From positions 18,287-82,286 of the forward strand of contig CAZIDK010000002.1 in assembly GCA_964537895.1 (NCBI GenBank): DNA of 64,000 bases. Direction: 5' to 3'. Position numbers and translations under genes: made by a program. This document shows, one piece after another, positions 1 to 64,000 of the stretch; within the stretch, counting starts at the first letter, position 1; each line of letters starts with the position of its first letter. This DNA is from an uncultured Gammaproteobacteria bacterium (GTDB taxonomy: Bacteria > Patescibacteriota > Microgenomatia > Levybacterales > UBA12049). Under the pieces are notes generated by a model. That model saw only the letters and a list, made by a program, of their open reading frames with translations, did no database searches and was not told the origin of the DNA.

Positions 1-20
1 CTAGCAACTAGTGGCTAGTT

Positions 21-95
21 TGGTGGACCCGAGAGGTATCGAACCTCTGACCTCTTCAATGTCAATGAAGCGCTCTACCACTGAGCTACGAGTCC
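21..95 (-). tRNA. tRNA-Val (anticodon GAC), encoded CCA
   Basis: Hand-folded cloverleaf on minus strand: acceptor GGACTCG/CGGGTCC, anticodon loop TTGACAT, T-loop TTCGATA, CCA at 21-23. Confidence 0.75.
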
Positions 96-340
96 ATGGT
101 CTGAATAATTGCGTATTTAACTTTTTTTCCTATTCCTGTTTTATAGAATTTCTCTTTCGACATTGCGTCTTCTTTACAAATAAAATTTTCATAATAAACT
201 AATTTTAAAGGTTTATTATTTTTACTCCATGTGCTATATCCGCTATTGTGCTCGTCTATCCTAATTTTCGGATCACGACTTGTAAAACCAACGTAAATTT
301 TATTGTTTCTTAAACTTCTAGCGAAATATACGTAATACAT
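86..340 (-). CDS. GIY-YIG domain mini-nuclease (YhbQ/UPF0213-like)
   Basis: N-terminus MYYVYFARS...KIYVGFTS...RIDEHN matches GIY-YIG motif; stop overlaps 5' end of tRNA-Val by ~10 nt. Confidence 0.7.
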   Translation of the reverse strand: MYYVYFARSLRNNKIYVGFTSRDPKIRIDEHNSGYSTWSKNNKPLKLVYYENFICKEDAMSKEKFYKTGIGKKVKYAIIQTMDS

Positions 341-449
341 TCTACCACTTCGTCCAGAGGACGATCAGCCTCTGGCTGAGAGCTACGAGTCCCTAAAACG
401 AGTCTTCCCTCAAAGGCTCGTTTTATTCTAACAAAATAAATTCAATCTA

Positions 450-791
450 TCAAACTCTTCCCGAAGGCCTTGGGAAAATCTGCGTCATAACTTTGCTGTC
501 TGCTGGTACAAATAGAGTATCTCTGCCGCTGTTTATAACAACAGTTCCTCTAACAGGTGTCTCTACTTGTTCTCCTGTAGGGGTTGTTACTATTATGATT
601 TTCGTATCTGAATATGTTGTACCTTCTCTAACCAATCCTGCTACTCTGAGAGCTTCCCAGCTATCCAAGATATGTCCGTTGGGACCTCGCCGGAGTGGTC
701 TTCCCTGCCTTAGAGTTTTCAGTATTTCCCGTGCCTCTCTAACATCGGCTGGTGGACGTCCTCCTAAACCCGGACCAGTTTCTAATGTCAT
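450..791 (-). CDS. hypothetical protein (possibly 3' part of a split gene with 798..1316)
   Basis: ORF of 113 aa directly downstream (7 nt) of the 798..1316 ORF on the same strand. Confidence 0.35.
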   Translation of the reverse strand: MTLETGPGLGGRPPADVREAREILKTLRQGRPLRRGPNGHILDSWEALRVAGLVREGTTYSDTKIIIVTTPTGEQVETPVRGTVVINSGRDTLFVPADSKVMTQIFPRPSGRV

Positions 792-797
792 AAATAT

Positions 798-1316
798 TCA
801 CCTCCTTACACCATGATTTCCGTTTTTTATTCTTTTCTTGTTTTCATAGCCTATTCCGGCAAGCGTTCGTTGTATCCTATCAGAGTCTTTCAAATTTGCG
901 CCCGCGAACAAAAATACGGCCGGATTTCCCATCCATGCACCTCTTGTGTAGTAGGCTAGCAATCTTTTAGGATCATTGGGGTGTCCTACCGGTAAAACGT
1001 GGACGTCGGTTTTGCCGTTTGCAGATAATACGCCGATATTTCGGGCATTCCCGCTGGAAGAAATTTTCCCCGCCTCTCTTCTAATTTGCTCTTTAATTTT
1101 TTCCTGCTGGTAGTTAGACAGGTTATGGAAAACCTCTTCAAAAACAGGATGCGTATGAGTAGCCCAACCTACAACCACCGAACTTCCGTGATTCATTCTT
1201 TCGATTGGTACGGCCACCGCTTCGCTTTTCCATGGAAAACCATATTTTCCAAGCCTTACAACACTGCCTGTTTGTTCGGTTCCCAAACTAACTCCGGTTT
1301 CTATATATCTTGCCAT
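798..1316 (-). CDS. hypothetical protein
   Basis: 172-aa ORF; no motif recognised. Confidence 0.4.
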   Translation of the reverse strand: MARYIETGVSLGTEQTGSVVRLGKYGFPWKSEAVAVPIERMNHGSSVVVGWATHTHPVFEEVFHNLSNYQQEKIKEQIRREAGKISSSGNARNIGVLSANGKTDVHVLPVGHPNDPKRLLAYYTRGAWMGNPAVFLFAGANLKDSDRIQRTLAGIGYENKKRIKNGNHGVRR

Positions 1317-1476
1317 AGTTTTTCCATAAAAAAACCGCCTCTTGAAGGCGGATAGTTTGCCTGCGCAAAAACTTCTCCACCCGTTAGGCGATAAGAAGAA
1401 TCATGCAAACTACTGAAAATTTCATATTATTATTATTATTAATAATATTCTATAATAAAGCTTTTTTGTTTGTCAA

Positions 1477-2118
1477 CTATCCGGTTTGGGTAGCTACCAC
1501 GCGTTCGCCGGACAAACCAAAGGTTGTACCGTGTTTTTTAAATAGACTCCAATATTCTCTTTTTGTTTTCTTTGAAGCAAAAAGGCTCGCCCAATTCTTA
1601 GAATCTTCAACTCTCATCCTGGCGCTCCTAATCGTTATAAGCATCCATGTGAAAAAATTCAAATGATATTTGCCCGGGCTTACGGGTTTTTGCTCAACAG
1701 CTATTTCCCTAAAAGTAATCTCGAGTTCTTGAGAGGATTTTGCCAATTTTTTAAGCTCTATTATTATTTCCGAAACTTTTGTATTTAATTCCCTGTTTTC
1801 CGCTTGGGCAAACCGTCTTTCGGAATGTATAATCTCACTCGTATAGTCCCATCCGGCTTCAATCTGTGGTTTTTTAGCTTCACTTTTAGGCTGTTTTTTA
1901 AGCGTTATCTCCTGGCCCTCTTGGAGATCTCCCGAGGCCTGCCCTGTTGCGTTTCCTCCCCCTATTTCTGTACCAAGCATTTGATCCCAAAGGTCGGTCA
2001 TTAATCCTTTTGCCAAGTCATCCTTAGCGGATTCCATGACCGAAGCGCCAATGTCCCTTACGGCTTCGATTGGATTCTGGTCAATATTTATTTGCGGTTT
2101 AAATTTTCTTTGTGCCAT
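1477..2118 (-). CDS. hypothetical protein with coiled-coil region
   Basis: 213-aa ORF, charged and coiled-coil-like C-terminus. Confidence 0.45.
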   Translation of the reverse strand: MAQRKFKPQINIDQNPIEAVRDIGASVMESAKDDLAKGLMTDLWDQMLGTEIGGGNATGQASGDLQEGQEITLKKQPKSEAKKPQIEAGWDYTSEIIHSERRFAQAENRELNTKVSEIIIELKKLAKSSQELEITFREIAVEQKPVSPGKYHLNFFTWMLITIRSARMRVEDSKNWASLFASKKTKREYWSLFKKHGTTFGLSGERVVATQTG

Positions 2119-2134
2119 AATCGCTCCTTTTATA

Positions 2135-2962
2135 TCACAGGTTCTTTAAGAAATCAAGCGTTTTTTGCTGTTTTAGAATACTTGCAAGAAGATATCTATT
2201 AGCTTGGAGATTTTGCCTTTCGGCTTCGTTTTTTGCTTGCCGTATTGCTTCCTCCACTTCTTTATCCTCAACGGTTATCTTTTCTTCTTGCGCTATTTTT
2301 TGCAAAGCAAATTCAAGCTTGATATCGTTTTCCGCTTTTTGCTCATATTCTTTTCTTAAATCTTCGGCTTTTCTGCCTGTTGAGCTCAAGTACTGATCAA
2401 GGGTTAGCCCAAGTTTTTTCACTTCGTCAAGAGTTTGGGACAGAAGTCGTTCTACCTCCTGCTCAATTATTATTCTTGGTATTTTAATCTCAACTGAGGC
2501 CAAAATCTCTTTTACAATATCATCAAAACTAACTTGAGGCAGTTCTTTGCCGGGGATAACAATTTTGCTTTTGGCTGTAATTTTTTTGATATTATCTCTA
2601 TAATCACCTAGTTTAATTTCGGGTGCTTCGCACGTAACAGCTATAAATTGCCAGTCTTTTCCTTCTTCCAGTTTTTCAACATGAACCCTTGGGGCGATAA
2701 CGGGGTTTACTTTGTGTTCGTTAATGGCCTGAAGGTAAAATTGAGGTAAAAGCTTTTTTAACACTTCTTCTTTTACTTTTTCTTCGTCAATTTTATCCTC
2801 AACGAGTTTTTTAGGAGCCTTCCCTTTCCTAAAGCCGGGTACTTGCGTATTTTGTGCGTAGCCGCTTACAACAGTTTCCCTGGTTTTTTTAACATCTGCC
2901 CAGGGTATGGTAACCGTAAGGGTAATTGTTTGGTCTTCTTGTTTTTGAATTGCTGCTATCAT
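2135..2962 (-). CDS. tig: trigger factor-like chaperone lacking the PPIase domain
   Basis: N-terminal VPGFRKGKAP ribosome-binding signature and trigger-factor-like C-terminal domain; only 275 aa, so no room for the FKBP PPIase domain. Confidence 0.6.
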   Translation of the reverse strand: MIAAIQKQEDQTITLTVTIPWADVKKTRETVVSGYAQNTQVPGFRKGKAPKKLVEDKIDEEKVKEEVLKKLLPQFYLQAINEHKVNPVIAPRVHVEKLEEGKDWQFIAVTCEAPEIKLGDYRDNIKKITAKSKIVIPGKELPQVSFDDIVKEILASVEIKIPRIIIEQEVERLLSQTLDEVKKLGLTLDQYLSSTGRKAEDLRKEYEQKAENDIKLEFALQKIAQEEKITVEDKEVEEAIRQAKNEAERQNLQANRYLLASILKQQKTLDFLKNL

Positions 2963-2995
2963 ATATATCCTATTTTCAATTTCCGATTTTATTGT

Positions 2996-3034
2996 GCGGA
3001 CGAAGGGAGTTGAACCCCCACACCCTTGCGGGTA
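2996..3034 (-). pseudogene. tRNA 3'-half fragment (variable arm, T-arm, acceptor 3' strand) of a Leu/Ser-type tRNA
   Basis: Minus strand reads CCCGCAAGGG variable arm (same as in the adjacent tRNA-Leu), T-arm-like GGGGGTTCAACTCCC and acceptor CTTCGTCCGC; no matching 5' half nearby. Confidence 0.45.
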
Positions 3035-3055
3035 TCCCGCTCAGCGGGACGTGTC
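3033..3055. repeat. hairpin motif TATCCCGCTNAGCGGGAC..GTCG, copy 1
   Basis: Near-identical to 3758..3781; stem CCCGC/GCGGG with 3-nt loop. Confidence 0.5.
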
Positions 3056-3058
3056 GTG

Positions 3059-3142
3059 TGCCCAAGGGGAGACTCGAACTCCCAAACCCTTGCGGGCAAT
3101 AGGTCCTAAACCTATCGCGTCTGCCAATTTCGCCACCTGGGC
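3059..3142 (-). tRNA. tRNA-Leu (anticodon TAG)
   Basis: Acceptor GCCCAGG/CTTGGGC, anticodon stem ATAGG/CCTAT with loop TTTAGGA, long variable arm, T-loop TTCGAGT. Confidence 0.75.
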
Positions 3143-3174
3143 TTGTCTAAACAGATAACGAGATTATACGGGAT

Positions 3175-3732
3175 TTACAGAGAAAGTGAAAGAGTATCCT
3201 GGGGATTTCTCAATGCAAAATCCTGAATATTATTCATAAAATAGCTGACTCTTTGTGCCCATGTTGGAGAAGAAGCATAAAGAGTTCCTATTTGATATAC
3301 GTCTTGCGCTCCCCATTTATCCATATATTTTTCCCTTAATCCTTGTGATATTGTCTGAATGCCTTCCTCCCAGGATTTAAACCTGATCACATTATCGCCG
3401 TATATCCCCCATCCCCATGCATTGTAAGAGTTATGTGGAATTTGCTGCCCAAACGTAGATTCAAGGCCCGAAATAGCAGCTACAAATTTCCAGTCCAAAT
3501 TGTACTTATCGGCGTATTTTACAAAACTGCCTGCATCTTGAGCCAAGGGAGAGTTATATTTTTCAAGGTACGTTTTAAGAACTCTGACACGGTAATCGTC
3601 CTTTGTTTCTTCTTCCGCAAGCGTAATTTGCGCAGAAGAACCAGACGCTTTCTGTTGTGCAGACGCGCTCTGAACGTTAAAAGTGAAAATCAATGTAAGG
3701 ATAAATAAAACGAAAATCTTTTTTGCTTTCAT
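3175..3732 (-). CDS. secreted peptidoglycan hydrolase-like protein (GH73 glucosaminidase-like), paralog 1
   Basis: Signal peptide; AISGLESTFG...NSYNAWGWGIYG resembles GH73 catalytic region (ALESGWG...NNLFGIK); paralogous to 3979..4560. Confidence 0.5.
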   Translation of the reverse strand: MKAKKIFVLFILTLIFTFNVQSASAQQKASGSSAQITLAEEETKDDYRVRVLKTYLEKYNSPLAQDAGSFVKYADKYNLDWKFVAAISGLESTFGQQIPHNSYNAWGWGIYGDNVIRFKSWEEGIQTISQGLREKYMDKWGAQDVYQIGTLYASSPTWAQRVSYFMNNIQDFALRNPQDTLSLSL

Positions 3733-3757
3733 GTTTATATTAAGGAATGCCCCGTTT

Positions 3758-3781
3758 TATCCCGCTAAGCGGGACAAGTCG
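3758..3781. repeat. hairpin motif TATCCCGCTNAGCGGGAC..GTCG, copy 2
   Basis: Matches 3033..3055. Confidence 0.5.
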
Positions 3782-3978
3782 GAGTAAACCATAAAAAAAT
3801 CCTAACGTATACATTTGGAAGGCATACCTTAGGATCTGCGAGAATTATAGCATACAACTATAGGTTTGTCAAGTACTTTACCTTGCATACTCTGTTTTCG
3901 CATTTTAAGCACACTTATCTATCTGCAACAGCGTGTTTAGATTACGGATGTATGGCGAAAATTAGTATGCAGGGCAGG

Positions 3979-4560
3979 CTATAGGTTGATTTGAAGTTGA
4001 TCCATGAAGAGGTTAACCGAGTCTGCCCAGGCCCCGTTGTTTGAAGGTGTATATTTGGCCATTATTTGTTGTGGAGTTTCAAGACCTTTTTCCTTGTATT
4101 GCGTGGCCAATGTTTTAGTGACAGCATCTATTGCTTCCGGATAGTTTGAAAACTTTGTAACCTTTTTACCGTATATGCCAAATCCCCAGCAATTATAAGA
4201 GTTTTTAGGGGCTTTTTTACATAGATTTGATTCCTGCATGGCTATGGCCGGAATTAGCCTGTAATCAAGGTTGTATTTGTCTGCGGAAGAAACTACGTTT
4301 TGGGCGTAAGGAAGAAGATCCGAATTGTGCTTTTTAAAGAAATCGGCTACAACGGCCACTCTTGCGTCTTGCAGACTTATACTATCGCCCAGCACGTTTT
4401 GATCTCCTGGCAAAGCGGCATAGGAAACGTTATTATTTGGAGCTGGGAAGGAAAGAAGGCGTTTTTTCTCAGAACCTAAAAAAGAGAAATAAAGAATGCA
4501 AAAAGTTAGTAAAATAGGTGTCAGCGTAAAGAAGATTGTGGACAGAAAAACCTTTTTCAT
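3979..4560 (-). CDS. secreted peptidoglycan hydrolase-like protein (GH73-like), paralog 2
   Basis: N-terminal TM/signal; AIAMQESNLC...NSYNCWGFGIYG aligned with the paralog. Confidence 0.5.
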   Translation of the reverse strand: MKKVFLSTIFFTLTPILLTFCILYFSFLGSEKKRLLSFPAPNNNVSYAALPGDQNVLGDSISLQDARVAVVADFFKKHNSDLLPYAQNVVSSADKYNLDYRLIPAIAMQESNLCKKAPKNSYNCWGFGIYGKKVTKFSNYPEAIDAVTKTLATQYKEKGLETPQQIMAKYTPSNNGAWADSVNLFMDQLQINL

Positions 4561-4702
4561 TAATATACTAGCTTTACATATTTAGGGGCTTTTTGTCAAG
4601 TTCACCCTGTTAAATTGCTTTGCCACGTCTGACGTGGCTTTGCACCGGCTTCGCCGGACTTAACGGGGTAAATTCGAGGTTAACTTAAGTCTTAAACAAC
4701 GG

Positions 4703-4966
4703 CTAGGAGGTTTTAGTTTTTCTGTGGTGATATTCTATGGCATGGAAAATAAAATAAGCAGCAACAACAATGACTACGATTATTCCTGCCTGCCATATTG
4801 GTATGTCGTAAAAAGTAGCGCATGCTAAGCTTTTAAAGCCCAGGTTATAAAAGAAATCACACAAATTTTTATAAAGAAAACGGTCGGCGTTAAGAAGGTC
4901 TATGGCTGCAACAAAAAACAGCGTTATTCCTAAAACGAGAGCATATTTATTTTTGAAACCCTTCAT
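4703..4966 (-). CDS. small membrane protein
   Basis: 87 aa with two hydrophobic helices. Confidence 0.4.
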   Translation of the reverse strand: MKGFKNKYALVLGITLFFVAAIDLLNADRFLYKNLCDFFYNLGFKSLACATFYDIPIWQAGIIVVIVVAAYFIFHAIEYHHRKTKTS

Positions 4967-5024
4967 AAAAACCCTCCTACTTTTTTGTATACCTTTTAGT
5001 GTAAATAGTCAAGGGGATATTTTG

Positions 5025-5095
5025 AGCGGGTAAGGGGAATCGGACCCCTGTACCCTGATTGGCAACCAGGTGTACTGCCATTGTACTATACCCGC
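5025..5095 (-). tRNA. tRNA-Gly (anticodon GCC)
   Basis: Acceptor GCGGGTA/TACCCGC, anticodon stem CCTGG/TCAGG with loop TTGCCAA, U discriminator. Confidence 0.75.
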
Positions 5096-5376
5096 TTCTT
5101 CGCTGCCCTTCGTTGCCTCAGGGCAGGCGCATTATCTTTATTGATCAGTGCAAGCTTCTTATTTCTCGACCAGCTCTTTATTTCATTCTCTCTTCGTAAA
5201 GCCTCGCCCATCGAACTGTAACCTTCAGAGTAAACTAATTTTACAGGTAATTTCCCTTTAATCGATTTTGCACCCCTGATAGATGTATTGTGTTCTTTTA
5301 CTCTTTTTTCAATATTTGATGTAAATCCAGTATATAAAGAATTATCGCTACATCTTACTATATAAACGTAATACAT
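5086..5376 (-). CDS. GIY-YIG domain mini-nuclease (YhbQ-like)
   Basis: MYYVYIVRCSDNSLYTGFTSNIEKRVKEHN; stop overlaps 5' end of tRNA-Gly by 10 nt. Confidence 0.75.
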   Translation of the reverse strand: MYYVYIVRCSDNSLYTGFTSNIEKRVKEHNTSIRGAKSIKGKLPVKLVYSEGYSSMGEALRRENEIKSWSRNKKLALINKDNAPALRQRRAAKKRV

Positions 5377-5445
5377 GTCATTTTTTATTCAGTGCAAGGT
5401 TTTTGTGCCCTTCGTCGTTTCACTCTTCAGGGTAAACCCCCTTGC

Positions 5446-5503
5446 CTGCACTGATTTGTCAATGCAAGAAGTGCCTGCACTGATTTGTCAATGCAAGAAG
5501 TGC
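5446..5503. repeat. 29-bp tandem direct repeat x2 (CCTGCACTGATTTGTCAATGCAAGAAGTG)
   Basis: Two exact adjacent copies, with a partial third (CCTGCACTGAG). Confidence 0.8.
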
Positions 5504-5530
5504 CTGCACTGAGGTCGTCCGTTGACGACC

Positions 5531-5553
5531 GAAGTGCTGAGGATGTGAGTTCC
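5531..5553 (-). repeat. degenerate copy of tRNA-Val(TAC) 3' end (att-like remnant)
   Basis: GAAGTGCTGAGGATGTGAGTTCC vs tRNA-Val 3' end TGGGTGCTGAGGGACTTGAACC. Confidence 0.45.
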
Positions 5554-5625
5554 TTCGATTTCTCTCAGGATAAACTTCTCCTCACATCCCTCTCTTCATC
5601 AGTCTCAGTTTACACTGAGCCTGCC

Positions 5626-5654
5626 GAAGTGTGCTGAGGATGTGAGTCGAACAC
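5626..5654 (-). repeat. degenerate copy of tRNA-Val(TAC) 3' end (att-like remnant)
   Basis: GAAGTGTGCTGAGGATGTGAGTCGAACAC shares GTGCTGAGG...GAAC with the tRNA-Val 3' end. Confidence 0.45.
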
Positions 5655-5874
5655 ATATAGCCTGTTCTTCAGACAGGTGCCTTGACCACCTTGGCTACCT
5701 CAGCTCGTAATTAAGGTTGTTTTGATGTTTGACGTAGTCAAACACGCATAGTCCCGCCCCGGCGGGATGCCTTTGGTCAACCTTGGCTACCTCAGCTCGT
5801 AAAACATTTTATCAAATCTAGGAACTATACGCTATTCCCTAATATCCAATAACTAGTATCTAGTAACTAAGCTG

Positions 5875-5946
5875 TGGGTGCTGAGGGACTTGAACCCCCG
5901 ACATCTTCGATGTAAACGAAGCGCTCTACCGCTGAGCTAAGCACCC
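5875..5946 (-). tRNA. tRNA-Val (anticodon TAC)
   Basis: Acceptor GGGTGCT/AGCACCC, anticodon stem CTTCG/CGAAG with loop TTTACAT, T-loop TTCAAGT. Confidence 0.75.
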
Positions 5947-5992
5947 TTCGCCGTTCACTCCTCAGGTAAACCCTGTCTGCGCTGAGCGAAGC

Positions 5993-6022
5993 GAAGTGCG
6001 GATGAGAGGAGTCGAACCCTCC
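5993..6022 (-). pseudogene. tRNA 3'-end-like fragment (T-arm plus acceptor 3' strand CATCCGC)
   Basis: Minus strand reads GGAGGGTTCGACTCCTCTCATCCGCA; no complementary 5' half nearby. Same family as the 5531 and 5626 remnants. Confidence 0.4.
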
Positions 6023-6223
6023 TAATTTCAGCATTCGGCTTTTAATTCTATTCGAATACGCCTCTTGCTTCAATTTCAGGAGGGCAAGCCTCCACGCGCA
6101 TTTTTTAAAGTGCACCATCTGGGACGATGTTCGAGCCTATATTACCTCCTCTATTGATCCGAAAGAGAAAGCATTTTTACTAGCAGCTTTCGCCAGATTC
6201 AAAAAGAAAGAAGAGGTAAAACC

Positions 6224-6712
6224 ATGAATTGGTTCAAAACATTCAGATTGACTCCCCAACCTCTCCCAGAGACCGTCTCTATTTTATATGATGAGAGCAC
6301 GTTTTACAACAGATTTAGAGAGGATTTATTGGAGGCTAAACAAGAAGTTATTATCGAAAGCCCTTTTATTACTTCGCGGAGACTTGAGATGTTAAAACCG
6401 GTATTTGAAAAATTAATAGCCAGAGGCGTTGAAGTCTTTATTATGACCCGTGACCCTAACGAACATGACGAATCTTTGTCAAAGCAGGCAGAGGCCGGAA
6501 TACACTATTTTGAAGTTTTAGGAGTACAAGTTTTACTATGCGACGGTGGTCATCACCGAAAGTTAGCTATAATTGACCGGAAAGTTCTCTGGGAAGGAAG
6601 TTTAAACATTCTTTCGCAGTCTCATAGCCGAGAATTTATGAGAAGAATTGATAGCAAGAGTTTGACAGAAGAATTATTTAAATTCCTGAAGCTGAATAGA
6701 CATGTTTATTAA
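6224..6712 (+). CDS. PLD-family single-HKD nuclease (Nuc/NucT-like)
   Basis: HHRKLAIIDRKVLWEGSLNI fits the HxK(x4)D(x6)GSxN motif; 162 aa; paralog at 38216..38680. Confidence 0.65.
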   Translation: MNWFKTFRLTPQPLPETVSILYDESTFYNRFREDLLEAKQEVIIESPFITSRRLEMLKPVFEKLIARGVEVFIMTRDPNEHDESLSKQAEAGIHYFEVLGVQVLLCDGGHHRKLAIIDRKVLWEGSLNILSQSHSREFMRRIDSKSLTEELFKFLKLNRHVY

Positions 6713-6769
6713 ATGAGAATCTAAATTAGTTCTACGACTCAAGATATTCGTAATACGACTCAAAGTAGT

Positions 6770-8044
6770 CTATAAAACACAAATTTTTTCTACTTGCCTT
6801 TTTATCTCCGAATTAATTTTACCCATAAGCAACAATCTTAAATTATTCAATCTAAAATATTTTTTGGCAACTCTTCGTACGTCTTGCGAATTAATAGAAT
6901 TTATCTTATTTATTAATTCATCAGGAGTAATAATTTTTCCATCAGTAGACAACTGGGTAGAGTATAGATAAGCTACTGAATCCGTTGTTTCTAAGTCGTA
7001 TTGCAGTCTTGCTCGTATTTTTTCCTTATTAAATTTTAGCTCTTCATTTGAGACTAATTTTGTTTTAATTTTGCTAATCTGGTCTAATATAATTTCTACT
7101 GCTTTAAGAGTATTATGAGGAGAAACTCCAGTAAAAGCGGAGAATAACCCTGTGTCATTATAATTATAATTATATGCTCCTGCCGTATAGGCAATTCCGA
7201 ATCTATATACTAATTCATAAAACAACGTAGAAGTAACACTTCCCCCAAGCATTTCAGCTATTAACATTAGGGTATACTTGTCTTCATTAAAATAATCTAC
7301 CTCAGTAATAAATCCACAATAAATTTGTACTTGTTCTGAGTTAGATTTTATTAAATTCATGTTACTTTTCTTTGGATATGAATTAACAGCTAAAAACTTT
7401 GTACTGCTATTTTTATTTCTCACATTAAAATAGTTTTCAATATAGCTGCTAACCTCTTGCTCTATAAAATTTCCTACAATAACCATATTCATTTTCGAGG
7501 GAACATAAAATTTGCTTAGATATTTTTGAATTTTTGTCTTATTTAAGCTACTTATATTTTTTAGATCTCCAAGAGTAGATCTTCCAATTGATTGATTTTT
7601 ACCCCAAACCCATTCCATCCATTCATCAAATATTTTAACTTCAGGATTATCATTTCTTCTATTTAATTCTTCTATTACTATTCTTTTTTCCTTTTCTATT
7701 GCGGCTTTATCAATAAGTGAATTAAAAAGAATGTCTGAAAGATAAGCGATTGCTTTTTCTACATATTCAGGTAAAATTTTCACATTGTAGGTAACGTATT
7801 CTTTTTCTGTCCACGCTCCGCTCCTACCACCGACGCTTTCAATGTAATTTGCTAATTTCTTTGCATCATTAAATTTATATGTTCCCTCAAATAACATGTG
7901 CTCTAGAAAGTGCGCTAAGCCAGAATCTTTTTTCTCTTCATATCTAGGACCGGCTTTTACAGTTAGAAACACCGATACTGATTTTGATTCGGAGATGGGA
8001 TTAAGTAAGATTTTTAATCCATTCTTTAGTGAATAATTTTTCAT
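6770..8044 (-). CDS. M16 family zinc peptidase (pitrilysin/PqqL-like); candidate RiPP leader peptidase
   Basis: Inverted zinc motif HFLEHMLFEGT (HxxEH); 424 aa; last gene of the YcaO operon. Confidence 0.7.
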   Translation of the reverse strand: MKNYSLKNGLKILLNPISESKSVSVFLTVKAGPRYEEKKDSGLAHFLEHMLFEGTYKFNDAKKLANYIESVGGRSGAWTEKEYVTYNVKILPEYVEKAIAYLSDILFNSLIDKAAIEKEKRIVIEELNRRNDNPEVKIFDEWMEWVWGKNQSIGRSTLGDLKNISSLNKTKIQKYLSKFYVPSKMNMVIVGNFIEQEVSSYIENYFNVRNKNSSTKFLAVNSYPKKSNMNLIKSNSEQVQIYCGFITEVDYFNEDKYTLMLIAEMLGGSVTSTLFYELVYRFGIAYTAGAYNYNYNDTGLFSAFTGVSPHNTLKAVEIILDQISKIKTKLVSNEELKFNKEKIRARLQYDLETTDSVAYLYSTQLSTDGKIITPDELINKINSINSQDVRRVAKKYFRLNNLRLLLMGKINSEIKRQVEKICVL

Positions 8045-8802
8045 ATTTTGCCTACCGTAATTAAGTATAGCGTAAATTCTTTTTGAAAACTTATATCAAG
8101 TAAGCTATCAAATTTACTATCTATAAATCCCCCTATTACGCAACTCCCTAATTTTAATTCTGTTGATAACAAGCAAATATTTTGGGCTAAATGTCCTGCC
8201 TCAAGAAGAGAATATCTGTATCCTCTGTCCCCGTACTTTATTTTAGTTCTATCCAACACGGTTGTTATTATAAATATTACTGAGGATTTTATAGTCCACA
8301 TTTCTTCTCCTAATGCTTTTATCAGCCACTTACGTAAATCCTTTTCTAATAATATCTCTAAAACATTATTTTTAACATTATAATGATATAATCCTTGCTT
8401 TATCCCTTTGCAATTTAATATTAAAGGGTAAATTTCTAAGGGGTATCTCGCTCCTGCGGATGGATAGTTTCTTTTGCTCGAATCGTAATTCTCGTTTTTA
8501 GTAAAGAAACTTATTCCTCCTGCTGTAAATAGTATTTGCGATAAATCTTTTAAATTAATTGGTTCGCCTGTATAATTTCTAATCGAGCGTCTTTTCTGAA
8601 GAATATTTGCAATGTTAGTTTTTTTGGGATTTTTCAATTTTATTTTGTTTAAGCGTGGGTATGTTTTAAAATGGATTTTTACCCATGACTCAGGATAATC
8701 AGAAAGGTTAAAATGTCCCAACGTTTTATTTTCGGTTTTTCTGTGAAATTTTTCAGAGACAGATTTTTTTTCTTGAATTAGTAATTTATTTACGTTACCC
8801 AT
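8041..8802 (-). CDS. SagB-type (McbC-like) FMN-dependent dehydrogenase, nitroreductase fold
   Basis: PSAGARYPLE...RYSLLEAGHLAQNICL...GSCVIGGF typical of TOMM dehydrogenases; 4-nt overlap with neighbours. Confidence 0.7.
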   Translation of the reverse strand: MGNVNKLLIQEKKSVSEKFHRKTENKTLGHFNLSDYPESWVKIHFKTYPRLNKIKLKNPKKTNIANILQKRRSIRNYTGEPINLKDLSQILFTAGGISFFTKNENYDSSKRNYPSAGARYPLEIYPLILNCKGIKQGLYHYNVKNNVLEILLEKDLRKWLIKALGEEMWTIKSSVIFIITTVLDRTKIKYGDRGYRYSLLEAGHLAQNICLLSTELKLGSCVIGGFIDSKFDSLLDISFQKEFTLYLITVGKI

Positions 8803-8804
8803 AA

Positions 8805-10115
8805 TTATAAAAATGGGTGTGGAACTTTATTTAAACCTGCTTCGTTTTTCTTAGTAAATCCTAGTTTAGGAGGAACATCGTATAATCTTTTACTTCCCAA
8901 AAACTTATATTTTTCATTCAGGTACAAAGGCTGCAACTCTGGAATTAAAGTTCTTATTACAAAAAATCCGGCATTTTTTATTACTTTTGGCGTTATGTCT
9001 TTGTAGATTATGTTCATACCATTGTCAATCAACGATTTTAAAGTTTTCTCCAGTTTATTATCAGATTTCTTTTTCGTGTCTATTCTTATAATATTTTTAT
9101 TCTTCAGCCAAAAATTTAAATGCTCTATCATTTGTGTTGGAAACCACAATAATGCTCTTTGTTCAATGTTCTCTATTTTTATGACTTTTTTAGATTTAGG
9201 ATTTATATAGAAAGATTTATCTCTTATCCAAGATCTTGTCATTAAAGATTCCTCGATTGCTCCTATTATACAATTCTTTGTTTCCCATCCGGCTTTAAGT
9301 CCTAATGAAATAGCTGGGCCTAATCCAGTTTTATCAATAACGAGTGCTCCAAACACCGGAATTCCAATATCCATTGTTAAATCCAAAACAAAAACCTCTA
9401 ACTTATATCGTCCTAAAATATCTAATATTTTATCAATCTTAGTATCGTTTAATGATTTTAGATCTATTCTTGGAGAAGGAAGCTTATTAAGATAACTTAT
9501 CACAAAAGCATCTCTTTCAATCGCTTCACATAGGGCTCTATAGAGAGCTTCATCAAAAGTAAGACCAAACGCTGTGCCAGTTGAATTAATAGGCATTATT
9601 TCAGGTTCCCCATCGATTAAAGAGTGATTAAATGATATTAGCTGAGAAGGAATAAGTATCTTCTTGTTTTTATTTAGAAATACAGCTTCACTCCACGAGA
9701 ATTTGGAGCTATTTCTGATTACAAATTTACTATTTTCTCTCTGTTTCAACTGTCTTACGGAAAATGGGGATATTCTTAGTGGCTTTAAATATTGTCCTAG
9801 TTTACTTATTTCTGTAATTGAACCTTTTGCTACGATTTTAGGTTTATAAATATCTAGAGAATATCTTTCGAGCGCTTCTCCCAAGACTTTTACTAAAGCT
9901 AATTTTTTATCAAAAGAGAATCCACTTGCAATATTAAGATTATCTTTACGCTTACTCTTATATTTTATTCCGTAGTTAAATATCTTGGGCTCATCATTAT
10001 ATTGGGGATCTCTATAAATTCCATTTACTATTATGTTTTCTTTTAAAACAAAATCTGCAATTTTGTCTAAAACAGAACACAATCCATTATTGACTAGTAT
10101 ATTTTTACTACTCAT
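8805..10115 (-). CDS. YcaO-domain cyclodehydratase (SagD-like)
   Basis: GEALERYS N-motif, STGTAFGLTFDEALYRALCEAIERDAF ATP-binding/YcaO signature, Pro-rich C-terminus VPHPFL. Confidence 0.8.
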   Translation of the reverse strand: MSSKNILVNNGLCSVLDKIADFVLKENIIVNGIYRDPQYNDEPKIFNYGIKYKSKRKDNLNIASGFSFDKKLALVKVLGEALERYSLDIYKPKIVAKGSITEISKLGQYLKPLRISPFSVRQLKQRENSKFVIRNSSKFSWSEAVFLNKNKKILIPSQLISFNHSLIDGEPEIMPINSTGTAFGLTFDEALYRALCEAIERDAFVISYLNKLPSPRIDLKSLNDTKIDKILDILGRYKLEVFVLDLTMDIGIPVFGALVIDKTGLGPAISLGLKAGWETKNCIIGAIEESLMTRSWIRDKSFYINPKSKKVIKIENIEQRALLWFPTQMIEHLNFWLKNKNIIRIDTKKKSDNKLEKTLKSLIDNGMNIIYKDITPKVIKNAGFFVIRTLIPELQPLYLNEKYKFLGSKRLYDVPPKLGFTKKNEAGLNKVPHPFL

Positions 10116-10145
10116 TTTGATTTTAATATATTTTCCTCTCCCAGT

Positions 10146-10346
10146 TTATTTTCCTTCAGCAACCCCACAACGTGGTTGAGGAGGTTGAGGAGCACACTTT
10201 GGTGCTGGTCCTCTGCATGGCGCATTTATACATGGGCCTCCTCCGCTGTCTATCTGATCTTGGCCTAGGATAGAAAATTCTTTAGCATCGTTAATCGCAG
10301 CCTCTGTTACTGCTTGAGGCAAAGATATTTCTTGTCTTGCTGGCAT
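10146..10346 (-). CDS. RiPP precursor peptide (leader plus Cys/Pro-rich core), TOMM/LAP-type
   Basis: 66 aa from the ATG with SD GGAGGTG 6 nt upstream (ORF track starts 9 nt earlier at GTG). Leader ...FSILGQDQIDSGGG then core PCINAPCRGPAPKCAPQPPQPRCGVAEGK (4 Cys), immediately upstream of YcaO. Confidence 0.7.
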   Translation of the reverse strand: MPARQEISLPQAVTEAAINDAKEFSILGQDQIDSGGGPCINAPCRGPAPKCAPQPPQPRCGVAEGK

Positions 10347-10389
10347 TTCTATCACCTCCCTTCTTTAAAACTGTTTATTTAATAACACC

Positions 10390-10418
10390 TTGTATCATGA
10401 ATGTCAAACATCTCGTGC
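10390..10418 (-). promoter_or_regulatory. sigma70-like promoter for the precursor/YcaO operon
   Basis: Minus strand TTGACA-N17-TATTAA about 45 nt upstream of the precursor start. Confidence 0.4.
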
Positions 10419-10614
10419 CGGATCAACGATAATACCTTAAAGAAATTTTTTTGAACATACCAGACGCGCTGGATATAAACAGGTTCGAGTCCTGCAATGG
10501 TAGATAAAATTAGCCTCAAGATTTTAGAAGATTATTTTTTAGCTCGAACCTAAGTTTGCTTAATTTAGATTGCTATACCAATCTAAATGTTGATTATTAA
10601 AAAATGTCTTCTAC

Positions 10615-10704
10615 TGGTGCCGAGGACAGGACTTGAACCTGCACGCCTTTTTAAAGGGCACAAGAACCTCAATCTTGCGTGTATACCAGTTTCACCACCT
10701 CGGC
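10615..10704 (-). tRNA. tRNA-Leu (anticodon GAG), encoded CCA
   Basis: Acceptor GCCGAGG/CCTCGGC, anticodon stem CAAGA/TCTTG with loop TTGAGGT, long variable arm, T-loop TTCAAGT, CCA at 10615-10617. Confidence 0.75.
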
Positions 10705-10711
10705 ATAATTT

Positions 10712-10774
10712 CTGCGTGCTTGCCCCGTAGGAGCCGCAGGCTTCCTTCGGGGTATACCATTTCACCACATCCGC
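10712..10774 (-). pseudogene. decayed copy of tRNA-Leu 5' half (acceptor plus D-arm) followed by a 12-bp hairpin
   Basis: GCGGATGTGGTGAAATGGTATACC about 85% identical to the 5' part of the adjacent tRNA-Leu(GAG); then CCCCGAAGGAAGCCTGCGGCTCCTACGGGG hairpin. No anticodon or T arm. Confidence 0.45.
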
Positions 10775-10871
10775 ATATTAGCTTATAGCTAATTGCTTAT
10801 AGCTAATAGTCTGGAAATTATATCAAAATTAGCTTCCATATGCTATCTGCCATTTGCTATTAGCCAGCCTG

Positions 10872-10955
10872 TGCCCGGGGGGAGATTCGAACTCCCAATC
10901 CCTTGCGGGAACAGCGTTCTGAACGCTGCGCGTCTGCCGGTTTCGCCACCCAGGC
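10872..10955 (-). tRNA. tRNA-Leu (anticodon CAG)
   Basis: Acceptor GCCTGGG/CCCGGGC, anticodon stem CAGCG/CGCTG with loop TTCAGAA, variable arm CCCGCAAGGG, T-loop TTCGAAT. Confidence 0.75.
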
Positions 10956-10973
10956 GTACGATAATTATACCAT

Positions 10974-12095
10974 TTACGCGTCTATTCCTATAGCTTCGCT
11001 TATATGTTTAAAACCGTCTTTTTTCAAACTTTCATTTAATTCACGATTTATTTGGGCAGCCAACTGCGGCCCTTCAAAAACAAGCCCTGTTATAAATTGC
11101 ACTAGGCTTGCCCCGAGTCTTATTTTTCTGTACGCGTCTTTACCGGAAAATACTCCGCCGCAGCCTATTATTATAAGTTTTTTTCCGTATTTTTGAAAAG
11201 CTAATTTTATTAATTCGTTTGATCTTTTTTCCGTCGGTTTACCGCTAAAATTACCCATTTTGTATTTTTCAATCTCTTCTTGATCAAGACTTGGATCTTT
11301 TCGGTTTTTTTGCAAATTGCCAAAAATAACTCCTTGCACAGGAAACGAGGCTATAATTTTAAGCATATCAAGCGCTTCCCTATCAGTTTTTTCAATGGGC
11401 ATCTTAATAAAAAGCGGTTTGCCAAGTTTTAAATCGGTTACTGCCCTTAGAAGTTCTTTTAAGTTTTCCGGCGGATAAAAAGTTATATTTCCATAAAGAT
11501 TCGGACAGCTGATATTTAGTTCGTAATAAGAAAAAGGAAGTCTTGTTTTTTCTGCTTTTTTAAAAGATTCTGTAACGTCTGCTACCGCTTCTTCCCGCGT
11601 CATTTTTTTTGTTGTATTGGTTTTGCCAAGACTTAAGCCGATTGGTATATCAAACTTTTGTTTTTTTAGTTTTTTGATTATTTTATCTATGCCTTGATTT
11701 TTAAAACCCTTATTTACAAGCAGGGATTGTGATTTTACGAGTCTTGCAAGTCTTGGCTTTGGATTGCCCTGGTAAGGTTTATTGGTAATTGTTCCTATTG
11801 TTTCAAATCCAAAGCCAATAGACGGAAGTATTTGAGTTAACTTTGCCTGATAATCAAATCCGGCAGCTAAACCAATTGGGTTTTTAAAATATATGCCGTT
11901 TATTTCTTGCGATAAGCTTTTATTTTCATAGCCAAAAAATATTTTAGTTAAACTTCTTAAGAGTTTAAATTTCCCTAAGAACTCACCAAAAACCGTAAAG
12001 GAATCGTGCATGGCCTCGGAATTAAAAAGAAAAATAATTCTGCGTAGTAGATTTTTATAAAAAAAATGAGTGAATCTTATAAATATATTTTTCAT
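10974..12095 (-). CDS. pyrD: dihydroorotate dehydrogenase (quinone), class 2
   Basis: NPIGLAAGFD, ISCPN, IIGCGGV motifs; true start may be an internal Met. Confidence 0.8.
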   Translation of the reverse strand: MKNIFIRFTHFFYKNLLRRIIFLFNSEAMHDSFTVFGEFLGKFKLLRSLTKIFFGYENKSLSQEINGIYFKNPIGLAAGFDYQAKLTQILPSIGFGFETIGTITNKPYQGNPKPRLARLVKSQSLLVNKGFKNQGIDKIIKKLKKQKFDIPIGLSLGKTNTTKKMTREEAVADVTESFKKAEKTRLPFSYYELNISCPNLYGNITFYPPENLKELLRAVTDLKLGKPLFIKMPIEKTDREALDMLKIIASFPVQGVIFGNLQKNRKDPSLDQEEIEKYKMGNFSGKPTEKRSNELIKLAFQKYGKKLIIIGCGGVFSGKDAYRKIRLGASLVQFITGLVFEGPQLAAQINRELNESLKKDGFKHISEAIGIDA

Positions 12096-12192
12096 TATTT
12101 TCTTTGCAATTTTACCACCATTTAGATACTTATAACAGATGCTTAATAAAAATTTTAGTAAAGAGGTTAAAATATATCAATTTAAATTAAAT

Positions 12193-12528
12193 TCAATAAC
12201 CCAGATTTTGATACTGGTTGAGTGGCGGGTTTATCCCGGAAGTTATACTTGTTATTTTATTCATAAAAAGCCAAAGCGTAACAATAGTTGAAATAATGGT
12301 TAATATTATTGCAATAATGCCCACAGTTTTTGTTTTTTCGTCTTTTTGAAAAATATATTTTATTCCGGGCCAAAGACCTAAAGGCGGCAGAAGAATGCTT
12401 AGTGCGTAAATGCTAACTTGCTTTGCAATAGTAATAGGGGGTTCATGTATTTTTTTGCCGCAGGTTGGACAAAAGAAAAAGCTATCCGAAACAGGAGAAT
12501 TACAAAAGCGGCAAAGTTGGTTATCCAT
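12193..12528 (-). CDS. zinc-ribbon membrane protein
   Basis: CRFCNSP...CPTCGKK followed by two TM helices. Confidence 0.45.
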   Translation of the reverse strand: MDNQLCRFCNSPVSDSFFFCPTCGKKIHEPPITIAKQVSIYALSILLPPLGLWPGIKYIFQKDEKTKTVGIIAIILTIISTIVTLWLFMNKITSITSGINPPLNQYQNLGY

Positions 12529-12638
12529 TAGTTAAAGCATCTCACAGCAGAGGAATTTCGTCAAATGATTCTTGCTTAGTCAAGAATCTGGTATCTTTTA
12601 TCCTAAACAACATAAAGTCAATAAGGCCATAGGGTTTA

Positions 12639-13769
12639 TTATAGCTTTTCCGGGTTTACCCTAAGTATCTTATCATCATCGCTTTTTGGTACTCCCCTGC
12701 CGTCTCTATTGCTTGTTAAAATATAAAACATGTTATTAGGATCTATTACAACAGTCCTTAGTCTTCCGAATTCTCCTTTAAAATACTCTGTTAAATTATC
12801 ATTTCCTTTAAGCCTAAACAAAGCGTTACCCTTAAGCCCTGTAAAAAATAAGGAGTCATTGTAGAAGACTGCTCCTCCCGGAGCCCAAGTGACATTTCCG
12901 CTTTGAATTACAGGAGAAACCATATTAAGTCTTGATTTATTTCCAATAATCTCAGGCCATCCGTAGTTTTTTCCAATCTCAATTAGATTTACTTCATCAG
13001 TTGCATTATCGCCATGTTCTGTTTCCCAAAGCTTATTTTGACTATCCCAAGCAAGTCCCTGAGGGTTTCTGTGGCCATAGGAATAAACAAGGTTCTTAAA
13101 AGGATTTCCGGGCGCAGCATTTCCTTCGCTGGTAACACGCAGTATTTTACCAGCTAGTGAATTTTTGTCTTGTGCTAAAGACGGTTTTTGCGCATCCCCT
13201 GTAGTTATGTATAAAAACGAATCAGGACCAAACTTAAGTCTGCCGCCATTGTGGAAAGTTGAGCCGGGGATATTATCTACGATTATTTTTCTATCGATTA
13301 ATTTTTCGTTGGTATATTTATATCTCACCACTCTATTTAAAGTATTATTCTCTGAATTTGCGTAAGTATAATAAAGGTAAACGTAATTATTATTTGTAAA
13401 ACTAGGATGAAGAGTAATTCCTAATAGTCCGCCTTCCCCAATAGTTTTAACATCTGATATTTGCAAAATCGGAGTTTCTCTTAAATTGCCGCTTGCATCA
13501 ATTAACCTTACTCTGCCTAAGCGTTCTGTGAATAAAGCGCTTTTGTCGGGTAAGAATACTAAATCCCAGGGAATTTCCAGGTTTTGAGCAAAAATTGCAA
13601 CTCGTGGTATTTCCTTTGCAGTTTCACTTTTATTTTCAAACTGTGTTACCCTTGGAATATTAGTATGTTCAGATTTTTTAGAAAAAGGTGAAGATAAATA
13701 ATAGGCGCTTACCAAAACAACGAGCAAAGCTAGTACGAAAAGCAACCTGTAATTAGTCTTGTCTTTCAT
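12639..13769 (-). CDS. soluble PQQ-dependent glucose/sorbosone dehydrogenase family (beta-propeller), secreted
   Basis: Signal/TM anchor; PQGLAWDSQNKLW...GWPE motifs typical of the GSDH family. Confidence 0.6.
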   Translation of the reverse strand: MKDKTNYRLLFVLALLVVLVSAYYLSSPFSKKSEHTNIPRVTQFENKSETAKEIPRVAIFAQNLEIPWDLVFLPDKSALFTERLGRVRLIDASGNLRETPILQISDVKTIGEGGLLGITLHPSFTNNNYVYLYYTYANSENNTLNRVVRYKYTNEKLIDRKIIVDNIPGSTFHNGGRLKFGPDSFLYITTGDAQKPSLAQDKNSLAGKILRVTSEGNAAPGNPFKNLVYSYGHRNPQGLAWDSQNKLWETEHGDNATDEVNLIEIGKNYGWPEIIGNKSRLNMVSPVIQSGNVTWAPGGAVFYNDSLFFTGLKGNALFRLKGNDNLTEYFKGEFGRLRTVVIDPNNMFYILTSNRDGRGVPKSDDDKILRVNPEKL

Positions 13770-13852
13770 ATTCCTTATTGTACCAAAAATACTTTCATAC
13801 TAAGCTTTGTTTTTCTAGTATAATAAAAAAAATCACTGTTTTTACTTAAAAT

Positions 13853-14836
13853 ATGTACGAAATAAGATATTACTCTAAAACACGCAGGAATTCGGTTTTA
13901 CGAAGAAGAAGAAGGACCAAAGCGTTATTTATTACCCTTGCGTTTTTGCCAATTCTTCTTTTTTTAGTATACAAGTTTTTATCCCCAACCACAGAAAGCG
14001 TCGCAGGAATTATTAGTCCGCTAGCAAAGGACGTAATAGAGAAAGGACTTTCCATTATTAACCCGGATGTAAATAGCAAAGCGTTGGAAGAAATTGTTCA
14101 AAGTCAGTTAAAAGAAACAAAAGGAATATATGCGGTTTATATTAAAAACCTAAATACAAGGGAAAGATATTATTTTAACGAACAAAAAAAATTTGACACG
14201 GCAAGTATCTATAAACTTTATGTTTTAGCAACTGCGTTTAGTCAAATACAAAAAGGAAAATTTAGCGAAAGCGATGTTTTAAGTCAGGATATTGCAGTGC
14301 TAAACGAAAAATTTAATATCGCAACTGAATCTGCCGAACTAACAGAGGGAAGACTTACTCTTCCTGTCCGAGTAGTAATGGAAAGAATGATTGCAATTTC
14401 CGATAATTATTCTGCTCTTTTACTTTCTGAAAAAGTAAGAATCGCGAATATCAATTCCTTTTTACAAGAAAATTCCTTTTCTCAGACAAAAATGGGAGGA
14501 ATTAACACAAGTCCCGTAACTTCAGCTTACGATACCGGTTTATTTTTTGAAAAACTTTACAAAGGGAAACTTGCCAATCAAATTTATACCGACAGAATGC
14601 TAAATTTGCTTAAAAATCAAAAAAAGAATACCAAGTTTTCTAAATATCTTCCTCAAGATACGGTTATTGCCCACAAAACAGGAGAATTGGGCGATATTTC
14701 CCACGACGCGGGCATTGTATATACAGCTAAAGGAGATTATATTATTGTTATTTTATCGCAAACAGCATCGTCATTGTCTGCCGATGAGAAAATAGCTGAC
14801 ATATCAAAAGCGGTTTATAATTATTTTATAAATTAG
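13853..14836 (+). CDS. class A beta-lactamase-like / penicillin-binding fold protein
   Basis: SIYK (SxxK), ISDN (SDN) and HKTG (KTG) motifs at the expected spacing. Confidence 0.65.
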   Translation: MYEIRYYSKTRRNSVLRRRRRTKALFITLAFLPILLFLVYKFLSPTTESVAGIISPLAKDVIEKGLSIINPDVNSKALEEIVQSQLKETKGIYAVYIKNLNTRERYYFNEQKKFDTASIYKLYVLATAFSQIQKGKFSESDVLSQDIAVLNEKFNIATESAELTEGRLTLPVRVVMERMIAISDNYSALLLSEKVRIANINSFLQENSFSQTKMGGINTSPVTSAYDTGLFFEKLYKGKLANQIYTDRMLNLLKNQKKNTKFSKYLPQDTVIAHKTGELGDISHDAGIVYTAKGDYIIVILSQTASSLSADEKIADISKAVYNYFIN

Positions 14837-14891
14837 TTAATCTTACTTTGTGTCTATTTTAGAAGCAGGATATTTGGTAAAATAAATCTCT

Positions 14892-15830
14892 ATGGAAATT
14901 ATTTTCTTACTTCTTACAATTTTAGGTTTGTCCTTATTTGAAGTTATTACAAGTATTGACAATGCAATTATTAATGCTGAAGTATTGTCAAAAATGAGCG
15001 CAAAAGCCCGTAAATGGTTTCTTTTGTGGGGATTTTTGTTTGCGGTTGTTGTAGTCAGAGGCGTACTCCCTTTTCTTATAGTTTTTATTGCAAATCCAAG
15101 CATTGGACCAATAGGTGTTATTACTGCAACTTTTTCCAGCGACCCAAGCGTAATTGAAGCAATTGAAAAATCCTCTCCCATTCTTCTTTTAGGAGGAGGG
15201 GTTTTTCTTGTATTCTTGTTTTTTAACTGGCTATTTTTAGAGCCCAAGAATTTTGGACTGCGGGGAGAAAAGTTTTTTAATGCGCAGGGCGCGTGGTTTT
15301 TTGCAATAGTTTCAGTTCTTTTAACAACAATAGTTTGGTTTGCCCTAGAAAAAGATCCTTTGCTTGCTTTTGCCGCGGTTGTTGGTTCAACTGCTTTTTT
15401 TATAATTCATGGATTTAGACAATTTGCCGAGCAGCAAGAACAAAAAATCATGGGTAGCGGAAGGTCTGAGATAAGTATGATTGCCTATCTCGAAGTTTTA
15501 GATGCAACTTTTTCAATAGACGGTGTTATTGGCGCTTTTGCTTTTACTTTCTCGGTTCCTTTAATATTGCTCGGAAACGGACTTGGCGCATTTGTGCTTC
15601 GTAAATTAACAATAAGTAATATAGAAAGAATTAAAAAATATAAATACCTTAAAAATGGAGCAATGTATTCAATATTATTTTTAGGGACAATTATGATTTT
15701 AGATGGTTTTGGTTTTCATATTCCTCCATGGGTATCTCCTATTATTACATTTGCAACTGTTGGATATTTCTTCTATAAATCCAGGTTAGATTTAAAAACA
15801 ATCGAAGGAGCACTGGAACCTACGAAATAA
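14892..15830 (+). CDS. DUF475/TerC-like integral membrane protein
   Basis: Multi-pass membrane protein with the ITSIDNAIINAEVL motif characteristic of TerC/DUF475. Confidence 0.5.
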   Translation: MEIIFLLLTILGLSLFEVITSIDNAIINAEVLSKMSAKARKWFLLWGFLFAVVVVRGVLPFLIVFIANPSIGPIGVITATFSSDPSVIEAIEKSSPILLLGGGVFLVFLFFNWLFLEPKNFGLRGEKFFNAQGAWFFAIVSVLLTTIVWFALEKDPLLAFAAVVGSTAFFIIHGFRQFAEQQEQKIMGSGRSEISMIAYLEVLDATFSIDGVIGAFAFTFSVPLILLGNGLGAFVLRKLTISNIERIKKYKYLKNGAMYSILFLGTIMILDGFGFHIPPWVSPIITFATVGYFFYKSRLDLKTIEGALEPTK

Positions 15831-15890
15831 AACTCTTATGTCTTTAAAAAGGTCAGGGTATTAAAGTTAAAAATGTCCGGAAAACGCAAG

Positions 15891-16778
15891 TTATCTTGAT
15901 AACCTTTGCTTTATTAGCTCCGGAATGCTTTGCCTTCGGCAAAGATAATTAAGCGCCTTTATGTCGGCAGGAGAAAGATTTACTACCTGATTGGTTCTCC
16001 AGTACATAACAGCATTTTCATCCGGTAAGTGCGAAAGTCCCAATGAGTGTCCTAATTCGTGCATGATTGTGCGTACCAATTCCTCTTTGGAATTGTTAAA
16101 GTAAATATCAATTCTGTTTAGCGTTGGATCATAAAGCCCCTCCTCCGGTTTAACCGAAAGAACTGACTTAAAATTATCAATAGCTTGATTAAGATTGGTT
16201 ACCTCGGAATTGTATAAATCAGTCGATTGGTTTAAGTTTTTGGCAATAGTATTTAGCTTTTCCGCTTCTTTTTCTAAATCCTGTTGTTCCTTTGTGAACT
16301 TTTCGTATTCCTCAAAAGTAACACCCCCTCGTGCGTTTAGCTCGACAATTCGTTCATTCAGGTTCTTTACCCCTTGCTGAAATTTTATAACTCTTGCTTT
16401 GTAATCGGCGATCTTAGCCTTAAGAGTCTGATCTTCTCCTTTTATATTTACTTCAAGTTCATTCACCTGGTCTCTAACTTTTTGACGATTATCATAGATA
16501 AGGTTTACGCTCAATGCCTTCGGAGAATTACTGTAGGAAAGCAGCTTCTTTCCCCACACTAGATTCCAAGCTGCGGCCGAGTTTTGGACGTCATTTAAAA
16601 AATCCTGCTCCGGAACGTTGAAGCGGGGATCAACCGTACCAATGCGATAGTAAACAGGCTTATCGCAATCAGAATAAGTAAAGTATTTATCAGCAAAACC
16701 GGAAAGAAGCGGGCTTACAACGTAAAGGGCAATTATTCCGATTAGAAAAACCGAAAAAACTTGAAAAAATTTCTTCAT
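15891..16778 (-). CDS. secreted zinc metalloprotease (matrixin/M10-like) with coiled-coil segment
   Basis: HELGHSLGLSH (HExxHxxGxxH) near C-terminus; N-terminal TM anchor. Confidence 0.65.
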   Translation of the reverse strand: MKKFFQVFSVFLIGIIALYVVSPLLSGFADKYFTYSDCDKPVYYRIGTVDPRFNVPEQDFLNDVQNSAAAWNLVWGKKLLSYSNSPKALSVNLIYDNRQKVRDQVNELEVNIKGEDQTLKAKIADYKARVIKFQQGVKNLNERIVELNARGGVTFEEYEKFTKEQQDLEKEAEKLNTIAKNLNQSTDLYNSEVTNLNQAIDNFKSVLSVKPEEGLYDPTLNRIDIYFNNSKEELVRTIMHELGHSLGLSHLPDENAVMYWRTNQVVNLSPADIKALNYLCRRQSIPELIKQRLSR

Positions 16779-17045
16779 TAAGGTTTATTGTAAAAAAACT
16801 TTACACTTAACGCAAGACAGGAGAATAGAACTGCCTATCGCATGAGGCGACTACCCTCGTAATTACGGCTGGCAATAGTGCAGGATTTCCGAACAGCGAA
16901 CTGGCCGGAAATAGTACCCTATCCAGAGCTAGTATATCAAAAATCAATGCAGTATTTACAATTATCCTAACTAGAAATAGATAATTCTTTTCGTTTTTTA
17001 TGAAACGTTATTGACAACCTTTCTTATAAGTGTCATATTTTTGTT

Positions 17046-17537
17046 ATGGATAATACGCCAAAAGAATTGACTCCGGTTCCTCCTGGAGAAACTGTTTCTA
17101 CCGAAACTCCTCAAGCAAGAATTAGAACTATCAAAACTCAATTGGAAAAAACAAGAGAGTTGAGGGATTATCCAAAGGGTGTTCAGTATAATGTTGAAGG
17201 GCCTATGATTCCCGTTAATCCTAACGCAAAGGAAGGGCAATGGTTGGGCGTTCTTAATGTAGAAGGAATAGGAACAGATACGGTTACACTGGACTATCAC
17301 TCAACAAGTAATGGAAAAGCGTTTGTAGTAAAAATCGGAGAAGATGTAACCATAGAAGGAGACGTGGATATAAATGAAGTAGCAGAACTTCTTCCACCAC
17401 TCTTTGCAAAATTTAATCAATTTGGACATTTTATAAGAGACGAGAACGCAATTCATCTTGGAGCGATTAAAAATTTAGATTACTTTGACAGGGTGACAGG
17501 AATTATGAAATCAGCTTCTCCCCGAATAAAACCATAG
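17046..17537 (+). CDS. hypothetical protein
   Basis: 163-aa ORF; possible TTGACA-N17-CATATT promoter 30 nt upstream. Confidence 0.45.
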   Translation: MDNTPKELTPVPPGETVSTETPQARIRTIKTQLEKTRELRDYPKGVQYNVEGPMIPVNPNAKEGQWLGVLNVEGIGTDTVTLDYHSTSNGKAFVVKIGEDVTIEGDVDINEVAELLPPLFAKFNQFGHFIRDENAIHLGAIKNLDYFDRVTGIMKSASPRIKP

Positions 17538-17698
17538 TCGTAGCATATATAAAATTCTTCCAAAAGAGGTTAAAAGTTCAAATCCATTCTGGGGTTGCAC
17601 AGTTTGAATGGTTTTTTGAGGCTTGGAAAAAAGCTGAGCATACCGCTCTCGAACCGTTTAGTCGTTATAACTGAAAATAAAAGAAATCTGTTAAGATT

Positions 17699-18376
17699 TT
17701 AATCTAAAATTTTCACTATCGATGAAAGGAATTCTTCTATATTAACATCAAGACCACTGTCAGTTGGCGCTGGAACATCGGTTGGCTTAGTAGGCCTTAA
17801 CACGGGTCCATGTGTAGAAATTCCAAAAGAGAAAATATAAGCTCCACTTGTCTTAGGATTATCTGTATGTTCTATAAGATGATTTCTTACATCTCTTATT
17901 CCTTTTGGCTTAAAGTTCTTAAATTTAGGTAATTGATTTAATCGTAGAATTACAGACCATAAGTTATGATAAATTGATTCTGTTTTTGAATGCAAAAGCT
18001 TAACTTCGGGGATTCTTAAGTCAGGTTGTAAATCTAGTTTACCCATATCATATGCTGCAACTTCAGAAGACTGTACTTTCTTTACTTTTCCTCCAACTGA
18101 ACTTAGGTATTTTGCGAGTTGAGGATCTGTCTTTGCTGCCTTAGTAAGAATTTTATTAATATTTTCATCTGTCATCATTTTCCTTATATTTTCAAGGCCT
18201 GGATCTTCATTAAGCAATGCAGAATTCAAATCAAAAGTGGATCTGTATTCATCTGAGATATTTTTTATTCTGGCAATAATTTCGTTGAGGATTGTGATTT
18301 GATAAGGTTCCAACAAAGCATCTTGTTGATACTTGGTAAGAAGCTCAATTACAGTTGTAAATGGTTCTGATTTCAT
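17699..18376 (-). CDS. hypothetical protein
   Basis: 225-aa ORF; no recognised motif. Confidence 0.45.
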   Translation of the reverse strand: MKSEPFTTVIELLTKYQQDALLEPYQITILNEIIARIKNISDEYRSTFDLNSALLNEDPGLENIRKMMTDENINKILTKAAKTDPQLAKYLSSVGGKVKKVQSSEVAAYDMGKLDLQPDLRIPEVKLLHSKTESIYHNLWSVILRLNQLPKFKNFKPKGIRDVRNHLIEHTDNPKTSGAYIFSFGISTHGPVLRPTKPTDVPAPTDSGLDVNIEEFLSSIVKILD

Positions 18377-18617
18377 TTTTTAATTTAGGAGATCACTACT
18401 GCACGTCCTTGCTGGGAAACATGGATCCCCGCTTTCTTCGGGACAAGTCGAACCATGATGGTAAGATCCAAAGCCAACGCTTTTAAGCGTGGTCGCGCAA
18501 CATGCGCCGATCTTACGTCTCATCGCCGTTGGTCATCGCTTCCAGCGAGATCCCGTCATCGGCGTTGGCGAGACCGCGCCGCAGGCGCTGGCTACCATTT
18601 AGAATTACTAGGCTAGG

Positions 18618-18688
18618 CTGCCGGGCTTGGATTCGAACCAAAATAGGTAGCTCCAAAGACTACCGTCCTACCATTAGACGACCCGGCA
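18618..18688 (-). tRNA. tRNA-Gln (anticodon TTG)
   Basis: U1:A72 acceptor TGCCGGG/CCCGGCA, G discriminator, anticodon loop CTTTGGA, T-loop TTCGAAT. Confidence 0.65.
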
Positions 18689-19426
18689 TTGAATACAAAT
18701 TCCCTCTATCCACCCTGTTATTCTTCTGTTTAAAGCACTACTTTTTCTAATCCTAATTCTTAACAAACCATGATAATTTTCCTCGATATTTTTTCTGTAA
18801 ACTTTTACTTTGTGTTTCTTGTAGTATATTTTATCAAATCTTCCTATTGAAAATCCAGTCGCATCAGACCAAAATGTTTTTACTTTTTCAATATCATGCT
18901 TATGGTTTTCGTGAATATATATTGAAAACTGTATATCTTCAACTGGGATTTGCAAGCAAATATCAAGCCATTTTAGAAATACCTTAATCATTTGTGAGTC
19001 TGAATTACTAAAAATTATACTTTGACCTGGTTTATATTCTTTGTCTTTTGCTCCTTCAGCCCAATAAAGCATAATGCCCATTAACCATAAATCTCTTGTA
19101 TCTATTATTTTAATCTTTTTTTTAATTTCCAGATAAGCTTGTTTTTTAATTGATTTTGTTGTAGTGAGTCTCCAGTTTTTTCTACTTTGACCGCCTCTTT
19201 GAATAGCTAATAATTTTTTTTCAGTGAGTCTTTGTATCTGCTTTTTGGAAAGTTCTACAGATCGAAGCCACAATGATAGTGTTGATCTAGCAACAGGTAT
19301 TTTTTGGAGTATTTCCGAATAAGATAACCCTTCGCGTCTTAAATTAATTGCCCTCTCCCTTAGTCGTTCCTTCATATGAACAAAGGTTATATTATCTAGT
19401 ATATACAACTTATGTTCGAATATCAA
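18674..19426 (-). CDS. HTH plus LAGLIDADG-like homing-endonuclease-like protein
   Basis: N-terminal HTH (SYSEILQKIPVARSTLSLWLR); LMGIMLYWAEGAKD resembles a LAGLIDADG motif; stop overlaps 5' end of tRNA-Gln by 15 nt. Confidence 0.35.
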   Translation of the reverse strand: MIFEHKLYILDNITFVHMKERLRERAINLRREGLSYSEILQKIPVARSTLSLWLRSVELSKKQIQRLTEKKLLAIQRGGQSRKNWRLTTTKSIKKQAYLEIKKKIKIIDTRDLWLMGIMLYWAEGAKDKEYKPGQSIIFSNSDSQMIKVFLKWLDICLQIPVEDIQFSIYIHENHKHDIEKVKTFWSDATGFSIGRFDKIYYKKHKVKVYRKNIEENYHGLLRIRIRKSSALNRRITGWIEGICIQCRVV

Positions 19427-19485
19427 AGTCGATTCCTATAATTGGATGATTTTTTCTCCCAATGATTATTTAGTTATATTGAAAT

Positions 19486-19746
19486 TTATGCTAAATATAC
19501 CAGGGTTCCGGATTTTACCTCTTTGTCAACTTTTACCGCAACTTCGTGTCCTTTCTTACCTTCCTTAACCTGAACATGTTCAAGCTGCATTGACTCAATT
19601 GTCTGTTCAAACTCATCTTCTCCGTGAACAAAGTTAACGTTATCTCCAACTTTTAAAGATTTTTCAAGCTTTATAACGGCAACTCCAATTTTGTCGTAGT
19701 AATGGATTACCTTACCAACTAAATCTTTATTCGCCACAAATCTCAC
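19486..19746 (-). CDS. small beta-barrel protein, hypothetical
   Basis: 86-aa ORF. Confidence 0.4.
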   Translation of the reverse strand: MRFVANKDLVGKVIHYYDKIGVAVIKLEKSLKVGDNVNFVHGEDEFEQTIESMQLEHVQVKEGKKGHEVAVKVDKEVKSGTLVYLA

Positions 19747-19826
19747 CCCCTTTACAAGCTCTATCGTTTAATGATACCAAATTAACCTCTTTCCTTCAAC
19801 AAAATAAATCGGTAGAATATAAATCT

Positions 19827-20801
19827 ATGCGCAAAATGACCAAGATTCTCTTCGTTTTACTCTTTTTAGGGTTCTTGGGCACTAGTCTTCTAATTGCTTT
19901 GAGGCCGTATTTTATAGCTTCCGGGCAAAAACAAACCATTCTCTCTCCCATTCCAATTTTTTTAACTCTTTATGCAAACGGCCAAGTTTCAACGCTTAAT
20001 TTATGGCTTCCGCTTCTTGATAATATAGCGTTTTCAAATATTAAAAAACCGGAAATTGAAGGTAAATCTGCTCTTTTATATGATTTAACAGCGAAAAAAG
20101 TTTTATATGCAAAAAATCCAAAAGAAAAACTGCCTATGGCGTCTTTAACAAAAATAATGACCGCAATTGTAGCCTTGGAAAATAAAAAATCAGATGATAG
20201 GTACATTGTTAGCAAGCAGGATTTGGTAGGAGAAAACTCAATGGGGCTATCGGAAGGAGAAGTCCTACCCTTAAAAGAGTTGCTGTACGGACTTATATTG
20301 GTGTCCGGTAACGATGCTGCCGAAACACTTGCCGCTAATTATAAAGACGGAAGAACGGCCTTTATAAAAGCTATGAATGATAAAACCAAAGCTCTCGGGC
20401 TTTCAGATACAAATTTTACCAATCCGACGGGTCTTGAGGGGGATGGGAAACAATATACAACTGCCTATGATTTAATCGTAATAACAGAATATGCTTTAAC
20501 AAAATTTCCTTTATTTAGAGAAGTAGTTTCAACATTTAACTATACAATAGAACAAACAGATACGCATAAGGCGTTTTATTTGGAAAATGAAACAAACCTT
20601 TTAACAAGTTACCCGGGGGTTAAAGGAGTCAAAACTGGATATACGCCCGAAGCCGGTTTTTGTCTTGTCACATATTTGGACTATGAAGGTCATCAGATAA
20701 TTGGAGTGATTTTAGGAAGCCAAAATAGGCGTGAAGAGATGAAAGAGCTACTAGATTTTGGACTTAAAGAACAAGGTGTAAGCCCGCCTCCCCACAATTG
20801 A
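19827..20801 (+). CDS. D-alanyl-D-alanine carboxypeptidase (S11, DacB/PBP5-like)
   Basis: SLTK (SxxK), SGND (SxN) and KTG motifs; signal peptide. Confidence 0.75.
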   Translation: MRKMTKILFVLLFLGFLGTSLLIALRPYFIASGQKQTILSPIPIFLTLYANGQVSTLNLWLPLLDNIAFSNIKKPEIEGKSALLYDLTAKKVLYAKNPKEKLPMASLTKIMTAIVALENKKSDDRYIVSKQDLVGENSMGLSEGEVLPLKELLYGLILVSGNDAAETLAANYKDGRTAFIKAMNDKTKALGLSDTNFTNPTGLEGDGKQYTTAYDLIVITEYALTKFPLFREVVSTFNYTIEQTDTHKAFYLENETNLLTSYPGVKGVKTGYTPEAGFCLVTYLDYEGHQIIGVILGSQNRREEMKELLDFGLKEQGVSPPPHN

Positions 20802-20834
20802 TTTAAAAGTACATATAAAGTAAAATTAGAGAGC

Positions 20835-20919
20835 GCCGCGGTGGTGGAATGGCAGACACGAGGGCCTTAAGAGCCTTTGTCCTTCATCGGACGTGAGAGT
20901 TCGACTCTCTCTCGCGGCA
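20835..20919 (+). tRNA. tRNA-Leu (anticodon TAA)
   Basis: Acceptor GCCGCGG/TCGCGGC, anticodon loop CTTAAGA, long variable arm, T-loop TTCGACT. Confidence 0.7.
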
Positions 20920-20925
20920 CATTCC

Positions 20926-20997
20926 CGGAGTGTAGTTCATCGGTAGAACGCTCGGTTTGGGACCGAGAAGTAGGAGGTCCAATTCCTCTCACTCCGA
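20926..20997 (+). tRNA. tRNA-Pro (anticodon TGG)
   Basis: C1:G72 acceptor CGGAGTG/CACTCCG, anticodon stem CTCGG/CCGAG with loop TTTGGGA. Confidence 0.7.
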
Positions 20998-21027
20998 CAT
21001 ATTTGTTATAATCAATTTCATGTTCAT

Positions 21028-21098
21028 GCGGGTGTAGTTCAATGGCAGAACGCAACTTTTCCAAAGTTGTCACGAGAGTTCGATTCTCTTCACCCGCT
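21028..21098 (+). tRNA. tRNA-Gly (anticodon TCC)
   Basis: Acceptor GCGGGTG/CACCCGC, anticodon stem CAACT/AGTTG with loop TTTCCAA, T-loop TTCGATT. Confidence 0.75.
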
Positions 21099-21105
21099 CA
21101 CAAGT

Positions 21106-21942
21106 TTATTTGATAACAGAAAGAAGAATTTTAAAGCTTCCGAAAAATCCATAAAGCCCAATAGTTATAAAAGCTAATCCTCCCGAAATTAAAACAAAAG
21201 GATGTTTAACAACGGCAATAGTTGTTTTGTAAGATGCGAAAAGTCCGATGGTCAAAATCATATGCCCCAAGAGCACCCCAACTGAAAATCCAAAAACATT
21301 AATATAGGTAAAAAGCGGAATGTATCCTGAAAAATCGTTAAGTCCCAATATGAACGGAATTGTAAAAGAAAATACGATTAAGTTTGCAAATGAAAGTTTT
21401 TTGGTCCTTGTTAAATCCAAGTTGGGAACGAAAAACCTAAGGATTGGCCTGAATAACTTATTTACAAAGTTAAGTTGTTCCTGAAGAAGCGAAACTGGCA
21501 TTCTTATCTGTATAAAACTTTTTTTCTGCTTTAAAAATTCTTCCAAAGACTCTTCTGCCATTTTAAGCAGAACGACGGATGAAATAAAAATCAAAACCAT
21601 CATAAGAAGCGGGATTTCCTTAAAAAGTGTCCATATGATAAGTATTGCAAACGTTCCGGCGGCATTTCCCATTGCTGTTCCAAGTGAGATAGCGACTCTT
21701 TTTTTCCACCCGGGATTTGTTTCCATAAGATTTCCAATATATATTGCAAAATCAATTGCGGTTTTAAGATAAATTGCGATTCCAAATAATACTTCCCTTC
21801 TTCTAAAATCAAGAATAATAGGAAAACTTAAACGAAGAGAATCAAGAATGAGTAAAATTCCGTATAATACGGTTGCGAGCGCAAGGAAAGTAAGGATGGT
21901 TAAAAATACAGGAACGGCTTGTTGGATAAAAATTTTTTTCAT
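21106..21942 (-). CDS. polytopic membrane protein, hypothetical
   Basis: 278 aa with about 7 predicted TM helices. Confidence 0.5.
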   Translation of the reverse strand: MKKIFIQQAVPVFLTILTFLALATVLYGILLILDSLRLSFPIILDFRRREVLFGIAIYLKTAIDFAIYIGNLMETNPGWKKRVAISLGTAMGNAAGTFAILIIWTLFKEIPLLMMVLIFISSVVLLKMAEESLEEFLKQKKSFIQIRMPVSLLQEQLNFVNKLFRPILRFFVPNLDLTRTKKLSFANLIVFSFTIPFILGLNDFSGYIPLFTYINVFGFSVGVLLGHMILTIGLFASYKTTIAVVKHPFVLISGGLAFITIGLYGFFGSFKILLSVIK

Positions 21943-22039
21943 TGGATAAATTCCTTCAAATTATACAATAAAACAAAAACTTTTGTTTTGGGAGTGTTTT
22001 TGGTAAAATAGATATATGGCCCGCCCGACACGCAAGACG

Positions 22040-22075
22040 ACCTGCCCGCCAGTGCCAGGCTTTGGCAGGCGGGGC
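22040..22075. repeat. GC-rich conserved stem-loop motif, copy 1
   Basis: ACCTGCCCGCCAGTGCCAGGCTTTGGCAGGCGGGGC; 37/40 identical to 58391..58427. Confidence 0.6.
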
Positions 22076-22096
22076 TTGCGAAGTCGTTGCGGACAG

Positions 22097-22169
22097 GGCC
22101 CGGTAGCTCAACGGATAGAGCGAGTGCGTTCTAAGCACCAGGTTGGGGGTTCGATTCCCTCCCGGGTCA
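22097..22169 (+). tRNA. tRNA-Arg (anticodon TCT)
   Basis: Acceptor GGCCCGG/CCGGGTC, anticodon loop GTTCTAA, T-loop TTCGATT. Confidence 0.65.
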
Positions 22170-22288
22170 CCGAGCTAAGCTCGGTGATAGCCAGCTCAGC
22201 TGGCTCACCAACTTAACACAGGTGGATTAGCCAGCCAGAGCTAAGCTCAGCTTTGTCAGCTGGCTCACCAAGTCTCATGTAATCCTAC

Positions 22289-22564
22289 ATGTATTACGTT
22301 TATATACTTTTTTCAGCGGCTGACAGGCAACTCTATACAGGTTTTACAGATAATCTTCGTTCAAGAGTTAAGGCGCATTCGGGTGGTTATGTAAGAGCGA
22401 CAAAAAACAGAAGGCCCTTAAAGTTAATTTATTACGAAGCATATTTAAGAGAATCAGACGCGAGAAAAAGAGAAAAGTATCTAAAGGGTGGAAATGGTAG
22501 GGGTGAGATGAAAATTCAATTGAGAGAAATTTTGGAAGAGTTGAAGTATAGAAATTTACAATGA
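22289..22564 (+). CDS. GIY-YIG domain mini-nuclease (YhbQ-like)
   Basis: MYYVYILFSAADRQLYTGFTDNLRSRVKAH; 120 nt downstream of tRNA-Arg. Confidence 0.75.
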   Translation: MYYVYILFSAADRQLYTGFTDNLRSRVKAHSGGYVRATKNRRPLKLIYYEAYLRESDARKREKYLKGGNGRGEMKIQLREILEELKYRNLQ

Positions 22565-23127
22565 AAATAGCTATTTTAGGCGGAAGATTTGACCCGCCTC
22601 ACACAGGTCATTTCTTAATTGCCCAGCAAACTTTAGATTTCTATACTTATATAGATAAAGTTGTTTTTATCCCCGCATATAAACATGCTTGGAGTCCGAT
22701 TACAGCTAGCGCAAGAGATAGAATTTCAATGCTGCAATCCTGCCTGCAAAGCAGAATGGAAGTATCGGATATTGAAGTCCGCCGCAAAAAAATAAGTTAT
22801 ACGATAGATACGGTAAAAGCAATAAAAAAAGTAACCGGTGCAGATATTTACTGGGTTATAGGAGCAGATATCCTGCAGGAGTTTCATCAGTGGAAAAATC
22901 ATGAAGAGCTTGTAAAAATCGTAAAGTTCATCGTATTCCCAAGAGACCCTCATTTTCTGCCTAAAAAAATTCCGCAAGGCTTTGAAGTAATGAAGTCTTC
23001 AAAACTTTTAACAACTAACTTTTCCTCATCTATAATAAGAGAAAGGGTAAAGCAGAAAAAATCAATTAAATATCTTGTTCCGGAGGCTGTCGAGCAATAT
23101 ATAAGAAATCATAATTTATATGAATAA
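22561..23127 (+). CDS. nadD: nicotinate-nucleotide adenylyltransferase
   Basis: GGRFDPPHTGH nucleotidyltransferase motif; overlaps nadE start. Confidence 0.85.
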   Translation: MKIAILGGRFDPPHTGHFLIAQQTLDFYTYIDKVVFIPAYKHAWSPITASARDRISMLQSCLQSRMEVSDIEVRRKKISYTIDTVKAIKKVTGADIYWVIGADILQEFHQWKNHEELVKIVKFIVFPRDPHFLPKKIPQGFEVMKSSKLLTTNFSSSIIRERVKQKKSIKYLVPEAVEQYIRNHNLYE

Positions 23128-23887
23128 TTTACCAACAATAAATTCTAAAGAAGAAACTCTAAGGATTCAGTCATTCATAAAAGACGTTATGTCAACGCAC
23201 CGCAAAGAGAATGTTGTCATTGGTGTTTCGGGCGGAATTGACTCTGCTACAAGTTTATACCTGCTTAAAAATTCCATTCCCCTGGGAAATATTAAGGTAA
23301 TCAGTATGCCTTATTTTGATAATAGCCTATCTGACGTTAGCGAAATTGTAGAAAGTATTCACTTGCCAAATAAGCAGATTACTGCTATTTCTATTAAGCC
23401 AATTGTAGACGTTCTTTCCAAAACTCTTGGTGTTTTGGATACGGATATTATTAGGAAGGGTAATATTATGGCAAGGGTAAGAATGATTATCATTTACGAT
23501 TTGGCAAAAAAGTTGAATGCGCTAGTTTGCGGAACGGAAAATAGATCCGAATATCGTTTAGGATATTTCACCAGATTCGGAGACGAGGCTTCGGACGTTG
23601 AGCCTCTGCGGCAATTATACAAAACACAGGTTTATGAGCTCGCAAGGTACTTAAAAGTTCCACAAAGCGTTATTGAGAAACAGCCATCCGCAAACTTGTG
23701 GGAAAATCAAACAGATGAGGATGAGCTTGGATTTTCCTACGTAGAGGCGGATCCTGTTCTTTACTTATATTTTGATAAAAAGGTGTCGGTTGAAGATATC
23801 CAAAAACAAGGGTTCAAAAATGCAAAGAAAATCATTGATTTTGCAGAAAAGAATTCTTACAAACACCACGTTCCCTACGTAATCTAA
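23120..23887 (+). CDS. nadE: NH3-dependent NAD+ synthetase
   Basis: GVSGGIDSAT PP-loop (SGGxDS). Confidence 0.85.
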   Translation: MNNLPTINSKEETLRIQSFIKDVMSTHRKENVVIGVSGGIDSATSLYLLKNSIPLGNIKVISMPYFDNSLSDVSEIVESIHLPNKQITAISIKPIVDVLSKTLGVLDTDIIRKGNIMARVRMIIIYDLAKKLNALVCGTENRSEYRLGYFTRFGDEASDVEPLRQLYKTQVYELARYLKVPQSVIEKQPSANLWENQTDEDELGFSYVEADPVLYLYFDKKVSVEDIQKQGFKNAKKIIDFAEKNSYKHHVPYVI

Positions 23888-23896
23888 ATTGCTTTA

Positions 23897-23972
23897 TGGG
23901 GTGGATGACGGGGATCGAACCCGCGGCCACCTGGACCACAACCAGGAGCTCTACCACTGAGCTACATCCACC
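23897..23972 (-). tRNA. tRNA-His (anticodon GTG) with G-1 and encoded CCA
   Basis: G-1:C73 extra pair, acceptor GTGGATG/CATCCAC, anticodon stem CCTGG/CCAGG with loop TTGTGGT. Confidence 0.8.
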
Positions 23973-24153
23973 AAGTCGAACTTGGTAGTCGAGTCTGACT
24001 CGACACCATAATCAAATTATATCATTTTCTAAGCTTAATGAAAAATACCCCTAAGCTCAAGGATTACGTTTGCAAGATTAAAAAGTGGCTACGGTAGAAA
24101 GCAATTTAAAGAAATTCTAAAAAATACACTTAAACCTCTGGTATAATCAAATA

Positions 24154-24756
24154 ATGTTAAATTTTTATCTCGTCAGACATGGAGCAAAAGAAGCAATTCC
24201 ATTTGATCCACGATTGACAGAAGTTGGTCTAAAGCAAGCTGAAGTTACCGCAGAATACCTAAAAGATATTTCATTCAATGAAATTCTTACCAGTCCTAAA
24301 TTGAGGGCAAAACAAACCGCTGAAACAATTGCAAAACCACATTCGCTTATGGTTCGTACAGATGCTAGATTAGTAGAGCGTTTAGAATGGGAAAATGATG
24401 AGTCCTTCAACGATTTTATTACTGAATGGAATAAAACAGACATTAATAGAAATTATTTGCCTAAGAAAGGTAGTTCATCAAAAGAAAAAGGTGAGTTAAT
24501 GAAAGACATACTCGATGAATTGTCAAATAATTATAAAGATGGTAATGTTCTTATTGTTACCCATGGAGGGTCAATTGGAGACTTATTAAGGCATTTATTT
24601 ACAGAGGAAGCTCTTAGTCACAAAACAGAACCACTTTCGGGAACAAAATATATTGATATTTTAGAATGTTCTGTAACAACAATCCAAAAGAATGAAGATA
24701 GTTACAAATTATTAAATCTAAATGATATCTCTCATCTCTCAATTCCTTTAATTTAA
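24154..24756 (+). CDS. histidine phosphatase family protein (phosphoglycerate mutase-like)
   Basis: N-terminal LVRHG (RHG catalytic motif), THGG later. Confidence 0.65.
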   Translation: MLNFYLVRHGAKEAIPFDPRLTEVGLKQAEVTAEYLKDISFNEILTSPKLRAKQTAETIAKPHSLMVRTDARLVERLEWENDESFNDFITEWNKTDINRNYLPKKGSSSKEKGELMKDILDELSNNYKDGNVLIVTHGGSIGDLLRHLFTEEALSHKTEPLSGTKYIDILECSVTTIQKNEDSYKLLNLNDISHLSIPLI

Positions 24757-24954
24757 CTTAAGCTTGCGAATGAAGTTTTATAAAATATTACTTCCATTTG
24801 ATTTAAAAACTAAAATGAGCTCTAACGCCGTTCGCTAGCTGACCCAAAGCAAATTTAGATTCGCTTGATAAGTTGGATAAATGTTGGCGTTGGCGGACTT
24901 TGTGGGAACTTTTTACCCCTTGAAAAGTTATATTTCCTAACGTAATATGGAACT

Positions 24955-25338
24955 ATGAATGACAAAAAACTTCTGGAACAAATCGAAGGGCTGATTACTA
25001 AAAATCTTGATCCAATCAAGCAAGATTTAAATGGTGTTAAGCAGGGTATCAGTGGTGTTAAGCAGGATATCAGTGGAGTTAAGCAGGATATCAGTGGAGT
25101 TAAGCAGGATATCAGTGGAGTTAAGCAAGATTTAAATGTTGTTAAACAAAATATCAGGGGACTAAAGCAACAATTAGATTCAGTTGAAATGAAGGTTGAA
25201 GTGGTAAATAAAAGAGTAGAGCAATCACAGCATGAAACGATTGAGGCGCTTTCCGAACTTGTTAATACTGGATACAAGTTGCATGAAGAAAGACTTAAAC
25301 GCGTTGAGGAACATTTAAATATACCTGTAAAGAACTAG
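24955..25338 (+). CDS. coiled-coil protein with five GVKQDIS heptad repeats
   Basis: Tandem heptads encoded by 21-bp DNA repeats; C-terminus LSELVNTGYKLHEERLKRVEEHL shared with the 27321..27599 paralog. Confidence 0.6.
   Translation: MNDKKLLEQIEGLITKNLDPIKQDLNGVKQGISGVKQDISGVKQDISGVKQDISGVKQDLNVVKQNIRGLKQQLDSVEMKVEVVNKRVEQSQHETIEALSELVNTGYKLHEERLKRVEEHLNIPVKN
25033..25137 (+). repeat. 21-bp tandem repeat x5 inside the CDS (GGWGTTAAGCAGGRTATCAGT)
   Basis: Five near-identical consecutive 21-mers. Confidence 0.8.
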
Positions 25339-25466
25339 TTTCAGTAAGTCATCATTATTTCTCCATCATTTTTCGTAGAATTTACAGTGTGTAAGTTACG
25401 TCCAAAGTAACGACAACGCAGGTAAAAGAGATTAAAACAAAAAGAGTTTGTTTTAAACAGTCCATT

Positions 25467-25493
25467 CGGGGAAACCCGGTGGGTTGTTTTTTT
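25467..25493 (+). terminator. putative rho-independent terminator
   Basis: CGGGGAAACCCG hairpin followed by a T-run (GTTGTTTTTTT). Confidence 0.35.
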
Positions 25494-25510
25494 ATTTAAC
25501 TTCTTAGCTA

Positions 25511-25545
25511 CTAGGGGTCTTCCCCCCCTCTTTTGACAAGGGTTT
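25511..25545 (-). repeat. 32-nt element AACCCTTGNNAAAAGAGGGGGAAGRSCCCTAG, copy 1 (3' of HD gene)
   Basis: Four copies in the window; see findings. Confidence 0.6.
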
Positions 25546-25562
25546 GGATGAAATTACTGGGT

Positions 25563-26282
25563 TCAGGGATTTAATAAGTCATCAAATGTAATCAAAAAAT
25601 CAGGTCTTTCTTTTATTCCCTCTAAAGCTTTTTCTACAAACTCTTTTCTTTCATCAAACCCGTTTTGCAACATTTCCTTTCCTTTTTTAGTTCTTAATCC
25701 CATTGCTTTTAATTGCTCAACAATAAATAGTCTGGATTGCAAAAAATTGTCTAATCTATACCCTTCGTCATTTCCGTCAGGAAACTGTTTATATTCATAA
25801 AGCGAAACAAAGAAAGGATACATACTTGCGTAACCTGCTTGGTTTAGAATATCTGCGTCAAATAAAATATCCGACTCAACGCTTATCCCTGGAGTAGCAT
25901 ATTCTACAAACGCTTTAACAGTACTCTCAGTTTCTTCATCATTAAAACCAGAATCCTTGAGAATTTGTCTTGAGATTCCTGCTCCTGCTTCTTCGTGGCC
26001 TTCTTTCGTCCTAGTTATTGAATATCCTATATCGTGAAGAACGCAAGCAGCTATAAGAATAGAGGGATTAAATTCTAACTTGTCGCTTTCAGCTATTACC
26101 AAAGCTCTATAAGTAACTTGAGCTATATGGGTATTGAAATTATGATTAGGAAGATTGGCTTTATCATAAACCTCTCTTGATAATGTAATTACTTGTTTAA
26201 GTCTGGGATCTGCTTCAAGATATTTGTTTAAAATATCTTTTCCTAGTTCTGGATTTCCTTTTTGCTCTGTTTTCATAGGCAT
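25563..26282 (-). CDS. HD-domain phosphohydrolase
   Basis: VLHDIGY HD motif. Confidence 0.65.
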   Translation of the reverse strand: MPMKTEQKGNPELGKDILNKYLEADPRLKQVITLSREVYDKANLPNHNFNTHIAQVTYRALVIAESDKLEFNPSILIAACVLHDIGYSITRTKEGHEEAGAGISRQILKDSGFNDEETESTVKAFVEYATPGISVESDILFDADILNQAGYASMYPFFVSLYEYKQFPDGNDEGYRLDNFLQSRLFIVEQLKAMGLRTKKGKEMLQNGFDERKEFVEKALEGIKERPDFLITFDDLLNP

Positions 26283-26311
26283 ATTATACGCTTTTAATTA
26301 CAAACTTTCTT

Positions 26312-26343
26312 CTAGGGCTCTTCCCCCTCTTTTGGCAAGGGTT
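26312..26343 (-). repeat. 32-nt element, copy 2 (5' of HD gene)
   Basis: CTAGGGCTCTTCCCCCTCTTTTGGCAAGGGTT on plus strand. Confidence 0.6.
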
Positions 26344-26384
26344 TCCGGCTACCGCATCCAATAAGCCTAGATTTTTGTAATTTG

Positions 26385-27044
26385 CTAAAGTAAGGACTTA
26401 ATTAAAGTCAGGACTTCACTTAAATCATCAACTACATTTTTCGCCCCTGCACTTACAAGCTCTTCTTTTGAATGATTTGTCGTAATTCCGATTGATTGCA
26501 CAATATCAAGTGCTTTTACCACTTTCATATCCGTTGGCCCATCTGCTACAAATATAATTAAATTCGGATTTTTGTCATTTATTATTTTTTGAAAATGTTC
26601 ATTTTTTGTCTTGAATATTTTATTAGTTCCTAAAATTAAATTAAAATAGTCAGATAACCGATTAAGGGAAACTAAATACTTAAGCTCATCCATAGGAATA
26701 CCACTTGAAATAAAGGTAAAATCAAAATTATTTTTTGCATATTTAAGCAATTCCAATGCTCCAGGGAGAAGTTCTATCTTAGGGTAATATTCATTTTTAA
26801 GAAGATTGCTAAATTTTTTTTCTATAATTTTGTATTCATCATCAGTTAAATTTTTGTTAAATTGTTTTCTGTAATAATAATCAAATTTATATCTCCTGGA
26901 TGTACCTCCCGTAGCAATCCAAAGACTTGCAGCATCGTTTTTGTTAACACTCCATTCTTTATTAAGTAAATCTCCGAATGCAACTGCTTTTTGATGTTCT
27001 ATGTTAATTATTACTCCATCATAATCTGTTCCAAATATTTTCAT
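26385..27044 (-). CDS. HAD-superfamily hydrolase
   Basis: N-terminal DYDGVI (DxDGx motif I). Confidence 0.55.
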   Translation of the reverse strand: MKIFGTDYDGVIINIEHQKAVAFGDLLNKEWSVNKNDAASLWIATGGTSRRYKFDYYYRKQFNKNLTDDEYKIIEKKFSNLLKNEYYPKIELLPGALELLKYAKNNFDFTFISSGIPMDELKYLVSLNRLSDYFNLILGTNKIFKTKNEHFQKIINDKNPNLIIFVADGPTDMKVVKALDIVQSIGITTNHSKEELVSAGAKNVVDDLSEVLTLIKSLL

Positions 27045-27089
27045 AACACATTATATTTTATAGTAGATTACTAGGGATTGCACCCCTCA

Positions 27090-27137
27090 GATTACAAGGG
27101 TCAAGATAAACGAGGTTATTACCTCGCCCTTGTAATC
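27090..27137. repeat. nested inverted repeat GATTACAAGGG...CCCTTGTAATC
   Basis: Perfect 11-bp arms plus inner CGAGGT/ACCTCG arms. Confidence 0.7.
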
Positions 27138-27223
27138 CTCACCCCGCTTTTTTAATTCATTTATTAGGAAGCAGGCAGGCTGCTTCCTAAATATAAATTA
27201 TTAAAAAGAGAGGGGGTGAATAT

Positions 27224-27364
27224 ATGAAACTGTTAACTGACGAATTAAGAAAAGAACTTCCGCCTTTGTATTCTAAAGAAAACGAAAAAGATCCGTTGGT
27301 AATTTGTAAGTTCTTTTTACCTATTGGATGTGAGGAAGTTGTAGATTGTCTTCTACTCTTTTAA
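27224..27364 (+). CDS. small ORF (46 aa), possibly a truncated gene remnant
   Basis: SD AGAGGGGGTG 7 nt upstream of the ATG; MKLLTDELRKELPPLYSKENEKDPLVICKFFLPIGCEEVVDCLLLF; not in the ORF track (<60 aa). Confidence 0.3.
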   Translation: MKLLTDELRKELPPLYSKENEKDPLVICKFFLPIGCEEVVDCLLLF

Positions 27365-27599
27365 TTCTTTTTTCATGCATATTATGTCCTGATGTAACTA
27401 ATTCAGAAAGTACTTCAATTCTTTCTTCCTGCGCTTTGTCAATTTTTTTAATTACAATTTCAATCTTTCTATCCAATGATTCAATTCTTTCATTTGCGTG
27501 CCCTAACTTATTTTCGACAACGCCAAGTTGTGTTTTAATAGGTTGAAGTTTTGTATCAATTAATTCACCGATTTTACCTAATAATTTTGTATCGTCCAT
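27321..27599 (-). CDS. coiled-coil protein, paralog of 24955..25338 lacking the heptad array
   Basis: Shared N-terminus (KLLxxIxxLI) and C-terminus (IEVLSELVTSGHNMHEKRIKRVEDNL). Confidence 0.55.
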   Translation of the reverse strand: MDDTKLLGKIGELIDTKLQPIKTQLGVVENKLGHANERIESLDRKIEIVIKKIDKAQEERIEVLSELVTSGHNMHEKRIKRVEDNLQLPHIQ

Positions 27600-27639
27600 T
27601 TTTATATAATACCCTACTCATTTTTGGTTTTCAAGATAG

Positions 27640-28842
27640 CTACTTTTCATAGAATTTTCTTCCTACAAGTTTTTTGGGAAGAAAGGGTAAATTACCTTTT
27701 GGTCCGACATATTTCTCACTCCATTTATAATCCTTTGCGTAACCTAAGTTTTTCATTAGTTTTGTCGGAGCATTTCGCAAATGCAAGGGAACGGGTTCAT
27801 TTGGAAATTCGTAAACTGCTTCTTTGGCTTTGCCAAGAGCGTTTGGAACTGCCCGTGATTTTGGCGCTTGCGAGAGGTAAATGACAACGTAGGCTAAAAT
27901 TAGTTGCGCTTCGGGCATTCCGATTTTATGAACCGCTTCAAACGCTTCGTCAGCTTGAATTAATGCTCCCCTATCCGCCATGCCGATATCTTCCGTAGCA
28001 AAAATAATCATTCTTCTGGCAATAAATTTTGGGTCTTCTCCGTTTTCAAGCATTCTGGCCATATAATAAAGCGCCGCGTCCGTATCGCTTCCCCGCATTG
28101 ATTTTATAAATGCGGAAATTATATTGTAATGTTCGTCGGCCTTTTTATCGTAAAGTCCGGCTGATTTTGTCTGGAAAATTTCCTGAATTATTTTTTCATC
28201 AATTTCATTTTGATTATACGAAGTAACTGCAATTTCTAAAGCGTTTAACATTATTCTTGCGTCTCCGCCGGAAAATCTTATCAATAGCTCTTTCGCGTTT
28301 TTGTCAATCTTCTTTTTAAAATTTCCCAAACCTCTTTTTTTATCTTTTAAAGCTCTGTCAAGAATTATCTGCAGTTCTTCGGGCTCCAAACTTTTTAGAA
28401 CTAAGACTTTAGAACGGGACAAAAGCGCGGAAATTACCTCAAAAGAAGGATTTTCTGTTGTGGCTCCAATAAGATTTAACGTTCCGTTTTCAACATAAGG
28501 AAGTAAAGCATCCTGTTGAGCTTTGTTCCATCTATGGATTTCATCAATAAATAAAATTGTCTTAATATTTTTATCTAAGTTTTGTTTTGCAGAATCAATT
28601 ATCTTATTTAAGTCGGCTTTTCCCGCTTGTACTGCAGAAATTGAATAAAATTCGGCGTTAATTTGATTTGCAATAATATTGGCTAACGTCGTTTTACCGG
28701 ATCCCGGAGGTCCCCAGAAAATTAAAGAAAATGGAGCTTCGGATTTAATTATTCTTCTTACAATTGCATTTTCGCCGGCCAAATCTTTCTGTCCGACAAA
28801 TTCATTGAAGCTTTGCGGTCTTAGTCTGAAAGCGAGGTTCAT
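27640..28842 (-). CDS. rarA: replication-associated recombination protein A (AAA+ ATPase)
   Basis: GPPGSGKTT Walker A, DEIHR Walker B region, RarA/MgsA C-terminal domain. Confidence 0.85.
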   Translation of the reverse strand: MNLAFRLRPQSFNEFVGQKDLAGENAIVRRIIKSEAPFSLIFWGPPGSGKTTLANIIANQINAEFYSISAVQAGKADLNKIIDSAKQNLDKNIKTILFIDEIHRWNKAQQDALLPYVENGTLNLIGATTENPSFEVISALLSRSKVLVLKSLEPEELQIILDRALKDKKRGLGNFKKKIDKNAKELLIRFSGGDARIMLNALEIAVTSYNQNEIDEKIIQEIFQTKSAGLYDKKADEHYNIISAFIKSMRGSDTDAALYYMARMLENGEDPKFIARRMIIFATEDIGMADRGALIQADEAFEAVHKIGMPEAQLILAYVVIYLSQAPKSRAVPNALGKAKEAVYEFPNEPVPLHLRNAPTKLMKNLGYAKDYKWSEKYVGPKGNLPFLPKKLVGRKFYEK

Positions 28843-28869
28843 ACAGCGTTATTCTACCACTTTTACAAA

Positions 28870-29793
28870 TTAAATTTCGTATTTGGTGTAAGGTGTTAAA
28901 GAGGCTCTGCCTGTTTTAAATACCGTTGCTAAAGTTCCCATAAGCTCTCCTTCTGTATACTCTTTAACTGCGGCTGTTGGCGTAGGAATAGGAAATGCCT
29001 GCAGTATTGTTCCACTTGGAATACTATCAGGGTATTTTCCTAAAATGTGCATGATCCGCATTAAATGAGCAGGATGTGAAACTATGGTAACTCTTCTTGG
29101 AGAAGATCCATCAGGATTATTCGGAAATTGCAATCCTTCGATTTGGTCTTGAGTATGTATGATTGGTTTTACTTCTTCACCTCTTGAGGTGAAGTTTTCG
29201 TACATAATTAATTTGCTAGCAGGGATTTTAAAGTTTCCTGCTTTTCTTGCTATCTCAAGAGCGTGTTTTATATGTAACGCTTGCCAATCAACAGACGTAT
29301 ACATTAAATACGGTCCATATTTTTCATAATCTTCAGCGGTTAATTCATTAGCTTTTTTAGAAGCTCCGGTTTGTTCTTCAATTCTTTTTGCAGTAACCAT
29401 TGAAGCCAATGTGTAAGCTGCTCTTATTCTTGCTCTATCCATTTTCCTAGACCATTTCCATTTGTGATAGTTTACATCGTCCAAATCAGTTTTGCCCGGC
29501 TCAAGCATATTGAAGCTATAAGGACCAGGACCTGAATCTATATAAATAACATCTGTATCGTTATGAATTTCAGGATGTTTTTGATGAGTCGCTTCTTCAA
29601 ATCTTTGAATCATGTCTATACCATTTCCAATAAATGATTTAACTCCTAAAAGATTGGCATAAGCAGCATCTTTCCATTTTTCATCATCGATTTGTCCGGA
29701 TATATTTTTGAAAAATTGATCTTTCTGTTCTTGTGACAAAATTCTTTGGGTTTCAGGAGAATGCGTTTCGGTCATGCGTGAATTATAGCTCAT
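28870..29793 (-). CDS. DUF218 (YdcF/SanA-like) family protein
   Basis: VTIVSHPAHLMR resembles the DUF218 VTsxxHmxRA signature. Confidence 0.45.
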   Translation of the reverse strand: MSYNSRMTETHSPETQRILSQEQKDQFFKNISGQIDDEKWKDAAYANLLGVKSFIGNGIDMIQRFEEATHQKHPEIHNDTDVIYIDSGPGPYSFNMLEPGKTDLDDVNYHKWKWSRKMDRARIRAAYTLASMVTAKRIEEQTGASKKANELTAEDYEKYGPYLMYTSVDWQALHIKHALEIARKAGNFKIPASKLIMYENFTSRGEEVKPIIHTQDQIEGLQFPNNPDGSSPRRVTIVSHPAHLMRIMHILGKYPDSIPSGTILQAFPIPTPTAAVKEYTEGELMGTLATVFKTGRASLTPYTKYEI

Positions 29794-29834
29794 TCGTTCT
29801 TATTATTTCAAATAGAAATGTTATACTAGTTTCG

Positions 29835-30515
29835 ATGATTAAATACGTTGGCTTTGATAAAGACGGGACTCTTATAGATAGCGCTAGGGCAATAACTAAA
29901 GAATGGGGAAAAATAATAAATCATGATTATGGTGTGGACCCAAAAGAGGCGGAGAAAATTTTCAGCGTAACGGCTGCAGGGCAGCCTACAGATTTGCAAT
30001 TAGAATTGACTCTTGAAGGACATGGGTTTTTCTTTTCTAAAGACGAGCTTTTTAAAAGAGCAAGTGAAATAGCAATTCGCTTGGGTAAAAACGTTAAAGC
30101 AGGGTTTTTCCCCGAAGTTATTGGAATTCTAAAAGAACTCAAGGAAAAAAGATATAATACTTTTCTGTCTTCAAGTCATCAGGAAACCGTAGTTAAAGAG
30201 GACTTGGAAAGAACCGGATTATTGGAATATATTGATTATTTTGTTGGAGCAAGGCCGAGCAAGCCGAGTTTTAAAAAAGGAGAACCTCATTTTAGAAATG
30301 TTTCTAAGCATTTCAATGTTCCTTTTGATGAATTTATTAAAAGAACAGTTTTTGTAGGAGATACTCCTCCCGATATTAAAGCAGCCAATGATTGCAATAT
30401 TATTAGCGTTGCAAGGCTAGGTTCTGTTCCGAAAGAAAAATTATTGGAAGCAGGAGCGAGATTTATAATAAACGATCTTACTGAATTACCTAAGATACTG
30501 TCTTCATTGGGTTAA
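29835..30515 (+). CDS. HAD-superfamily phosphatase (beta-phosphoglucomutase-like)
   Basis: MIKYVGFDKDGTLIDS (DxDGT motif I); start moved to the internal ATG at 29835 to avoid overlap. Confidence 0.65.
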   Translation: MIKYVGFDKDGTLIDSARAITKEWGKIINHDYGVDPKEAEKIFSVTAAGQPTDLQLELTLEGHGFFFSKDELFKRASEIAIRLGKNVKAGFFPEVIGILKELKEKRYNTFLSSSHQETVVKEDLERTGLLEYIDYFVGARPSKPSFKKGEPHFRNVSKHFNVPFDEFIKRTVFVGDTPPDIKAANDCNIISVARLGSVPKEKLLEAGARFIINDLTELPKILSSLG

Positions 30516-30517
30516 TT

Positions 30518-32347
30518 TTAATTTGCCCTTCCTTGCCTAACCCGTTCAAGTCTTGTAAGGTATTTTTTTCTAAGTCTTAAACTAAGAGGAGTAACTTCTA
30601 AAAGTTCGTCTTCTTCTAAAAAGTCCAAACATTGTTCAAGGCTCATTTTAACAGCCGGAGTTAGTGTACCCATATTTACATCAGAGGTTGACGCCCTCAT
30701 ATTAGTTTGTTTCTTTTCCTTTGTTACATTTATTTCTATGTCTTCCCGTCTTGAATTCTCGCCGATTATCATGCCTTCGTAAACCTTAGTCCCTGCGTCT
30801 ATAAAAGTAATTCCTCTTTGTTGGGCGTTGTTTAATCCGTAATGTAATGCATTTCCTGCTTCGGATGCAATTAAAACTCCGTTTCTTTTTTGATCAATTG
30901 CAGGGGTTAGGGGTTCATATTTATCAAACATGACATTAATAATTGCCGTTCCCTTAGTGCTTGTTAAAAGAGCCGTTCTAATTCCCAAAGTATTTTTGCT
31001 TGGAATACTATATTCTAGCTTTGTGTTTCCCTTTCCGTCGGCAAACATGTTGGTCATTATGCCCTTTCTTCCTCCGGCTTCCGCAGTAACGGCGCCTAAA
31101 AATTCATCCGGGATATCTATCATTAAATCTTCAATGGGTTCCATTTGCTTGCCATCTATTGTCTTTATAATAACTTCTGGTTTTCCGACCTGGAATTCAT
31201 ATCCTTCACGTCTGATTGTTTCTATAAGAATTGAAAGATGCAATTCTCCCCTTCCTGATAAGATAAACTTATCGTCCTTTTGTTCAAGTCTTAAACTGAT
31301 ATTAGTTTCTAATTCCTTAACGAGTCTTTCGTGAATTTGGCGGGAGTTGGAGTATTTTCCTTCTTTGCCTGCCATTGGAGATGAGTTTGCGGAAAGAGTA
31401 ATCTTTATCGTAGGTTCTTCAACGCTAATTCTAGGCAGTGGATCCGGAGATTTGGCATCGGCAATAGTGTCTCCAATGGTTACTTTGGAAAATCCTGTTA
31501 AATCAACGATATCTCCGGCAAAAGCTTCTTCAACCTCCATTTTTTTCAAGCCGTGAGAAAGTCTTATGCTCTCTGCTTTTCCCGGAATTTTATTTCCGTT
31601 TGCGTCTATTAAAATCAATGACTGTTCCTTGACTAAATTTCCCCTTTTGATTCTGCCGATAACGTGCTTTCCTTTATGCGTGTCGTAATCTAGACTTGTG
31701 ACAACCATCTGGAAATCACCGTCGTCAACTTTGGGTGCTGGAATATATTCTATTATTTCATTTAAGATTGATTCAAGGTTATCTGCAGTTTGCACTTCTT
31801 CTAAAATTTTAGAAGCTTTTCCTTCCCTTCCTATCGCGTAAAATACGGGAAAGTCCAAATGGTGAGTGTGGGTTGCAAGCTCCAGAAATAAGTCGTTGGT
31901 TTTCTCAACAGTTTTATTTATATCCGCCAATTTCTTATCTACCTTATTAACGACAACTATAATTTTAAGCCCTAATTCCAAAGCTTTTTTTAGGACAAAT
32001 TTAGTTTGCGGCATCGGTCCCTCCTGCGCATCGATAATTAAAAGCGCACCGTCTGCCATGTTAAGGGTTCTTTCTACTTCACCTGAAAAATCAGCATGGC
32101 CCGGAGTGTCAATAATATTTATTTTGAAATCGTGATAATAAATTGCAGTGTTTTTTGCCAAAATTGTAATTCCCCTTTCCCTTTCCAAAGGGTTTGAATC
32201 GAGGATGGTAGTTTGAGTCATTTCCGCTTCATTGTCTCTGAAGGTATGCGATTGTTTAAGCATAAAATCCACAAGCGTTGTTTTGCCGTGATCGACGTGA
32301 GCAATAACCGCAACATTTCTTATTTTGTCTGAAGTAAACTTATCCAT
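30518..32347 (-). CDS. typA: translational GTPase TypA/BipA
   Basis: AIIAHVDHGKTTL G1 motif, DTPGHADF, NKVD; about 609 aa. Confidence 0.9.
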   Translation of the reverse strand: MDKFTSDKIRNVAVIAHVDHGKTTLVDFMLKQSHTFRDNEAEMTQTTILDSNPLERERGITILAKNTAIYYHDFKINIIDTPGHADFSGEVERTLNMADGALLIIDAQEGPMPQTKFVLKKALELGLKIIVVVNKVDKKLADINKTVEKTNDLFLELATHTHHLDFPVFYAIGREGKASKILEEVQTADNLESILNEIIEYIPAPKVDDGDFQMVVTSLDYDTHKGKHVIGRIKRGNLVKEQSLILIDANGNKIPGKAESIRLSHGLKKMEVEEAFAGDIVDLTGFSKVTIGDTIADAKSPDPLPRISVEEPTIKITLSANSSPMAGKEGKYSNSRQIHERLVKELETNISLRLEQKDDKFILSGRGELHLSILIETIRREGYEFQVGKPEVIIKTIDGKQMEPIEDLMIDIPDEFLGAVTAEAGGRKGIMTNMFADGKGNTKLEYSIPSKNTLGIRTALLTSTKGTAIINVMFDKYEPLTPAIDQKRNGVLIASEAGNALHYGLNNAQQRGITFIDAGTKVYEGMIIGENSRREDIEINVTKEKKQTNMRASTSDVNMGTLTPAVKMSLEQCLDFLEEDELLEVTPLSLRLRKKYLTRLERVRQGRAN

Positions 32348-32530
32348 AATTCCGCCTAGCTTACTTTTCGCCTTTTCAATTCTATACGAATACGGCTCAA
32401 AGAGCGCTCTTCGTCGGATTGAGTATTATTAGAGAAGGCTTAGGGTACTCAAAAAAGCAGCTTTTGAAAGCTGCCTAATCATTATAGCATAATTAGCTTC
32501 GTTAAATTTATATTATTTGACATACCTCTT

Positions 32531-33289
32531 TTGATTAACTACATTTATAATATGGAAGACGAAAGGTTTTTACCGGAAGAGATAGAATCGAGCAAAAGCC
32601 GTTTTGATTTTAGAAATGCTTTTACCGTAAAAAGAATGGCTATAGCTTTCTTTATATTTCTATTTATAAACGTAATTTATATAGATTTACTTTTGATTCA
32701 GGGTTCAGGTAGGCAAACAATTGTGCAGAGATTTACCAATATAATAAGTCAAACTCCTTCTGCGGAAAATAAAGCTATTGTTTCTCCAGATATTTGTCCG
32801 CAAAGCTGTATCAATCAAATAGATCAAGCACTCGTTTCAAATAAACCTGCCGTGCTAACTCCAACCCCAACACCTGCTGTTTCCAATAACTTACCTTCTT
32901 TGCAAAACACAAATTCTTCTCAAACTAAGGAATATTATGTTCCTTTTGGTTCGGGATCGGGTTCTTCAAGCGATTGGACAGATGTGCCGGGGCTTCAGGC
33001 GTCGATAGACAGCAATTCTTACGGAACTATAAAAAATGTTGTTTTCGAAGCATCTTTGCATATCCCAACCGGTAATCAAACCGCAAGCGTAAGGCTTTAC
33101 AATGCAACCGATAATCATCCCGTTTGGAATTCGGAAGTTGATTTTAATGGAAATACTGTTTCTACTCTTAAAACATCACAGCTTGTGAATTTGGATATTG
33201 GAAACAAGCTTTATAAAGTGCAGATGAAAACTCAGCTTCAATTTCAGGCAATTCTTGACCAATCCAGGCTCCACATAACCACAAAATAA
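32531..33289 (+). CDS. secreted/membrane-anchored hypothetical protein
   Basis: One N-terminal TM helix, Thr/Pro-rich linker. Confidence 0.45.
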   Translation: MINYIYNMEDERFLPEEIESSKSRFDFRNAFTVKRMAIAFFIFLFINVIYIDLLLIQGSGRQTIVQRFTNIISQTPSAENKAIVSPDICPQSCINQIDQALVSNKPAVLTPTPTPAVSNNLPSLQNTNSSQTKEYYVPFGSGSGSSSDWTDVPGLQASIDSNSYGTIKNVVFEASLHIPTGNQTASVRLYNATDNHPVWNSEVDFNGNTVSTLKTSQLVNLDIGNKLYKVQMKTQLQFQAILDQSRLHITTK

Positions 33290-33487
33290 TAAATCTTAAA
33301 TTCACAAACCTATATCTTAAATTGACCCTGAAGTCAACCTCGCAGGTTACGTGCGTACAACCTGCGAGGTGGGAGTAGGTAAGAGTAGCGGAGGTGGAGA
33401 GAAAACTTTTCTCTCTGTAAAATTGTGACCCAGATCGTCGTATTTTGTTCGATTGATTTTCGTATAAAGTTCTTATATTGTAGATGT

Positions 33488-34759
33488 ATGCCCAAGATAA
33501 CCCGTCTGCCGGCGAGGCAGGTTCTTCACATCGACTTTGACTCATATTTTGCTTCCTGCGAGCAGCAATTTAATCCTAAGTTACGTGGAAAACCCATAGG
33601 CGTTACTGCTCAAAATGGCAGAACCTGCGTCATTGCAGCTTCAAGGCAGGCAAAAGCATTGGGAGTTAAATCCCCGAGCCGGACTTTCGAAGCTTTAGAA
33701 AAAATTCCCAATATGATATTTGTGCCTGCTCATTTTGAGAAATATTGGGAAATAACCCAGAAATTTTTAAACATCTGTAAAGATTATTCTCCATTCGTTG
33801 AGTTGTTTTCCCTTGATGAAGCGTTTATTGACATTACCGCAACGCAAAATCTGTATGGGGACAGATATAAGCTAATTAATAAAATAAAAGAGCGTATTAA
33901 AAACGAAATCGGAGAATACATAACGGTTTCTGTTGGAATTTCCCATAATAAGCTCTTGGCAAAACTCGCCTCCGGGCTTAATAAGCCCAACGGTATATTT
34001 GAAATAACTCCTCAAAATTTAAACGAAGTTTACGCAAAAGTAAAGCTTACCGATATCTGCGGGATCGGAGAGAGAATGGCCTTAAGGCTGAATAAGCTTG
34101 GGGTTTACAGTCTTTTGCAATTAAGAAACTTTAATAATGATATTCTTAAAGCAGAATTTGGCAATGTCTATTCTCAAGTTCTCATAAACATTGGAATAGG
34201 TAAAGATGAATCTGGCGTAGTCCCCTATTATCAAACACCGGAAGTAAAGTCCGTAGGCAGAAATTATTGTTTGCCCCATAATGAATATGATAAAAGAGTG
34301 GTTTTTCAAAATGTTTATGAGCTTTGCGAGGAGGTGGCGATAAAATTAAGAAGGCTCTCTAAAAAAGCAAGAACGGTATGGTTTTATTTAGGTGGTTCGT
34401 CAAGTACTCATGCAAGAAAAACAGTAAATGAATATTTTGATAGCGGACAGGACATTTTTAATATTTGCATGAACATTTTAAAACAAAATAATTTTGATTT
34501 TGGAAAAAGGGACTATGTAAGAAGAATTAGCGTTGGCGCCTCCTCCCTTGAAGATGTCTCGAATATCAGTCTTTTTCTATTTCCTCACGAAGTTAAAAAA
34601 CATAAGCTTTTGGAAACAGTTGATAAAATAAACGAAAAGTATGGAGATCATGCAATCAGAAACGGATTCTTGCTTTATGCAGACAAACTTAAAACGGTAC
34701 CTAATGGCTGGATGGCGGATAAATACGAACGGACAAAATTATCTTTATTGGAATTTTGA
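33488..34759 (+). CDS. dinB: DNA polymerase IV (Y-family)
   Basis: HIDFDSYFASCEQ and SLDEAFID catalytic motifs; start set at the internal ATG. Confidence 0.85.
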   Translation: MPKITRLPARQVLHIDFDSYFASCEQQFNPKLRGKPIGVTAQNGRTCVIAASRQAKALGVKSPSRTFEALEKIPNMIFVPAHFEKYWEITQKFLNICKDYSPFVELFSLDEAFIDITATQNLYGDRYKLINKIKERIKNEIGEYITVSVGISHNKLLAKLASGLNKPNGIFEITPQNLNEVYAKVKLTDICGIGERMALRLNKLGVYSLLQLRNFNNDILKAEFGNVYSQVLINIGIGKDESGVVPYYQTPEVKSVGRNYCLPHNEYDKRVVFQNVYELCEEVAIKLRRLSKKARTVWFYLGGSSSTHARKTVNEYFDSGQDIFNICMNILKQNNFDFGKRDYVRRISVGASSLEDVSNISLFLFPHEVKKHKLLETVDKINEKYGDHAIRNGFLLYADKLKTVPNGWMADKYERTKLSLLEF

Positions 34760-35560
34760 GCGGCACACCGCTTTTGCTTCTTCCAAAACTTCTTTTTTCT
34801 TATCTTCGGGTATGCCTATTAAATCCAAAACCGACGGTTGTTCTATTATTTCCTTGCATAAAACAATGTGGTTTTCCAAAAGCTGCTGTTTTTGATTCTC
34901 GGAAAGGGTTGTAAGAACAGTCATTGGGTGAAGATGAAATTTTTCAATTAAATCTCTTAAGCCTTCTTTTTCCGGGTAACTCCAGCTGATAATTTTAACA
35001 TTCTCACATAAAGCATAAGCCAGAGCATCGGATGTTACCTTTGTATTGGTTACAATCCAAGCTTGGGAAAGATTATATTTTTCCTTTATATCATCGAATC
35101 TTGCCTTGGTGTATAAAGCGACATGAACGTCGGTTCTTGTGCCAGAAGCATTATGGAATTTTGCTTCTATCATCACTCTTTCGTTTTGCTTTTGGGCAAT
35201 GACATCAATTTCGTGAACTACGCACATGCCTGATAACAGGGATCTGGTTTTTGTTGTATAGCCGTCTACTTTAAGAATTTCGGCAACAAAATCTTCAAAG
35301 GGATAACCCGTAGGTCCCAAAGCCATGATTGCCTGCTTAAGACTATATTTGGCCCTTTCGTACGAAGGGGTTTTTTCCAGGAATTCCATTATGTGGCGAT
35401 AAACTTCAGAGGTTGGAATATTTTCATAGAGCTTGCTTTTAACGTGTTCAACAACCTGCGGCTGCAGAGCCTTAGGTATACCTGCCCTTTGGATAGAAAT
35501 TTTTACCTTGTCTTCGCTAAAAGGCTCTTTTTCTCCTGTTGCTTTTATAACATTAACCAT
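34745..35560 (-). CDS. ATP-cone domain fused to a PD-(D/E)xK restriction-endonuclease-like domain
   Basis: N-terminal VIKATGEKEPFSEDKV (ATP-cone-like); C-terminal VHEIDVIA...IEAKF (D...ExK). Confidence 0.5.
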   Translation of the reverse strand: MVNVIKATGEKEPFSEDKVKISIQRAGIPKALQPQVVEHVKSKLYENIPTSEVYRHIMEFLEKTPSYERAKYSLKQAIMALGPTGYPFEDFVAEILKVDGYTTKTRSLLSGMCVVHEIDVIAQKQNERVMIEAKFHNASGTRTDVHVALYTKARFDDIKEKYNLSQAWIVTNTKVTSDALAYALCENVKIISWSYPEKEGLRDLIEKFHLHPMTVLTTLSENQKQQLLENHIVLCKEIIEQPSVLDLIGIPEDKKKEVLEEAKAVCRSKFQ

Positions 35561-35603
35561 AATTTAATGTTAAGGCCTAAGAATTATTTTTGCAATGCTT
35601 TAG

Positions 35604-37076
35604 TTACAGATTTTTTTCAAAAACAATAAAATCTCCGTCTTTAAATATTTGGATGTAACTTTTATCCTGTTGCATATTTTCGACAATTTTTTTCTGTTCC
35701 CCCAAGGAGGGTTGAGCAGACAGGTCGTTTAGAAGAAATAAAATTACGTCTGCTTTGTCTATGCCGACAGGAATGGTAAAGATTTTTTGCCTTTGTGATA
35801 AATGGGCGCCTAAATTATTAGTGGCGGCAACGCTGTAATCTTGCGGAATTCCGGATATGAATTTTTCAATAACTGCCGTATTTGTTAACTGTTTTGTAAA
35901 CATGTCTATGTTTGGCTCTTTAGAGCCGGGTAAAGGTCCCAGGAAATAAGCAGATGTGACTGCGGTAATAATTAAATATATTGAGATTATATTGATACTA
36001 ATTTTAGGAAAATATTTTTTTAGAAAATAAACGGAATAAATAGCAGATATGAATAAAAACGGCGTAACAGAAGCGGTGTACTGATAGTAAATTTGATGAA
36101 GCTGCGGATTATTACTAAGTAAGTTTATGCCTAAATCAGAGACTGCAAAAAGTAAAATGAAGGGGGAAATAAGCGGCAAAAATCCAAGCGGAGACAAAAG
36201 TTGCAGTAAGTAATTAAGCTGATCTTTTTGAAATACAGTAAAAAGTGTTTTTAAGGGATTTAGAATAATATTTTTTGCTATATCAGACGCTGAGCTTCCA
36301 AACTCTGAATAATATTCTAAAGCAAAATGGTTTCCTCCTCTTTCCATTGGAATTGCAATCCAGATAAGATAATAAAATACAGAAATTGAGCTAACAAAAA
36401 CTATTGCTCCAAGTAAGATATTTTTTAATTGAGTCTTATTTAAAGAATTAAATCTTAATTTGCTTTTTATAATTTCTCTTAAGCTTATTGTTATTCCTAA
36501 AAGCGCAATAGTTGACCAAACTTGTTCTTTTGTAAGTCCTGCTAGAATGGCAAATAAAATAAAAAATAAATATTTCTTTTTAAGTAAAAAGTAAAAACCG
36601 CCAAGGAGAAAAGTGGTCCCAAGTGCTACAGGGTGAAAGTCGTAAAGATTTGTATATCCAACTGCCGGATTTATAAGAAATATAAATGCAAAAATTAAAG
36701 AAATGTTTTTATTCTTTAATATTTTTTTTGAAATTAAAAAAACAAATACTGCTCCAAGTCCCAAAACAACGCTTTGCAGTAAAAGAAGCATTTTGGGATT
36801 TTCCCATATTAAGTAAAGAGGAGATATTAAAACTAAAATAAAATCAGCATGGAACGAAAGTCTTGAAATTATATCAGTACCATTTGGGTCAGTAATTTGG
36901 AAAAATCTTCCCTGAAATGAGTTCCAAACAGCCTGATCCATGTTGCCCAAATCAAAACGCCCCGTATAAAAGTTGTCGTATCTTAGAAAACTTGCCAGAG
37001 TGAAGTAGGATATATAAATAATAACCAAAAGTAAAAGTGTTATTTCGAACTTATATTTATTTATGAATATTTTCAT
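35604..37076 (-). CDS. DUF2079-family polytopic membrane protein (putative GT-C-type glycosyltransferase)
   Basis: FDLGNMDQAVWN motif; more than 10 TM helices. Confidence 0.5.
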   Translation of the reverse strand: MKIFINKYKFEITLLLLVIIYISYFTLASFLRYDNFYTGRFDLGNMDQAVWNSFQGRFFQITDPNGTDIISRLSFHADFILVLISPLYLIWENPKMLLLLQSVVLGLGAVFVFLISKKILKNKNISLIFAFIFLINPAVGYTNLYDFHPVALGTTFLLGGFYFLLKKKYLFFILFAILAGLTKEQVWSTIALLGITISLREIIKSKLRFNSLNKTQLKNILLGAIVFVSSISVFYYLIWIAIPMERGGNHFALEYYSEFGSSASDIAKNIILNPLKTLFTVFQKDQLNYLLQLLSPLGFLPLISPFILLFAVSDLGINLLSNNPQLHQIYYQYTASVTPFLFISAIYSVYFLKKYFPKISINIISIYLIITAVTSAYFLGPLPGSKEPNIDMFTKQLTNTAVIEKFISGIPQDYSVAATNNLGAHLSQRQKIFTIPVGIDKADVILFLLNDLSAQPSLGEQKKIVENMQQDKSYIQIFKDGDFIVFEKNL

Positions 37077-38014
37077 TTTGTGTTAGTTTTTAACCTAAGT
37101 TTATAAACTAAGAAAATTAACAATAGATAAGAAAGCTCGGAGATAATTAGTACGACGCGAGAAAATATAGCGAAAAATCCGGAATTTGTTATTGTCATAA
37201 TTTTGAGAAGTCCTACGGTAACCACTCCCTCCCTAACGCCCAGACCCATCGGAGTTATAAAAGATAAATAACCGATAAGTAACGCAAGCGTAAAGAAAGA
37301 TGATAGCGCGATTACTTGGCTTAGATTTTCCGGGAAAAGAGATAACAGAATAAAGAAGTTGGCAAGTCCGAATATTGCAAATACAAGAAAGGACAATATG
37401 GTTAAGTTAATTTTAGAACTTATTGACAAACCCTGTAGGTAAAGGGAAGAGATAAACGAATTTTTTTTATCGTACTTTTTTTTAAATATATAGGCGAGAA
37501 CAAAGAAATATATAAATGTAGCAATAAATGTTATGGGTAAAATAGCACTTAGTTTGTCTTTTAGTGCACCAGGGGCGTCTAGAATCCATGCAAAGGAAAA
37601 AGATGATACTAGCACACAACCGGCGATTATAAGTTGAACCTCTAATAATAGTCCCTTTACAACACTTTCCTTATCTATACCCATCTGTGTAAAAAGAGAA
37701 CCCCGGCTAAGCAGAGACCATACATTACCCGGAACAAAACGTTTTAGCTCCGATGCGGCAAATTTATAGGCATTTTCTATGTAGAAAACTTCATAACCCA
37801 TGTTTTTCAGAAGCTCTTTCCATAAAACACTGCGTGATACGTAGTAAAGGAAAAAGAGCAGTATGCCTATAGCAAAATAAAATAGACTGATACTTTTTAT
37901 GTATGGGATAATTTCCGGAAGCTTTCCTGATATTAAGCGAAGAACAAACAAAAGCGCAATAATAGAAAGCGGCCAGCCGATAAGAAATTTTAAAATAGGT
38001 AAGATTTTATTCAT
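37073..38014 (-). CDS. flippase-like membrane protein (UPF0104/LPG-synthase TM-region family)
   Basis: About 8 TM helices; overlaps the upstream gene by 4 nt. Confidence 0.45.
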   Translation of the reverse strand: MNKILPILKFLIGWPLSIIALLFVLRLISGKLPEIIPYIKSISLFYFAIGILLFFLYYVSRSVLWKELLKNMGYEVFYIENAYKFAASELKRFVPGNVWSLLSRGSLFTQMGIDKESVVKGLLLEVQLIIAGCVLVSSFSFAWILDAPGALKDKLSAILPITFIATFIYFFVLAYIFKKKYDKKNSFISSLYLQGLSISSKINLTILSFLVFAIFGLANFFILLSLFPENLSQVIALSSFFTLALLIGYLSFITPMGLGVREGVVTVGLLKIMTITNSGFFAIFSRVVLIISELSYLLLIFLVYKLRLKTNTK

Positions 38015-38215
38015 TTAAAACTTTATGCTAGGACAATTATACAATAAGAGGATGGGTTTATTTGGGTATTTAAGGTGTTTGCCATAAGGCTTCAAAATCC
38101 GAAATTGTGAGCCGTAGCGGGGTCAGGTGGAACCAGATATTCGATTCCCTGATCCTAACTTCCCACAAACTCATTAAACTAGGCTTTACATATTATAACG
38201 GAAAAGTAGCCATAA

Positions 38216-38680
38216 TTGAAAGTAGCGAGGAGGATTCCAGTGTTTAACTCCTCTCTTTACGATGAAACAACTTTTTATAGTGCTTTTTTGAGAGATTTAG
38301 AGACATGCAAAGAGGAAGTTTTTATTGAGAGTCCGTTTATTACTCAAAGAAGGGCTCAACAGTTAATTCCTGTATTTAATAGGCTTTTGTCTAAGGGAAT
38401 AAAAATTTATGTTATGACCAGAGATCCAAAGGAGCACGAAGAAGGTATGGAATATCAGTCAGAAGATACGATAAGAACATTTGAGATTATGGGAGTTCAA
38501 GTCTTGCTATGTGTTGGTAATCATCACAGAAAACTAGCAATCCTTGATAGAAAAATACTTTGGGAAGGAAGTCTTAACATCCTTTCCCAAACACAAAGCC
38601 GGGAAATAATGAGAAGGATTGAAAACAAGGAGCTGACAGAAGAAATGTTTAGTTTTTTGAATTTGAGCAGATTTTTATAA
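38216..38680 (+). CDS. PLD-family single-HKD nuclease, paralog 2
   Basis: NHHRKLAILDRKILWEGSLNILSQ; aligns end-to-end with 6224..6712. Confidence 0.65.
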   Translation: MKVARRIPVFNSSLYDETTFYSAFLRDLETCKEEVFIESPFITQRRAQQLIPVFNRLLSKGIKIYVMTRDPKEHEEGMEYQSEDTIRTFEIMGVQVLLCVGNHHRKLAILDRKILWEGSLNILSQTQSREIMRRIENKELTEEMFSFLNLSRFL

Positions 38681-38683
38681 ATT

Positions 38684-38884
38684 TTGGTATACTGCAGGGA
38701 ACAAACTATGTATAGCGAAGAACAAATACAAAAAATGATCGAAAAGATTAAAAAAATTAAACCGGAAGAAGCTACTAGAGAAAGAGCAATCAAAGTATTA
38801 AATATGTTACCAAAAGTTGCTAACGACATTGCAAAGGCTTTGAAGCAATTAGTTAAAGAGTCGGAAAAGAAACTTTCAAATTAA
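38684..38884 (+). CDS. small charged helical protein
   Basis: 66 aa, 4 nt after the PLD gene. Confidence 0.35.
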   Translation: MVYCREQTMYSEEQIQKMIEKIKKIKPEEATRERAIKVLNMLPKVANDIAKALKQLVKESEKKLSN

Positions 38885-39105
38885 ACAGGTACCACATCCG
38901 AAGATTTTAGTTTTAATACTTTAGCAATTTTAGCCATAACTTTAGATCCCGGACTGTCTATTTCTCCCCGCTCAATCATAGAATAATAATTCGAAGTTAT
39001 ACCTACTTTTTCGGCAACATCAGATTGTTTTAATCCTAAACTTTTCCTTGCATTTTTTAAAGTTTTACCTATTCTTTCTTGAGAATTCACAACGTAATTA
39101 TACAT
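38881..39105 (-). CDS. XRE-family HTH transcriptional regulator
   Basis: LGLKQSDVAEKVGITSNYYSMIERGE Cro/C1-type HTH. Confidence 0.7.
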   Translation of the reverse strand: MYNYVVNSQERIGKTLKNARKSLGLKQSDVAEKVGITSNYYSMIERGEIDSPGSKVMAKIAKVLKLKSSDVVPV

Positions 39106-39311
39106 CCTTTACTTAAAATTTGCTCTATTTTCAGTTTTACAGAATATGCAAAAGGTTTGATACAATACTAATAATGATTGGTTTCTTTAAACAAAAAGAC
39201 CAAAAACCTTTTAGCTACTCCTCAATTGAAATGAGAAAAAATTCCCGAGGTTATTATAAATGGATTGCAGTTATTATTATTTTTATAGCTATCTTATTTA
39301 TTCTCTTCTTT

Positions 39312-40445
39312 TTAAAGTGAGTTAAGAAACTCCTTGATAGTCGTTCCTCGTAAAGCTACCCAAGCAGCAATAAACGTCGTTATGGGAACAGCTAAGATTA
39401 ACGCACTGCTCCCAACAATGCTCTTTATAATCTCCTCCATTGTGGATTCATTATTTAGAATTACCCAGATAGGTAAATGCATTGGATTTATTTCAAAAAA
39501 TATTAGAACAGCCAAAGAAGATCCTGTAAAAGCAAGTATAAGAGTGTTTATTAAAGAAGCAATATGTTCTTTGCCGATATCCATTCCCTTGCTAAACAAC
39601 TCCGATAGTTTTTGCTTTGGATTTTCCTTAACTAAAGTAAATATGGTTATTGACTGGGTAGTAGTTATGTCGTTTAATGCCCCCAAAGTTGCTATAAGTA
39701 TACCTCCCAAGAGTAAGCCTTTAGGATTTATTGAAGTTCCCATTTGTAAATTGTAAATATCTTCACTCCCAAGTCCTGTTGTTTTCATTAAATCTACAAT
39801 TGTTGTTGCAAGCCATCCCGCTATTAAAAATGCTAGAGAAGTACCCAATATCGCAACCGTTGTTTTAAGAGAGATTCCATGGGCAATATACGTAGTAGTA
39901 ACAAGAATAATAAATCCTCCAATAATGCAGGTTTGCAAAGGATCCTGCCCGTGTAATATCTGAGGAATGATCCATAAAATGATAATTGCAAGGCTTACCG
40001 CAAGCCCTATGATCGCCCCAATGCCCTTTTTCCCTCCAATAAAACCGATTAGCAACATAAAAGCAATTAATACTAAGAGTAGAGAATTTAATCTATAAGG
40101 TTCATATATCGCATATTGTGTACCTCCTTTTAAATATTGCTTACTGTTTACAACTACAGTATCTCCAGGATTTATAGTTAGAGAAGTTTTAGGATCGCCG
40201 GACATTTCAATAACCACAGTCTTTCCTTTTTCTTTGCCGTCAAGTAGCTGAACTTTAAATTTTTGGTTTAAATTCTTTTGACCATAAGTTGTTTGTAATT
40301 TTTGACTAAGAATTGAAATTATCTTTCCTTGAATAAAAGATTCTTTAAAGTTTAGATTGCCGGGCACTTGAGCAAAAGTTGAAGAGGCAAACATAAAGGC
40401 AAAAACCAAGAAGGATATTAATATAAAAAGAGTTTTCTTTAACAT
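39312..40445 (-). CDS. YibE/F-family membrane protein
   Basis: Secreted N-terminal domain then about 7 TM helices; GQDPLQTCIIGGF region. Confidence 0.5.
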   Translation of the reverse strand: MLKKTLFILISFLVFAFMFASSTFAQVPGNLNFKESFIQGKIISILSQKLQTTYGQKNLNQKFKVQLLDGKEKGKTVVIEMSGDPKTSLTINPGDTVVVNSKQYLKGGTQYAIYEPYRLNSLLLVLIAFMLLIGFIGGKKGIGAIIGLAVSLAIIILWIIPQILHGQDPLQTCIIGGFIILVTTTYIAHGISLKTTVAILGTSLAFLIAGWLATTIVDLMKTTGLGSEDIYNLQMGTSINPKGLLLGGILIATLGALNDITTTQSITIFTLVKENPKQKLSELFSKGMDIGKEHIASLINTLILAFTGSSLAVLIFFEINPMHLPIWVILNNESTMEEIIKSIVGSSALILAVPITTFIAAWVALRGTTIKEFLNSL

Positions 40446-40555
40446 ATTGAGAATTATATCAAAATTATCAATTACCTAACTAATTACAAAGGAGAAAATA
40501 TTACTACTTGACAGATGCAAATGAGTTGCATATACTATGTGCAAGTGAATTGCAT

Positions 40556-41440
40556 ATGAAAATAGCATTAGCCGGAAAAGGCGGAACAGGAAAAACTACA
40601 GTAACCACTCTTATAACATCTTATTTAGCAAAAGATGCTAAGGTTTTGGCATTTGATATTGATTCTAACGAAAATCTTGCTCACTCTCTTGGTTTTTCAT
40701 CGGAAAGCATTTCAAAATTAGAACGAATAAGAAACTTCTATAACGATATTTTTAACTACACAAAAACGGATTTTGATTGGAAGATTAGAAAATATACTCC
40801 TCAACCCGATGCAAATTATTATTTTTTCAAAAACGGGACTATGGACTCTTTCTTAAAGAAGATAACCATAACTAAAGGCAACGTCTCAGTTGGTCATCTT
40901 GGAACTGTAAGCGAAGAAAATAGGGGCATAGAAAATATGTGCGAATCATATACGCTTATGCGAATTTTCCTTAATCATTTAAAAGAAGACAAAAAAGATT
41001 TTGTAATTGCTGACCTAGCAGCTGGAAATGATTTATTAACACGAGCAACGGTAATGAACATGGATGAAATAATACTTGTTGTTGAACCGGCAAGTAAAAA
41101 CCTTACCGTAGCAAAGGATATTCTAATTTCTCTTGAAAAGCTTTTGTTTACAAGAATTTATATCGTTGTCAACAAGAGTTTTGACGAAAAGGATATTAAG
41201 TTGGTTCAAAAGGAGCTTAAAGTAGATAAGAAATTTATAACAAGAATTCCTTTTTCCAAAGAACTACTAATGCTTGATAATAAAAACGATTTGACTTTTG
41301 ATTCTGCGCCAAAAGAAGTAAGAAAGGAGATTGAAGAGTTGTTAGAAAATATAAAAAGAAATGCTATAGACGAAAAAAAGCTTATAAAAAGAGCCTCTCA
41401 TATCGATGCAAGACTTTTTTCTGACGCTCCCTCTTTATAA
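40556..41440 (+). CDS. ParA/MinD/CooC-family P-loop ATPase
   Basis: Deviant Walker A KGGTGKTT at N-terminus (start set at the internal ATG). Confidence 0.6.
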   Translation: MKIALAGKGGTGKTTVTTLITSYLAKDAKVLAFDIDSNENLAHSLGFSSESISKLERIRNFYNDIFNYTKTDFDWKIRKYTPQPDANYYFFKNGTMDSFLKKITITKGNVSVGHLGTVSEENRGIENMCESYTLMRIFLNHLKEDKKDFVIADLAAGNDLLTRATVMNMDEIILVVEPASKNLTVAKDILISLEKLLFTRIYIVVNKSFDEKDIKLVQKELKVDKKFITRIPFSKELLMLDNKNDLTFDSAPKEVRKEIEELLENIKRNAIDEKKLIKRASHIDARLFSDAPSL

Positions 41441-41442
41441 AT

Positions 41443-42309
41443 ATGAAAGGAATAGTAATTGTAACAGGGGCAAACTTCAGAGAATCCAAAAGGTTATTTA
41501 ATAATACCGATAAGTCACTACTTGTTGAACACGAAGGAAAAAAACTTAAATTCAACGCTGGAGCAGCAACAGCTATCGTTTTAAATCAAGCAGATTACCT
41601 TGTGTATATGACGGGTGCTTCTTTTGAAAACCTGGAAATAATAGCAAAACAACTTAAAGGAGAATTTTACTTTGAAGAAATAGATTTACTAGATAAAAGT
41701 GCTGTTAAAAAACTTGCAGATAACATAAAAAACCTTAAAGAAAAAACTGGACTTGACGTTCATATTGTACATTATGGCGGGGCATCTGAAACTAAAGTTC
41801 CGCTTCCCAGAAATACCATCTATTTGGATCCATACGAAACACCAAGTGAAGCAATTTCACCGATGATCGATTATAACTGCGTTACTTGGCTTAACTTAAT
41901 TCAGGCGCTTAAGGAAGTAACTCAGAGTCAAAAGATAACAAAAAATATTGTTATATCAGCAGTAGCAGCTATAAGAACTGGACGCTTCTTTCTTCTGGAC
42001 GCAATACAAAAAGGAGCAGTGCATTCAATGGCAAGAACCCTTGCAGTAGATTTAACTAAAGAAAATATGTTTATTACAGAAATCATGCCGGGGATTACCG
42101 ATACGGGATTTTATGATACAGATGAAACGTTAGACGCTACAATCCAAATCTCGAAAGAGTACGGATACGAATATCCTAGTAAAGATGACTTGCCAGTACT
42201 TCCTGCACAAAGAATTGCTGATTCAATAAAATTTGTGTTAGATACACCAGCTCATATTAGAGAAATATCCTTAATTCCATTTGGGCAATATCCCCAACTT
42301 GGAGCATAA
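41443..42309 (+). CDS. Rossmann-fold SDR-like protein, catalytic Tyr apparently replaced
   Basis: IVTGAN N-terminus; DAIQK where SDRs have YxxxK. Confidence 0.35.
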   Translation: MKGIVIVTGANFRESKRLFNNTDKSLLVEHEGKKLKFNAGAATAIVLNQADYLVYMTGASFENLEIIAKQLKGEFYFEEIDLLDKSAVKKLADNIKNLKEKTGLDVHIVHYGGASETKVPLPRNTIYLDPYETPSEAISPMIDYNCVTWLNLIQALKEVTQSQKITKNIVISAVAAIRTGRFFLLDAIQKGAVHSMARTLAVDLTKENMFITEIMPGITDTGFYDTDETLDATIQISKEYGYEYPSKDDLPVLPAQRIADSIKFVLDTPAHIREISLIPFGQYPQLGA

Positions 42310-42323
42310 AGGAGGTGAAATAA

Positions 42324-42488
42324 ATGAAATTTTATAACGTTAAGACAAGACAACCAGTAGAAATAGATGACAGTAAAGTAACAGTTGTAACAATGAAAAA
42401 CGGTAAAAAAGCAGCAAAAGCAGAAGACAATGGAGTTGGACTTTTTAAGATATTAAGTAACGAAGATGCAGCGAGACTATCAAAATAG
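42324..42488 (+). CDS. small protein (54 aa)
   Basis: Strong SD AGGAGGTG 6 nt upstream; MKFYNVKTRQPVEIDDSKVTVVTMKNGKKAAKAEDNGVGLFKILSNEDAARLSK; followed by two hairpins. Confidence 0.45.
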   Translation: MKFYNVKTRQPVEIDDSKVTVVTMKNGKKAAKAEDNGVGLFKILSNEDAARLSK

Positions 42489-42577
42489 GACATTTGGCCA
42501 AATGCCTTTGCTCGGCATTTTACACAATAATACTAAAAGCCTTTGAAAAAAGGGCTTTTAGTATGTAAAATACATAT

Positions 42578-43006
42578 ATGAAAACTCACGATTGTAGAAA
42601 TGAACTTAACGACTTCAATTTAAGAGCCACCCCTGCCAGAGTGGCAACCATGAAGTGTTTGGAAACCATTGATAAACCGGTTGATGTAAACTCTATAATT
42701 GATTACCTCAAAACAGAAAATGTAGATGTCGACCCAGCAACAATTTTCAGAATGATGAATTTATTCATGGAAAGGGGTTTAATAAAACAGATTAGATTCC
42801 AAGACGCTATCACCAGGTATGAACTATCTAATAAAGGAGACCACCATCATTTAATTTGCGAGAGCTGCGGCAAAATTGAAGCGATATCCGATACCGTTTT
42901 TCCCATAATGGAAAAATATATTAAGGAAAAAAGTAAGTTTAAAGTTAAAAGCCACTCCCTTGAAGTATTCGGAATTTGTGAGGACTGTCAAAAGCACACA
43001 TCTTGA
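42578..43006 (+). CDS. Fur-family metal-responsive transcriptional regulator
   Basis: HHHLICESCGKIEA...CEDCQ metal-binding motifs. Confidence 0.8.
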   Translation: MKTHDCRNELNDFNLRATPARVATMKCLETIDKPVDVNSIIDYLKTENVDVDPATIFRMMNLFMERGLIKQIRFQDAITRYELSNKGDHHHLICESCGKIEAISDTVFPIMEKYIKEKSKFKVKSHSLEVFGICEDCQKHTS

Positions 43007-43049
43007 GTTGTGGGAAATTATAGATTTCCTACAAAATTTGAAACTAATT

Positions 43050-43667
43050 TTAATTCCCACTTCCCAAAAATACTCTCGGATTTACAGGTAATCCAAATAC
43101 ATTTATTTGAAAATGTAAATGTGGTCCCGTTGACCAACCTGAACTTCCCTCTAAAGCAATAATATCCCCGGGTTTTACTTCTTGTCCCGGATATACAAAT
43201 ATTTTGTTTAAGTGACCGTAGAGTGAAGTTATATTATCTCCATGATCAATAATAATATGTTTTCCGTATCCCCAGAATATTTCTCCTGCATATATTACTT
43301 TACCCTTCATAAAAGGAGTAATCGGATCTCCCTGCAAACCATATGGATTAGCAATATCAATTCCTGTATGAAAGATCTGATAAGGCCAGTCTGATTCTCC
43401 GAATTCAAGAGTAATTACACCTTTAACAGGCCATGTAATCACAGGCTTAATTTCTTTTATCACCTCTCCCGTTAACGGGTCATAAATCTGAATTGTATTT
43501 GTTTTGGAATCAAAAGAGGTTAATGAATCTGAAACTATATTTACTCCAACATTCATTAAAATAATAACGGCAATAATGGGAAGTGAAATTGCTATTAAGA
43601 ATGAAAGGATTACAAGTTTGAGTTCTCTTCTAAAATTCCAGAGATTTATAAATTTAAATATAATCAT
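43050..43667 (-). CDS. M23 family metallopeptidase
   Basis: HTGIDIA (HxxxD) and GPHLHFQI (HxH) motifs. Confidence 0.75.
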   Translation of the reverse strand: MIIFKFINLWNFRRELKLVILSFLIAISLPIIAVIILMNVGVNIVSDSLTSFDSKTNTIQIYDPLTGEVIKEIKPVITWPVKGVITLEFGESDWPYQIFHTGIDIANPYGLQGDPITPFMKGKVIYAGEIFWGYGKHIIIDHGDNITSLYGHLNKIFVYPGQEVKPGDIIALEGSSGWSTGPHLHFQINVFGLPVNPRVFLGSGN

Positions 43668-44926
43668 GCAGAATATATTTCTCTAGGATCTGTTGTAAGT
43701 AGTGGATGTTCTTTGTCGGATGCAACTACTTTTAAAGCAACATGATTCTGATCCGCAATTATTAAAGCCTCTCCTTTGTCGCAGGTTAAAAGAAAATGCT
43801 GTTCATATTCACTTAAATTAAATTCACTGGCAACTTTTTTAATGGTGGTTGTATCCTGTTTCATTAAGATCCTTAAAGAAGACTGCGAAGCAATCGCTCT
43901 TCCGTAGTCTTGAGAAAGAAAATCATTTGCCTGTTGGGAAATAATAGTTACTCCTAAATAGTATTTTCTTGCCCGTCTTGTAAGGCCTGCGATAAATCTT
44001 GCGCTTTCTTCGTGAGCAAGTAATATCCATCCCTCGTCAATTACAAGTATTCTTTTTTGCGGATTTAGTTTTACTTGTGAATTGACAAAGTTTGCAACTA
44101 CCATCATCATAACTTGTCTTAATGATTCGTCTAAATCTTTAATGTCAAAAACAACAAGCCTGTTTGATAGCTCGATATTTGTATGTTCATTAAATACGCT
44201 AGACAGGGAACCCTTAATATATTTCTCAAGTTTTTGGCTTAATTTCTTCTGTTTAAGCTGTTTAAGTGTTTTATAAAAATCTTTAAGTAGCGGATATGTT
44301 TTTTGTTTTGGTTTTCTGCCCCTAGTGTCTTTTTTCTTTTTCGGTTTATAACCGGGGTTTAATAGCCAGCCGAAATTTTTATATGTTTGAATGATTGCCT
44401 TATCAACAATTCCTTTTTCTTCTGCACTTAATCCTCCAATCATAAGAGAGATAATTTCAGTTAAGTCTTGAACATGTTCTGAAAGTTCACTCTCTCCGTT
44501 TTTAAGATTAATAGATAAATCAAAAGGATTAATTTTTTCTTTTGATTTGGTTGATAATTTTATATACGTTCCGTTTACGGAATTAGTTAATTGTTTGTAT
44601 TCCCGTTCCGGGTCAATGACAATTACTTTTGTTTGCTGCATAAGTTGTCTTAATATTTCTACTTTTGCGGTGTAGCTTTTTCCACTTCCGCTTTGTGCAA
44701 AGATTATGCTGTTTGCGTTATTTAAGGAAAACCTGTCAACAATAACAAGCGAGTTATTTGACTTATTAATGCCATACAAAATTCCTGATTCCTGTACCAG
44801 CTCTGATGAAACAAAAGGAAAAGTAAGAGCAGCCGAAGAACTGTCTAAATTTCTTTTTTGGGAAAGTTGGTTTTCTCCTCTTGGTAAAACGGATTGTAAT
44901 CCTTCAAGCTGTTGAAAGCTTTTCAT
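43664..44926 (-). CDS. VirB4/TraC-like ATPase, C-terminal domain only
   Basis: AQSGSGKSY Walker A, VIDEGW Walker B; only 420 aa vs about 800 for a full VirB4. Confidence 0.5.
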   Translation of the reverse strand: MKSFQQLEGLQSVLPRGENQLSQKRNLDSSSAALTFPFVSSELVQESGILYGINKSNNSLVIVDRFSLNNANSIIFAQSGSGKSYTAKVEILRQLMQQTKVIVIDPEREYKQLTNSVNGTYIKLSTKSKEKINPFDLSINLKNGESELSEHVQDLTEIISLMIGGLSAEEKGIVDKAIIQTYKNFGWLLNPGYKPKKKKDTRGRKPKQKTYPLLKDFYKTLKQLKQKKLSQKLEKYIKGSLSSVFNEHTNIELSNRLVVFDIKDLDESLRQVMMMVVANFVNSQVKLNPQKRILVIDEGWILLAHEESARFIAGLTRRARKYYLGVTIISQQANDFLSQDYGRAIASQSSLRILMKQDTTTIKKVASEFNLSEYEQHFLLTCDKGEALIIADQNHVALKVVASDKEHPLLTTDPREIYSA

Positions 44927-45040
44927 ACTCTCTTAGGCAGGTGGACAGAAGCTATAAAATTATTGAGCGAAGTATATCACAAACGTGTTACCGATGTATC
45001 TCATCTTCTGCATGCATTTCAAACCAAATTTTTTGGAGGT

Positions 45041-45430
45041 TTATCTTTCCCAAACTTTATCTTCTGGAGCGAAATCAACTTGATGTTCAGGAATTCCAAT
45101 AGAAATACCATATTCCTTAGCATCTTTGTAAAGCACAGGATTGTTTAAATCAACTTTAAAAATTTTAGCTCTGTAAATTATGTAATGGTATTTATCATTT
45201 TTATAATCGGCGTACCATTTATGTTCTTTGTCCAATGAGTTACTTATTTCATTTGCGATGTCGCCTGCACTTTCTTCGAGAACTTCAACTGTGTCCAATG
45301 TCCATTGTAAAAGCCAAGGAGTCTTATGTTCCGAGGTAACCTTTTCAGTCTTTGTGCTTAATACGTTAACTTTATTTAGAACCGATTTATCATCCAAACT
45401 TTCTTCAATAATTACGCCTTTAAAATTCAT
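45041..45430 (-). CDS. hypothetical protein
   Basis: 129-aa ORF. Confidence 0.4.
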   Translation of the reverse strand: MNFKGVIIEESLDDKSVLNKVNVLSTKTEKVTSEHKTPWLLQWTLDTVEVLEESAGDIANEISNSLDKEHKWYADYKNDKYHYIIYRAKIFKVDLNNPVLYKDAKEYGISIGIPEHQVDFAPEDKVWER

Positions 45431-45590
45431 AACCTAATTATATCATCCGAGTCTGCAAAACCAAATTTTCCGGTGTATTTATCACCATTAATTGTTGTTA
45501 AAACCTAGAGTATTTAGCCCCTTGACAGCTATTCCTATAAGGGATATATTATAAATATAGTTATAATATGAAGCTAAATTCTGCACCATC

Positions 45591-45791
45591 ATGAATCAAA
45601 TAGAATTGATAAATCAGGCTCAAGATAAAGTTAAAAAAGTAGGCAGAAAGGTTAAGCTTGCAATATCAACTTTATCCCCGGAAGAACGATTAGATTCCTT
45701 AGCAAATATCGTTATTGAGCGAATTCTTGAAGAAAACCAAAACCCCAAATTACCAGCAATACCAACTAATAAAGGAGATTTAACCATATGA
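45591..45791 (+). CDS. small protein overlapping the recombinase start (candidate directionality/accessory factor)
   Basis: 66 aa, 4-nt overlap with the recombinase gene. Confidence 0.35.
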   Translation: MNQIELINQAQDKVKKVGRKVKLAISTLSPEERLDSLANIVIERILEENQNPKLPAIPTNKGDLTI

Positions 45792-47512
45792 GTGAACCAT
45801 TATTATTAAATAACGCAGTAGCAGCGATTCGTATATCTTCAACCAAGCAAGGCTTGCAAGGCGATTCCCCACAAGCGCAAAAAGAGCAAATAGAACAATT
45901 TGCTATTGCTCACAATATAAACGTCAAAAAGTTCTTTATTTTTATGGAATCTGCGTCAAAAGAAGTGCAACCTGTGCAAGAGGCTATAGACTATTGTAAG
46001 AGCCCAAAAAACGATATACAGCTATTTATAATCAAATCCATAGATAGATTCACTAGGGGCGGTTCATACCTCTACGATCATCTTAAAATGCAGCTTACCC
46101 GTCATAATGTAAAGCTTATTGATATTTATGGCATTATCAGCAATCAGGAGGTTAATACGCTTGAGCATTTGGGACTTCAATATGATTGGAGCGTCTATTC
46201 TCCTACCAAAAAGTCTGAAATTTTAGAAGCAGAACGAGCTAAAGACGAGATTCGAGATATCTTAAGCAGAATGATAGGTGCTGAAATTAGATACGTTAGA
46301 ATGGGCTACAGAGTCAGACCGGCCCCTTTTGGTTATATGAATGAAAAAATAGATACTCCTCACGGAAGAAGAGTAATTCTAAAGCCAGACACTACGGAAG
46401 CGCCATTAATTATTAAAATGTTTGAACTAAGGACTAAGAAAACCTTAACGGATGAGGAAATTGTCAAAGAGGTTAATAAAATAGGATATAAATCCAGAGT
46501 TCATTTATTAAGAGACGGTAAGGATAAGACAATAGTAATAGGACAAAGGGGCGGTATAAAACTTGATGTAAAACGATACGTAGAATACATTCGAAAACCA
46601 ATTTACGCAGGAATAAACGATGAAAAGTGGACCAATAACGAACCAGTTAAAACAAAATTTCCGGGATTAGTTTCTGTAGAAACGTTTAATCAGGCAAACA
46701 GAGGAAAAGTTGTCCTGTCGGAAGAAAACGGAGGGATAACTATTTATAAAAACATGCCTGAAGAATGGAGACTGAGAAAATCCGTCAAAAATCCTGATTA
46801 TCCTTTTAAGCGATATGTTCTTTGTCCAACTTGCAGATATCCGTTATATGGCAGTGCTTCAAGAGGCAGTAACGGAACACGCTACCCTGCATATCACTGT
46901 AATAAAAGAAATCATTATTTCAGAGTAACCGTAGAAACATTTGAGCAAACTATTAAAAACTTCGTAAGTAAAGTCAGAGTTACGAAGGATGGCGTAGATA
47001 AACTAAAAGAAAGAGTATTAAAAAAATGGCAAGATAATCTAATTAAAGGTCAGCTAGATGTTGAAACTATCGATGAGAAAATTAAAAAATTAGATGGTGA
47101 GAAAACACTAATCGGAAACCAAATACCAAGACTTACATCTGATGAAGGCATTAAGCTAATGGAAGAAAAATTAAGCGAAGTTACAAACGAGATTAAACAA
47201 TTAACTGAAACTAAAACAAAACAAGAAGATTTAAATGTAAATATGGAGATAGTTTTGGCAATAGTTGGGGAATTTCTGGAAAACTTATCGTTTTTATTGC
47301 TAGGAAGCCCTAATCCTCTTAAGAGAGCAGCCTATTTTGGACTTATATTTGAACAGACTCCAACCTATCAAGATCTAATTTCTGGAACTGCTCAATTAGC
47401 TCCCTATTTCGAGCTAATCGATGATGCAGGGTATCCAAACCCCGCTACTGTGAGCCGCCTGAGAGTCGAACTCAGAACCTATTCCTTAAGAGGGAATTGC
47501 TCTGCCAGTTGA
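45788..47512 (+). CDS. large serine recombinase (resolvase/invertase N-domain, recombinase domain, zinc ribbon)
   Basis: AIRISSTKQ catalytic Ser region, SIDRFTRG, CPTCRYP...YHCNKRNH zinc ribbon; last ~20 codons are read through the tRNA-Lys complement. Confidence 0.75.
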   Translation: MSEPLLLNNAVAAIRISSTKQGLQGDSPQAQKEQIEQFAIAHNINVKKFFIFMESASKEVQPVQEAIDYCKSPKNDIQLFIIKSIDRFTRGGSYLYDHLKMQLTRHNVKLIDIYGIISNQEVNTLEHLGLQYDWSVYSPTKKSEILEAERAKDEIRDILSRMIGAEIRYVRMGYRVRPAPFGYMNEKIDTPHGRRVILKPDTTEAPLIIKMFELRTKKTLTDEEIVKEVNKIGYKSRVHLLRDGKDKTIVIGQRGGIKLDVKRYVEYIRKPIYAGINDEKWTNNEPVKTKFPGLVSVETFNQANRGKVVLSEENGGITIYKNMPEEWRLRKSVKNPDYPFKRYVLCPTCRYPLYGSASRGSNGTRYPAYHCNKRNHYFRVTVETFEQTIKNFVSKVRVTKDGVDKLKERVLKKWQDNLIKGQLDVETIDEKIKKLDGEKTLIGNQIPRLTSDEGIKLMEEKLSEVTNEIKQLTETKTKQEDLNVNMEIVLAIVGEFLENLSFLLLGSPNPLKRAAYFGLIFEQTPTYQDLISGTAQLAPYFELIDDAGYPNPATVSRLRVELRTYSLRGNCSAS

Positions 47513-47523
47513 GCTAGCGGCCC
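47451..47523 (-). tRNA. tRNA-Lys (anticodon CTT)
   Basis: Acceptor GGGCCGC/GCGGCTC, anticodon stem ATTCC/GGAAT with loop CTCTTAA, T-loop TTCGACT. Confidence 0.7.
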
Positions 47524-47614
47524 TTTATTAAATTTTCATGTTTTAGTATACTATACGTGGTCGATTTAGACAATAACTTGCGACACGTCAAACGTGTCAG
47601 CAAAGTTTGACTTT

Positions 47615-47687
47615 GCGCCTGTAGCTCAACGGATAGAGCACTTCGCTTCGGACGAAGGGGTTGGGGGTTCGATTCCCTTCAGGCGCG
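47615..47687 (+). tRNA. tRNA-Arg (anticodon TCG)
   Basis: Acceptor GCGCCTG/CAGGCGC, anticodon stem CTTCG/CGAAG with loop CTTCGGA, T-loop TTCGATT. Confidence 0.7.
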
Positions 47688-48311
47688 CTATAAATATTTC
47701 TTTAAATTAAATGAGGTTCGGTGAATTTTGGAGAGCCCGTATTTTTTAAGCGCTTCTCTATGGTACTTTGTTCCGTAACCTTTGTTTTTTGAAAAATTAT
47801 AACCTTTATACTCTTTTCCCAATCTTTTCATTAGCTCGTCTCTGTAAACCTTTGCGATAATTGAGGAAGCTGCAATAGAAATGCTTTTTTGGTCGCCCTT
47901 GATGATGAATTTAATATTTTTATCATTAATTTTCTTTCTTCTCCCATCTATTAGGAAAAATATACTCTTCTTTTTATATTTCTTATTAATTTTCTTCACT
48001 AAATTTTCAAAAATAAGCCTATTCGCCTCCCCTACTCCAAATTCATTAATTACATCAACATCAATGATTTCTATAAAACAGAGTCCGTGTCTTAATATCA
48101 ATTTTGAAAGATATTTCCGTTTTTTCTCCGTAAGGAGTTTTGAATCGTTTATTTCTTTAAACCACTTAAATTCTTTTTCAAAACAAACTGCAGATGCAAC
48201 AAGCGGGCCGGCAAATGAACCTCTTCCAACCTCGTCCATGCCAAAAACCAGCTCAACTGTTCCATTTAGTAGTTTGTTCTCGCGGTTAAAGGAGGGCTTC
48301 TTGTTCATCAT
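47688..48311 (-). CDS. rnhB: ribonuclease HII
   Basis: GMDEVGRGSFAGPLVASAV catalytic DE motif. Confidence 0.85.
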   Translation of the reverse strand: MMNKKPSFNRENKLLNGTVELVFGMDEVGRGSFAGPLVASAVCFEKEFKWFKEINDSKLLTEKKRKYLSKLILRHGLCFIEIIDVDVINEFGVGEANRLIFENLVKKINKKYKKKSIFFLIDGRRKKINDKNIKFIIKGDQKSISIAASSIIAKVYRDELMKRLGKEYKGYNFSKNKGYGTKYHREALKKYGLSKIHRTSFNLKKYL

Positions 48312-49392
48312 TATCTTCCCCGCTATCTAAGGCAGGCGAATCTACACCTTTTATTTCCGGCAAATCAGACACAATTGCTTTTAACTCGCCGTAAAAGTTT
48401 ATGGTATTAGTATCAAGTTTTTCGATTTGAGTTTCCTGTCTTTTCCATCTTAATAAAGTTGCCCGTTTCTCCGCATCAAAGCCAGTCCTTAAGGCTTGTA
48501 TGCCGTCAAAATGGGCTTGCATCCTGTGTTTGAATGAATCGCTTAGCATGTAATCCCTGATTCTTCCCCACTCCTCTTCGGTTTGAGAAGCCGAAGATTT
48601 TAGAGAAGACATAGAAGTTATTAAAAATCTGATGTATCTGCAAATTCCAATAGCATGTTCATAAGTCGTAATCCAAATTCCGTCTTTCCTGTCAAAGTTT
48701 GTCATCCCATCAGGCATTACAACAGATACAATAATAGCCTCGCTGGCGCTTATTTTCGCAGAATCATCTTTAAGTTTTGTAATCCAACTGTTACTCCAAG
48801 CCTTAGTTCTTTTTGTTTCCCAGAGAATAGATCCGACGGTTCTATCTTTATATTTAATTTTTTGCCAAATATCTCCGCCTTCCACTCCCTTAGGAACAGG
48901 AAGAAATTCATCGTTTGGAAAGGTTGTTCTAAGTCTTTGTTCTAAATCAAGTTCCAAAACTTCCCCCTGAAGCTGTTGTGAGCCTTGTTTACCTTTTCTT
49001 TGTGCTTCTTCCAAGGCTTTTTGCATGTCGTTAATCTTTTTTTCAAATTCCAATTTTTCCATCCGGGATTTTTCCGAAACTTCTTTTATGGCTGATTCCT
49101 TTACTTTTTCTTCATTTTCTTTTGCATCTTTTGCGGCTGCAATAAGTTTTTCTTCCAGTTCCTTTTGTTTTTTCTTAGCGTCCTCAATTTCAAGTAACGA
49201 AGATTTATTTTTATTTTCAAATTCTATTCTTAATTTCTTTCCAAGCTCTTGTTGGGTTTCTAGCTTTGCCTTTTCAATCTCATCTTTTGCCTTAAGTCTT
49301 TCTTCTAATCTGATTTTTTCTTCAAATTCATGCCTTAGTGCTTGTGTAATTTTTATTTTCTTACCGCAATTGGGGCAAGTGATGTCATTCAT
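48286..49392 (-). CDS. DUF2130-like protein (N-terminal C4 zinc ribbon, long coiled coil)
   Basis: CPNCGKK zinc ribbon then a Glu/Lys-rich coiled coil. Confidence 0.5.
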   Translation of the reverse strand: MNDITCPNCGKKIKITQALRHEFEEKIRLEERLKAKDEIEKAKLETQQELGKKLRIEFENKNKSSLLEIEDAKKKQKELEEKLIAAAKDAKENEEKVKESAIKEVSEKSRMEKLEFEKKINDMQKALEEAQRKGKQGSQQLQGEVLELDLEQRLRTTFPNDEFLPVPKGVEGGDIWQKIKYKDRTVGSILWETKRTKAWSNSWITKLKDDSAKISASEAIIVSVVMPDGMTNFDRKDGIWITTYEHAIGICRYIRFLITSMSSLKSSASQTEEEWGRIRDYMLSDSFKHRMQAHFDGIQALRTGFDAEKRATLLRWKRQETQIEKLDTNTINFYGELKAIVSDLPEIKGVDSPALDSGEDNDEQEALL

Positions 49393-49450
49393 AGTTTACA
49401 TATAATAACCTTAGGGATTATTTATTGCAAGATTATTTTGGCGTTTACAA

Positions 49451-49900
49451 TTGACAGGGGTATACTCATCTGATAGCATTTATTACTACAAACATATGAA
49501 ATCCCTGTTAAGAAATACCCTTATTAATTCCCTGTCGCTTTTTATTTTGGCCCAAATAGTGCCCGGATTAACAATTCACGGTGGTTTTTTAACATTCGTT
49601 GCAGGCGGACTTGCCTTATCTTTGCTTTTTTTAATCGTAAAGCCTATTTTAAACTTAGTTTCCTTACCGTTTAATTTAGTTACTTTAGGTTTATTTTCAT
49701 TTTTAATAAACGCAATTATTTTTTATTTGCTTACGGTTTTTGTTACCAGCATTACGATTACATCGTTTACTTTTCCCGGGTTTTCTTTCTCAGGATTTAT
49801 GGCTCCAAAAATATTTTTCAACACCTTTTTTGCATTTATCATAGTGGCTTTGCTACAATCCCTTATCGTTAATTTTCTATCATGGCTAATAAAAAAATAG
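49451..49900 (+). CDS. phage-holin-4/DUF360-like small membrane protein
   Basis: 149 aa, 4 TM helices. Confidence 0.45.
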   Translation: MTGVYSSDSIYYYKHMKSLLRNTLINSLSLFILAQIVPGLTIHGGFLTFVAGGLALSLLFLIVKPILNLVSLPFNLVTLGLFSFLINAIIFYLLTVFVTSITITSFTFPGFSFSGFMAPKIFFNTFFAFIIVALLQSLIVNFLSWLIKK

Positions 49901-50832
49901 TTTGCTTGGGCGGAGGAGTTGGTACAGCAAACCTTTTGTCCGGAATAAAAGATCACTTTTCCGATATAAACGCCGTTGTTTCAATGGCAGATGACGGCGG
50001 TTCAGCAGGCAGACTTCGAAGATACTACAAAATTCCCCCAACAGGAGATATTGTAAACTGCATGATTGCTCTTTCAAACGCGGATAAGGTCATGCTTGAT
50101 CTTTTAAAATTCAGATTCCCCGGAGAAAGATACGGGGCCGACAATATTTTACCCGGACAAAAAATAGCAAATCTTATGTTCGCCGCCTTAATTCTAAATA
50201 ATAAAAACCTGAATGAGGCAATATTAAAGATGAAAGAGATTTTTCAAGTCAGCGCTAATATATATCCGTCTACCCTATCAAGTATCTCACTAAGAGCAAA
50301 AACCTCAACGGGACACATAGTAAAAAGAGAAGAAAACATAGACCTTGGAAACTTTAAGGGGAAGATAAAACAGCTTTACATACATCCAAAAAATCCAAAA
50401 GTAGACGGACGAGCAATAGAGGCCATAAAAGAGGCTGACGTAATTGTAGCAGGACCGGGAGATCTTTATACCACCATACTTCCTGTTATTATTGTTCCCG
50501 GAATTACGCAAGAAATAAAAAAATCAAAGGCAAAGAAAATATTCGTGGTAAACGTTGCCAATAAGTTTTTTGAAACACCAAATTATTCGGTTTCCGATTT
50601 TATATCGGCAATAAGAAGGCATTGTGGCTTTCAGCCCTTTGACACTTTTCTTATAAACAATAACACCTCTTTTTCAATACCGGAAGAATTCAAAAATCAA
50701 TATTCTATAGCGCCACTAAGACACGATAAGGTAAATAATGTCAATTGCGTTTATGATGATTTGATTAATGAGGATTTTCCCATATATCATAGCCCCAAAA
50801 AGCTTGCAAATGCCCTGATAGAAAATATATAA
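49882..50832 (+). CDS. yvcK: gluconeogenesis factor YvcK / CofD-like (UPF0052)
   Basis: VCLGGGVGTANLLSG...ADDGGSAGRLRR signature. Confidence 0.8.
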   Translation: MANKKIVCLGGGVGTANLLSGIKDHFSDINAVVSMADDGGSAGRLRRYYKIPPTGDIVNCMIALSNADKVMLDLLKFRFPGERYGADNILPGQKIANLMFAALILNNKNLNEAILKMKEIFQVSANIYPSTLSSISLRAKTSTGHIVKREENIDLGNFKGKIKQLYIHPKNPKVDGRAIEAIKEADVIVAGPGDLYTTILPVIIVPGITQEIKKSKAKKIFVVNVANKFFETPNYSVSDFISAIRRHCGFQPFDTFLINNNTSFSIPEEFKNQYSIAPLRHDKVNNVNCVYDDLINEDFPIYHSPKKLANALIENI

Positions 50833-50839
50833 TTGAATT

Positions 50840-51052
50840 ATGATTTTCAGTGTTTTAGAAATTATAGTAGCTGTCTTATTGATAATTGTAATTCTTTTGC
50901 AAATGCAGGGAAGCGGTTTATCGGGAGCTTTTGGCGGAAGCGGTGAATTTTATAGAAGCAAGAGAAGTATCGAAAAATTATTAATGTGGGCTACGGTTGT
51001 TCTGGCAGTCTTGTTTGGGCTTCTGTCTATAGTTCTTCTTATAACCCGCTAA
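50840..51052 (+). CDS. secG: preprotein translocase subunit SecG
   Basis: 70 aa, two TM helices with LLQMQGSGLSGAFGG motif. Confidence 0.7.
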   Translation: MIFSVLEIIVAVLLIIVILLQMQGSGLSGAFGGSGEFYRSKRSIEKLLMWATVVLAVLFGLLSIVLLITR

Positions 51053-51057
51053 GCCAT

Positions 51058-52422
51058 ATGATTTTACTGGGAAGACGAAGGTTGATATTTTGGCTTTTCA
51101 GGGCGTACCTGAAAAAATGGAGAAAAACTATTTTTGCATCTTTTGTTTTTGGACTGGTAATTTTTTCCGCTATATACCTCGGATGGGGAGTAATAGTTCC
51201 AGGGCTTCCTTTTAATCAGCGTATGGTTGTTGGCATGGCCGGTTCCTACAGTACGGATAATCTTCCATTGGAAGTTTTGCATAAAGCGTCCCGGGGCTTA
51301 ACCCATGTGGCTGAAGACGGAACCCCAAAACCCGATATCGCTTCCGGTTGGAGCATAAAAGATAATGGTAAAACTTATGTTTTTTATCTTAAACAAAATA
51401 TCTACTTCTCAAACGGGGAAAATCTTACATCGTCTTTGGTTAATTACAATTTTTTGGATGTTAAAATAGAAAAACCTGAAAAATATACGATAGTTTTTAA
51501 ATTAAAGGAAAATTATTCCCCATTTTTAATAACTGTTTCACAGCCAATATTCGAAAAAAAATTGGTAGGTGTTGGCGAGTATAGAATTTCGTCCGTAGAT
51601 CTAAACGGTAATTTTGTCAATTCCATAACCCTTATTTCAAATAAAGTTAAAAATAAAACTCTTATCTATCAGTTCTATCCAACCCAAAACGCGTTAAAGA
51701 ATGCCTTCGTAATAGGAGATGTAGATAAAATTGTCGGTTTGGAAGATGTAAATTTTAAGAACACAAATTTTTACTCATTTGAAAATGCAAAAGTTTATAA
51801 GTCTATTAACTACAGGCATCTTGTAACTTTGTTTTACAACACTGAAGATGGGGTCTTGTCGGATAAGAGATTAAGAAGGGCTCTTTCCTATGCCATTCCG
51901 GATTCGTTTAGCATGGGCAAAAGAAATTACGAGCCGTTTGCTCCCAATTTGTGGTTACATCAAGAGTCCAATTACCAAAAAGATTATGCTCATGCAAAAC
52001 TGTTGCTGTCTCAGTCTCAAAGCGCATCGGAAACCGCGAATATGAAAATTACTTTACAAACATTTCCTCAATATGAAAAGGTAGCCAAAGAAATAGCCAA
52101 ATCGTGGTTAAACATAGGAATAAAGACAATGATTAAAGTTGTTGACACACTCCCGATTAACTTTCAGGCATACCTTGGTGATTTCACAGTGCCAAGGGAT
52201 CCGGATCAATACGCTCTTTGGCATTCCGGTCAAATAAATAACATAACCAATTACAAAAGTTTAAGAATAGATAAGCTCCTAGAGGACGGCCGGCAAACCG
52301 TTGATATTCAAAGCAGAATTAAAATATATTTAGATTTCCAGAAATATCTTTTGGACGATGTTCCGGCGGCATTTTTGTACTTCCCCAATTCATATACTGT
52401 TGTAAGAAATTCTGCACTTTAA
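51058..52422 (+). CDS. extracellular solute-binding protein, family 5-like (peptide/nickel ABC SBP fold)
   Basis: N-terminal TM anchor then SBP_bac_5-like body; start set at the internal ATG. Confidence 0.5.
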   Translation: MILLGRRRLIFWLFRAYLKKWRKTIFASFVFGLVIFSAIYLGWGVIVPGLPFNQRMVVGMAGSYSTDNLPLEVLHKASRGLTHVAEDGTPKPDIASGWSIKDNGKTYVFYLKQNIYFSNGENLTSSLVNYNFLDVKIEKPEKYTIVFKLKENYSPFLITVSQPIFEKKLVGVGEYRISSVDLNGNFVNSITLISNKVKNKTLIYQFYPTQNALKNAFVIGDVDKIVGLEDVNFKNTNFYSFENAKVYKSINYRHLVTLFYNTEDGVLSDKRLRRALSYAIPDSFSMGKRNYEPFAPNLWLHQESNYQKDYAHAKLLLSQSQSASETANMKITLQTFPQYEKVAKEIAKSWLNIGIKTMIKVVDTLPINFQAYLGDFTVPRDPDQYALWHSGQINNITNYKSLRIDKLLEDGRQTVDIQSRIKIYLDFQKYLLDDVPAAFLYFPNSYTVVRNSAL

Positions 52423-53687
52423 ATATAGGTAGATTTAGCTCTAAGTTTTTTGTGGTAGCTTATTGCAAATCTATGAGCCTCATCTCTTATTCGCATTACA
52501 AGATGCAGTTGCTTTGAGTCTTTCGGAAGCTTCACCTCTTTAAAATTTGCCGTAATTATTATTTCTTCCTGCTTTGTCAATCCTATAACGGGAATTTTAA
52601 TATTTTCTCTGGCTAATGCTTTGATGGCCGAAGAAATCTGGCCCTTACCCCCGTCCACAATAATAAGATCGGGAATAGCCCATTCATTATGCTTAAGCCT
52701 TCTCTCTATTACTTCCTCCATCATTGCAAAATCATTAGGTAAATCATTGTAGGTTCTGCGAATTCTGAATTTTCGATATAAAGACGGTTCCTTTTCTCCT
52801 TTAATGAATACAGCCATTGCGCCTGTTGCATTTTTTCCCGATGTATTTGAAATGTCATAGCACTCTATTCGATTAAGCTTTGTAATTGTCGTTTCTTCTT
52901 TATTTATACTTTCCAATAATAAGTTTAACTCTTCGTTTCTGATGTCTTCTCTTAAATTTGGGTTTTTTTCATATTCAAAAGGTTTATAAAATTTACCGGT
53001 AACAAGTCTTATTGCATCAATTTTATTTTGTAATAATAAAGCATCTTCAAACTGCTGAGCTTTGCTAAATTCGTTTCTCTCTTTTTCCAAATCCTTTATC
53101 ACGCTTTTTGTCTGCCCGTTTAAAAATTTAATAATGTGTTTAATTGTTCGTTTGTATTTTTTATCTTTTAAAATGCTGGGGCATGGACAAAGGCCGAGAT
53201 GGTAATAAAAACAAATTTTGTTTGGATGATTTACACTAGATTGAAAAGGAAAAATTCTCCTTACTGTTTTTAAAACCAGACGCATAGCGCTTGCATTTGG
53301 AAATGGACCAAAATATAACGAGCTTAGGTCATTCGGTTTTCTTGCCGTTAAAACCTTTGGATACTCGTCTTTTATGGTAATTCTGATTAAGGGATAAGCT
53401 TTTCCGTCTGTTAATTTTATATTGTATTTTGGCTGGTATTTTTTTATTAAATTAGCCTCCAAAAGCAAAGATTCAATTTCAGACTCAACCCTAATTGTTT
53501 TGATTTTGCCTATTTGAGAAACGAGGATGCTGGTTTTTTCTCCTAAATCCTTTCTGTTTGCAAAGTAAGAACGGACTCTTTTTTTGAGGTTGACTGCTTT
53601 TCCAACATAAATTACTTTCCCGCTGCTGTTAAAAAACAGATAAACGCCCGGATCTTGTGATAATGATTGATAAGCTTTAGATTGCAA
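52419..53687 (-). CDS. uvrC: excinuclease ABC subunit C, short form lacking the C-terminal HhH region
   Basis: N-terminal GIY-YIG (GVYLFFNSSGKVIYVGKA), UvrBC-interaction region, RDEAHRFAI endonuclease motif near the C-terminus; 422 aa. Confidence 0.7.
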   Translation of the reverse strand: MQSKAYQSLSQDPGVYLFFNSSGKVIYVGKAVNLKKRVRSYFANRKDLGEKTSILVSQIGKIKTIRVESEIESLLLEANLIKKYQPKYNIKLTDGKAYPLIRITIKDEYPKVLTARKPNDLSSLYFGPFPNASAMRLVLKTVRRIFPFQSSVNHPNKICFYYHLGLCPCPSILKDKKYKRTIKHIIKFLNGQTKSVIKDLEKERNEFSKAQQFEDALLLQNKIDAIRLVTGKFYKPFEYEKNPNLREDIRNEELNLLLESINKEETTITKLNRIECYDISNTSGKNATGAMAVFIKGEKEPSLYRKFRIRRTYNDLPNDFAMMEEVIERRLKHNEWAIPDLIIVDGGKGQISSAIKALARENIKIPVIGLTKQEEIIITANFKEVKLPKDSKQLHLVMRIRDEAHRFAISYHKKLRAKSTYI

Positions 53688-53829
53688 ATTAACTCCTTCT
53701 AAAATTAAATATTTATATCAGGTTTAAGCACAGCGTTTGGGTTATAATCATGGCCTAGTTCCACGTTTTATTATTATTTGAGTATACTATATCGTTTAGG
53801 AGAAAGTAAGGAATTGATATATTGACAAA

Positions 53830-54126
53830 GTGCTCACTTTAATGTACACTCACGGTATGATACAGACAATACCGGTAACAGAAGCTAGAAAGAAACTTCT
53901 TAGTCTTGTAGATGAGATAAATGACGCATATACAAGAGTAGATTTAACTAAAAACGGGAGGATTAAAGCTACTTTAGTTTCTCCAGACTATCTTGATTCC
54001 TTAGAAGAAACAATTTACAGTCTTAATAACTCTTTATCGGATATTAATCTTGCTCAAAAAGAATTAAAACAAGGCAAACTTTTAACTCTGGAAGAAGTTA
54101 AAAAGAAATATAATAAAAAACAATAA
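53830..54126 (+). CDS. Phd/YefM-family antitoxin
   Basis: IPVTEARKKLLSLVDEI... typical Phd/YefM N-terminus. Confidence 0.65.
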   Translation: MLTLMYTHGMIQTIPVTEARKKLLSLVDEINDAYTRVDLTKNGRIKATLVSPDYLDSLEETIYSLNNSLSDINLAQKELKQGKLLTLEEVKKKYNKKQ

Positions 54127-54132
54127 CTTCAA

Positions 54133-54390
54133 ATGTCAGCAAAAAAACTACAATTAGCTCAAAGCGTTGATAAAAATCTATCAAAACTGCCAAAACATAT
54201 TCAGACAAAAATAATTTCTTCCTTTGATAAAATAATGCAAAATCCAGTTTCTGGTATTAAGTTGCATGGAGAGCTTAAGGATTATTATAAGTTTAGAGTC
54301 GGGGATTATCGTATAATATACAGCTTTAACTCGAAAGAAAGCTTAATACAAATAGTTAAAATAGAACATAGGCAAGGTGTATATAGATAG
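54133..54390 (+). CDS. RelE/ParE-family toxin
   Basis: 85 aa; DYYKFRVGDYRIIY core typical of RelE/ParE; 6 nt after the antitoxin. Confidence 0.65.
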   Translation: MSAKKLQLAQSVDKNLSKLPKHIQTKIISSFDKIMQNPVSGIKLHGELKDYYKFRVGDYRIIYSFNSKESLIQIVKIEHRQGVYR

Positions 54391-54504
54391 TTCTGAAATT
54401 ACCATAAGATAAACAAACAAGACTTATTTACTGAAAATTAAATCGATATGTAGGGGAAGATACATTTTTCAAAGCCTTACCGATGTGGTCAGCCAGAACA
54501 TCCT

Positions 54505-54536
54505 AACCCTTGTTAAGAGAGGGGGAAGAGCCCTAA
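54505..54536 (+). repeat. 32-nt element, copy 3 (5' of M23 gene)
   Basis: AACCCTTGTTAAGAGAGGGGGAAGAGCCCTAA. Confidence 0.6.
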
Positions 54537-54577
54537 AAACCTGGTTGACCATTAAGGTAGAGTGATATAATCTTTTA

Positions 54578-55408
54578 ATGGCAATTGAATTAGAAACTTT
54601 TTCATTTAAAAGACATGGAAAATTCCATCATCCTGAAATAAATGGGGTTTCAACAGTTACTGAAAGATATCTAACCCTTCCCTTTTTTAGCGATGTTGGG
54701 TCATATCAAATCACGGAAGGATGGATGTATTCAAGAGCGGAAAAAGCTATCCATGGATATAGAATTCACGGAGCAGTCGACTTTCAAGTTCCTTACGGAA
54801 CGCCTGTAACTGCTCCCTGCGACGGTATTGCCATTTCTTCATATCATTCTTTTCCGTTAAAAGATTCTGACAGAAATATAAAAAAGCTCGAGGGTAAGGA
54901 GTTATATTTTGGTTTAGGATATTTCGTGCAAATTTATGTTGAGCATCTAAATAGATACGTTCAATTGGGACACTTGTCGAAAATAGATGAAACAATTCCT
55001 TTTAGTATGCCAAAACTTGAAGAAGGCACTTGGAATCCTACTAATCACGACTTTAATCCTTCTAATTTAATAGATAGTGGAAAAGCAGTTTTGGTTAAAA
55101 GAGGAGATTTATTGGGTAAAGTCGGATTTTCTGGTTTAAGATTGGGTTACGATGAATATAATGGCGAAGAAAGACCTTTACTGTTAGATACATTGAAATT
55201 TAAAAGTTACGATGAACCTCATTTGCATTTTGAAGAAACAGGAAGAGATGAAAAAGGAAAAAAAGGCTGGCAAAGAGATCCTTATGATATCTATTTGACG
55301 GCAAGAAATTATCCGACTCCTTCAAGACAAAGGATAATGGGAGAAGAGCCCCTTTTTATACTTGGCGAGAATGGTCTTCTTATTTTTGCAAATCAAGTAT
55401 TGAATTAA
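54578..55408 (+). CDS. M23-family metallopeptidase-like protein
   Basis: HGAVDF (HxxxD) and PHLHFEE (HxH). Confidence 0.6.
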   Translation: MAIELETFSFKRHGKFHHPEINGVSTVTERYLTLPFFSDVGSYQITEGWMYSRAEKAIHGYRIHGAVDFQVPYGTPVTAPCDGIAISSYHSFPLKDSDRNIKKLEGKELYFGLGYFVQIYVEHLNRYVQLGHLSKIDETIPFSMPKLEEGTWNPTNHDFNPSNLIDSGKAVLVKRGDLLGKVGFSGLRLGYDEYNGEERPLLLDTLKFKSYDEPHLHFEETGRDEKGKKGWQRDPYDIYLTARNYPTPSRQRIMGEEPLFILGENGLLIFANQVLN

Positions 55409-55435
55409 CAGTAGTCAACTGATCTGCGAAGCGTA

Positions 55436-55467
55436 AACCCTTACCAAAAGAGGGGGAAGGCCTTCTA
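55436..55467 (+). repeat. 32-nt element, copy 4 (3' of M23 gene)
   Basis: AACCCTTACCAAAAGAGGGGGAAGGCCTTCTA. Confidence 0.6.
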
Positions 55468-55476
55468 TATTGCATG

Positions 55477-58359
55477 TTACTTGTTTAAAACTTTTTTTAA
55501 GAACTGGCCGGTGTATGAGTTTTTATTTTCAGTGACTTGAAGAGGCGTACCAACCGCAACAACTTGTCCGCCTTTCTCTCCTCCGTCAGGACCTAAATCA
55601 ATAATGTGGTCTGCGTTTTTTACTACGTCCAGATTATGTTCAATAACTATAACGGTATTCCCCAAGTCAACTAATTTTCTTAATACGCCCAGTAACTTCT
55701 CAAGATCTGCAAAATGAAGCCCGGTTGTCGGCTCGTCCAAAAGATATAACGAATTTGATCCTCTTTTTGATAATTCCGCAGATAGCTTTACTCTTTGCGC
55801 TTCTCCCCCCGAAAGTGTCGGAGCAGGCTGGCCAAGCTTAATGTAAGAAAGCCCAACGTCATTTAAGGTTTGCAGTTTATGGGAGAGTCCCGGAACAAAC
55901 GAAAAAAACGACAAAGCTTCGGATACGCTCATTGCCAAAACCTGCGCTATATTTTTTCCGTTAAATAAAATTTCCAATGCTTCGGAGTTATACTGAAGGC
56001 CGTTGCACACCTCGCAGGTTATATAAACATCAGGCAGAAATTGCATTTCAATTTTTATTCTTCCTTCCCCCTGGCATGCCTCGCACCGTCCGCCTTTTAC
56101 ATTGAAGGAAAATCTGCCGGGTCCGTATCCTTTTAATTTCGCGTCTTTAGTTTTGGCAAAAATGTCTCTTATGTAGCCAAAAGCCGCCGTATAAGTTGCG
56201 GGGTTACTTCTGGGAGTTCTGCCGATTGGCGACTGGTCGATTAAAAATATATTTTTAATGTTCTCAAATCCGCTTATAGCGGTATGTTTGCCCGGTTTTT
56301 GTCTATGAAACGGATTATTCTTCTGCATTAACCCGTGGTACAAGATATCGTTTATCAGCGTTGACTTACCGCTTCCCGAGACTCCGGTTATTACCACAAA
56401 ATTATTTAGAGGAAAAGAAACAGTGATGTTTTTTAGATTATGTTCACTGGCGCCCGAGATGGTTATCGACTTCGTAGATATATTTTTGTTTACATTTGGA
56501 AGCATTTTTATTTTTCTTTTGCCTGACAAATACTCTCCTGTTAACGACTTGGGGTCGTTTTTAATATGCGTAACTGTGCCTTGGGAAATTATATGTCCTC
56601 CGTTTTGTCCTGCTCCCGGCCCAAAGTCTATAATCTGATCAGACTCTTTCATGGTTTCTTCATCGTGTTCTACCACCAGCACAGTATTGCCCAAGTCCCG
56701 TAATTTTTTTAAAGTATCTATTAGTTTTTTATTGTCTTTTTGGTGAAGCCCAATTGAAGGCTCATCTAATACGTATAAAACTCCCGTGAGTCCGCTACCT
56801 ATTTGCGAAGCAAGTCTTATTCTTTGAGCCTCTCCTCCTGCTAAGGTTTGCGCACCCCTTGACAAAGTAAGATAATCAAGTCCCACGTCAATCAAAAAAG
56901 TCAGTCTTTGTTTTATTTCTTTAATAATCAATTTTCCGATTTCTTTTTCTCTGCCGCTTGACTTCTCTTCAATATTTTTTATAAAGTCATAAATATTGGA
57001 TATTGACATATCTGATGTTTGGACAATAGACTTATCATTAATCGTTATTGATAATGCTTCTTTTTTAAGCCTTGCTCCCAAACACTCGGGGCAAACTTCA
57101 TAACGCATAAACTTTTCTATCTGGGCTCTTAAAAAAATTGATTCTGTTGATTGGTATTTCTGCCTTAAGTCGTGCAGAATTCCTTTGAAGGGCTCATTGA
57201 TTGCGGTTTCTCTTCCCCACCTATTTTCCCCTTCAACATAATATTCTTTTTCTCCGGTGCCATTCAAAAGCAATTTTTTTTGTTCGCTGTTTATTTCGGA
57301 TAACCTCTTTGTTAGGGAAATATTGTTTTCTTCTGCGAATGTTTTAAAAGTTCTGGTAAACCAGCTGTCGTGAGAAAGTGTGGTTGTGTATGGCAGAATT
57401 CCGCCTTCGTTTATTGTAAGGTTATTATTAAAAATTAAATCTTTATCAACGGTTAAAATTGTTCCGAGGCCGTTACAAATAGGACATGCTCCGTGCGGAG
57501 TGTTAAAGGAAAAAATTCTTGGTTCTATTTCCGGCAAAGATATTCCGTCTGTCGGGCACGCAAATTTTTCGGAAAATAGTATGTCTTCCATTTTTTTGGG
57601 TTTCTCGGGAATATTAAAGCCTGCGTCTTTGATAACGGAAACTATTAATTCTCCGCTGCCAAACTTTAGTGCTTGTTCAACATCGGTTGTAATTCTTCCT
57701 TTGTCAATATTTTTGTCAAGAACAATCTGGTCGATAACAGCTTCAACCGTATGCCGGTTTGTTTTTATAAGCGTAAATTCTTCGTCTAACGAAAAGACTT
57801 CATTGTCAATTCTTGCCTTTTTATAGCCTCTTTTTTTTAGATCCGAAAAAAGCTCCGTATATTCCCCTTTTCTGTCTCTTACAACAGGAGATAAAATTAA
57901 AATTTTTAATTTTTGGGCTGCATGTTTTTTGGGGAGCTCCAGTATTGAATTTACTATTTGTTCTTTTGAAAGATGCGATATTTCCCTGCCGCATTTTGGG
58001 CAATGGGGATGGCCGATTCGGGCAAAAAGAAGTCTCATATAGTCATATATCTCAGTAACTGTTCCAACAGTAGACCTTGGGTTATGTGAAGTAGATTTTT
58101 GGTCAATTGAAATTGCAGGAGAAAGTCCTTCGATTAAATCAATATCGGGTTTTTTCATAACACCCAAAAACTGTCTTGCGTAAGAAGAAAGACTTTCTAC
58201 GTAGCGCCTTTGCCCTTCGGCATAAATTGTGTCAAAAGCAAGGGAAGATTTACCGCTTCCGGAAAGTCCGGTAAAAACAACGAGCTTATTTTTGGGAATC
58301 TGGACATCCAAATTCTTTAAATTATGTTCTCTGGCGCCTTTAATTATTATTTTATCCAT
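55477..58359 (-). CDS. uvrA: excinuclease ABC subunit A
   Basis: Two ABC ATPase modules ([18 protein letters not shown]), zinc fingers; start set at MDKIIIKG rather than the 46-codon upstream extension of the ORF track. Confidence 0.9.
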
Positions 58360-58390
58360 ATCTTGCTTGCCCCGTATATTCGCCCTTTCG

Positions 58391-58427
58391 ACCTGCCCGC
58401 CAGTGCCAGGCCTTGGCAGGTGGGGGC
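58391..58427. repeat. GC-rich conserved stem-loop motif, copy 2 (about 35 nt upstream of uvrA start)
   Basis: ACCTGCCCGCCAGTGCCAGGCCTTGGCAGGTGGGGGC. Confidence 0.6.
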
Positions 58428-58761
58428 GAGAATGTAAGCCTCGCGAGAAAATAAGAATGTATGGGGTCCATAAAATTGAACTTAAATTATAGTCCAAAAT
58501 TTGGCAAATGACAATCGGCAGTTACCGTTTTGCTATTGACACCCCTTCGCGTCACGCCCCAATACTTGGCACTAGAGAAGGATAGCGAGGTGTTTTAAAG
58601 AAGTGTAGGGTAAAGCTGTAAAAGCTACGGAGGTGTCAACCCCACCGTAGCCTTGGCGAAGGGGACATACAATAACAAGCCCCGATGCTTGCCATCGGGG
58701 TTACCTTTGAGGGTTGACAACGTCAATTGCGTTAAGATATTATTTTGTCTGGACTTATTTA

Positions 58762-59829
58762 ATGTCAGAAATTTATCCTTCTTTCCCAATTGCCTTAAGC
58801 TTTGACGATGTACTGCTTGTCCCGCAGAAATCTACTGTAGTATCGAGAATGGAAATCGATCTCTCGACTATAATTGCGCCAAATATCAAACTTTCCATGC
58901 CTTTAATAAGTATGAGTATGGATACCGTAACCGGCGTTGATATGGCAATAGCAATGTCTAAGTTAGGCGGAATAGGTTTTTTACCGCGTTTCGATACGCC
59001 GCAAATCGAAGCGGATAAAGTAAAAAAAGTAAAAAACGCTGGACAAAAAGTCGTTGCAGCCATAGGTTTAAGAGACGACTATCTTGAGCGAGCGGAAATG
59101 CAAGTTAAAGCAGGGGTCGACGGGATAACATTAGATATTGCTCATGCTCACACCACAACGGCTCTATCTGCGGTATCAAAATTTAAAAATAAATTTCCAA
59201 AAATTCCCATGATTGCGGGGACAATAGCAACATATGAGGGAGCCATAGATCTTTTTAAAGCAGGCGCAGATACCGTAAGGGTTGGTGTAGGGGCAGGGAC
59301 AATTTGTACAACCAGAATTATTGCGGGGAGCGGCGTTCCGCAGATAAGCGCTATTTTAGAAGCCAACAGAGCGAGGAAGAGATTCAAGAATAAATATGTT
59401 CTAGGAGATGGGGGCGCTGCTAAATCAGGAGATATTATTAAAGGACTGGCCTGCGGAGCGGACGCTTACATGTGCGGTTCGCTTTTTGCAGGTACAGACG
59501 AAGCGCCGGGTAAAATTATTACGAAAAATGGCGTATTCTATAAAAAATATGATGCTTCAACGTCAAGCGCCGCAAAAAAAGTACAACTTAAAAAAGATAA
59601 TAATGGCAGAAAGCCGCATTTTAACTTACACGTTGAAGGCGTTGAATCGTTAGTAAAATACAAAGGTCCTGTTGAAGATGTTCTTGAACAGCTTTGCGCA
59701 GGTATTCGTTCGGGACTTTCTTATTCAGGCGCGCATAATATTAAAGAGTTTCAGCGAAAAGCAAAGTTTATACGTATTACTCCTGCGGGTTTACGTGAAA
59801 GCTATCCTCATGATGTGGAAGTTGTCTAA
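58762..59829 (+). CDS. IMP dehydrogenase/GMP reductase family enzyme without CBS pair
   Basis: [11 protein letters not shown]-terminus, GAGTICTTR catalytic Cys loop, [14 protein letters not shown]; about 355 aa so no CBS insert. Confidence 0.75.
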
Positions 59830-59842
59830 AAATTATTTTTGT

Positions 59843-59854
59843 GAGTCGGACAGC
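59843..59854 (-). repeat. partial copy of the tRNA 3' end found at the window end (att-like remnant)
   Basis: TGAGTCGGACAG vs TGAGCCGGACAG at 63975+. Confidence 0.4.
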
Positions 59855-59946
59855 ACTCACCGAGTATTTCGTTCTGACGAACTCAAGATTCAAGATAAAC
59901 CCTCCTTGCCATTAAAAAATCCCCTTGGCAAAAACCATGGAGATTT

Positions 59947-59961
59947 TTCAGTGAGCCGGAC
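59947..59961 (-). repeat. 15-nt direct repeat of the window-end tRNA 3' end (candidate attL of integrated element)
   Basis: TTCAGTGAGCCGGAC is identical to 63971..63985. Confidence 0.6.
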
Positions 59962-60226
59962 GATAACGACTTCAAACTAATTATTCAACAATATTCCCAA
60001 CTTCAGCACGCTTTTTTAGGGATATATGCCCCCTATAACTAGGTTATGAATATGGAGTAAATTAAGCAACTTTAATACACAATACCTAGCGGACTAATTT
60101 AGCTTGCATGTGAGGCTATTAAATGCTCTAGGAATGGTTTTTATTCAAATTATGGTTATTTCCTAGTCTCATTTTGACTTCAAACTAAAAAAGGAGTATA
60201 AGAAAGTTAGGAAATAAAGAATAAAT

Positions 60227-60895
60227 ATGAAAATTAAGAAAAAACTTAGTAATTTTACCAACCTAAAAGACAAGTTTCTTGTAGGACTATTAGTTATTAC
60301 TGTCTTGTTAATTACAGGCTTATTGGTAAAGAACCAAAGCTTCATCTTAGGAGCTAAAACCGAACAATTACCAATCCCCACGATTGAAGTTTTTACAAAC
60401 ACACCGACGCCGACGCCTGAAACAATCTACAAAAACCAACAGAATACAAATAATTATGTACCCCAATACAATCAACCTACAGCAACGCCTATATCGCAAC
60501 CTACCATTGTTCAAAAAGTACCCGTTATTCTACCTCACAATGGACTTACTTATTACTGCGATCCTAGTAGTGCTAAGGCAGTAGTTGACGCCTCTAATGC
60601 TGTTAAAACTTCGACTGAAGAATATATAAAATGTCAGAGCAGTCAACAAAATTATTCTCAGACTTGTTCCAGTAGTTGTCCAACTGTAAATATCTGCAGC
60701 GACGAAATGGTAAGAACTTCTTACGGTTATTCTAGTTATGATGACTGTTTAACAAAAAGACAAAAGGAAGGCCTGGATTGTATTGACAAATGTTATAACG
60801 ATGGTCTTGCAAAATTAGGACAGCAGGTATGTAATATTGGATCCTCAAATGCAACGAATAGCTTAAACGACCTATTAAATAGATACTGTAGATAA
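60227..60895 (+). CDS. secreted Cys-rich protein with Thr/Pro linker
   Basis: N-terminal TM/signal, TPTPTPE linker, 12 Cys in the C-terminal half. Confidence 0.5.
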   Translation: MKIKKKLSNFTNLKDKFLVGLLVITVLLITGLLVKNQSFILGAKTEQLPIPTIEVFTNTPTPTPETIYKNQQNTNNYVPQYNQPTATPISQPTIVQKVPVILPHNGLTYYCDPSSAKAVVDASNAVKTSTEEYIKCQSSQQNYSQTCSSSCPTVNICSDEMVRTSYGYSSYDDCLTKRQKEGLDCIDKCYNDGLAKLGQQVCNIGSSNATNSLNDLLNRYCR

Positions 60896-61131
60896 TATTG
60901 AATCTTAATCTTATGAAAAAGATTACTCTTAGTTTAATAACCTTGTTCTTGATATTCTCTTTTTCTAAATTGAGGTCAAAAAGTTAAAAAAAGTTAACAT
61001 TTACTAGTTTTCCGTCGCAGTAAAAAAAAGGGGTTTTCTGACACAATAAAAAAGGTCGTATATCTGATGACAATCTTGCGTGCTTGAATCCCCTTGACTT
61101 TTGGTAATAATGTGGTAAAATATTACTTAGT

Positions 61132-61440
61132 ATGACAAATTTAGACGGTTTTCAACCAGAGAAGAAAACAAGGACAACGATTTTTATTGACCCACTAACT
61201 CTAAGACGAGCCAAGGCAAAAGGTGCTCTTGAGGCATTAACCATATCGGAAGTAATTGAAGCTTTATTAAGAGAGTACGGACAAGATCTTTCTCAAACAG
61301 TTACTGCTTCCGAAGTAATACAAAATCGAGTTAATGGCGGAGGGCATGATATTTCAGAGGTTTTTGAAAAAGGTTCAAAACTACCCGTTACAGACCGCTC
61401 TCACGGAGAATTTATAGATTTAAGCAAAAAACAAGGCTAA
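61132..61440 (+). CDS. hypothetical protein (possible ribbon-helix-helix-like N-terminus)
   Basis: 102-aa ORF inside the putative element. Confidence 0.35.
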   Translation: MTNLDGFQPEKKTRTTIFIDPLTLRRAKAKGALEALTISEVIEALLREYGQDLSQTVTASEVIQNRVNGGGHDISEVFEKGSKLPVTDRSHGEFIDLSKKQG

Positions 61441-61541
61441 TTAGGTTAATTTAGGATCACGGTTTGGTGATTGAAATTTATATCACTTCCCGTCAACAGC
61501 ACAGGTAAAAGGCTGTTGGACGGGTTTTTTTTGGCAAAAAT

Positions 61542-61790
61542 ATGAACAACGAAGAAGCTAAACAGGGGGGAGTAAGAGGGAGGCAAGGGTTATACGCCTA
61601 CGCTTCAAAATACTCAAAAGAGGCTATAGACACCTTATATCTACTAATGACTACCTCAAAAAACGAAGGCATCCAACTAGGTGCGGCTAAAGCCCTATTA
61701 AATAAATGCCTACCCGATCTTAGAGCAGCGGAGAATAATATTCCGGAAAGATTACCTGTACCAATCATAGGAGGTTTATCGGCTTTATAA
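61542..61790 (+). CDS. hypothetical protein
   Basis: 82-aa ORF. Confidence 0.35.
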   Translation: MNNEEAKQGGVRGRQGLYAYASKYSKEAIDTLYLLMTTSKNEGIQLGAAKALLNKCLPDLRAAENNIPERLPVPIIGGLSAL

Positions 61791-61809
61791 AAAGGGGAAA
61801 CAAATAAAT

Positions 61810-62337
61810 ATGTTTGAGATTTTAGAAAACCATAATAATTTGAGTAAAGAAGAAGCTATTCGCCAAATCGAGCAAGTCTATCATGCAAGCTATAACCCAA
61901 ACATGGCGGATTTTGATGCTTACGAACAACTCCTAGTTTGTGAGTCTCTTGCGGAAACCGAAGCAGAAGAACTAAAGAGAGATGGAAGAACGAATGAAGA
62001 TGTTTATGTTAAATGGAATGGTAATGATACCTATAAACGAACCGTTAACTTTGAGTTAACTGAAGATAAACTAGATGTTATCACAGAATTAAAAACACTT
62101 ACCTACAAAACCTCGCCTATCTTAGTAGCCGAACTTTTAGAAAAGCTGTTTGTTAACAGAGAAACAAAAGATGGGCATTGGCTTTATATCGCGCAAAATT
62201 GGAACCCAAGAGCAATTAACAGAGTAATCAAATATATGGTTAAGGCTCAAAGTTCTGGGACAAGAACGATAGATAAGCCAGCCGGATTTTTTACATTTTT
62301 AATTAAACGCCGAAAGAGGAGAAGGTTAGGATTGTGA
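61810..62337 (+). CDS. hypothetical protein
   Basis: 175-aa ORF; basic C-terminal tail KRRKRRR. Confidence 0.4.
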   Translation: MFEILENHNNLSKEEAIRQIEQVYHASYNPNMADFDAYEQLLVCESLAETEAEELKRDGRTNEDVYVKWNGNDTYKRTVNFELTEDKLDVITELKTLTYKTSPILVAELLEKLFVNRETKDGHWLYIAQNWNPRAINRVIKYMVKAQSSGTRTIDKPAGFFTFLIKRRKRRRLGL

Positions 62338-62470
62338 CTATACCAGAAGCACATAAGGTTTTAGGACAAGAATATAAAGATACACCGGAGAAAGAAATTG
62401 AAGAATGGATTAATTCAGCAAACGGATTAGCAGAAATATTTATGCAACAGACTTTAAAGAAAGGATTTGA

Positions 62471-64000
62471 CAATGAAGATAAAAAATAGCCATACTATAG
62501 CTGTGATTAGAAAAGCGATAGGATATGTTCGCATATCAACAGAAGACCAATCTCAATTCTCACTAGAAAATCAGGATGATTATATCCGCAAGGAAACAGA
62601 TAGGCAAGAATACGAACTTATAAGGATATTCTCCGATTCCGGTTATAGCGCAAAGACAACAAACAGACCCGGACTTATTGAACTCCTTGAATTTTGCAGA
62701 AAAAATAAAGACACCATCTCTGCCCTATTTATTTACAAATATGATAGGCTTTCCCGTGATACTTATGATTTCTTAGGCATTAAAAAGAAACTATCGGAAT
62801 ATGGGATAAGAGTAATATCCTGCACTGAACCGACTGATGATACTTTTTCAGGGGAGTTTCTACAAACAATACTATCCGCAGCAGCAAAACTTGATAATCA
62901 AATGAGAGGACAAAGAGCATTAGATGGAATGAAAAAAAGATTTGAATCAGGTTGGTATGCCGCAGGAAGACCGCCTCTTGGATATATAAACACTGTTGTT
63001 GAAGGAAGAAAGATTATTGAACGTAATCCAAAGACTTTTGATTTAGTTAAAAGAGCTTGGGAAGAAATGTCAAACGGAACTCAATCTTTATTTACTATTT
63101 CAAAGCTTATGAAAAAATGGGGACTTTCGGTTCACAAACAAACAGTTAATAGAATATTTAGGAACAATTTCTATATTGGGATAATTACGAGCAAAAGATG
63201 GAATTTAGAAAAAAGAGGATTACATAATCAAATGGTAACTGAAGAAGTTTTTTATCGTGTACAGTCAATCCTAGATGGCAGGAGCAATACTGCAAAACCA
63301 AGAGAGAGAAATAATCCTACTTTTCCACTTAGAGGATTCGTAAAATGTGGAGAATGCCTAGCTCCGCTAACCGGAGCATGGGCAAAAGGTTCAACTAAGA
63401 AGTATGCTTATTATTACTGCTCCAAAAGAACACATAAAATAATAAATATTTCTAAGGATACTTTAGAAGAAGAATTTGTAAAACTGTTAAAAAGACTATC
63501 TCCTGCTCCTGAAGTTATAAAACTATTTACTGAACAGGTTAAAGCAAAATGGCATCAAAGATATAAAGAGTTGTATAAACAACAAGATTGGTTAAAAATG
63601 GATATAGAGAAGTTAGAAGAACGGAAGTTAAGCATTGGCAAGAAAAACGCAGACGGTGTTATTCCCGATGATCTATGCAAAGAGCTGTTAGCAAAGGCAG
63701 ATGTTGAGTTAATAGCGAAGAAATCTATTGCGAATGAATCAACTCTAGCTCAAGTTGATATAGATACTTTAACAAACTTTATGAGTGTGTTCTTAAAAGA
63801 CTTATCCAAAGCATGGCTTGATGGCAATCTTGATCAGAGGCAAATCCTAGTTAGTTCGATAATGCCAAAAGGTGTGGTCTTTAAGGATTATGCTTATCAA
63901 ACTAATCAAATAAGTCATTCCTTCCTATTACAGCAAGCTAATCGCAATTCTTCTGCCATAGATGGAACGTTCAGTGAGCCGGACAGGATTCGAACCTGTG
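62471..64000 (+). CDS. large serine recombinase (runs off window; 3' end overlaps a tRNA on the opposite strand)
   Basis: YVRISTEDQ catalytic Ser, DRLSRD, recombinase domain, CGEC...YYYCSKR zinc ribbon; no stop before window end. Confidence 0.8.
63975..64000 (-). tRNA. partial tRNA (3' end: T-arm plus acceptor), identity undetermined
   Basis: Minus strand reads ACAGG-TTCGAAT-CCTGT-CCGGCTC-A; remainder lies beyond the window. Confidence 0.6.

What the first reader, a model, noticed from the sequence alone, without database searches (positions are those of the whole stretch)
59840..64000. Integrated element B (~4 kb) bounded by direct repeats of a tRNA 3' end, carrying a serine integrase and a secreted Cys-rich protein
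The 15-mer TTCAGTGAGCCGGAC at 59947..59961 is identical to the sequence at 63971..63985. The latter is the acceptor/T-arm end of a minus-strand tRNA running off the window. A further degenerate copy (TGAGTCGGACAG) lies at 59843. Between the repeats lie 5-6 small genes (Cys-rich secreted protein, three hypotheticals, a small ORF overlapping the integrase start) and a large serine recombinase. As in element A, the recombinase's 3' end reads through the tRNA complement. This is the signature of a tRNA-targeted integrative element with attL/attR. It could be a minimal prophage, integrative plasmid or satellite. The two recombinases are clearly different proteins, so two independent elements use the same strategy.
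Basis: seen in the sequence. Interest (0 to 1): 0.72.

Follow-up and report, generated by a model that had tools for sequence, protein, structure and literature searches.

The report
Serine-integrase element inserted in tRNA-Lys gene
A 4-kb mobile DNA element is inserted at the very end of a lysine tRNA gene of an uncultured Patescibacteria bacterium by a large serine integrase, an enzyme type rarely seen at tRNA genes, and it belongs to a large clade of such integrases that almost always sit at tRNA genes.

Summary
TTCAGTGAGCCGGAC occurs only at 59947-59961 and 63970-63984. An identical longer contig shows the cut-off gene is an intact tRNA-Lys(UUU) at 63974-64046 (-). The 520-aa large serine recombinase (62473-64035) stops inside its complement.

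The insertion is shown by comparison. A relative (L168) has the same flanks and tRNA but lacks exactly the 4,023 bp between the repeats. Another (L167) has the pristine site, IMPDH stop + 11 nt + tRNA.

Three sister elements (integrases 80-84% identical) sit in tRNA-Lys(UUU) genes of other hosts. The shared core is only GTGAGC, the last bases of the tRNA gene.

In 63 of 70 informative loci of this integrase clade, an antisense tRNA (23 anticodons) overlaps the integrase 3' end. attP lies inside the integrase gene, so integration swaps its last 26 codons.

The element arm carries a T-loop look-alike 5 bp further out than the real T-loop, which fits the published attP/attB rule for serine integrases.

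How the element moves between cells is unknown. Verdict: a real element and a new variant of a rare known kind.

The parts
59841..59853 (.). Outer fossil copy of the tRNA-Lys 3' end (GTGAGTCGGACAG, 12/13 match). This is the original tRNA end displaced by an older insertion; it is not part of element B.
   Evidence: In the pristine relative L167 the same 11-nt flank AAATTATTTTT after the IMPDH stop is followed directly by GTGAGCCGGACAGG, the tRNA.
59854..59946 (.). About 93-nt fossil spacer. It is homologous to spacers that directly abut an intact tRNA-Lys in L168 and L172, and its right end serves as the host-side (B) arm of element B's attL.
   Evidence: Multiple alignments of the window, L086, L168 and L172. 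It is absent from L167. The left flanks of sister elements L175 and L166 are unrelated to it.
59947..59961 (.). attL core. The 15-bp direct repeat TTCAGTGAGCCGGAC; the core common to all four sister elements is GTGAGC at 59951-59956.
59957..60042 (+). Element-side (P') arm of attP. It contains a block that is 38/38 identical between the window and L086 (nearly identical in L166 and L175) and a T-loop look-alike TTCAAAC at 59971-59977. From 59962 it is also the 26-codon tail plus stop (TAG 60040-60042) that the integrase ORF would acquire in the excised circle.
60227..60895 (+). Gene for a 222-aa protein with an N-terminal membrane anchor, a Pro/Thr-rich linker and a domain with 10 cysteines. 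This is variable cargo.
   Evidence: No Pfam, PHROG, NCBIfam or PADLOC hit. 38 representative homologs in 1.84 billion. 93.7% identical copy in L174; analogous proteins in L175, L166 and L086.
61132..61440 (+). Gene for a 102-aa protein, possibly DNA-binding. A promoter-like site (TTGACT-16-TAAAAT with a TG) lies at 61094-61121, and a hairpin plus T-run at 61490-61533 follows the gene.
   Evidence: The counterpart at the same position in L175 is a PF12728 HTH_17 protein, with 31% identity to this ORF at E = 0.006.
61542..61790 (+). Gene for an 82-aa protein, conserved in L174 (82%) and L175 (73%). It has only a weak small-terminase-like hit.
   Evidence: (phrog_2538, E = 0.015).
61810..62337 (+). 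Gene for a 175-aa all-helical backbone protein of unknown function, ending in a basic tail.
   Evidence: Homologs in L086, L146, L174, L175, L176 and L177. 45 database homologs. AlphaFold pLDDT 82 with no convincing fold match.
62334..62489 (+). Gene for a 51-aa protein that overlaps the integrase start by 17 nt. It is a candidate accessory or directionality factor.
   Evidence: Conserved in L086 (76%), L175 (80%) and L166 (59%). Homologous to the C-terminal half of the ~110-aa protein found just upstream of the integrase in 48 clade loci (hhalign 96.9%, E = 1.4e-10).
62473..64000 (+). Large serine recombinase, 520 aa. The ORF continues to 64035, beyond the window, and its last 17 codons are encoded by the complement of the tRNA.
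   Evidence: PF00239, PF07508 and PF13408 all above their cut-offs. phrog_95 integrase, 8.7e-80. Stop codon located in L001.
63970..63984 (.). attR core. This is the second copy of the 15-mer and lies inside the integrase ORF.
63974..64000 (-). 3' part of tRNA-Lys(UUU). The full gene is 63974-64046, and its T-loop complement TTCGAAC lies at 63989-63995.

Best explanation
Element B is a 4,023-bp integrative element (59951/59957 to 63973) inserted at the extreme 3' end of the tRNA-Lys(UUU) gene of a Patescibacteria (Microgenomates-type) bacterium by its own large serine integrase.

Shown:
- An insertion bounded by direct repeats regenerates an intact tRNA.
- Related genomes carry the same site without the element.
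- Sister elements occupy the same tRNA in other hosts.
- attL and attR share only GTGAGC across all four sister elements. This is tRNA positions 69-73 plus one base.

Inferred:
- The excised form is a circle whose attP lies inside the 3' end of the integrase gene.
- Integrase dimers bind attP and the tRNA end (attB) and exchange strands at a 2-bp crossover inside GTGAGC.
- Integration replaces the integrase's own last 26 codons (...DFKLIIQQYSQLQHAF...) with 16 codons read from the tRNA complement. This gives a 530-aa episomal form and a 520-aa integrated form.
- The integrase's zinc-ribbon domain probably reads the tRNA T-loop sequence (TTCGAAC, +10 to +16 from the core) on the host side. On the element side it would read a look-alike (TTCAAAC, +15 to +21), 5 bp further out, as the published serine-integrase model predicts.
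- The conserved 51-aa protein overlapping the integrase start is the best candidate for an excision (directionality) factor.

The element has no recognisable replication, packaging or conjugation genes. Transfer between cells most likely depends on a helper or on DNA uptake. Its recurring payload is a membrane-anchored, cysteine-rich surface protein.
For: - Repeat is unique and non-random. The tRNA is intact.
- Unoccupied site in L168 and pristine site in L167, both with IMPDH on the left and the MS-channel gene and tRNA-Glu on the right.
- Sister elements L175, L166 and L086 (integrases 82, 80 and 84% identical) are 4,006, 4,227 and 8,829 bp long and sit in tRNA-Lys(UUU) genes with four different T-stems. 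Their P' arm is nearly invariant and their host-side arms are unrelated.
- All three integrase domains are present and the catalytic-region invariant residues are kept.
- 63 of 80 clade loci have an antisense tRNA over the integrase 3' end, that is 63 of the 70 with enough sequence. The loci were found through N-terminal and central motifs, so the selection was independent of the tRNA.
- The tail ORF across attP stays open in all four elements and the stop is at the same position in three of them. Similar tails occur in homologs not followed by a tRNA.
- A +5 shift is the best alignment of outer B' against outer P' in all four elements. The same offset is seen for the unrelated A-type integrase in L174 and at a candidate attL of element A. 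A clade-wide scan adds one more hit, L092. The rule itself is from Rutherford et al. 2013.
- The L175 contig starts with exactly 22 nt of flank plus the 8-nt core, which is 30 nt = k-1 for a k=31 assembly graph. That is what a branch at the core gives if occupied and other junctions coexist in that sample (the value of k is my own knowledge).
Against: - No excised circle or attP junction of element B itself was found. All five contigs carrying its flanking IMPDH or its 175-aa gene are occupied. The one metagenome scan returned only an attL form of the L166-type element.
- Dyad symmetry of the reconstructed attP is weak, 10-12 of 24 positions.
- The +5 signal is modest. It scores 8-9 of 16, and shifts +4 and -2 also score 6-8.
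- The clade-wide scan found attL-like sites in only 2 of 63 loci within the 8 kb available.
- No function could be assigned to any cargo gene.
- Conservation of the tail could reflect DNA-level att function rather than translation.
Confidence: 0.85

Rival explanations
1. The true element runs from the outer copy (59841-59853) to attR, about 4.13 kb. In this reading the 15-mer at 59947 is an internal sequence and not attL.
For: The outer copy with its 11-nt left flank reproduces the pristine junction of L167 exactly. The spacer also accompanies the related element in L086.
Against: L168 and L172 have the outer copy and spacer directly abutting an intact tRNA with no element. In sister elements L175 and L166 the sequence left of the core is unrelated to the spacer, while everything right of it is conserved. 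The supposed element arm next to the outer copy is poorly conserved between the window and L086.
Confidence: 0.07
2. Element B is a phage satellite. It would be a minimal integrated element that excises and is packaged into capsids of a helper phage, using a small-terminase-like protein.
For: Size of about 4 kb. The 82-aa protein has a weak hit to a small-terminase PHROG (E = 0.015). A relative sharing the 175-aa backbone gene (L176) encodes a PF03592 Terminase_2 protein. Element-only contigs exist.
Against: The terminase hit is below any reliable threshold. No capsid, portal or other packaging gene was found. No similarity to any catalogued phage at DNA or protein level. No close relative in IMG/VR. 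No helper is known.
Confidence: 0.25
3. Element B is a stripped-down integrative mobilizable element or integrative plasmid. It would replicate briefly or be mobilised by the conjugation-type machinery carried by its larger relatives.
For: Most loci of the same integrase clade carry a type IV coupling protein (37 loci), a Replic_Relax protein (35 loci), DUF2958 and an ArdC-like protein. A homolog not followed by a tRNA sits on a 6.2-kb contig with a Prim-Pol/DnaB replicase (L180).
Confidence: 0.3
4. Element B is an immobile remnant, a decayed island whose integrase no longer works and which is inherited only vertically.
For: No empty site or circle was seen in its own population. It has no transfer genes. 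The same site carries older fossils.
Against: The 15-bp repeats are perfect. The integrase ORF is intact with all domains and invariant residues. Elements with 80-84% identical integrases sit in hosts whose tRNA T-stems differ by compensatory changes, which implies independent insertions. A 93.7% identical cargo gene sits next to a different integrase in another sample.
Confidence: 0.1

Closest known systems
Mycobacterium AICEs whose serine recombinases integrate into a tRNA-Leu gene (Ghinet et al. 2011, PMC3218068)
   Same: A large serine recombinase drives site-specific integration of a small element into a tRNA gene. The authors call this combination rare.
   Different: Different phylum and distant integrases. 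Those elements carry actinomycete conjugation and replication modules. No integrase ORF running into the tRNA, no clade-wide use of many isoacceptors and no T-loop mimic were described there.
Listeria phage A118/U153 and lactococcal TP901-1 serine integrases
   Same: Same three-domain enzyme: resolvase catalytic domain, recombinase domain and zinc ribbon. The same attP/attB logic applies, with the zinc-ribbon motif 5 bp further out in attP (Rutherford 2013).
   Different: At most 28.5% identity. To my knowledge those phages integrate into protein-coding genes or intergenic sites, not tRNA genes. Here attP overlaps the integrase's own stop region.
tRNA-targeting genomic islands and prophages with tyrosine integrases (Islander/TIGER elements; Mageeney et al. 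2020, PMC7192596)
   Same: Integration at the 3' part of a tRNA gene, regeneration of the gene by element sequence, integrase gene at the tRNA-proximal end, and fossil tRNA fragments from successive events.
   Different: The enzyme family is unrelated. That survey found t(m)RNA use in 44.5% of tyrosine-integrase elements and 4.9% (14 of 297) of serine-integrase elements, and stated that no such case had been reported. Here the shared core is only 6 bp.
Tycheposons and cryptic tRNA-island elements of Prochlorococcus (Hackl et al., bioRxiv 10.1101/2020.12.28.424599)
   Same: Small cargo-carrying elements next to tRNA genes in streamlined genomes. 27 of 937 carry a large serine recombinase, and some are satellite-like with a small terminase.
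   Different: Those are overwhelmingly tyrosine-recombinase elements in cyanobacteria. No shared genes were detected with element B.
SSV1-type archaeal integration and integration-dependent immunity of mycobacteriophages (my own knowledge; not checked in papers here)
   Same: attP lies inside a gene of the element, so integration changes that gene's product.
   Different: SSV1 splits a tyrosine integrase gene in two. In the mycobacteriophages it is the repressor gene that is truncated. Here only the last 26 codons of a serine integrase are exchanged for tRNA-complement codons.

Membership tests
Large serine recombinase (serine integrase) | N-terminal resolvase-type catalytic domain with the serine nucleophile | tested here: met
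   PF00239 E = 1.3e-30, residues 15-160. R20, S22 and Q26 lie in invariant columns of a 35-sequence alignment.
Large serine recombinase (serine integrase) | C-terminal recombinase domain and zinc-ribbon domain | tested here: met
   PF07508 (29.5 bits, cut-off 21.1) and PF13408 (37.2 bits, cut-off 25.3). Matches the A118 integrase C-terminal-domain structure sequence 4kis. phrog_95 integrase 8.7e-80.
Large serine recombinase (serine integrase) | Catalyses attP x attB recombination at a 2-bp crossover, with excision needing a directionality factor | not testable with these tools
   Only inferred from the junction sequences. The 51-aa conserved partner is a candidate factor.
Large serine recombinase (serine integrase) | attP and attB share a zinc-ribbon-domain motif that is 5 bp further from the centre in attP | tested here: inconclusive
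   TTCGAAC at +10..16 in B' and TTCAAAC at +15..21 in P'. A +5 shift is the best of 14 shifts in all four elements, but scores only 8-9 of 16. Replicated for the A-type integrase. The clade-wide scan was limited by flank length.
tRNA-integrated genomic island / integrative element | Direct repeats made of the tRNA 3' end, with an intact tRNA at one end | tested here: met
tRNA-integrated genomic island / integrative element | Presence/absence polymorphism at the same site in related genomes | tested here: met
   L168 lacks exactly the repeat-bounded unit and L167 is pristine.
tRNA-integrated genomic island / integrative element | Excised circular form (attP junction) detectable | tested here: inconclusive
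   Not found in the contigs available. Raw reads could not be searched.
Prophage | Capsid, portal, large terminase, tail or lysis genes | tested here: not met
   No Pfam or PHROG hits except the integrase. No match to 50,697 phage records.
Integrative conjugative / mobilizable element | Relaxase and/or type IV coupling protein, or an oriT | tested here: not met
   Absent from element B. Present in most other loci of the integrase clade. oriT was not tested.
Phage satellite (PICI-like) | Genes that redirect helper packaging (small terminase, capsid-size factors) and helper-dependent induction | tested here: inconclusive
   Only a weak small-terminase PHROG hit for the 82-aa protein (E = 0.015) and a Terminase_2 gene in relative L176.

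The most novel reading that the evidence does not exclude
Element B is one member of a large, so far undescribed Patescibacteria-wide clade of large serine integrases that has specialised on tRNA gene ends. These enzymes would use the universal T-loop sequence as the zinc-ribbon-domain recognition motif, with a copy placed 5 bp further out in attP. That would let the clade move between at least 23 tRNA species. Because attP lies inside the integrase gene, integration would swap the enzyme's C-terminal helix, giving the element a built-in sensor of its own integration state that could bias direction or stability.
Probability: 0.3. Interest if true: 0.8.

Novelty: new variant of a known kind. 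Interest (0 to 1): 0.62.

Why it matters
Serine integrases are the main tools for inserting large DNA into genomes, and their natural target rules are still being worked out. Textbook practice links tRNA targets to tyrosine integrases. A survey of 297 serine-integrase elements found only 14 at t(m)RNA genes and asked for proof.

A clade in which about nine of ten members sit at tRNA ends would be a natural set of variants for learning how att-site recognition is re-targeted, because the host half-site is a universally conserved sequence. It would also give access to integration sites present in every bacterium.

It also documents mobile elements in Patescibacteria, whose gene exchange is poorly known. 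These include small 4-kb elements with swappable surface-protein cargo and larger conjugation-type relatives.

Tried and rejected
- **Chance repeat:** rejected.
- **Outer copy as attL of element B:** rejected after finding L168 and L172 (spacer without element) and the unrelated host arms of L175 and L166.
- **Contig breaks at window 64031 in L002 and L003 as evidence of excision:** rejected. The break coincides with a single-base difference (G versus A at 64001) from the tRNA of co-occurring relatives.
- **Searches for an empty site or circle in the element's own population:** nothing found. The metagenome scan for the P' block found only an attL of the L166 type.
- **IMG/VR:** only integrases of 30% identity or less.
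- **Phage and plasmid collections:** no DNA match, and no protein match for the cargo.
- **Family libraries on cargo (Pfam, PHROGs, NCBIfam, PADLOC, PDB sequences):** nothing usable.
- **Exact direct repeats of 10 nt or more in the 63 clade loci:** clearly above chance (12 nt or more) only in L086 and L104.
- **Clade-wide '+5' pattern scan:** 2 loci at k = 5 against 0.05 expected, but 61 loci had no hit within 8 kb, so the general test is inconclusive.
- **Dyad symmetry of attP:** weak.
- **Terminal overlaps for circularity of L174-L180:** none.
- **Base composition:** the element (35.2% GC) does not stand out from its flanks (37-38%).

Full report
**1. Checking the observation**

Allowing up to two mismatches, these are the only two occurrences in the window. 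Chance expectation is 0.04, and none of 100 dinucleotide-preserving shuffles gave two.

The window stops inside the suspected tRNA. I therefore looked up contigs encoding exactly the element's 175-aa protein. L001, a 38-kb Logan contig from SRR13723396, is identical to the window over all 12,191 shared bases and continues 8 kb further.

- ARAGORN finds tRNA-Lys(UUU) at window 63974-64046 on the minus strand. Rfam's tRNA model scores it 73.8 bits.
- The recombinase ORF starts at 62473 and ends at a TGA at 64033-64035, giving 520 aa with 62 nt of overlap with the tRNA gene.
- The protein has the resolvase, recombinase and zinc-ribbon domains, all above Pfam cut-offs, and matches the phage integrase family phrog_95 at 8.7e-80.
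- Five ORFs of 222, 102, 82, 175 and 51 aa precede it. An independent gene caller gives the same genes.
- Element A's 574-aa recombinase (45788-47512) overlaps tRNA-Lys(CUU) at 47450-47523 in the same way and is 22% identical.

**2. Is it an insertion?**

All contigs carrying the exact flanking IMPDH protein also carry the element. I therefore took close IMPDH homologs and looked at their surroundings.

- **L167 (IMPDH 95% identical):** it reads GTCTAA-AAATTATTTTT-GTGAGCCGGACAGGATTCG. The tRNA-Lys(UUU) begins 11 nt after the IMPDH stop. In the window the same 11 nt precede GTGAGTCGGACAG at 59841-59853.
- **L168 (IMPDH 92%):** it has IMPDH, an outer copy, a ~105-nt spacer homologous to window 59854-59946, an intact tRNA-Lys, the MS-channel gene and tRNA-Glu. 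Apart from point differences, it lacks exactly the 4,023 bp between the two 15-mers.
- **L172 (IMPDH 89%):** it shows the same spacer-plus-tRNA state in a lineage with a different T-stem.

The site therefore has layers: an old event that left the outer copy and spacer, and a younger insertion, element B.

**3. Sister elements and the boundaries**

Three elements have closely related integrases:

| Locus | Integrase identity | Length |
|---|---|---|
| L086 | 84% | 8,829 bp |
| L175 | 82% | 4,006 bp |
| L166 | 80% | 4,227 bp |

- All three sit at tRNA-Lys(UUU), and the four host tRNAs differ in their T-stems: CGGACAGG, CGTACAGG, CGGCTGGG and CGGGTGGG. These are therefore separate insertions.
- Right of the core, the element arm is almost invariant. 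The block GACTTCAAACTAATTATTCAACAATATTCCCAACTTCA is 38/38 identical between the window and L086.
- Left of the core, the host arms of L175 and L166 are unrelated to the window's spacer.
- The identity between attL and attR is 15, 8, 8 and 8 bp in the four elements, and the part common to all is GTGAGC. On the tRNA strand that is G69-C70-U71-C72-A73 plus one base. The crossover therefore lies in the last nucleotides of the gene.
- L175 and L174 are contigs that consist of the element alone. L175 begins with exactly 22 nt of flank plus the 8-nt core, which is 30 nt. For an assembly graph with k = 31 (my own knowledge of how Logan contigs are built), that is where a branch would fall if the sample held the same flank and core followed by two different continuations. 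This hints at polymorphism in that sample but does not prove it.

**4. The integrase gene spans attP**

Joining the two ends as in an excised circle extends the integrase ORF by 26 codons to a TAG at 60040-60042. That gives 530 aa ending ...FSEPDDNDFKLIIQQYSQLQHAFLGIYAPYN. The integrated gene gives 520 aa ending ...FSEPDRIRTCGQELKRLLLYR.

- The tail frame stays open in all four elements. L175 and L166 stop at the same codon position as the window, one with TAG and one with TGA. Several differences are synonymous. Similarity to L086 fades at about the end of this short ORF.
- Two more distant homologs that are not followed by a tRNA end in similar tails...QIEPIILDFEKIRQAF... and ...QIEPIIQFYYGLYQ....
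- One of these, L180, lies on a 6.2-kb contig with a Prim-Pol/DnaB-type replicase. Its integrase 3' end looks like a tRNA end with five extra bases before GAACC.

I infer that the tail is a real part of the episomal enzyme and is lost on integration. Whether this changes activity is untested.

**5. A clade-wide habit**

The integrase has 126 homologs at E of 1e-20 or better, and those with source names are Patescibacteria. Many end in peptides that are the T-arm complement read in one of three frames, such as GIRT, GFEP/GIEP and ESNP.

Eighty loci were retrieved from species-representative genomes through two motifs in the N-terminal and central parts of the protein, so the selection was independent of the tRNA.

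- 63 loci have an antisense tRNA overlapping the integrase 3' end.
- 10 loci end within 200 nt of the match.
- 7 loci have room but no tRNA call. One of these seven, L164, has a group I intron exactly at that place, probably an intron-containing tRNA.
- Twenty-three anticodons are used.

IMG/VR has no relative above 30% identity. The nearest catalogued phage integrases are of the A118/U153 type at about 28%.

**6. How the site may be read**

Counting from the base after GTGAGC, the tRNA side has TTCGAAC (the T-loop) at +10 to +16. The element side has TTCAAAC at +15 to +21 in all four elements. Sliding the outer arms against each other gives the best score at +5 in each case: 8-9 of 16 positions, against 0-5 for most shifts and 6-8 for shifts +4 and -2.

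Rutherford et al. 2013 showed for the A118-type integrase that the zinc-ribbon-domain motif lies 5 bp closer to the centre in attB than in attP, at roughly positions 11-19 versus 16-24. With a crossover inside GTGAGC, the motifs here fall in those ranges.

The unrelated A-type integrase gives a replicate:
- L174 has GTGGAAC at +15 to +21 on the element side, and its tRNA has GTCGAAC at +10 to +16.
- In the window, GTGAGCCG at 38107 is followed by GTGGAAC at the same offset. This suggests element A spans about 38107-47449.

A clade-wide pattern scan found hits at the +5 spacing in two loci, against 0.05 expected (L086, and a new one, L092 at tRNA-His). It found three hits spread over the ten other spacings. 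Most loci gave nothing within the 8 kb available, probably because the elements are larger. I rate the T-loop reading as plausible but not established.

**7. What the element carries**

Nothing in element B matches replication, packaging, conjugation or defence families. It has no DNA or cargo-protein match in the phage or plasmid collections.

- **51-aa protein:** it overlaps the integrase start and is conserved in the sister elements. It is homologous to the C-terminal half of the ~110-aa protein that sits just upstream of the integrase in 48 clade loci (hhalign 96.9%, E = 1.4e-10). A small partner kept next to a serine integrase is the obvious candidate for a directionality factor. This is inference only.
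- **175-aa protein:** it is conserved in elements with either integrase type. The model is confident and all-helical, with no informative fold match.
- **82-aa protein:** it has a weak small-terminase-like hit, and relative L176 has a Terminase_2 gene.
- **222-aa protein:** it has an N-terminal membrane anchor, a Pro/Thr-rich linker and ten cysteines. Only 38 representative homologs exist among 1.84 billion. L174 has a 93.7% identical copy next to an A-type integrase. L175 shares the anchor but has a different Cys-rich domain, and L166 and L086 carry that second type. A surface-exposed Cys-rich protein with exchangeable ectodomains is therefore the recurring payload. Its role is unknown.

Most other loci of the integrase clade instead carry a type IV coupling protein, a Replic_Relax protein, DUF2958 and an ArdC-like protein. 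These are conjugative or mobilizable-element hallmarks.

**8. Comparison with what is known**

- Mageeney et al. 2020 found t(m)RNA use in 14 of 297 serine-integrase elements. They wrote that such use had not been reported and needed proof.
- Ghinet et al. 2011 had described eight Mycobacterium elements with serine recombinases in a tRNA-Leu gene, calling this rare. They also cited the small serine recombinase of phage phiRSM at tRNA-Ser.
- Hackl et al. counted 27 large serine recombinases among 937 Prochlorococcus tRNA-island elements.
- Full-text searches found no description of this Patescibacteria clade, of the integrase ORF crossing attP, or of a T-loop mimic. The library does not cover all journals.

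The kind of event is therefore known but uncommon. This is a new variant and part of a large unreported group.

**9. Verdict**

The firm parts are the boundaries, the tRNA identity, the insertion polymorphism, the enzyme class and the clade-wide tRNA association. The inferred parts are the circle, the crossover within GTGAGC, T-loop reading by the zinc-ribbon domain, the role of the 51-aa protein, any effect of the tail swap, and the route of cell-to-cell transfer.

Noticed in passing
window 59841-59946; L168 7544-7661; L172 10425-10541; L086 543-655: A fossil of an older event sits at the same tRNA. It consists of a displaced tRNA 3' end plus a ~93-118-nt spacer, homologous across three or four host lineages but absent from the closest relative, L167. 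Its minus strand contains a T-loop-like GAATCTTGAG. It could be a decayed element or a miniature non-autonomous one.
   Followed up: partly
window 38107-47523: Candidate left boundary of element A. GTGAGCCG at 38107 matches the tRNA-Lys(CUU) end at 47450, and is followed by GTGGAAC at +15..21, as in L174's element arm. This implies an element of about 9.3 kb. An 8-mer alone is expected about 0.3 times in the 22 kb searched, so this rests on the motif offset.
   Followed up: partly
L167 8132-8447: In the relative with the pristine 3' site, a GIY-YIG ORF (86 aa, minus strand) is inserted at the 5' side of the same tRNA-Lys gene. It is followed by a duplicated copy of the tRNA 5' part interrupted by a 17-nt hairpin. 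So a second kind of mobile element uses the other end of this tRNA.
   Followed up: no
L093-L165 (upstream 6 kb of the integrase): Most loci of this integrase clade carry a ~865-aa type IV coupling protein (TrwB/TraG domains, 37 loci), a Replic_Relax protein (35 loci), DUF2958 (12 loci) and an ArdC-like protein (4 loci). This suggests conjugative or mobilizable integrative elements are common in Patescibacteria.
   Followed up: partly
L164 3646-3873 (minus strand): A group I intron (Rfam 105.8 bits) lies directly at the 3' end of the integrase ORF where other loci have a tRNA. It is probably an intron-containing tRNA gene that ARAGORN missed.
   Followed up: no
L169 9123-9900: At the same tRNA-Lys site, which is inverted relative to IMPDH in this genome, a 0.75-kb insert with a single 196-aa ORF and no integrase lies between the spacer and the tRNA. 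The junction ...ACGTTCTCCTTCA|GTGAGCC resembles an integrase 3' end remnant.
   Followed up: no
L180 1-6242; L179 1-5334: Homologous integrases that are not followed by a tRNA. L180 carries a Prim-Pol/DnaB-type replicase, and its integrase 3' end looks like a tRNA end with 5 extra bases before GAACC. These are possible episomal (attP) forms. No terminal overlap was found, so circularity is unproven.
   Followed up: partly
window 60227-60895; L175 300-998; L166 835-1659; L086 3818-4552; L174 230-898: Every sister element encodes a protein with a membrane anchor, a Pro/Thr-rich linker and 10-12 cysteines, in two ectodomain types. L175 combines B_222's anchor with the other ectodomain, which indicates domain swapping in the payload.
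   Followed up: partly
window 54578-55408: A 276-aa ORF with no Pfam hit lies between the ParE toxin gene and uvrA in the window. It is absent at that position in relative L167, so it is another small indel in this region.
   Followed up: no
L166 2711-2863: The 51-aa integrase-partner gene of the L166 element has an in-frame stop codon, so that copy may be inactive.
   Followed up: no
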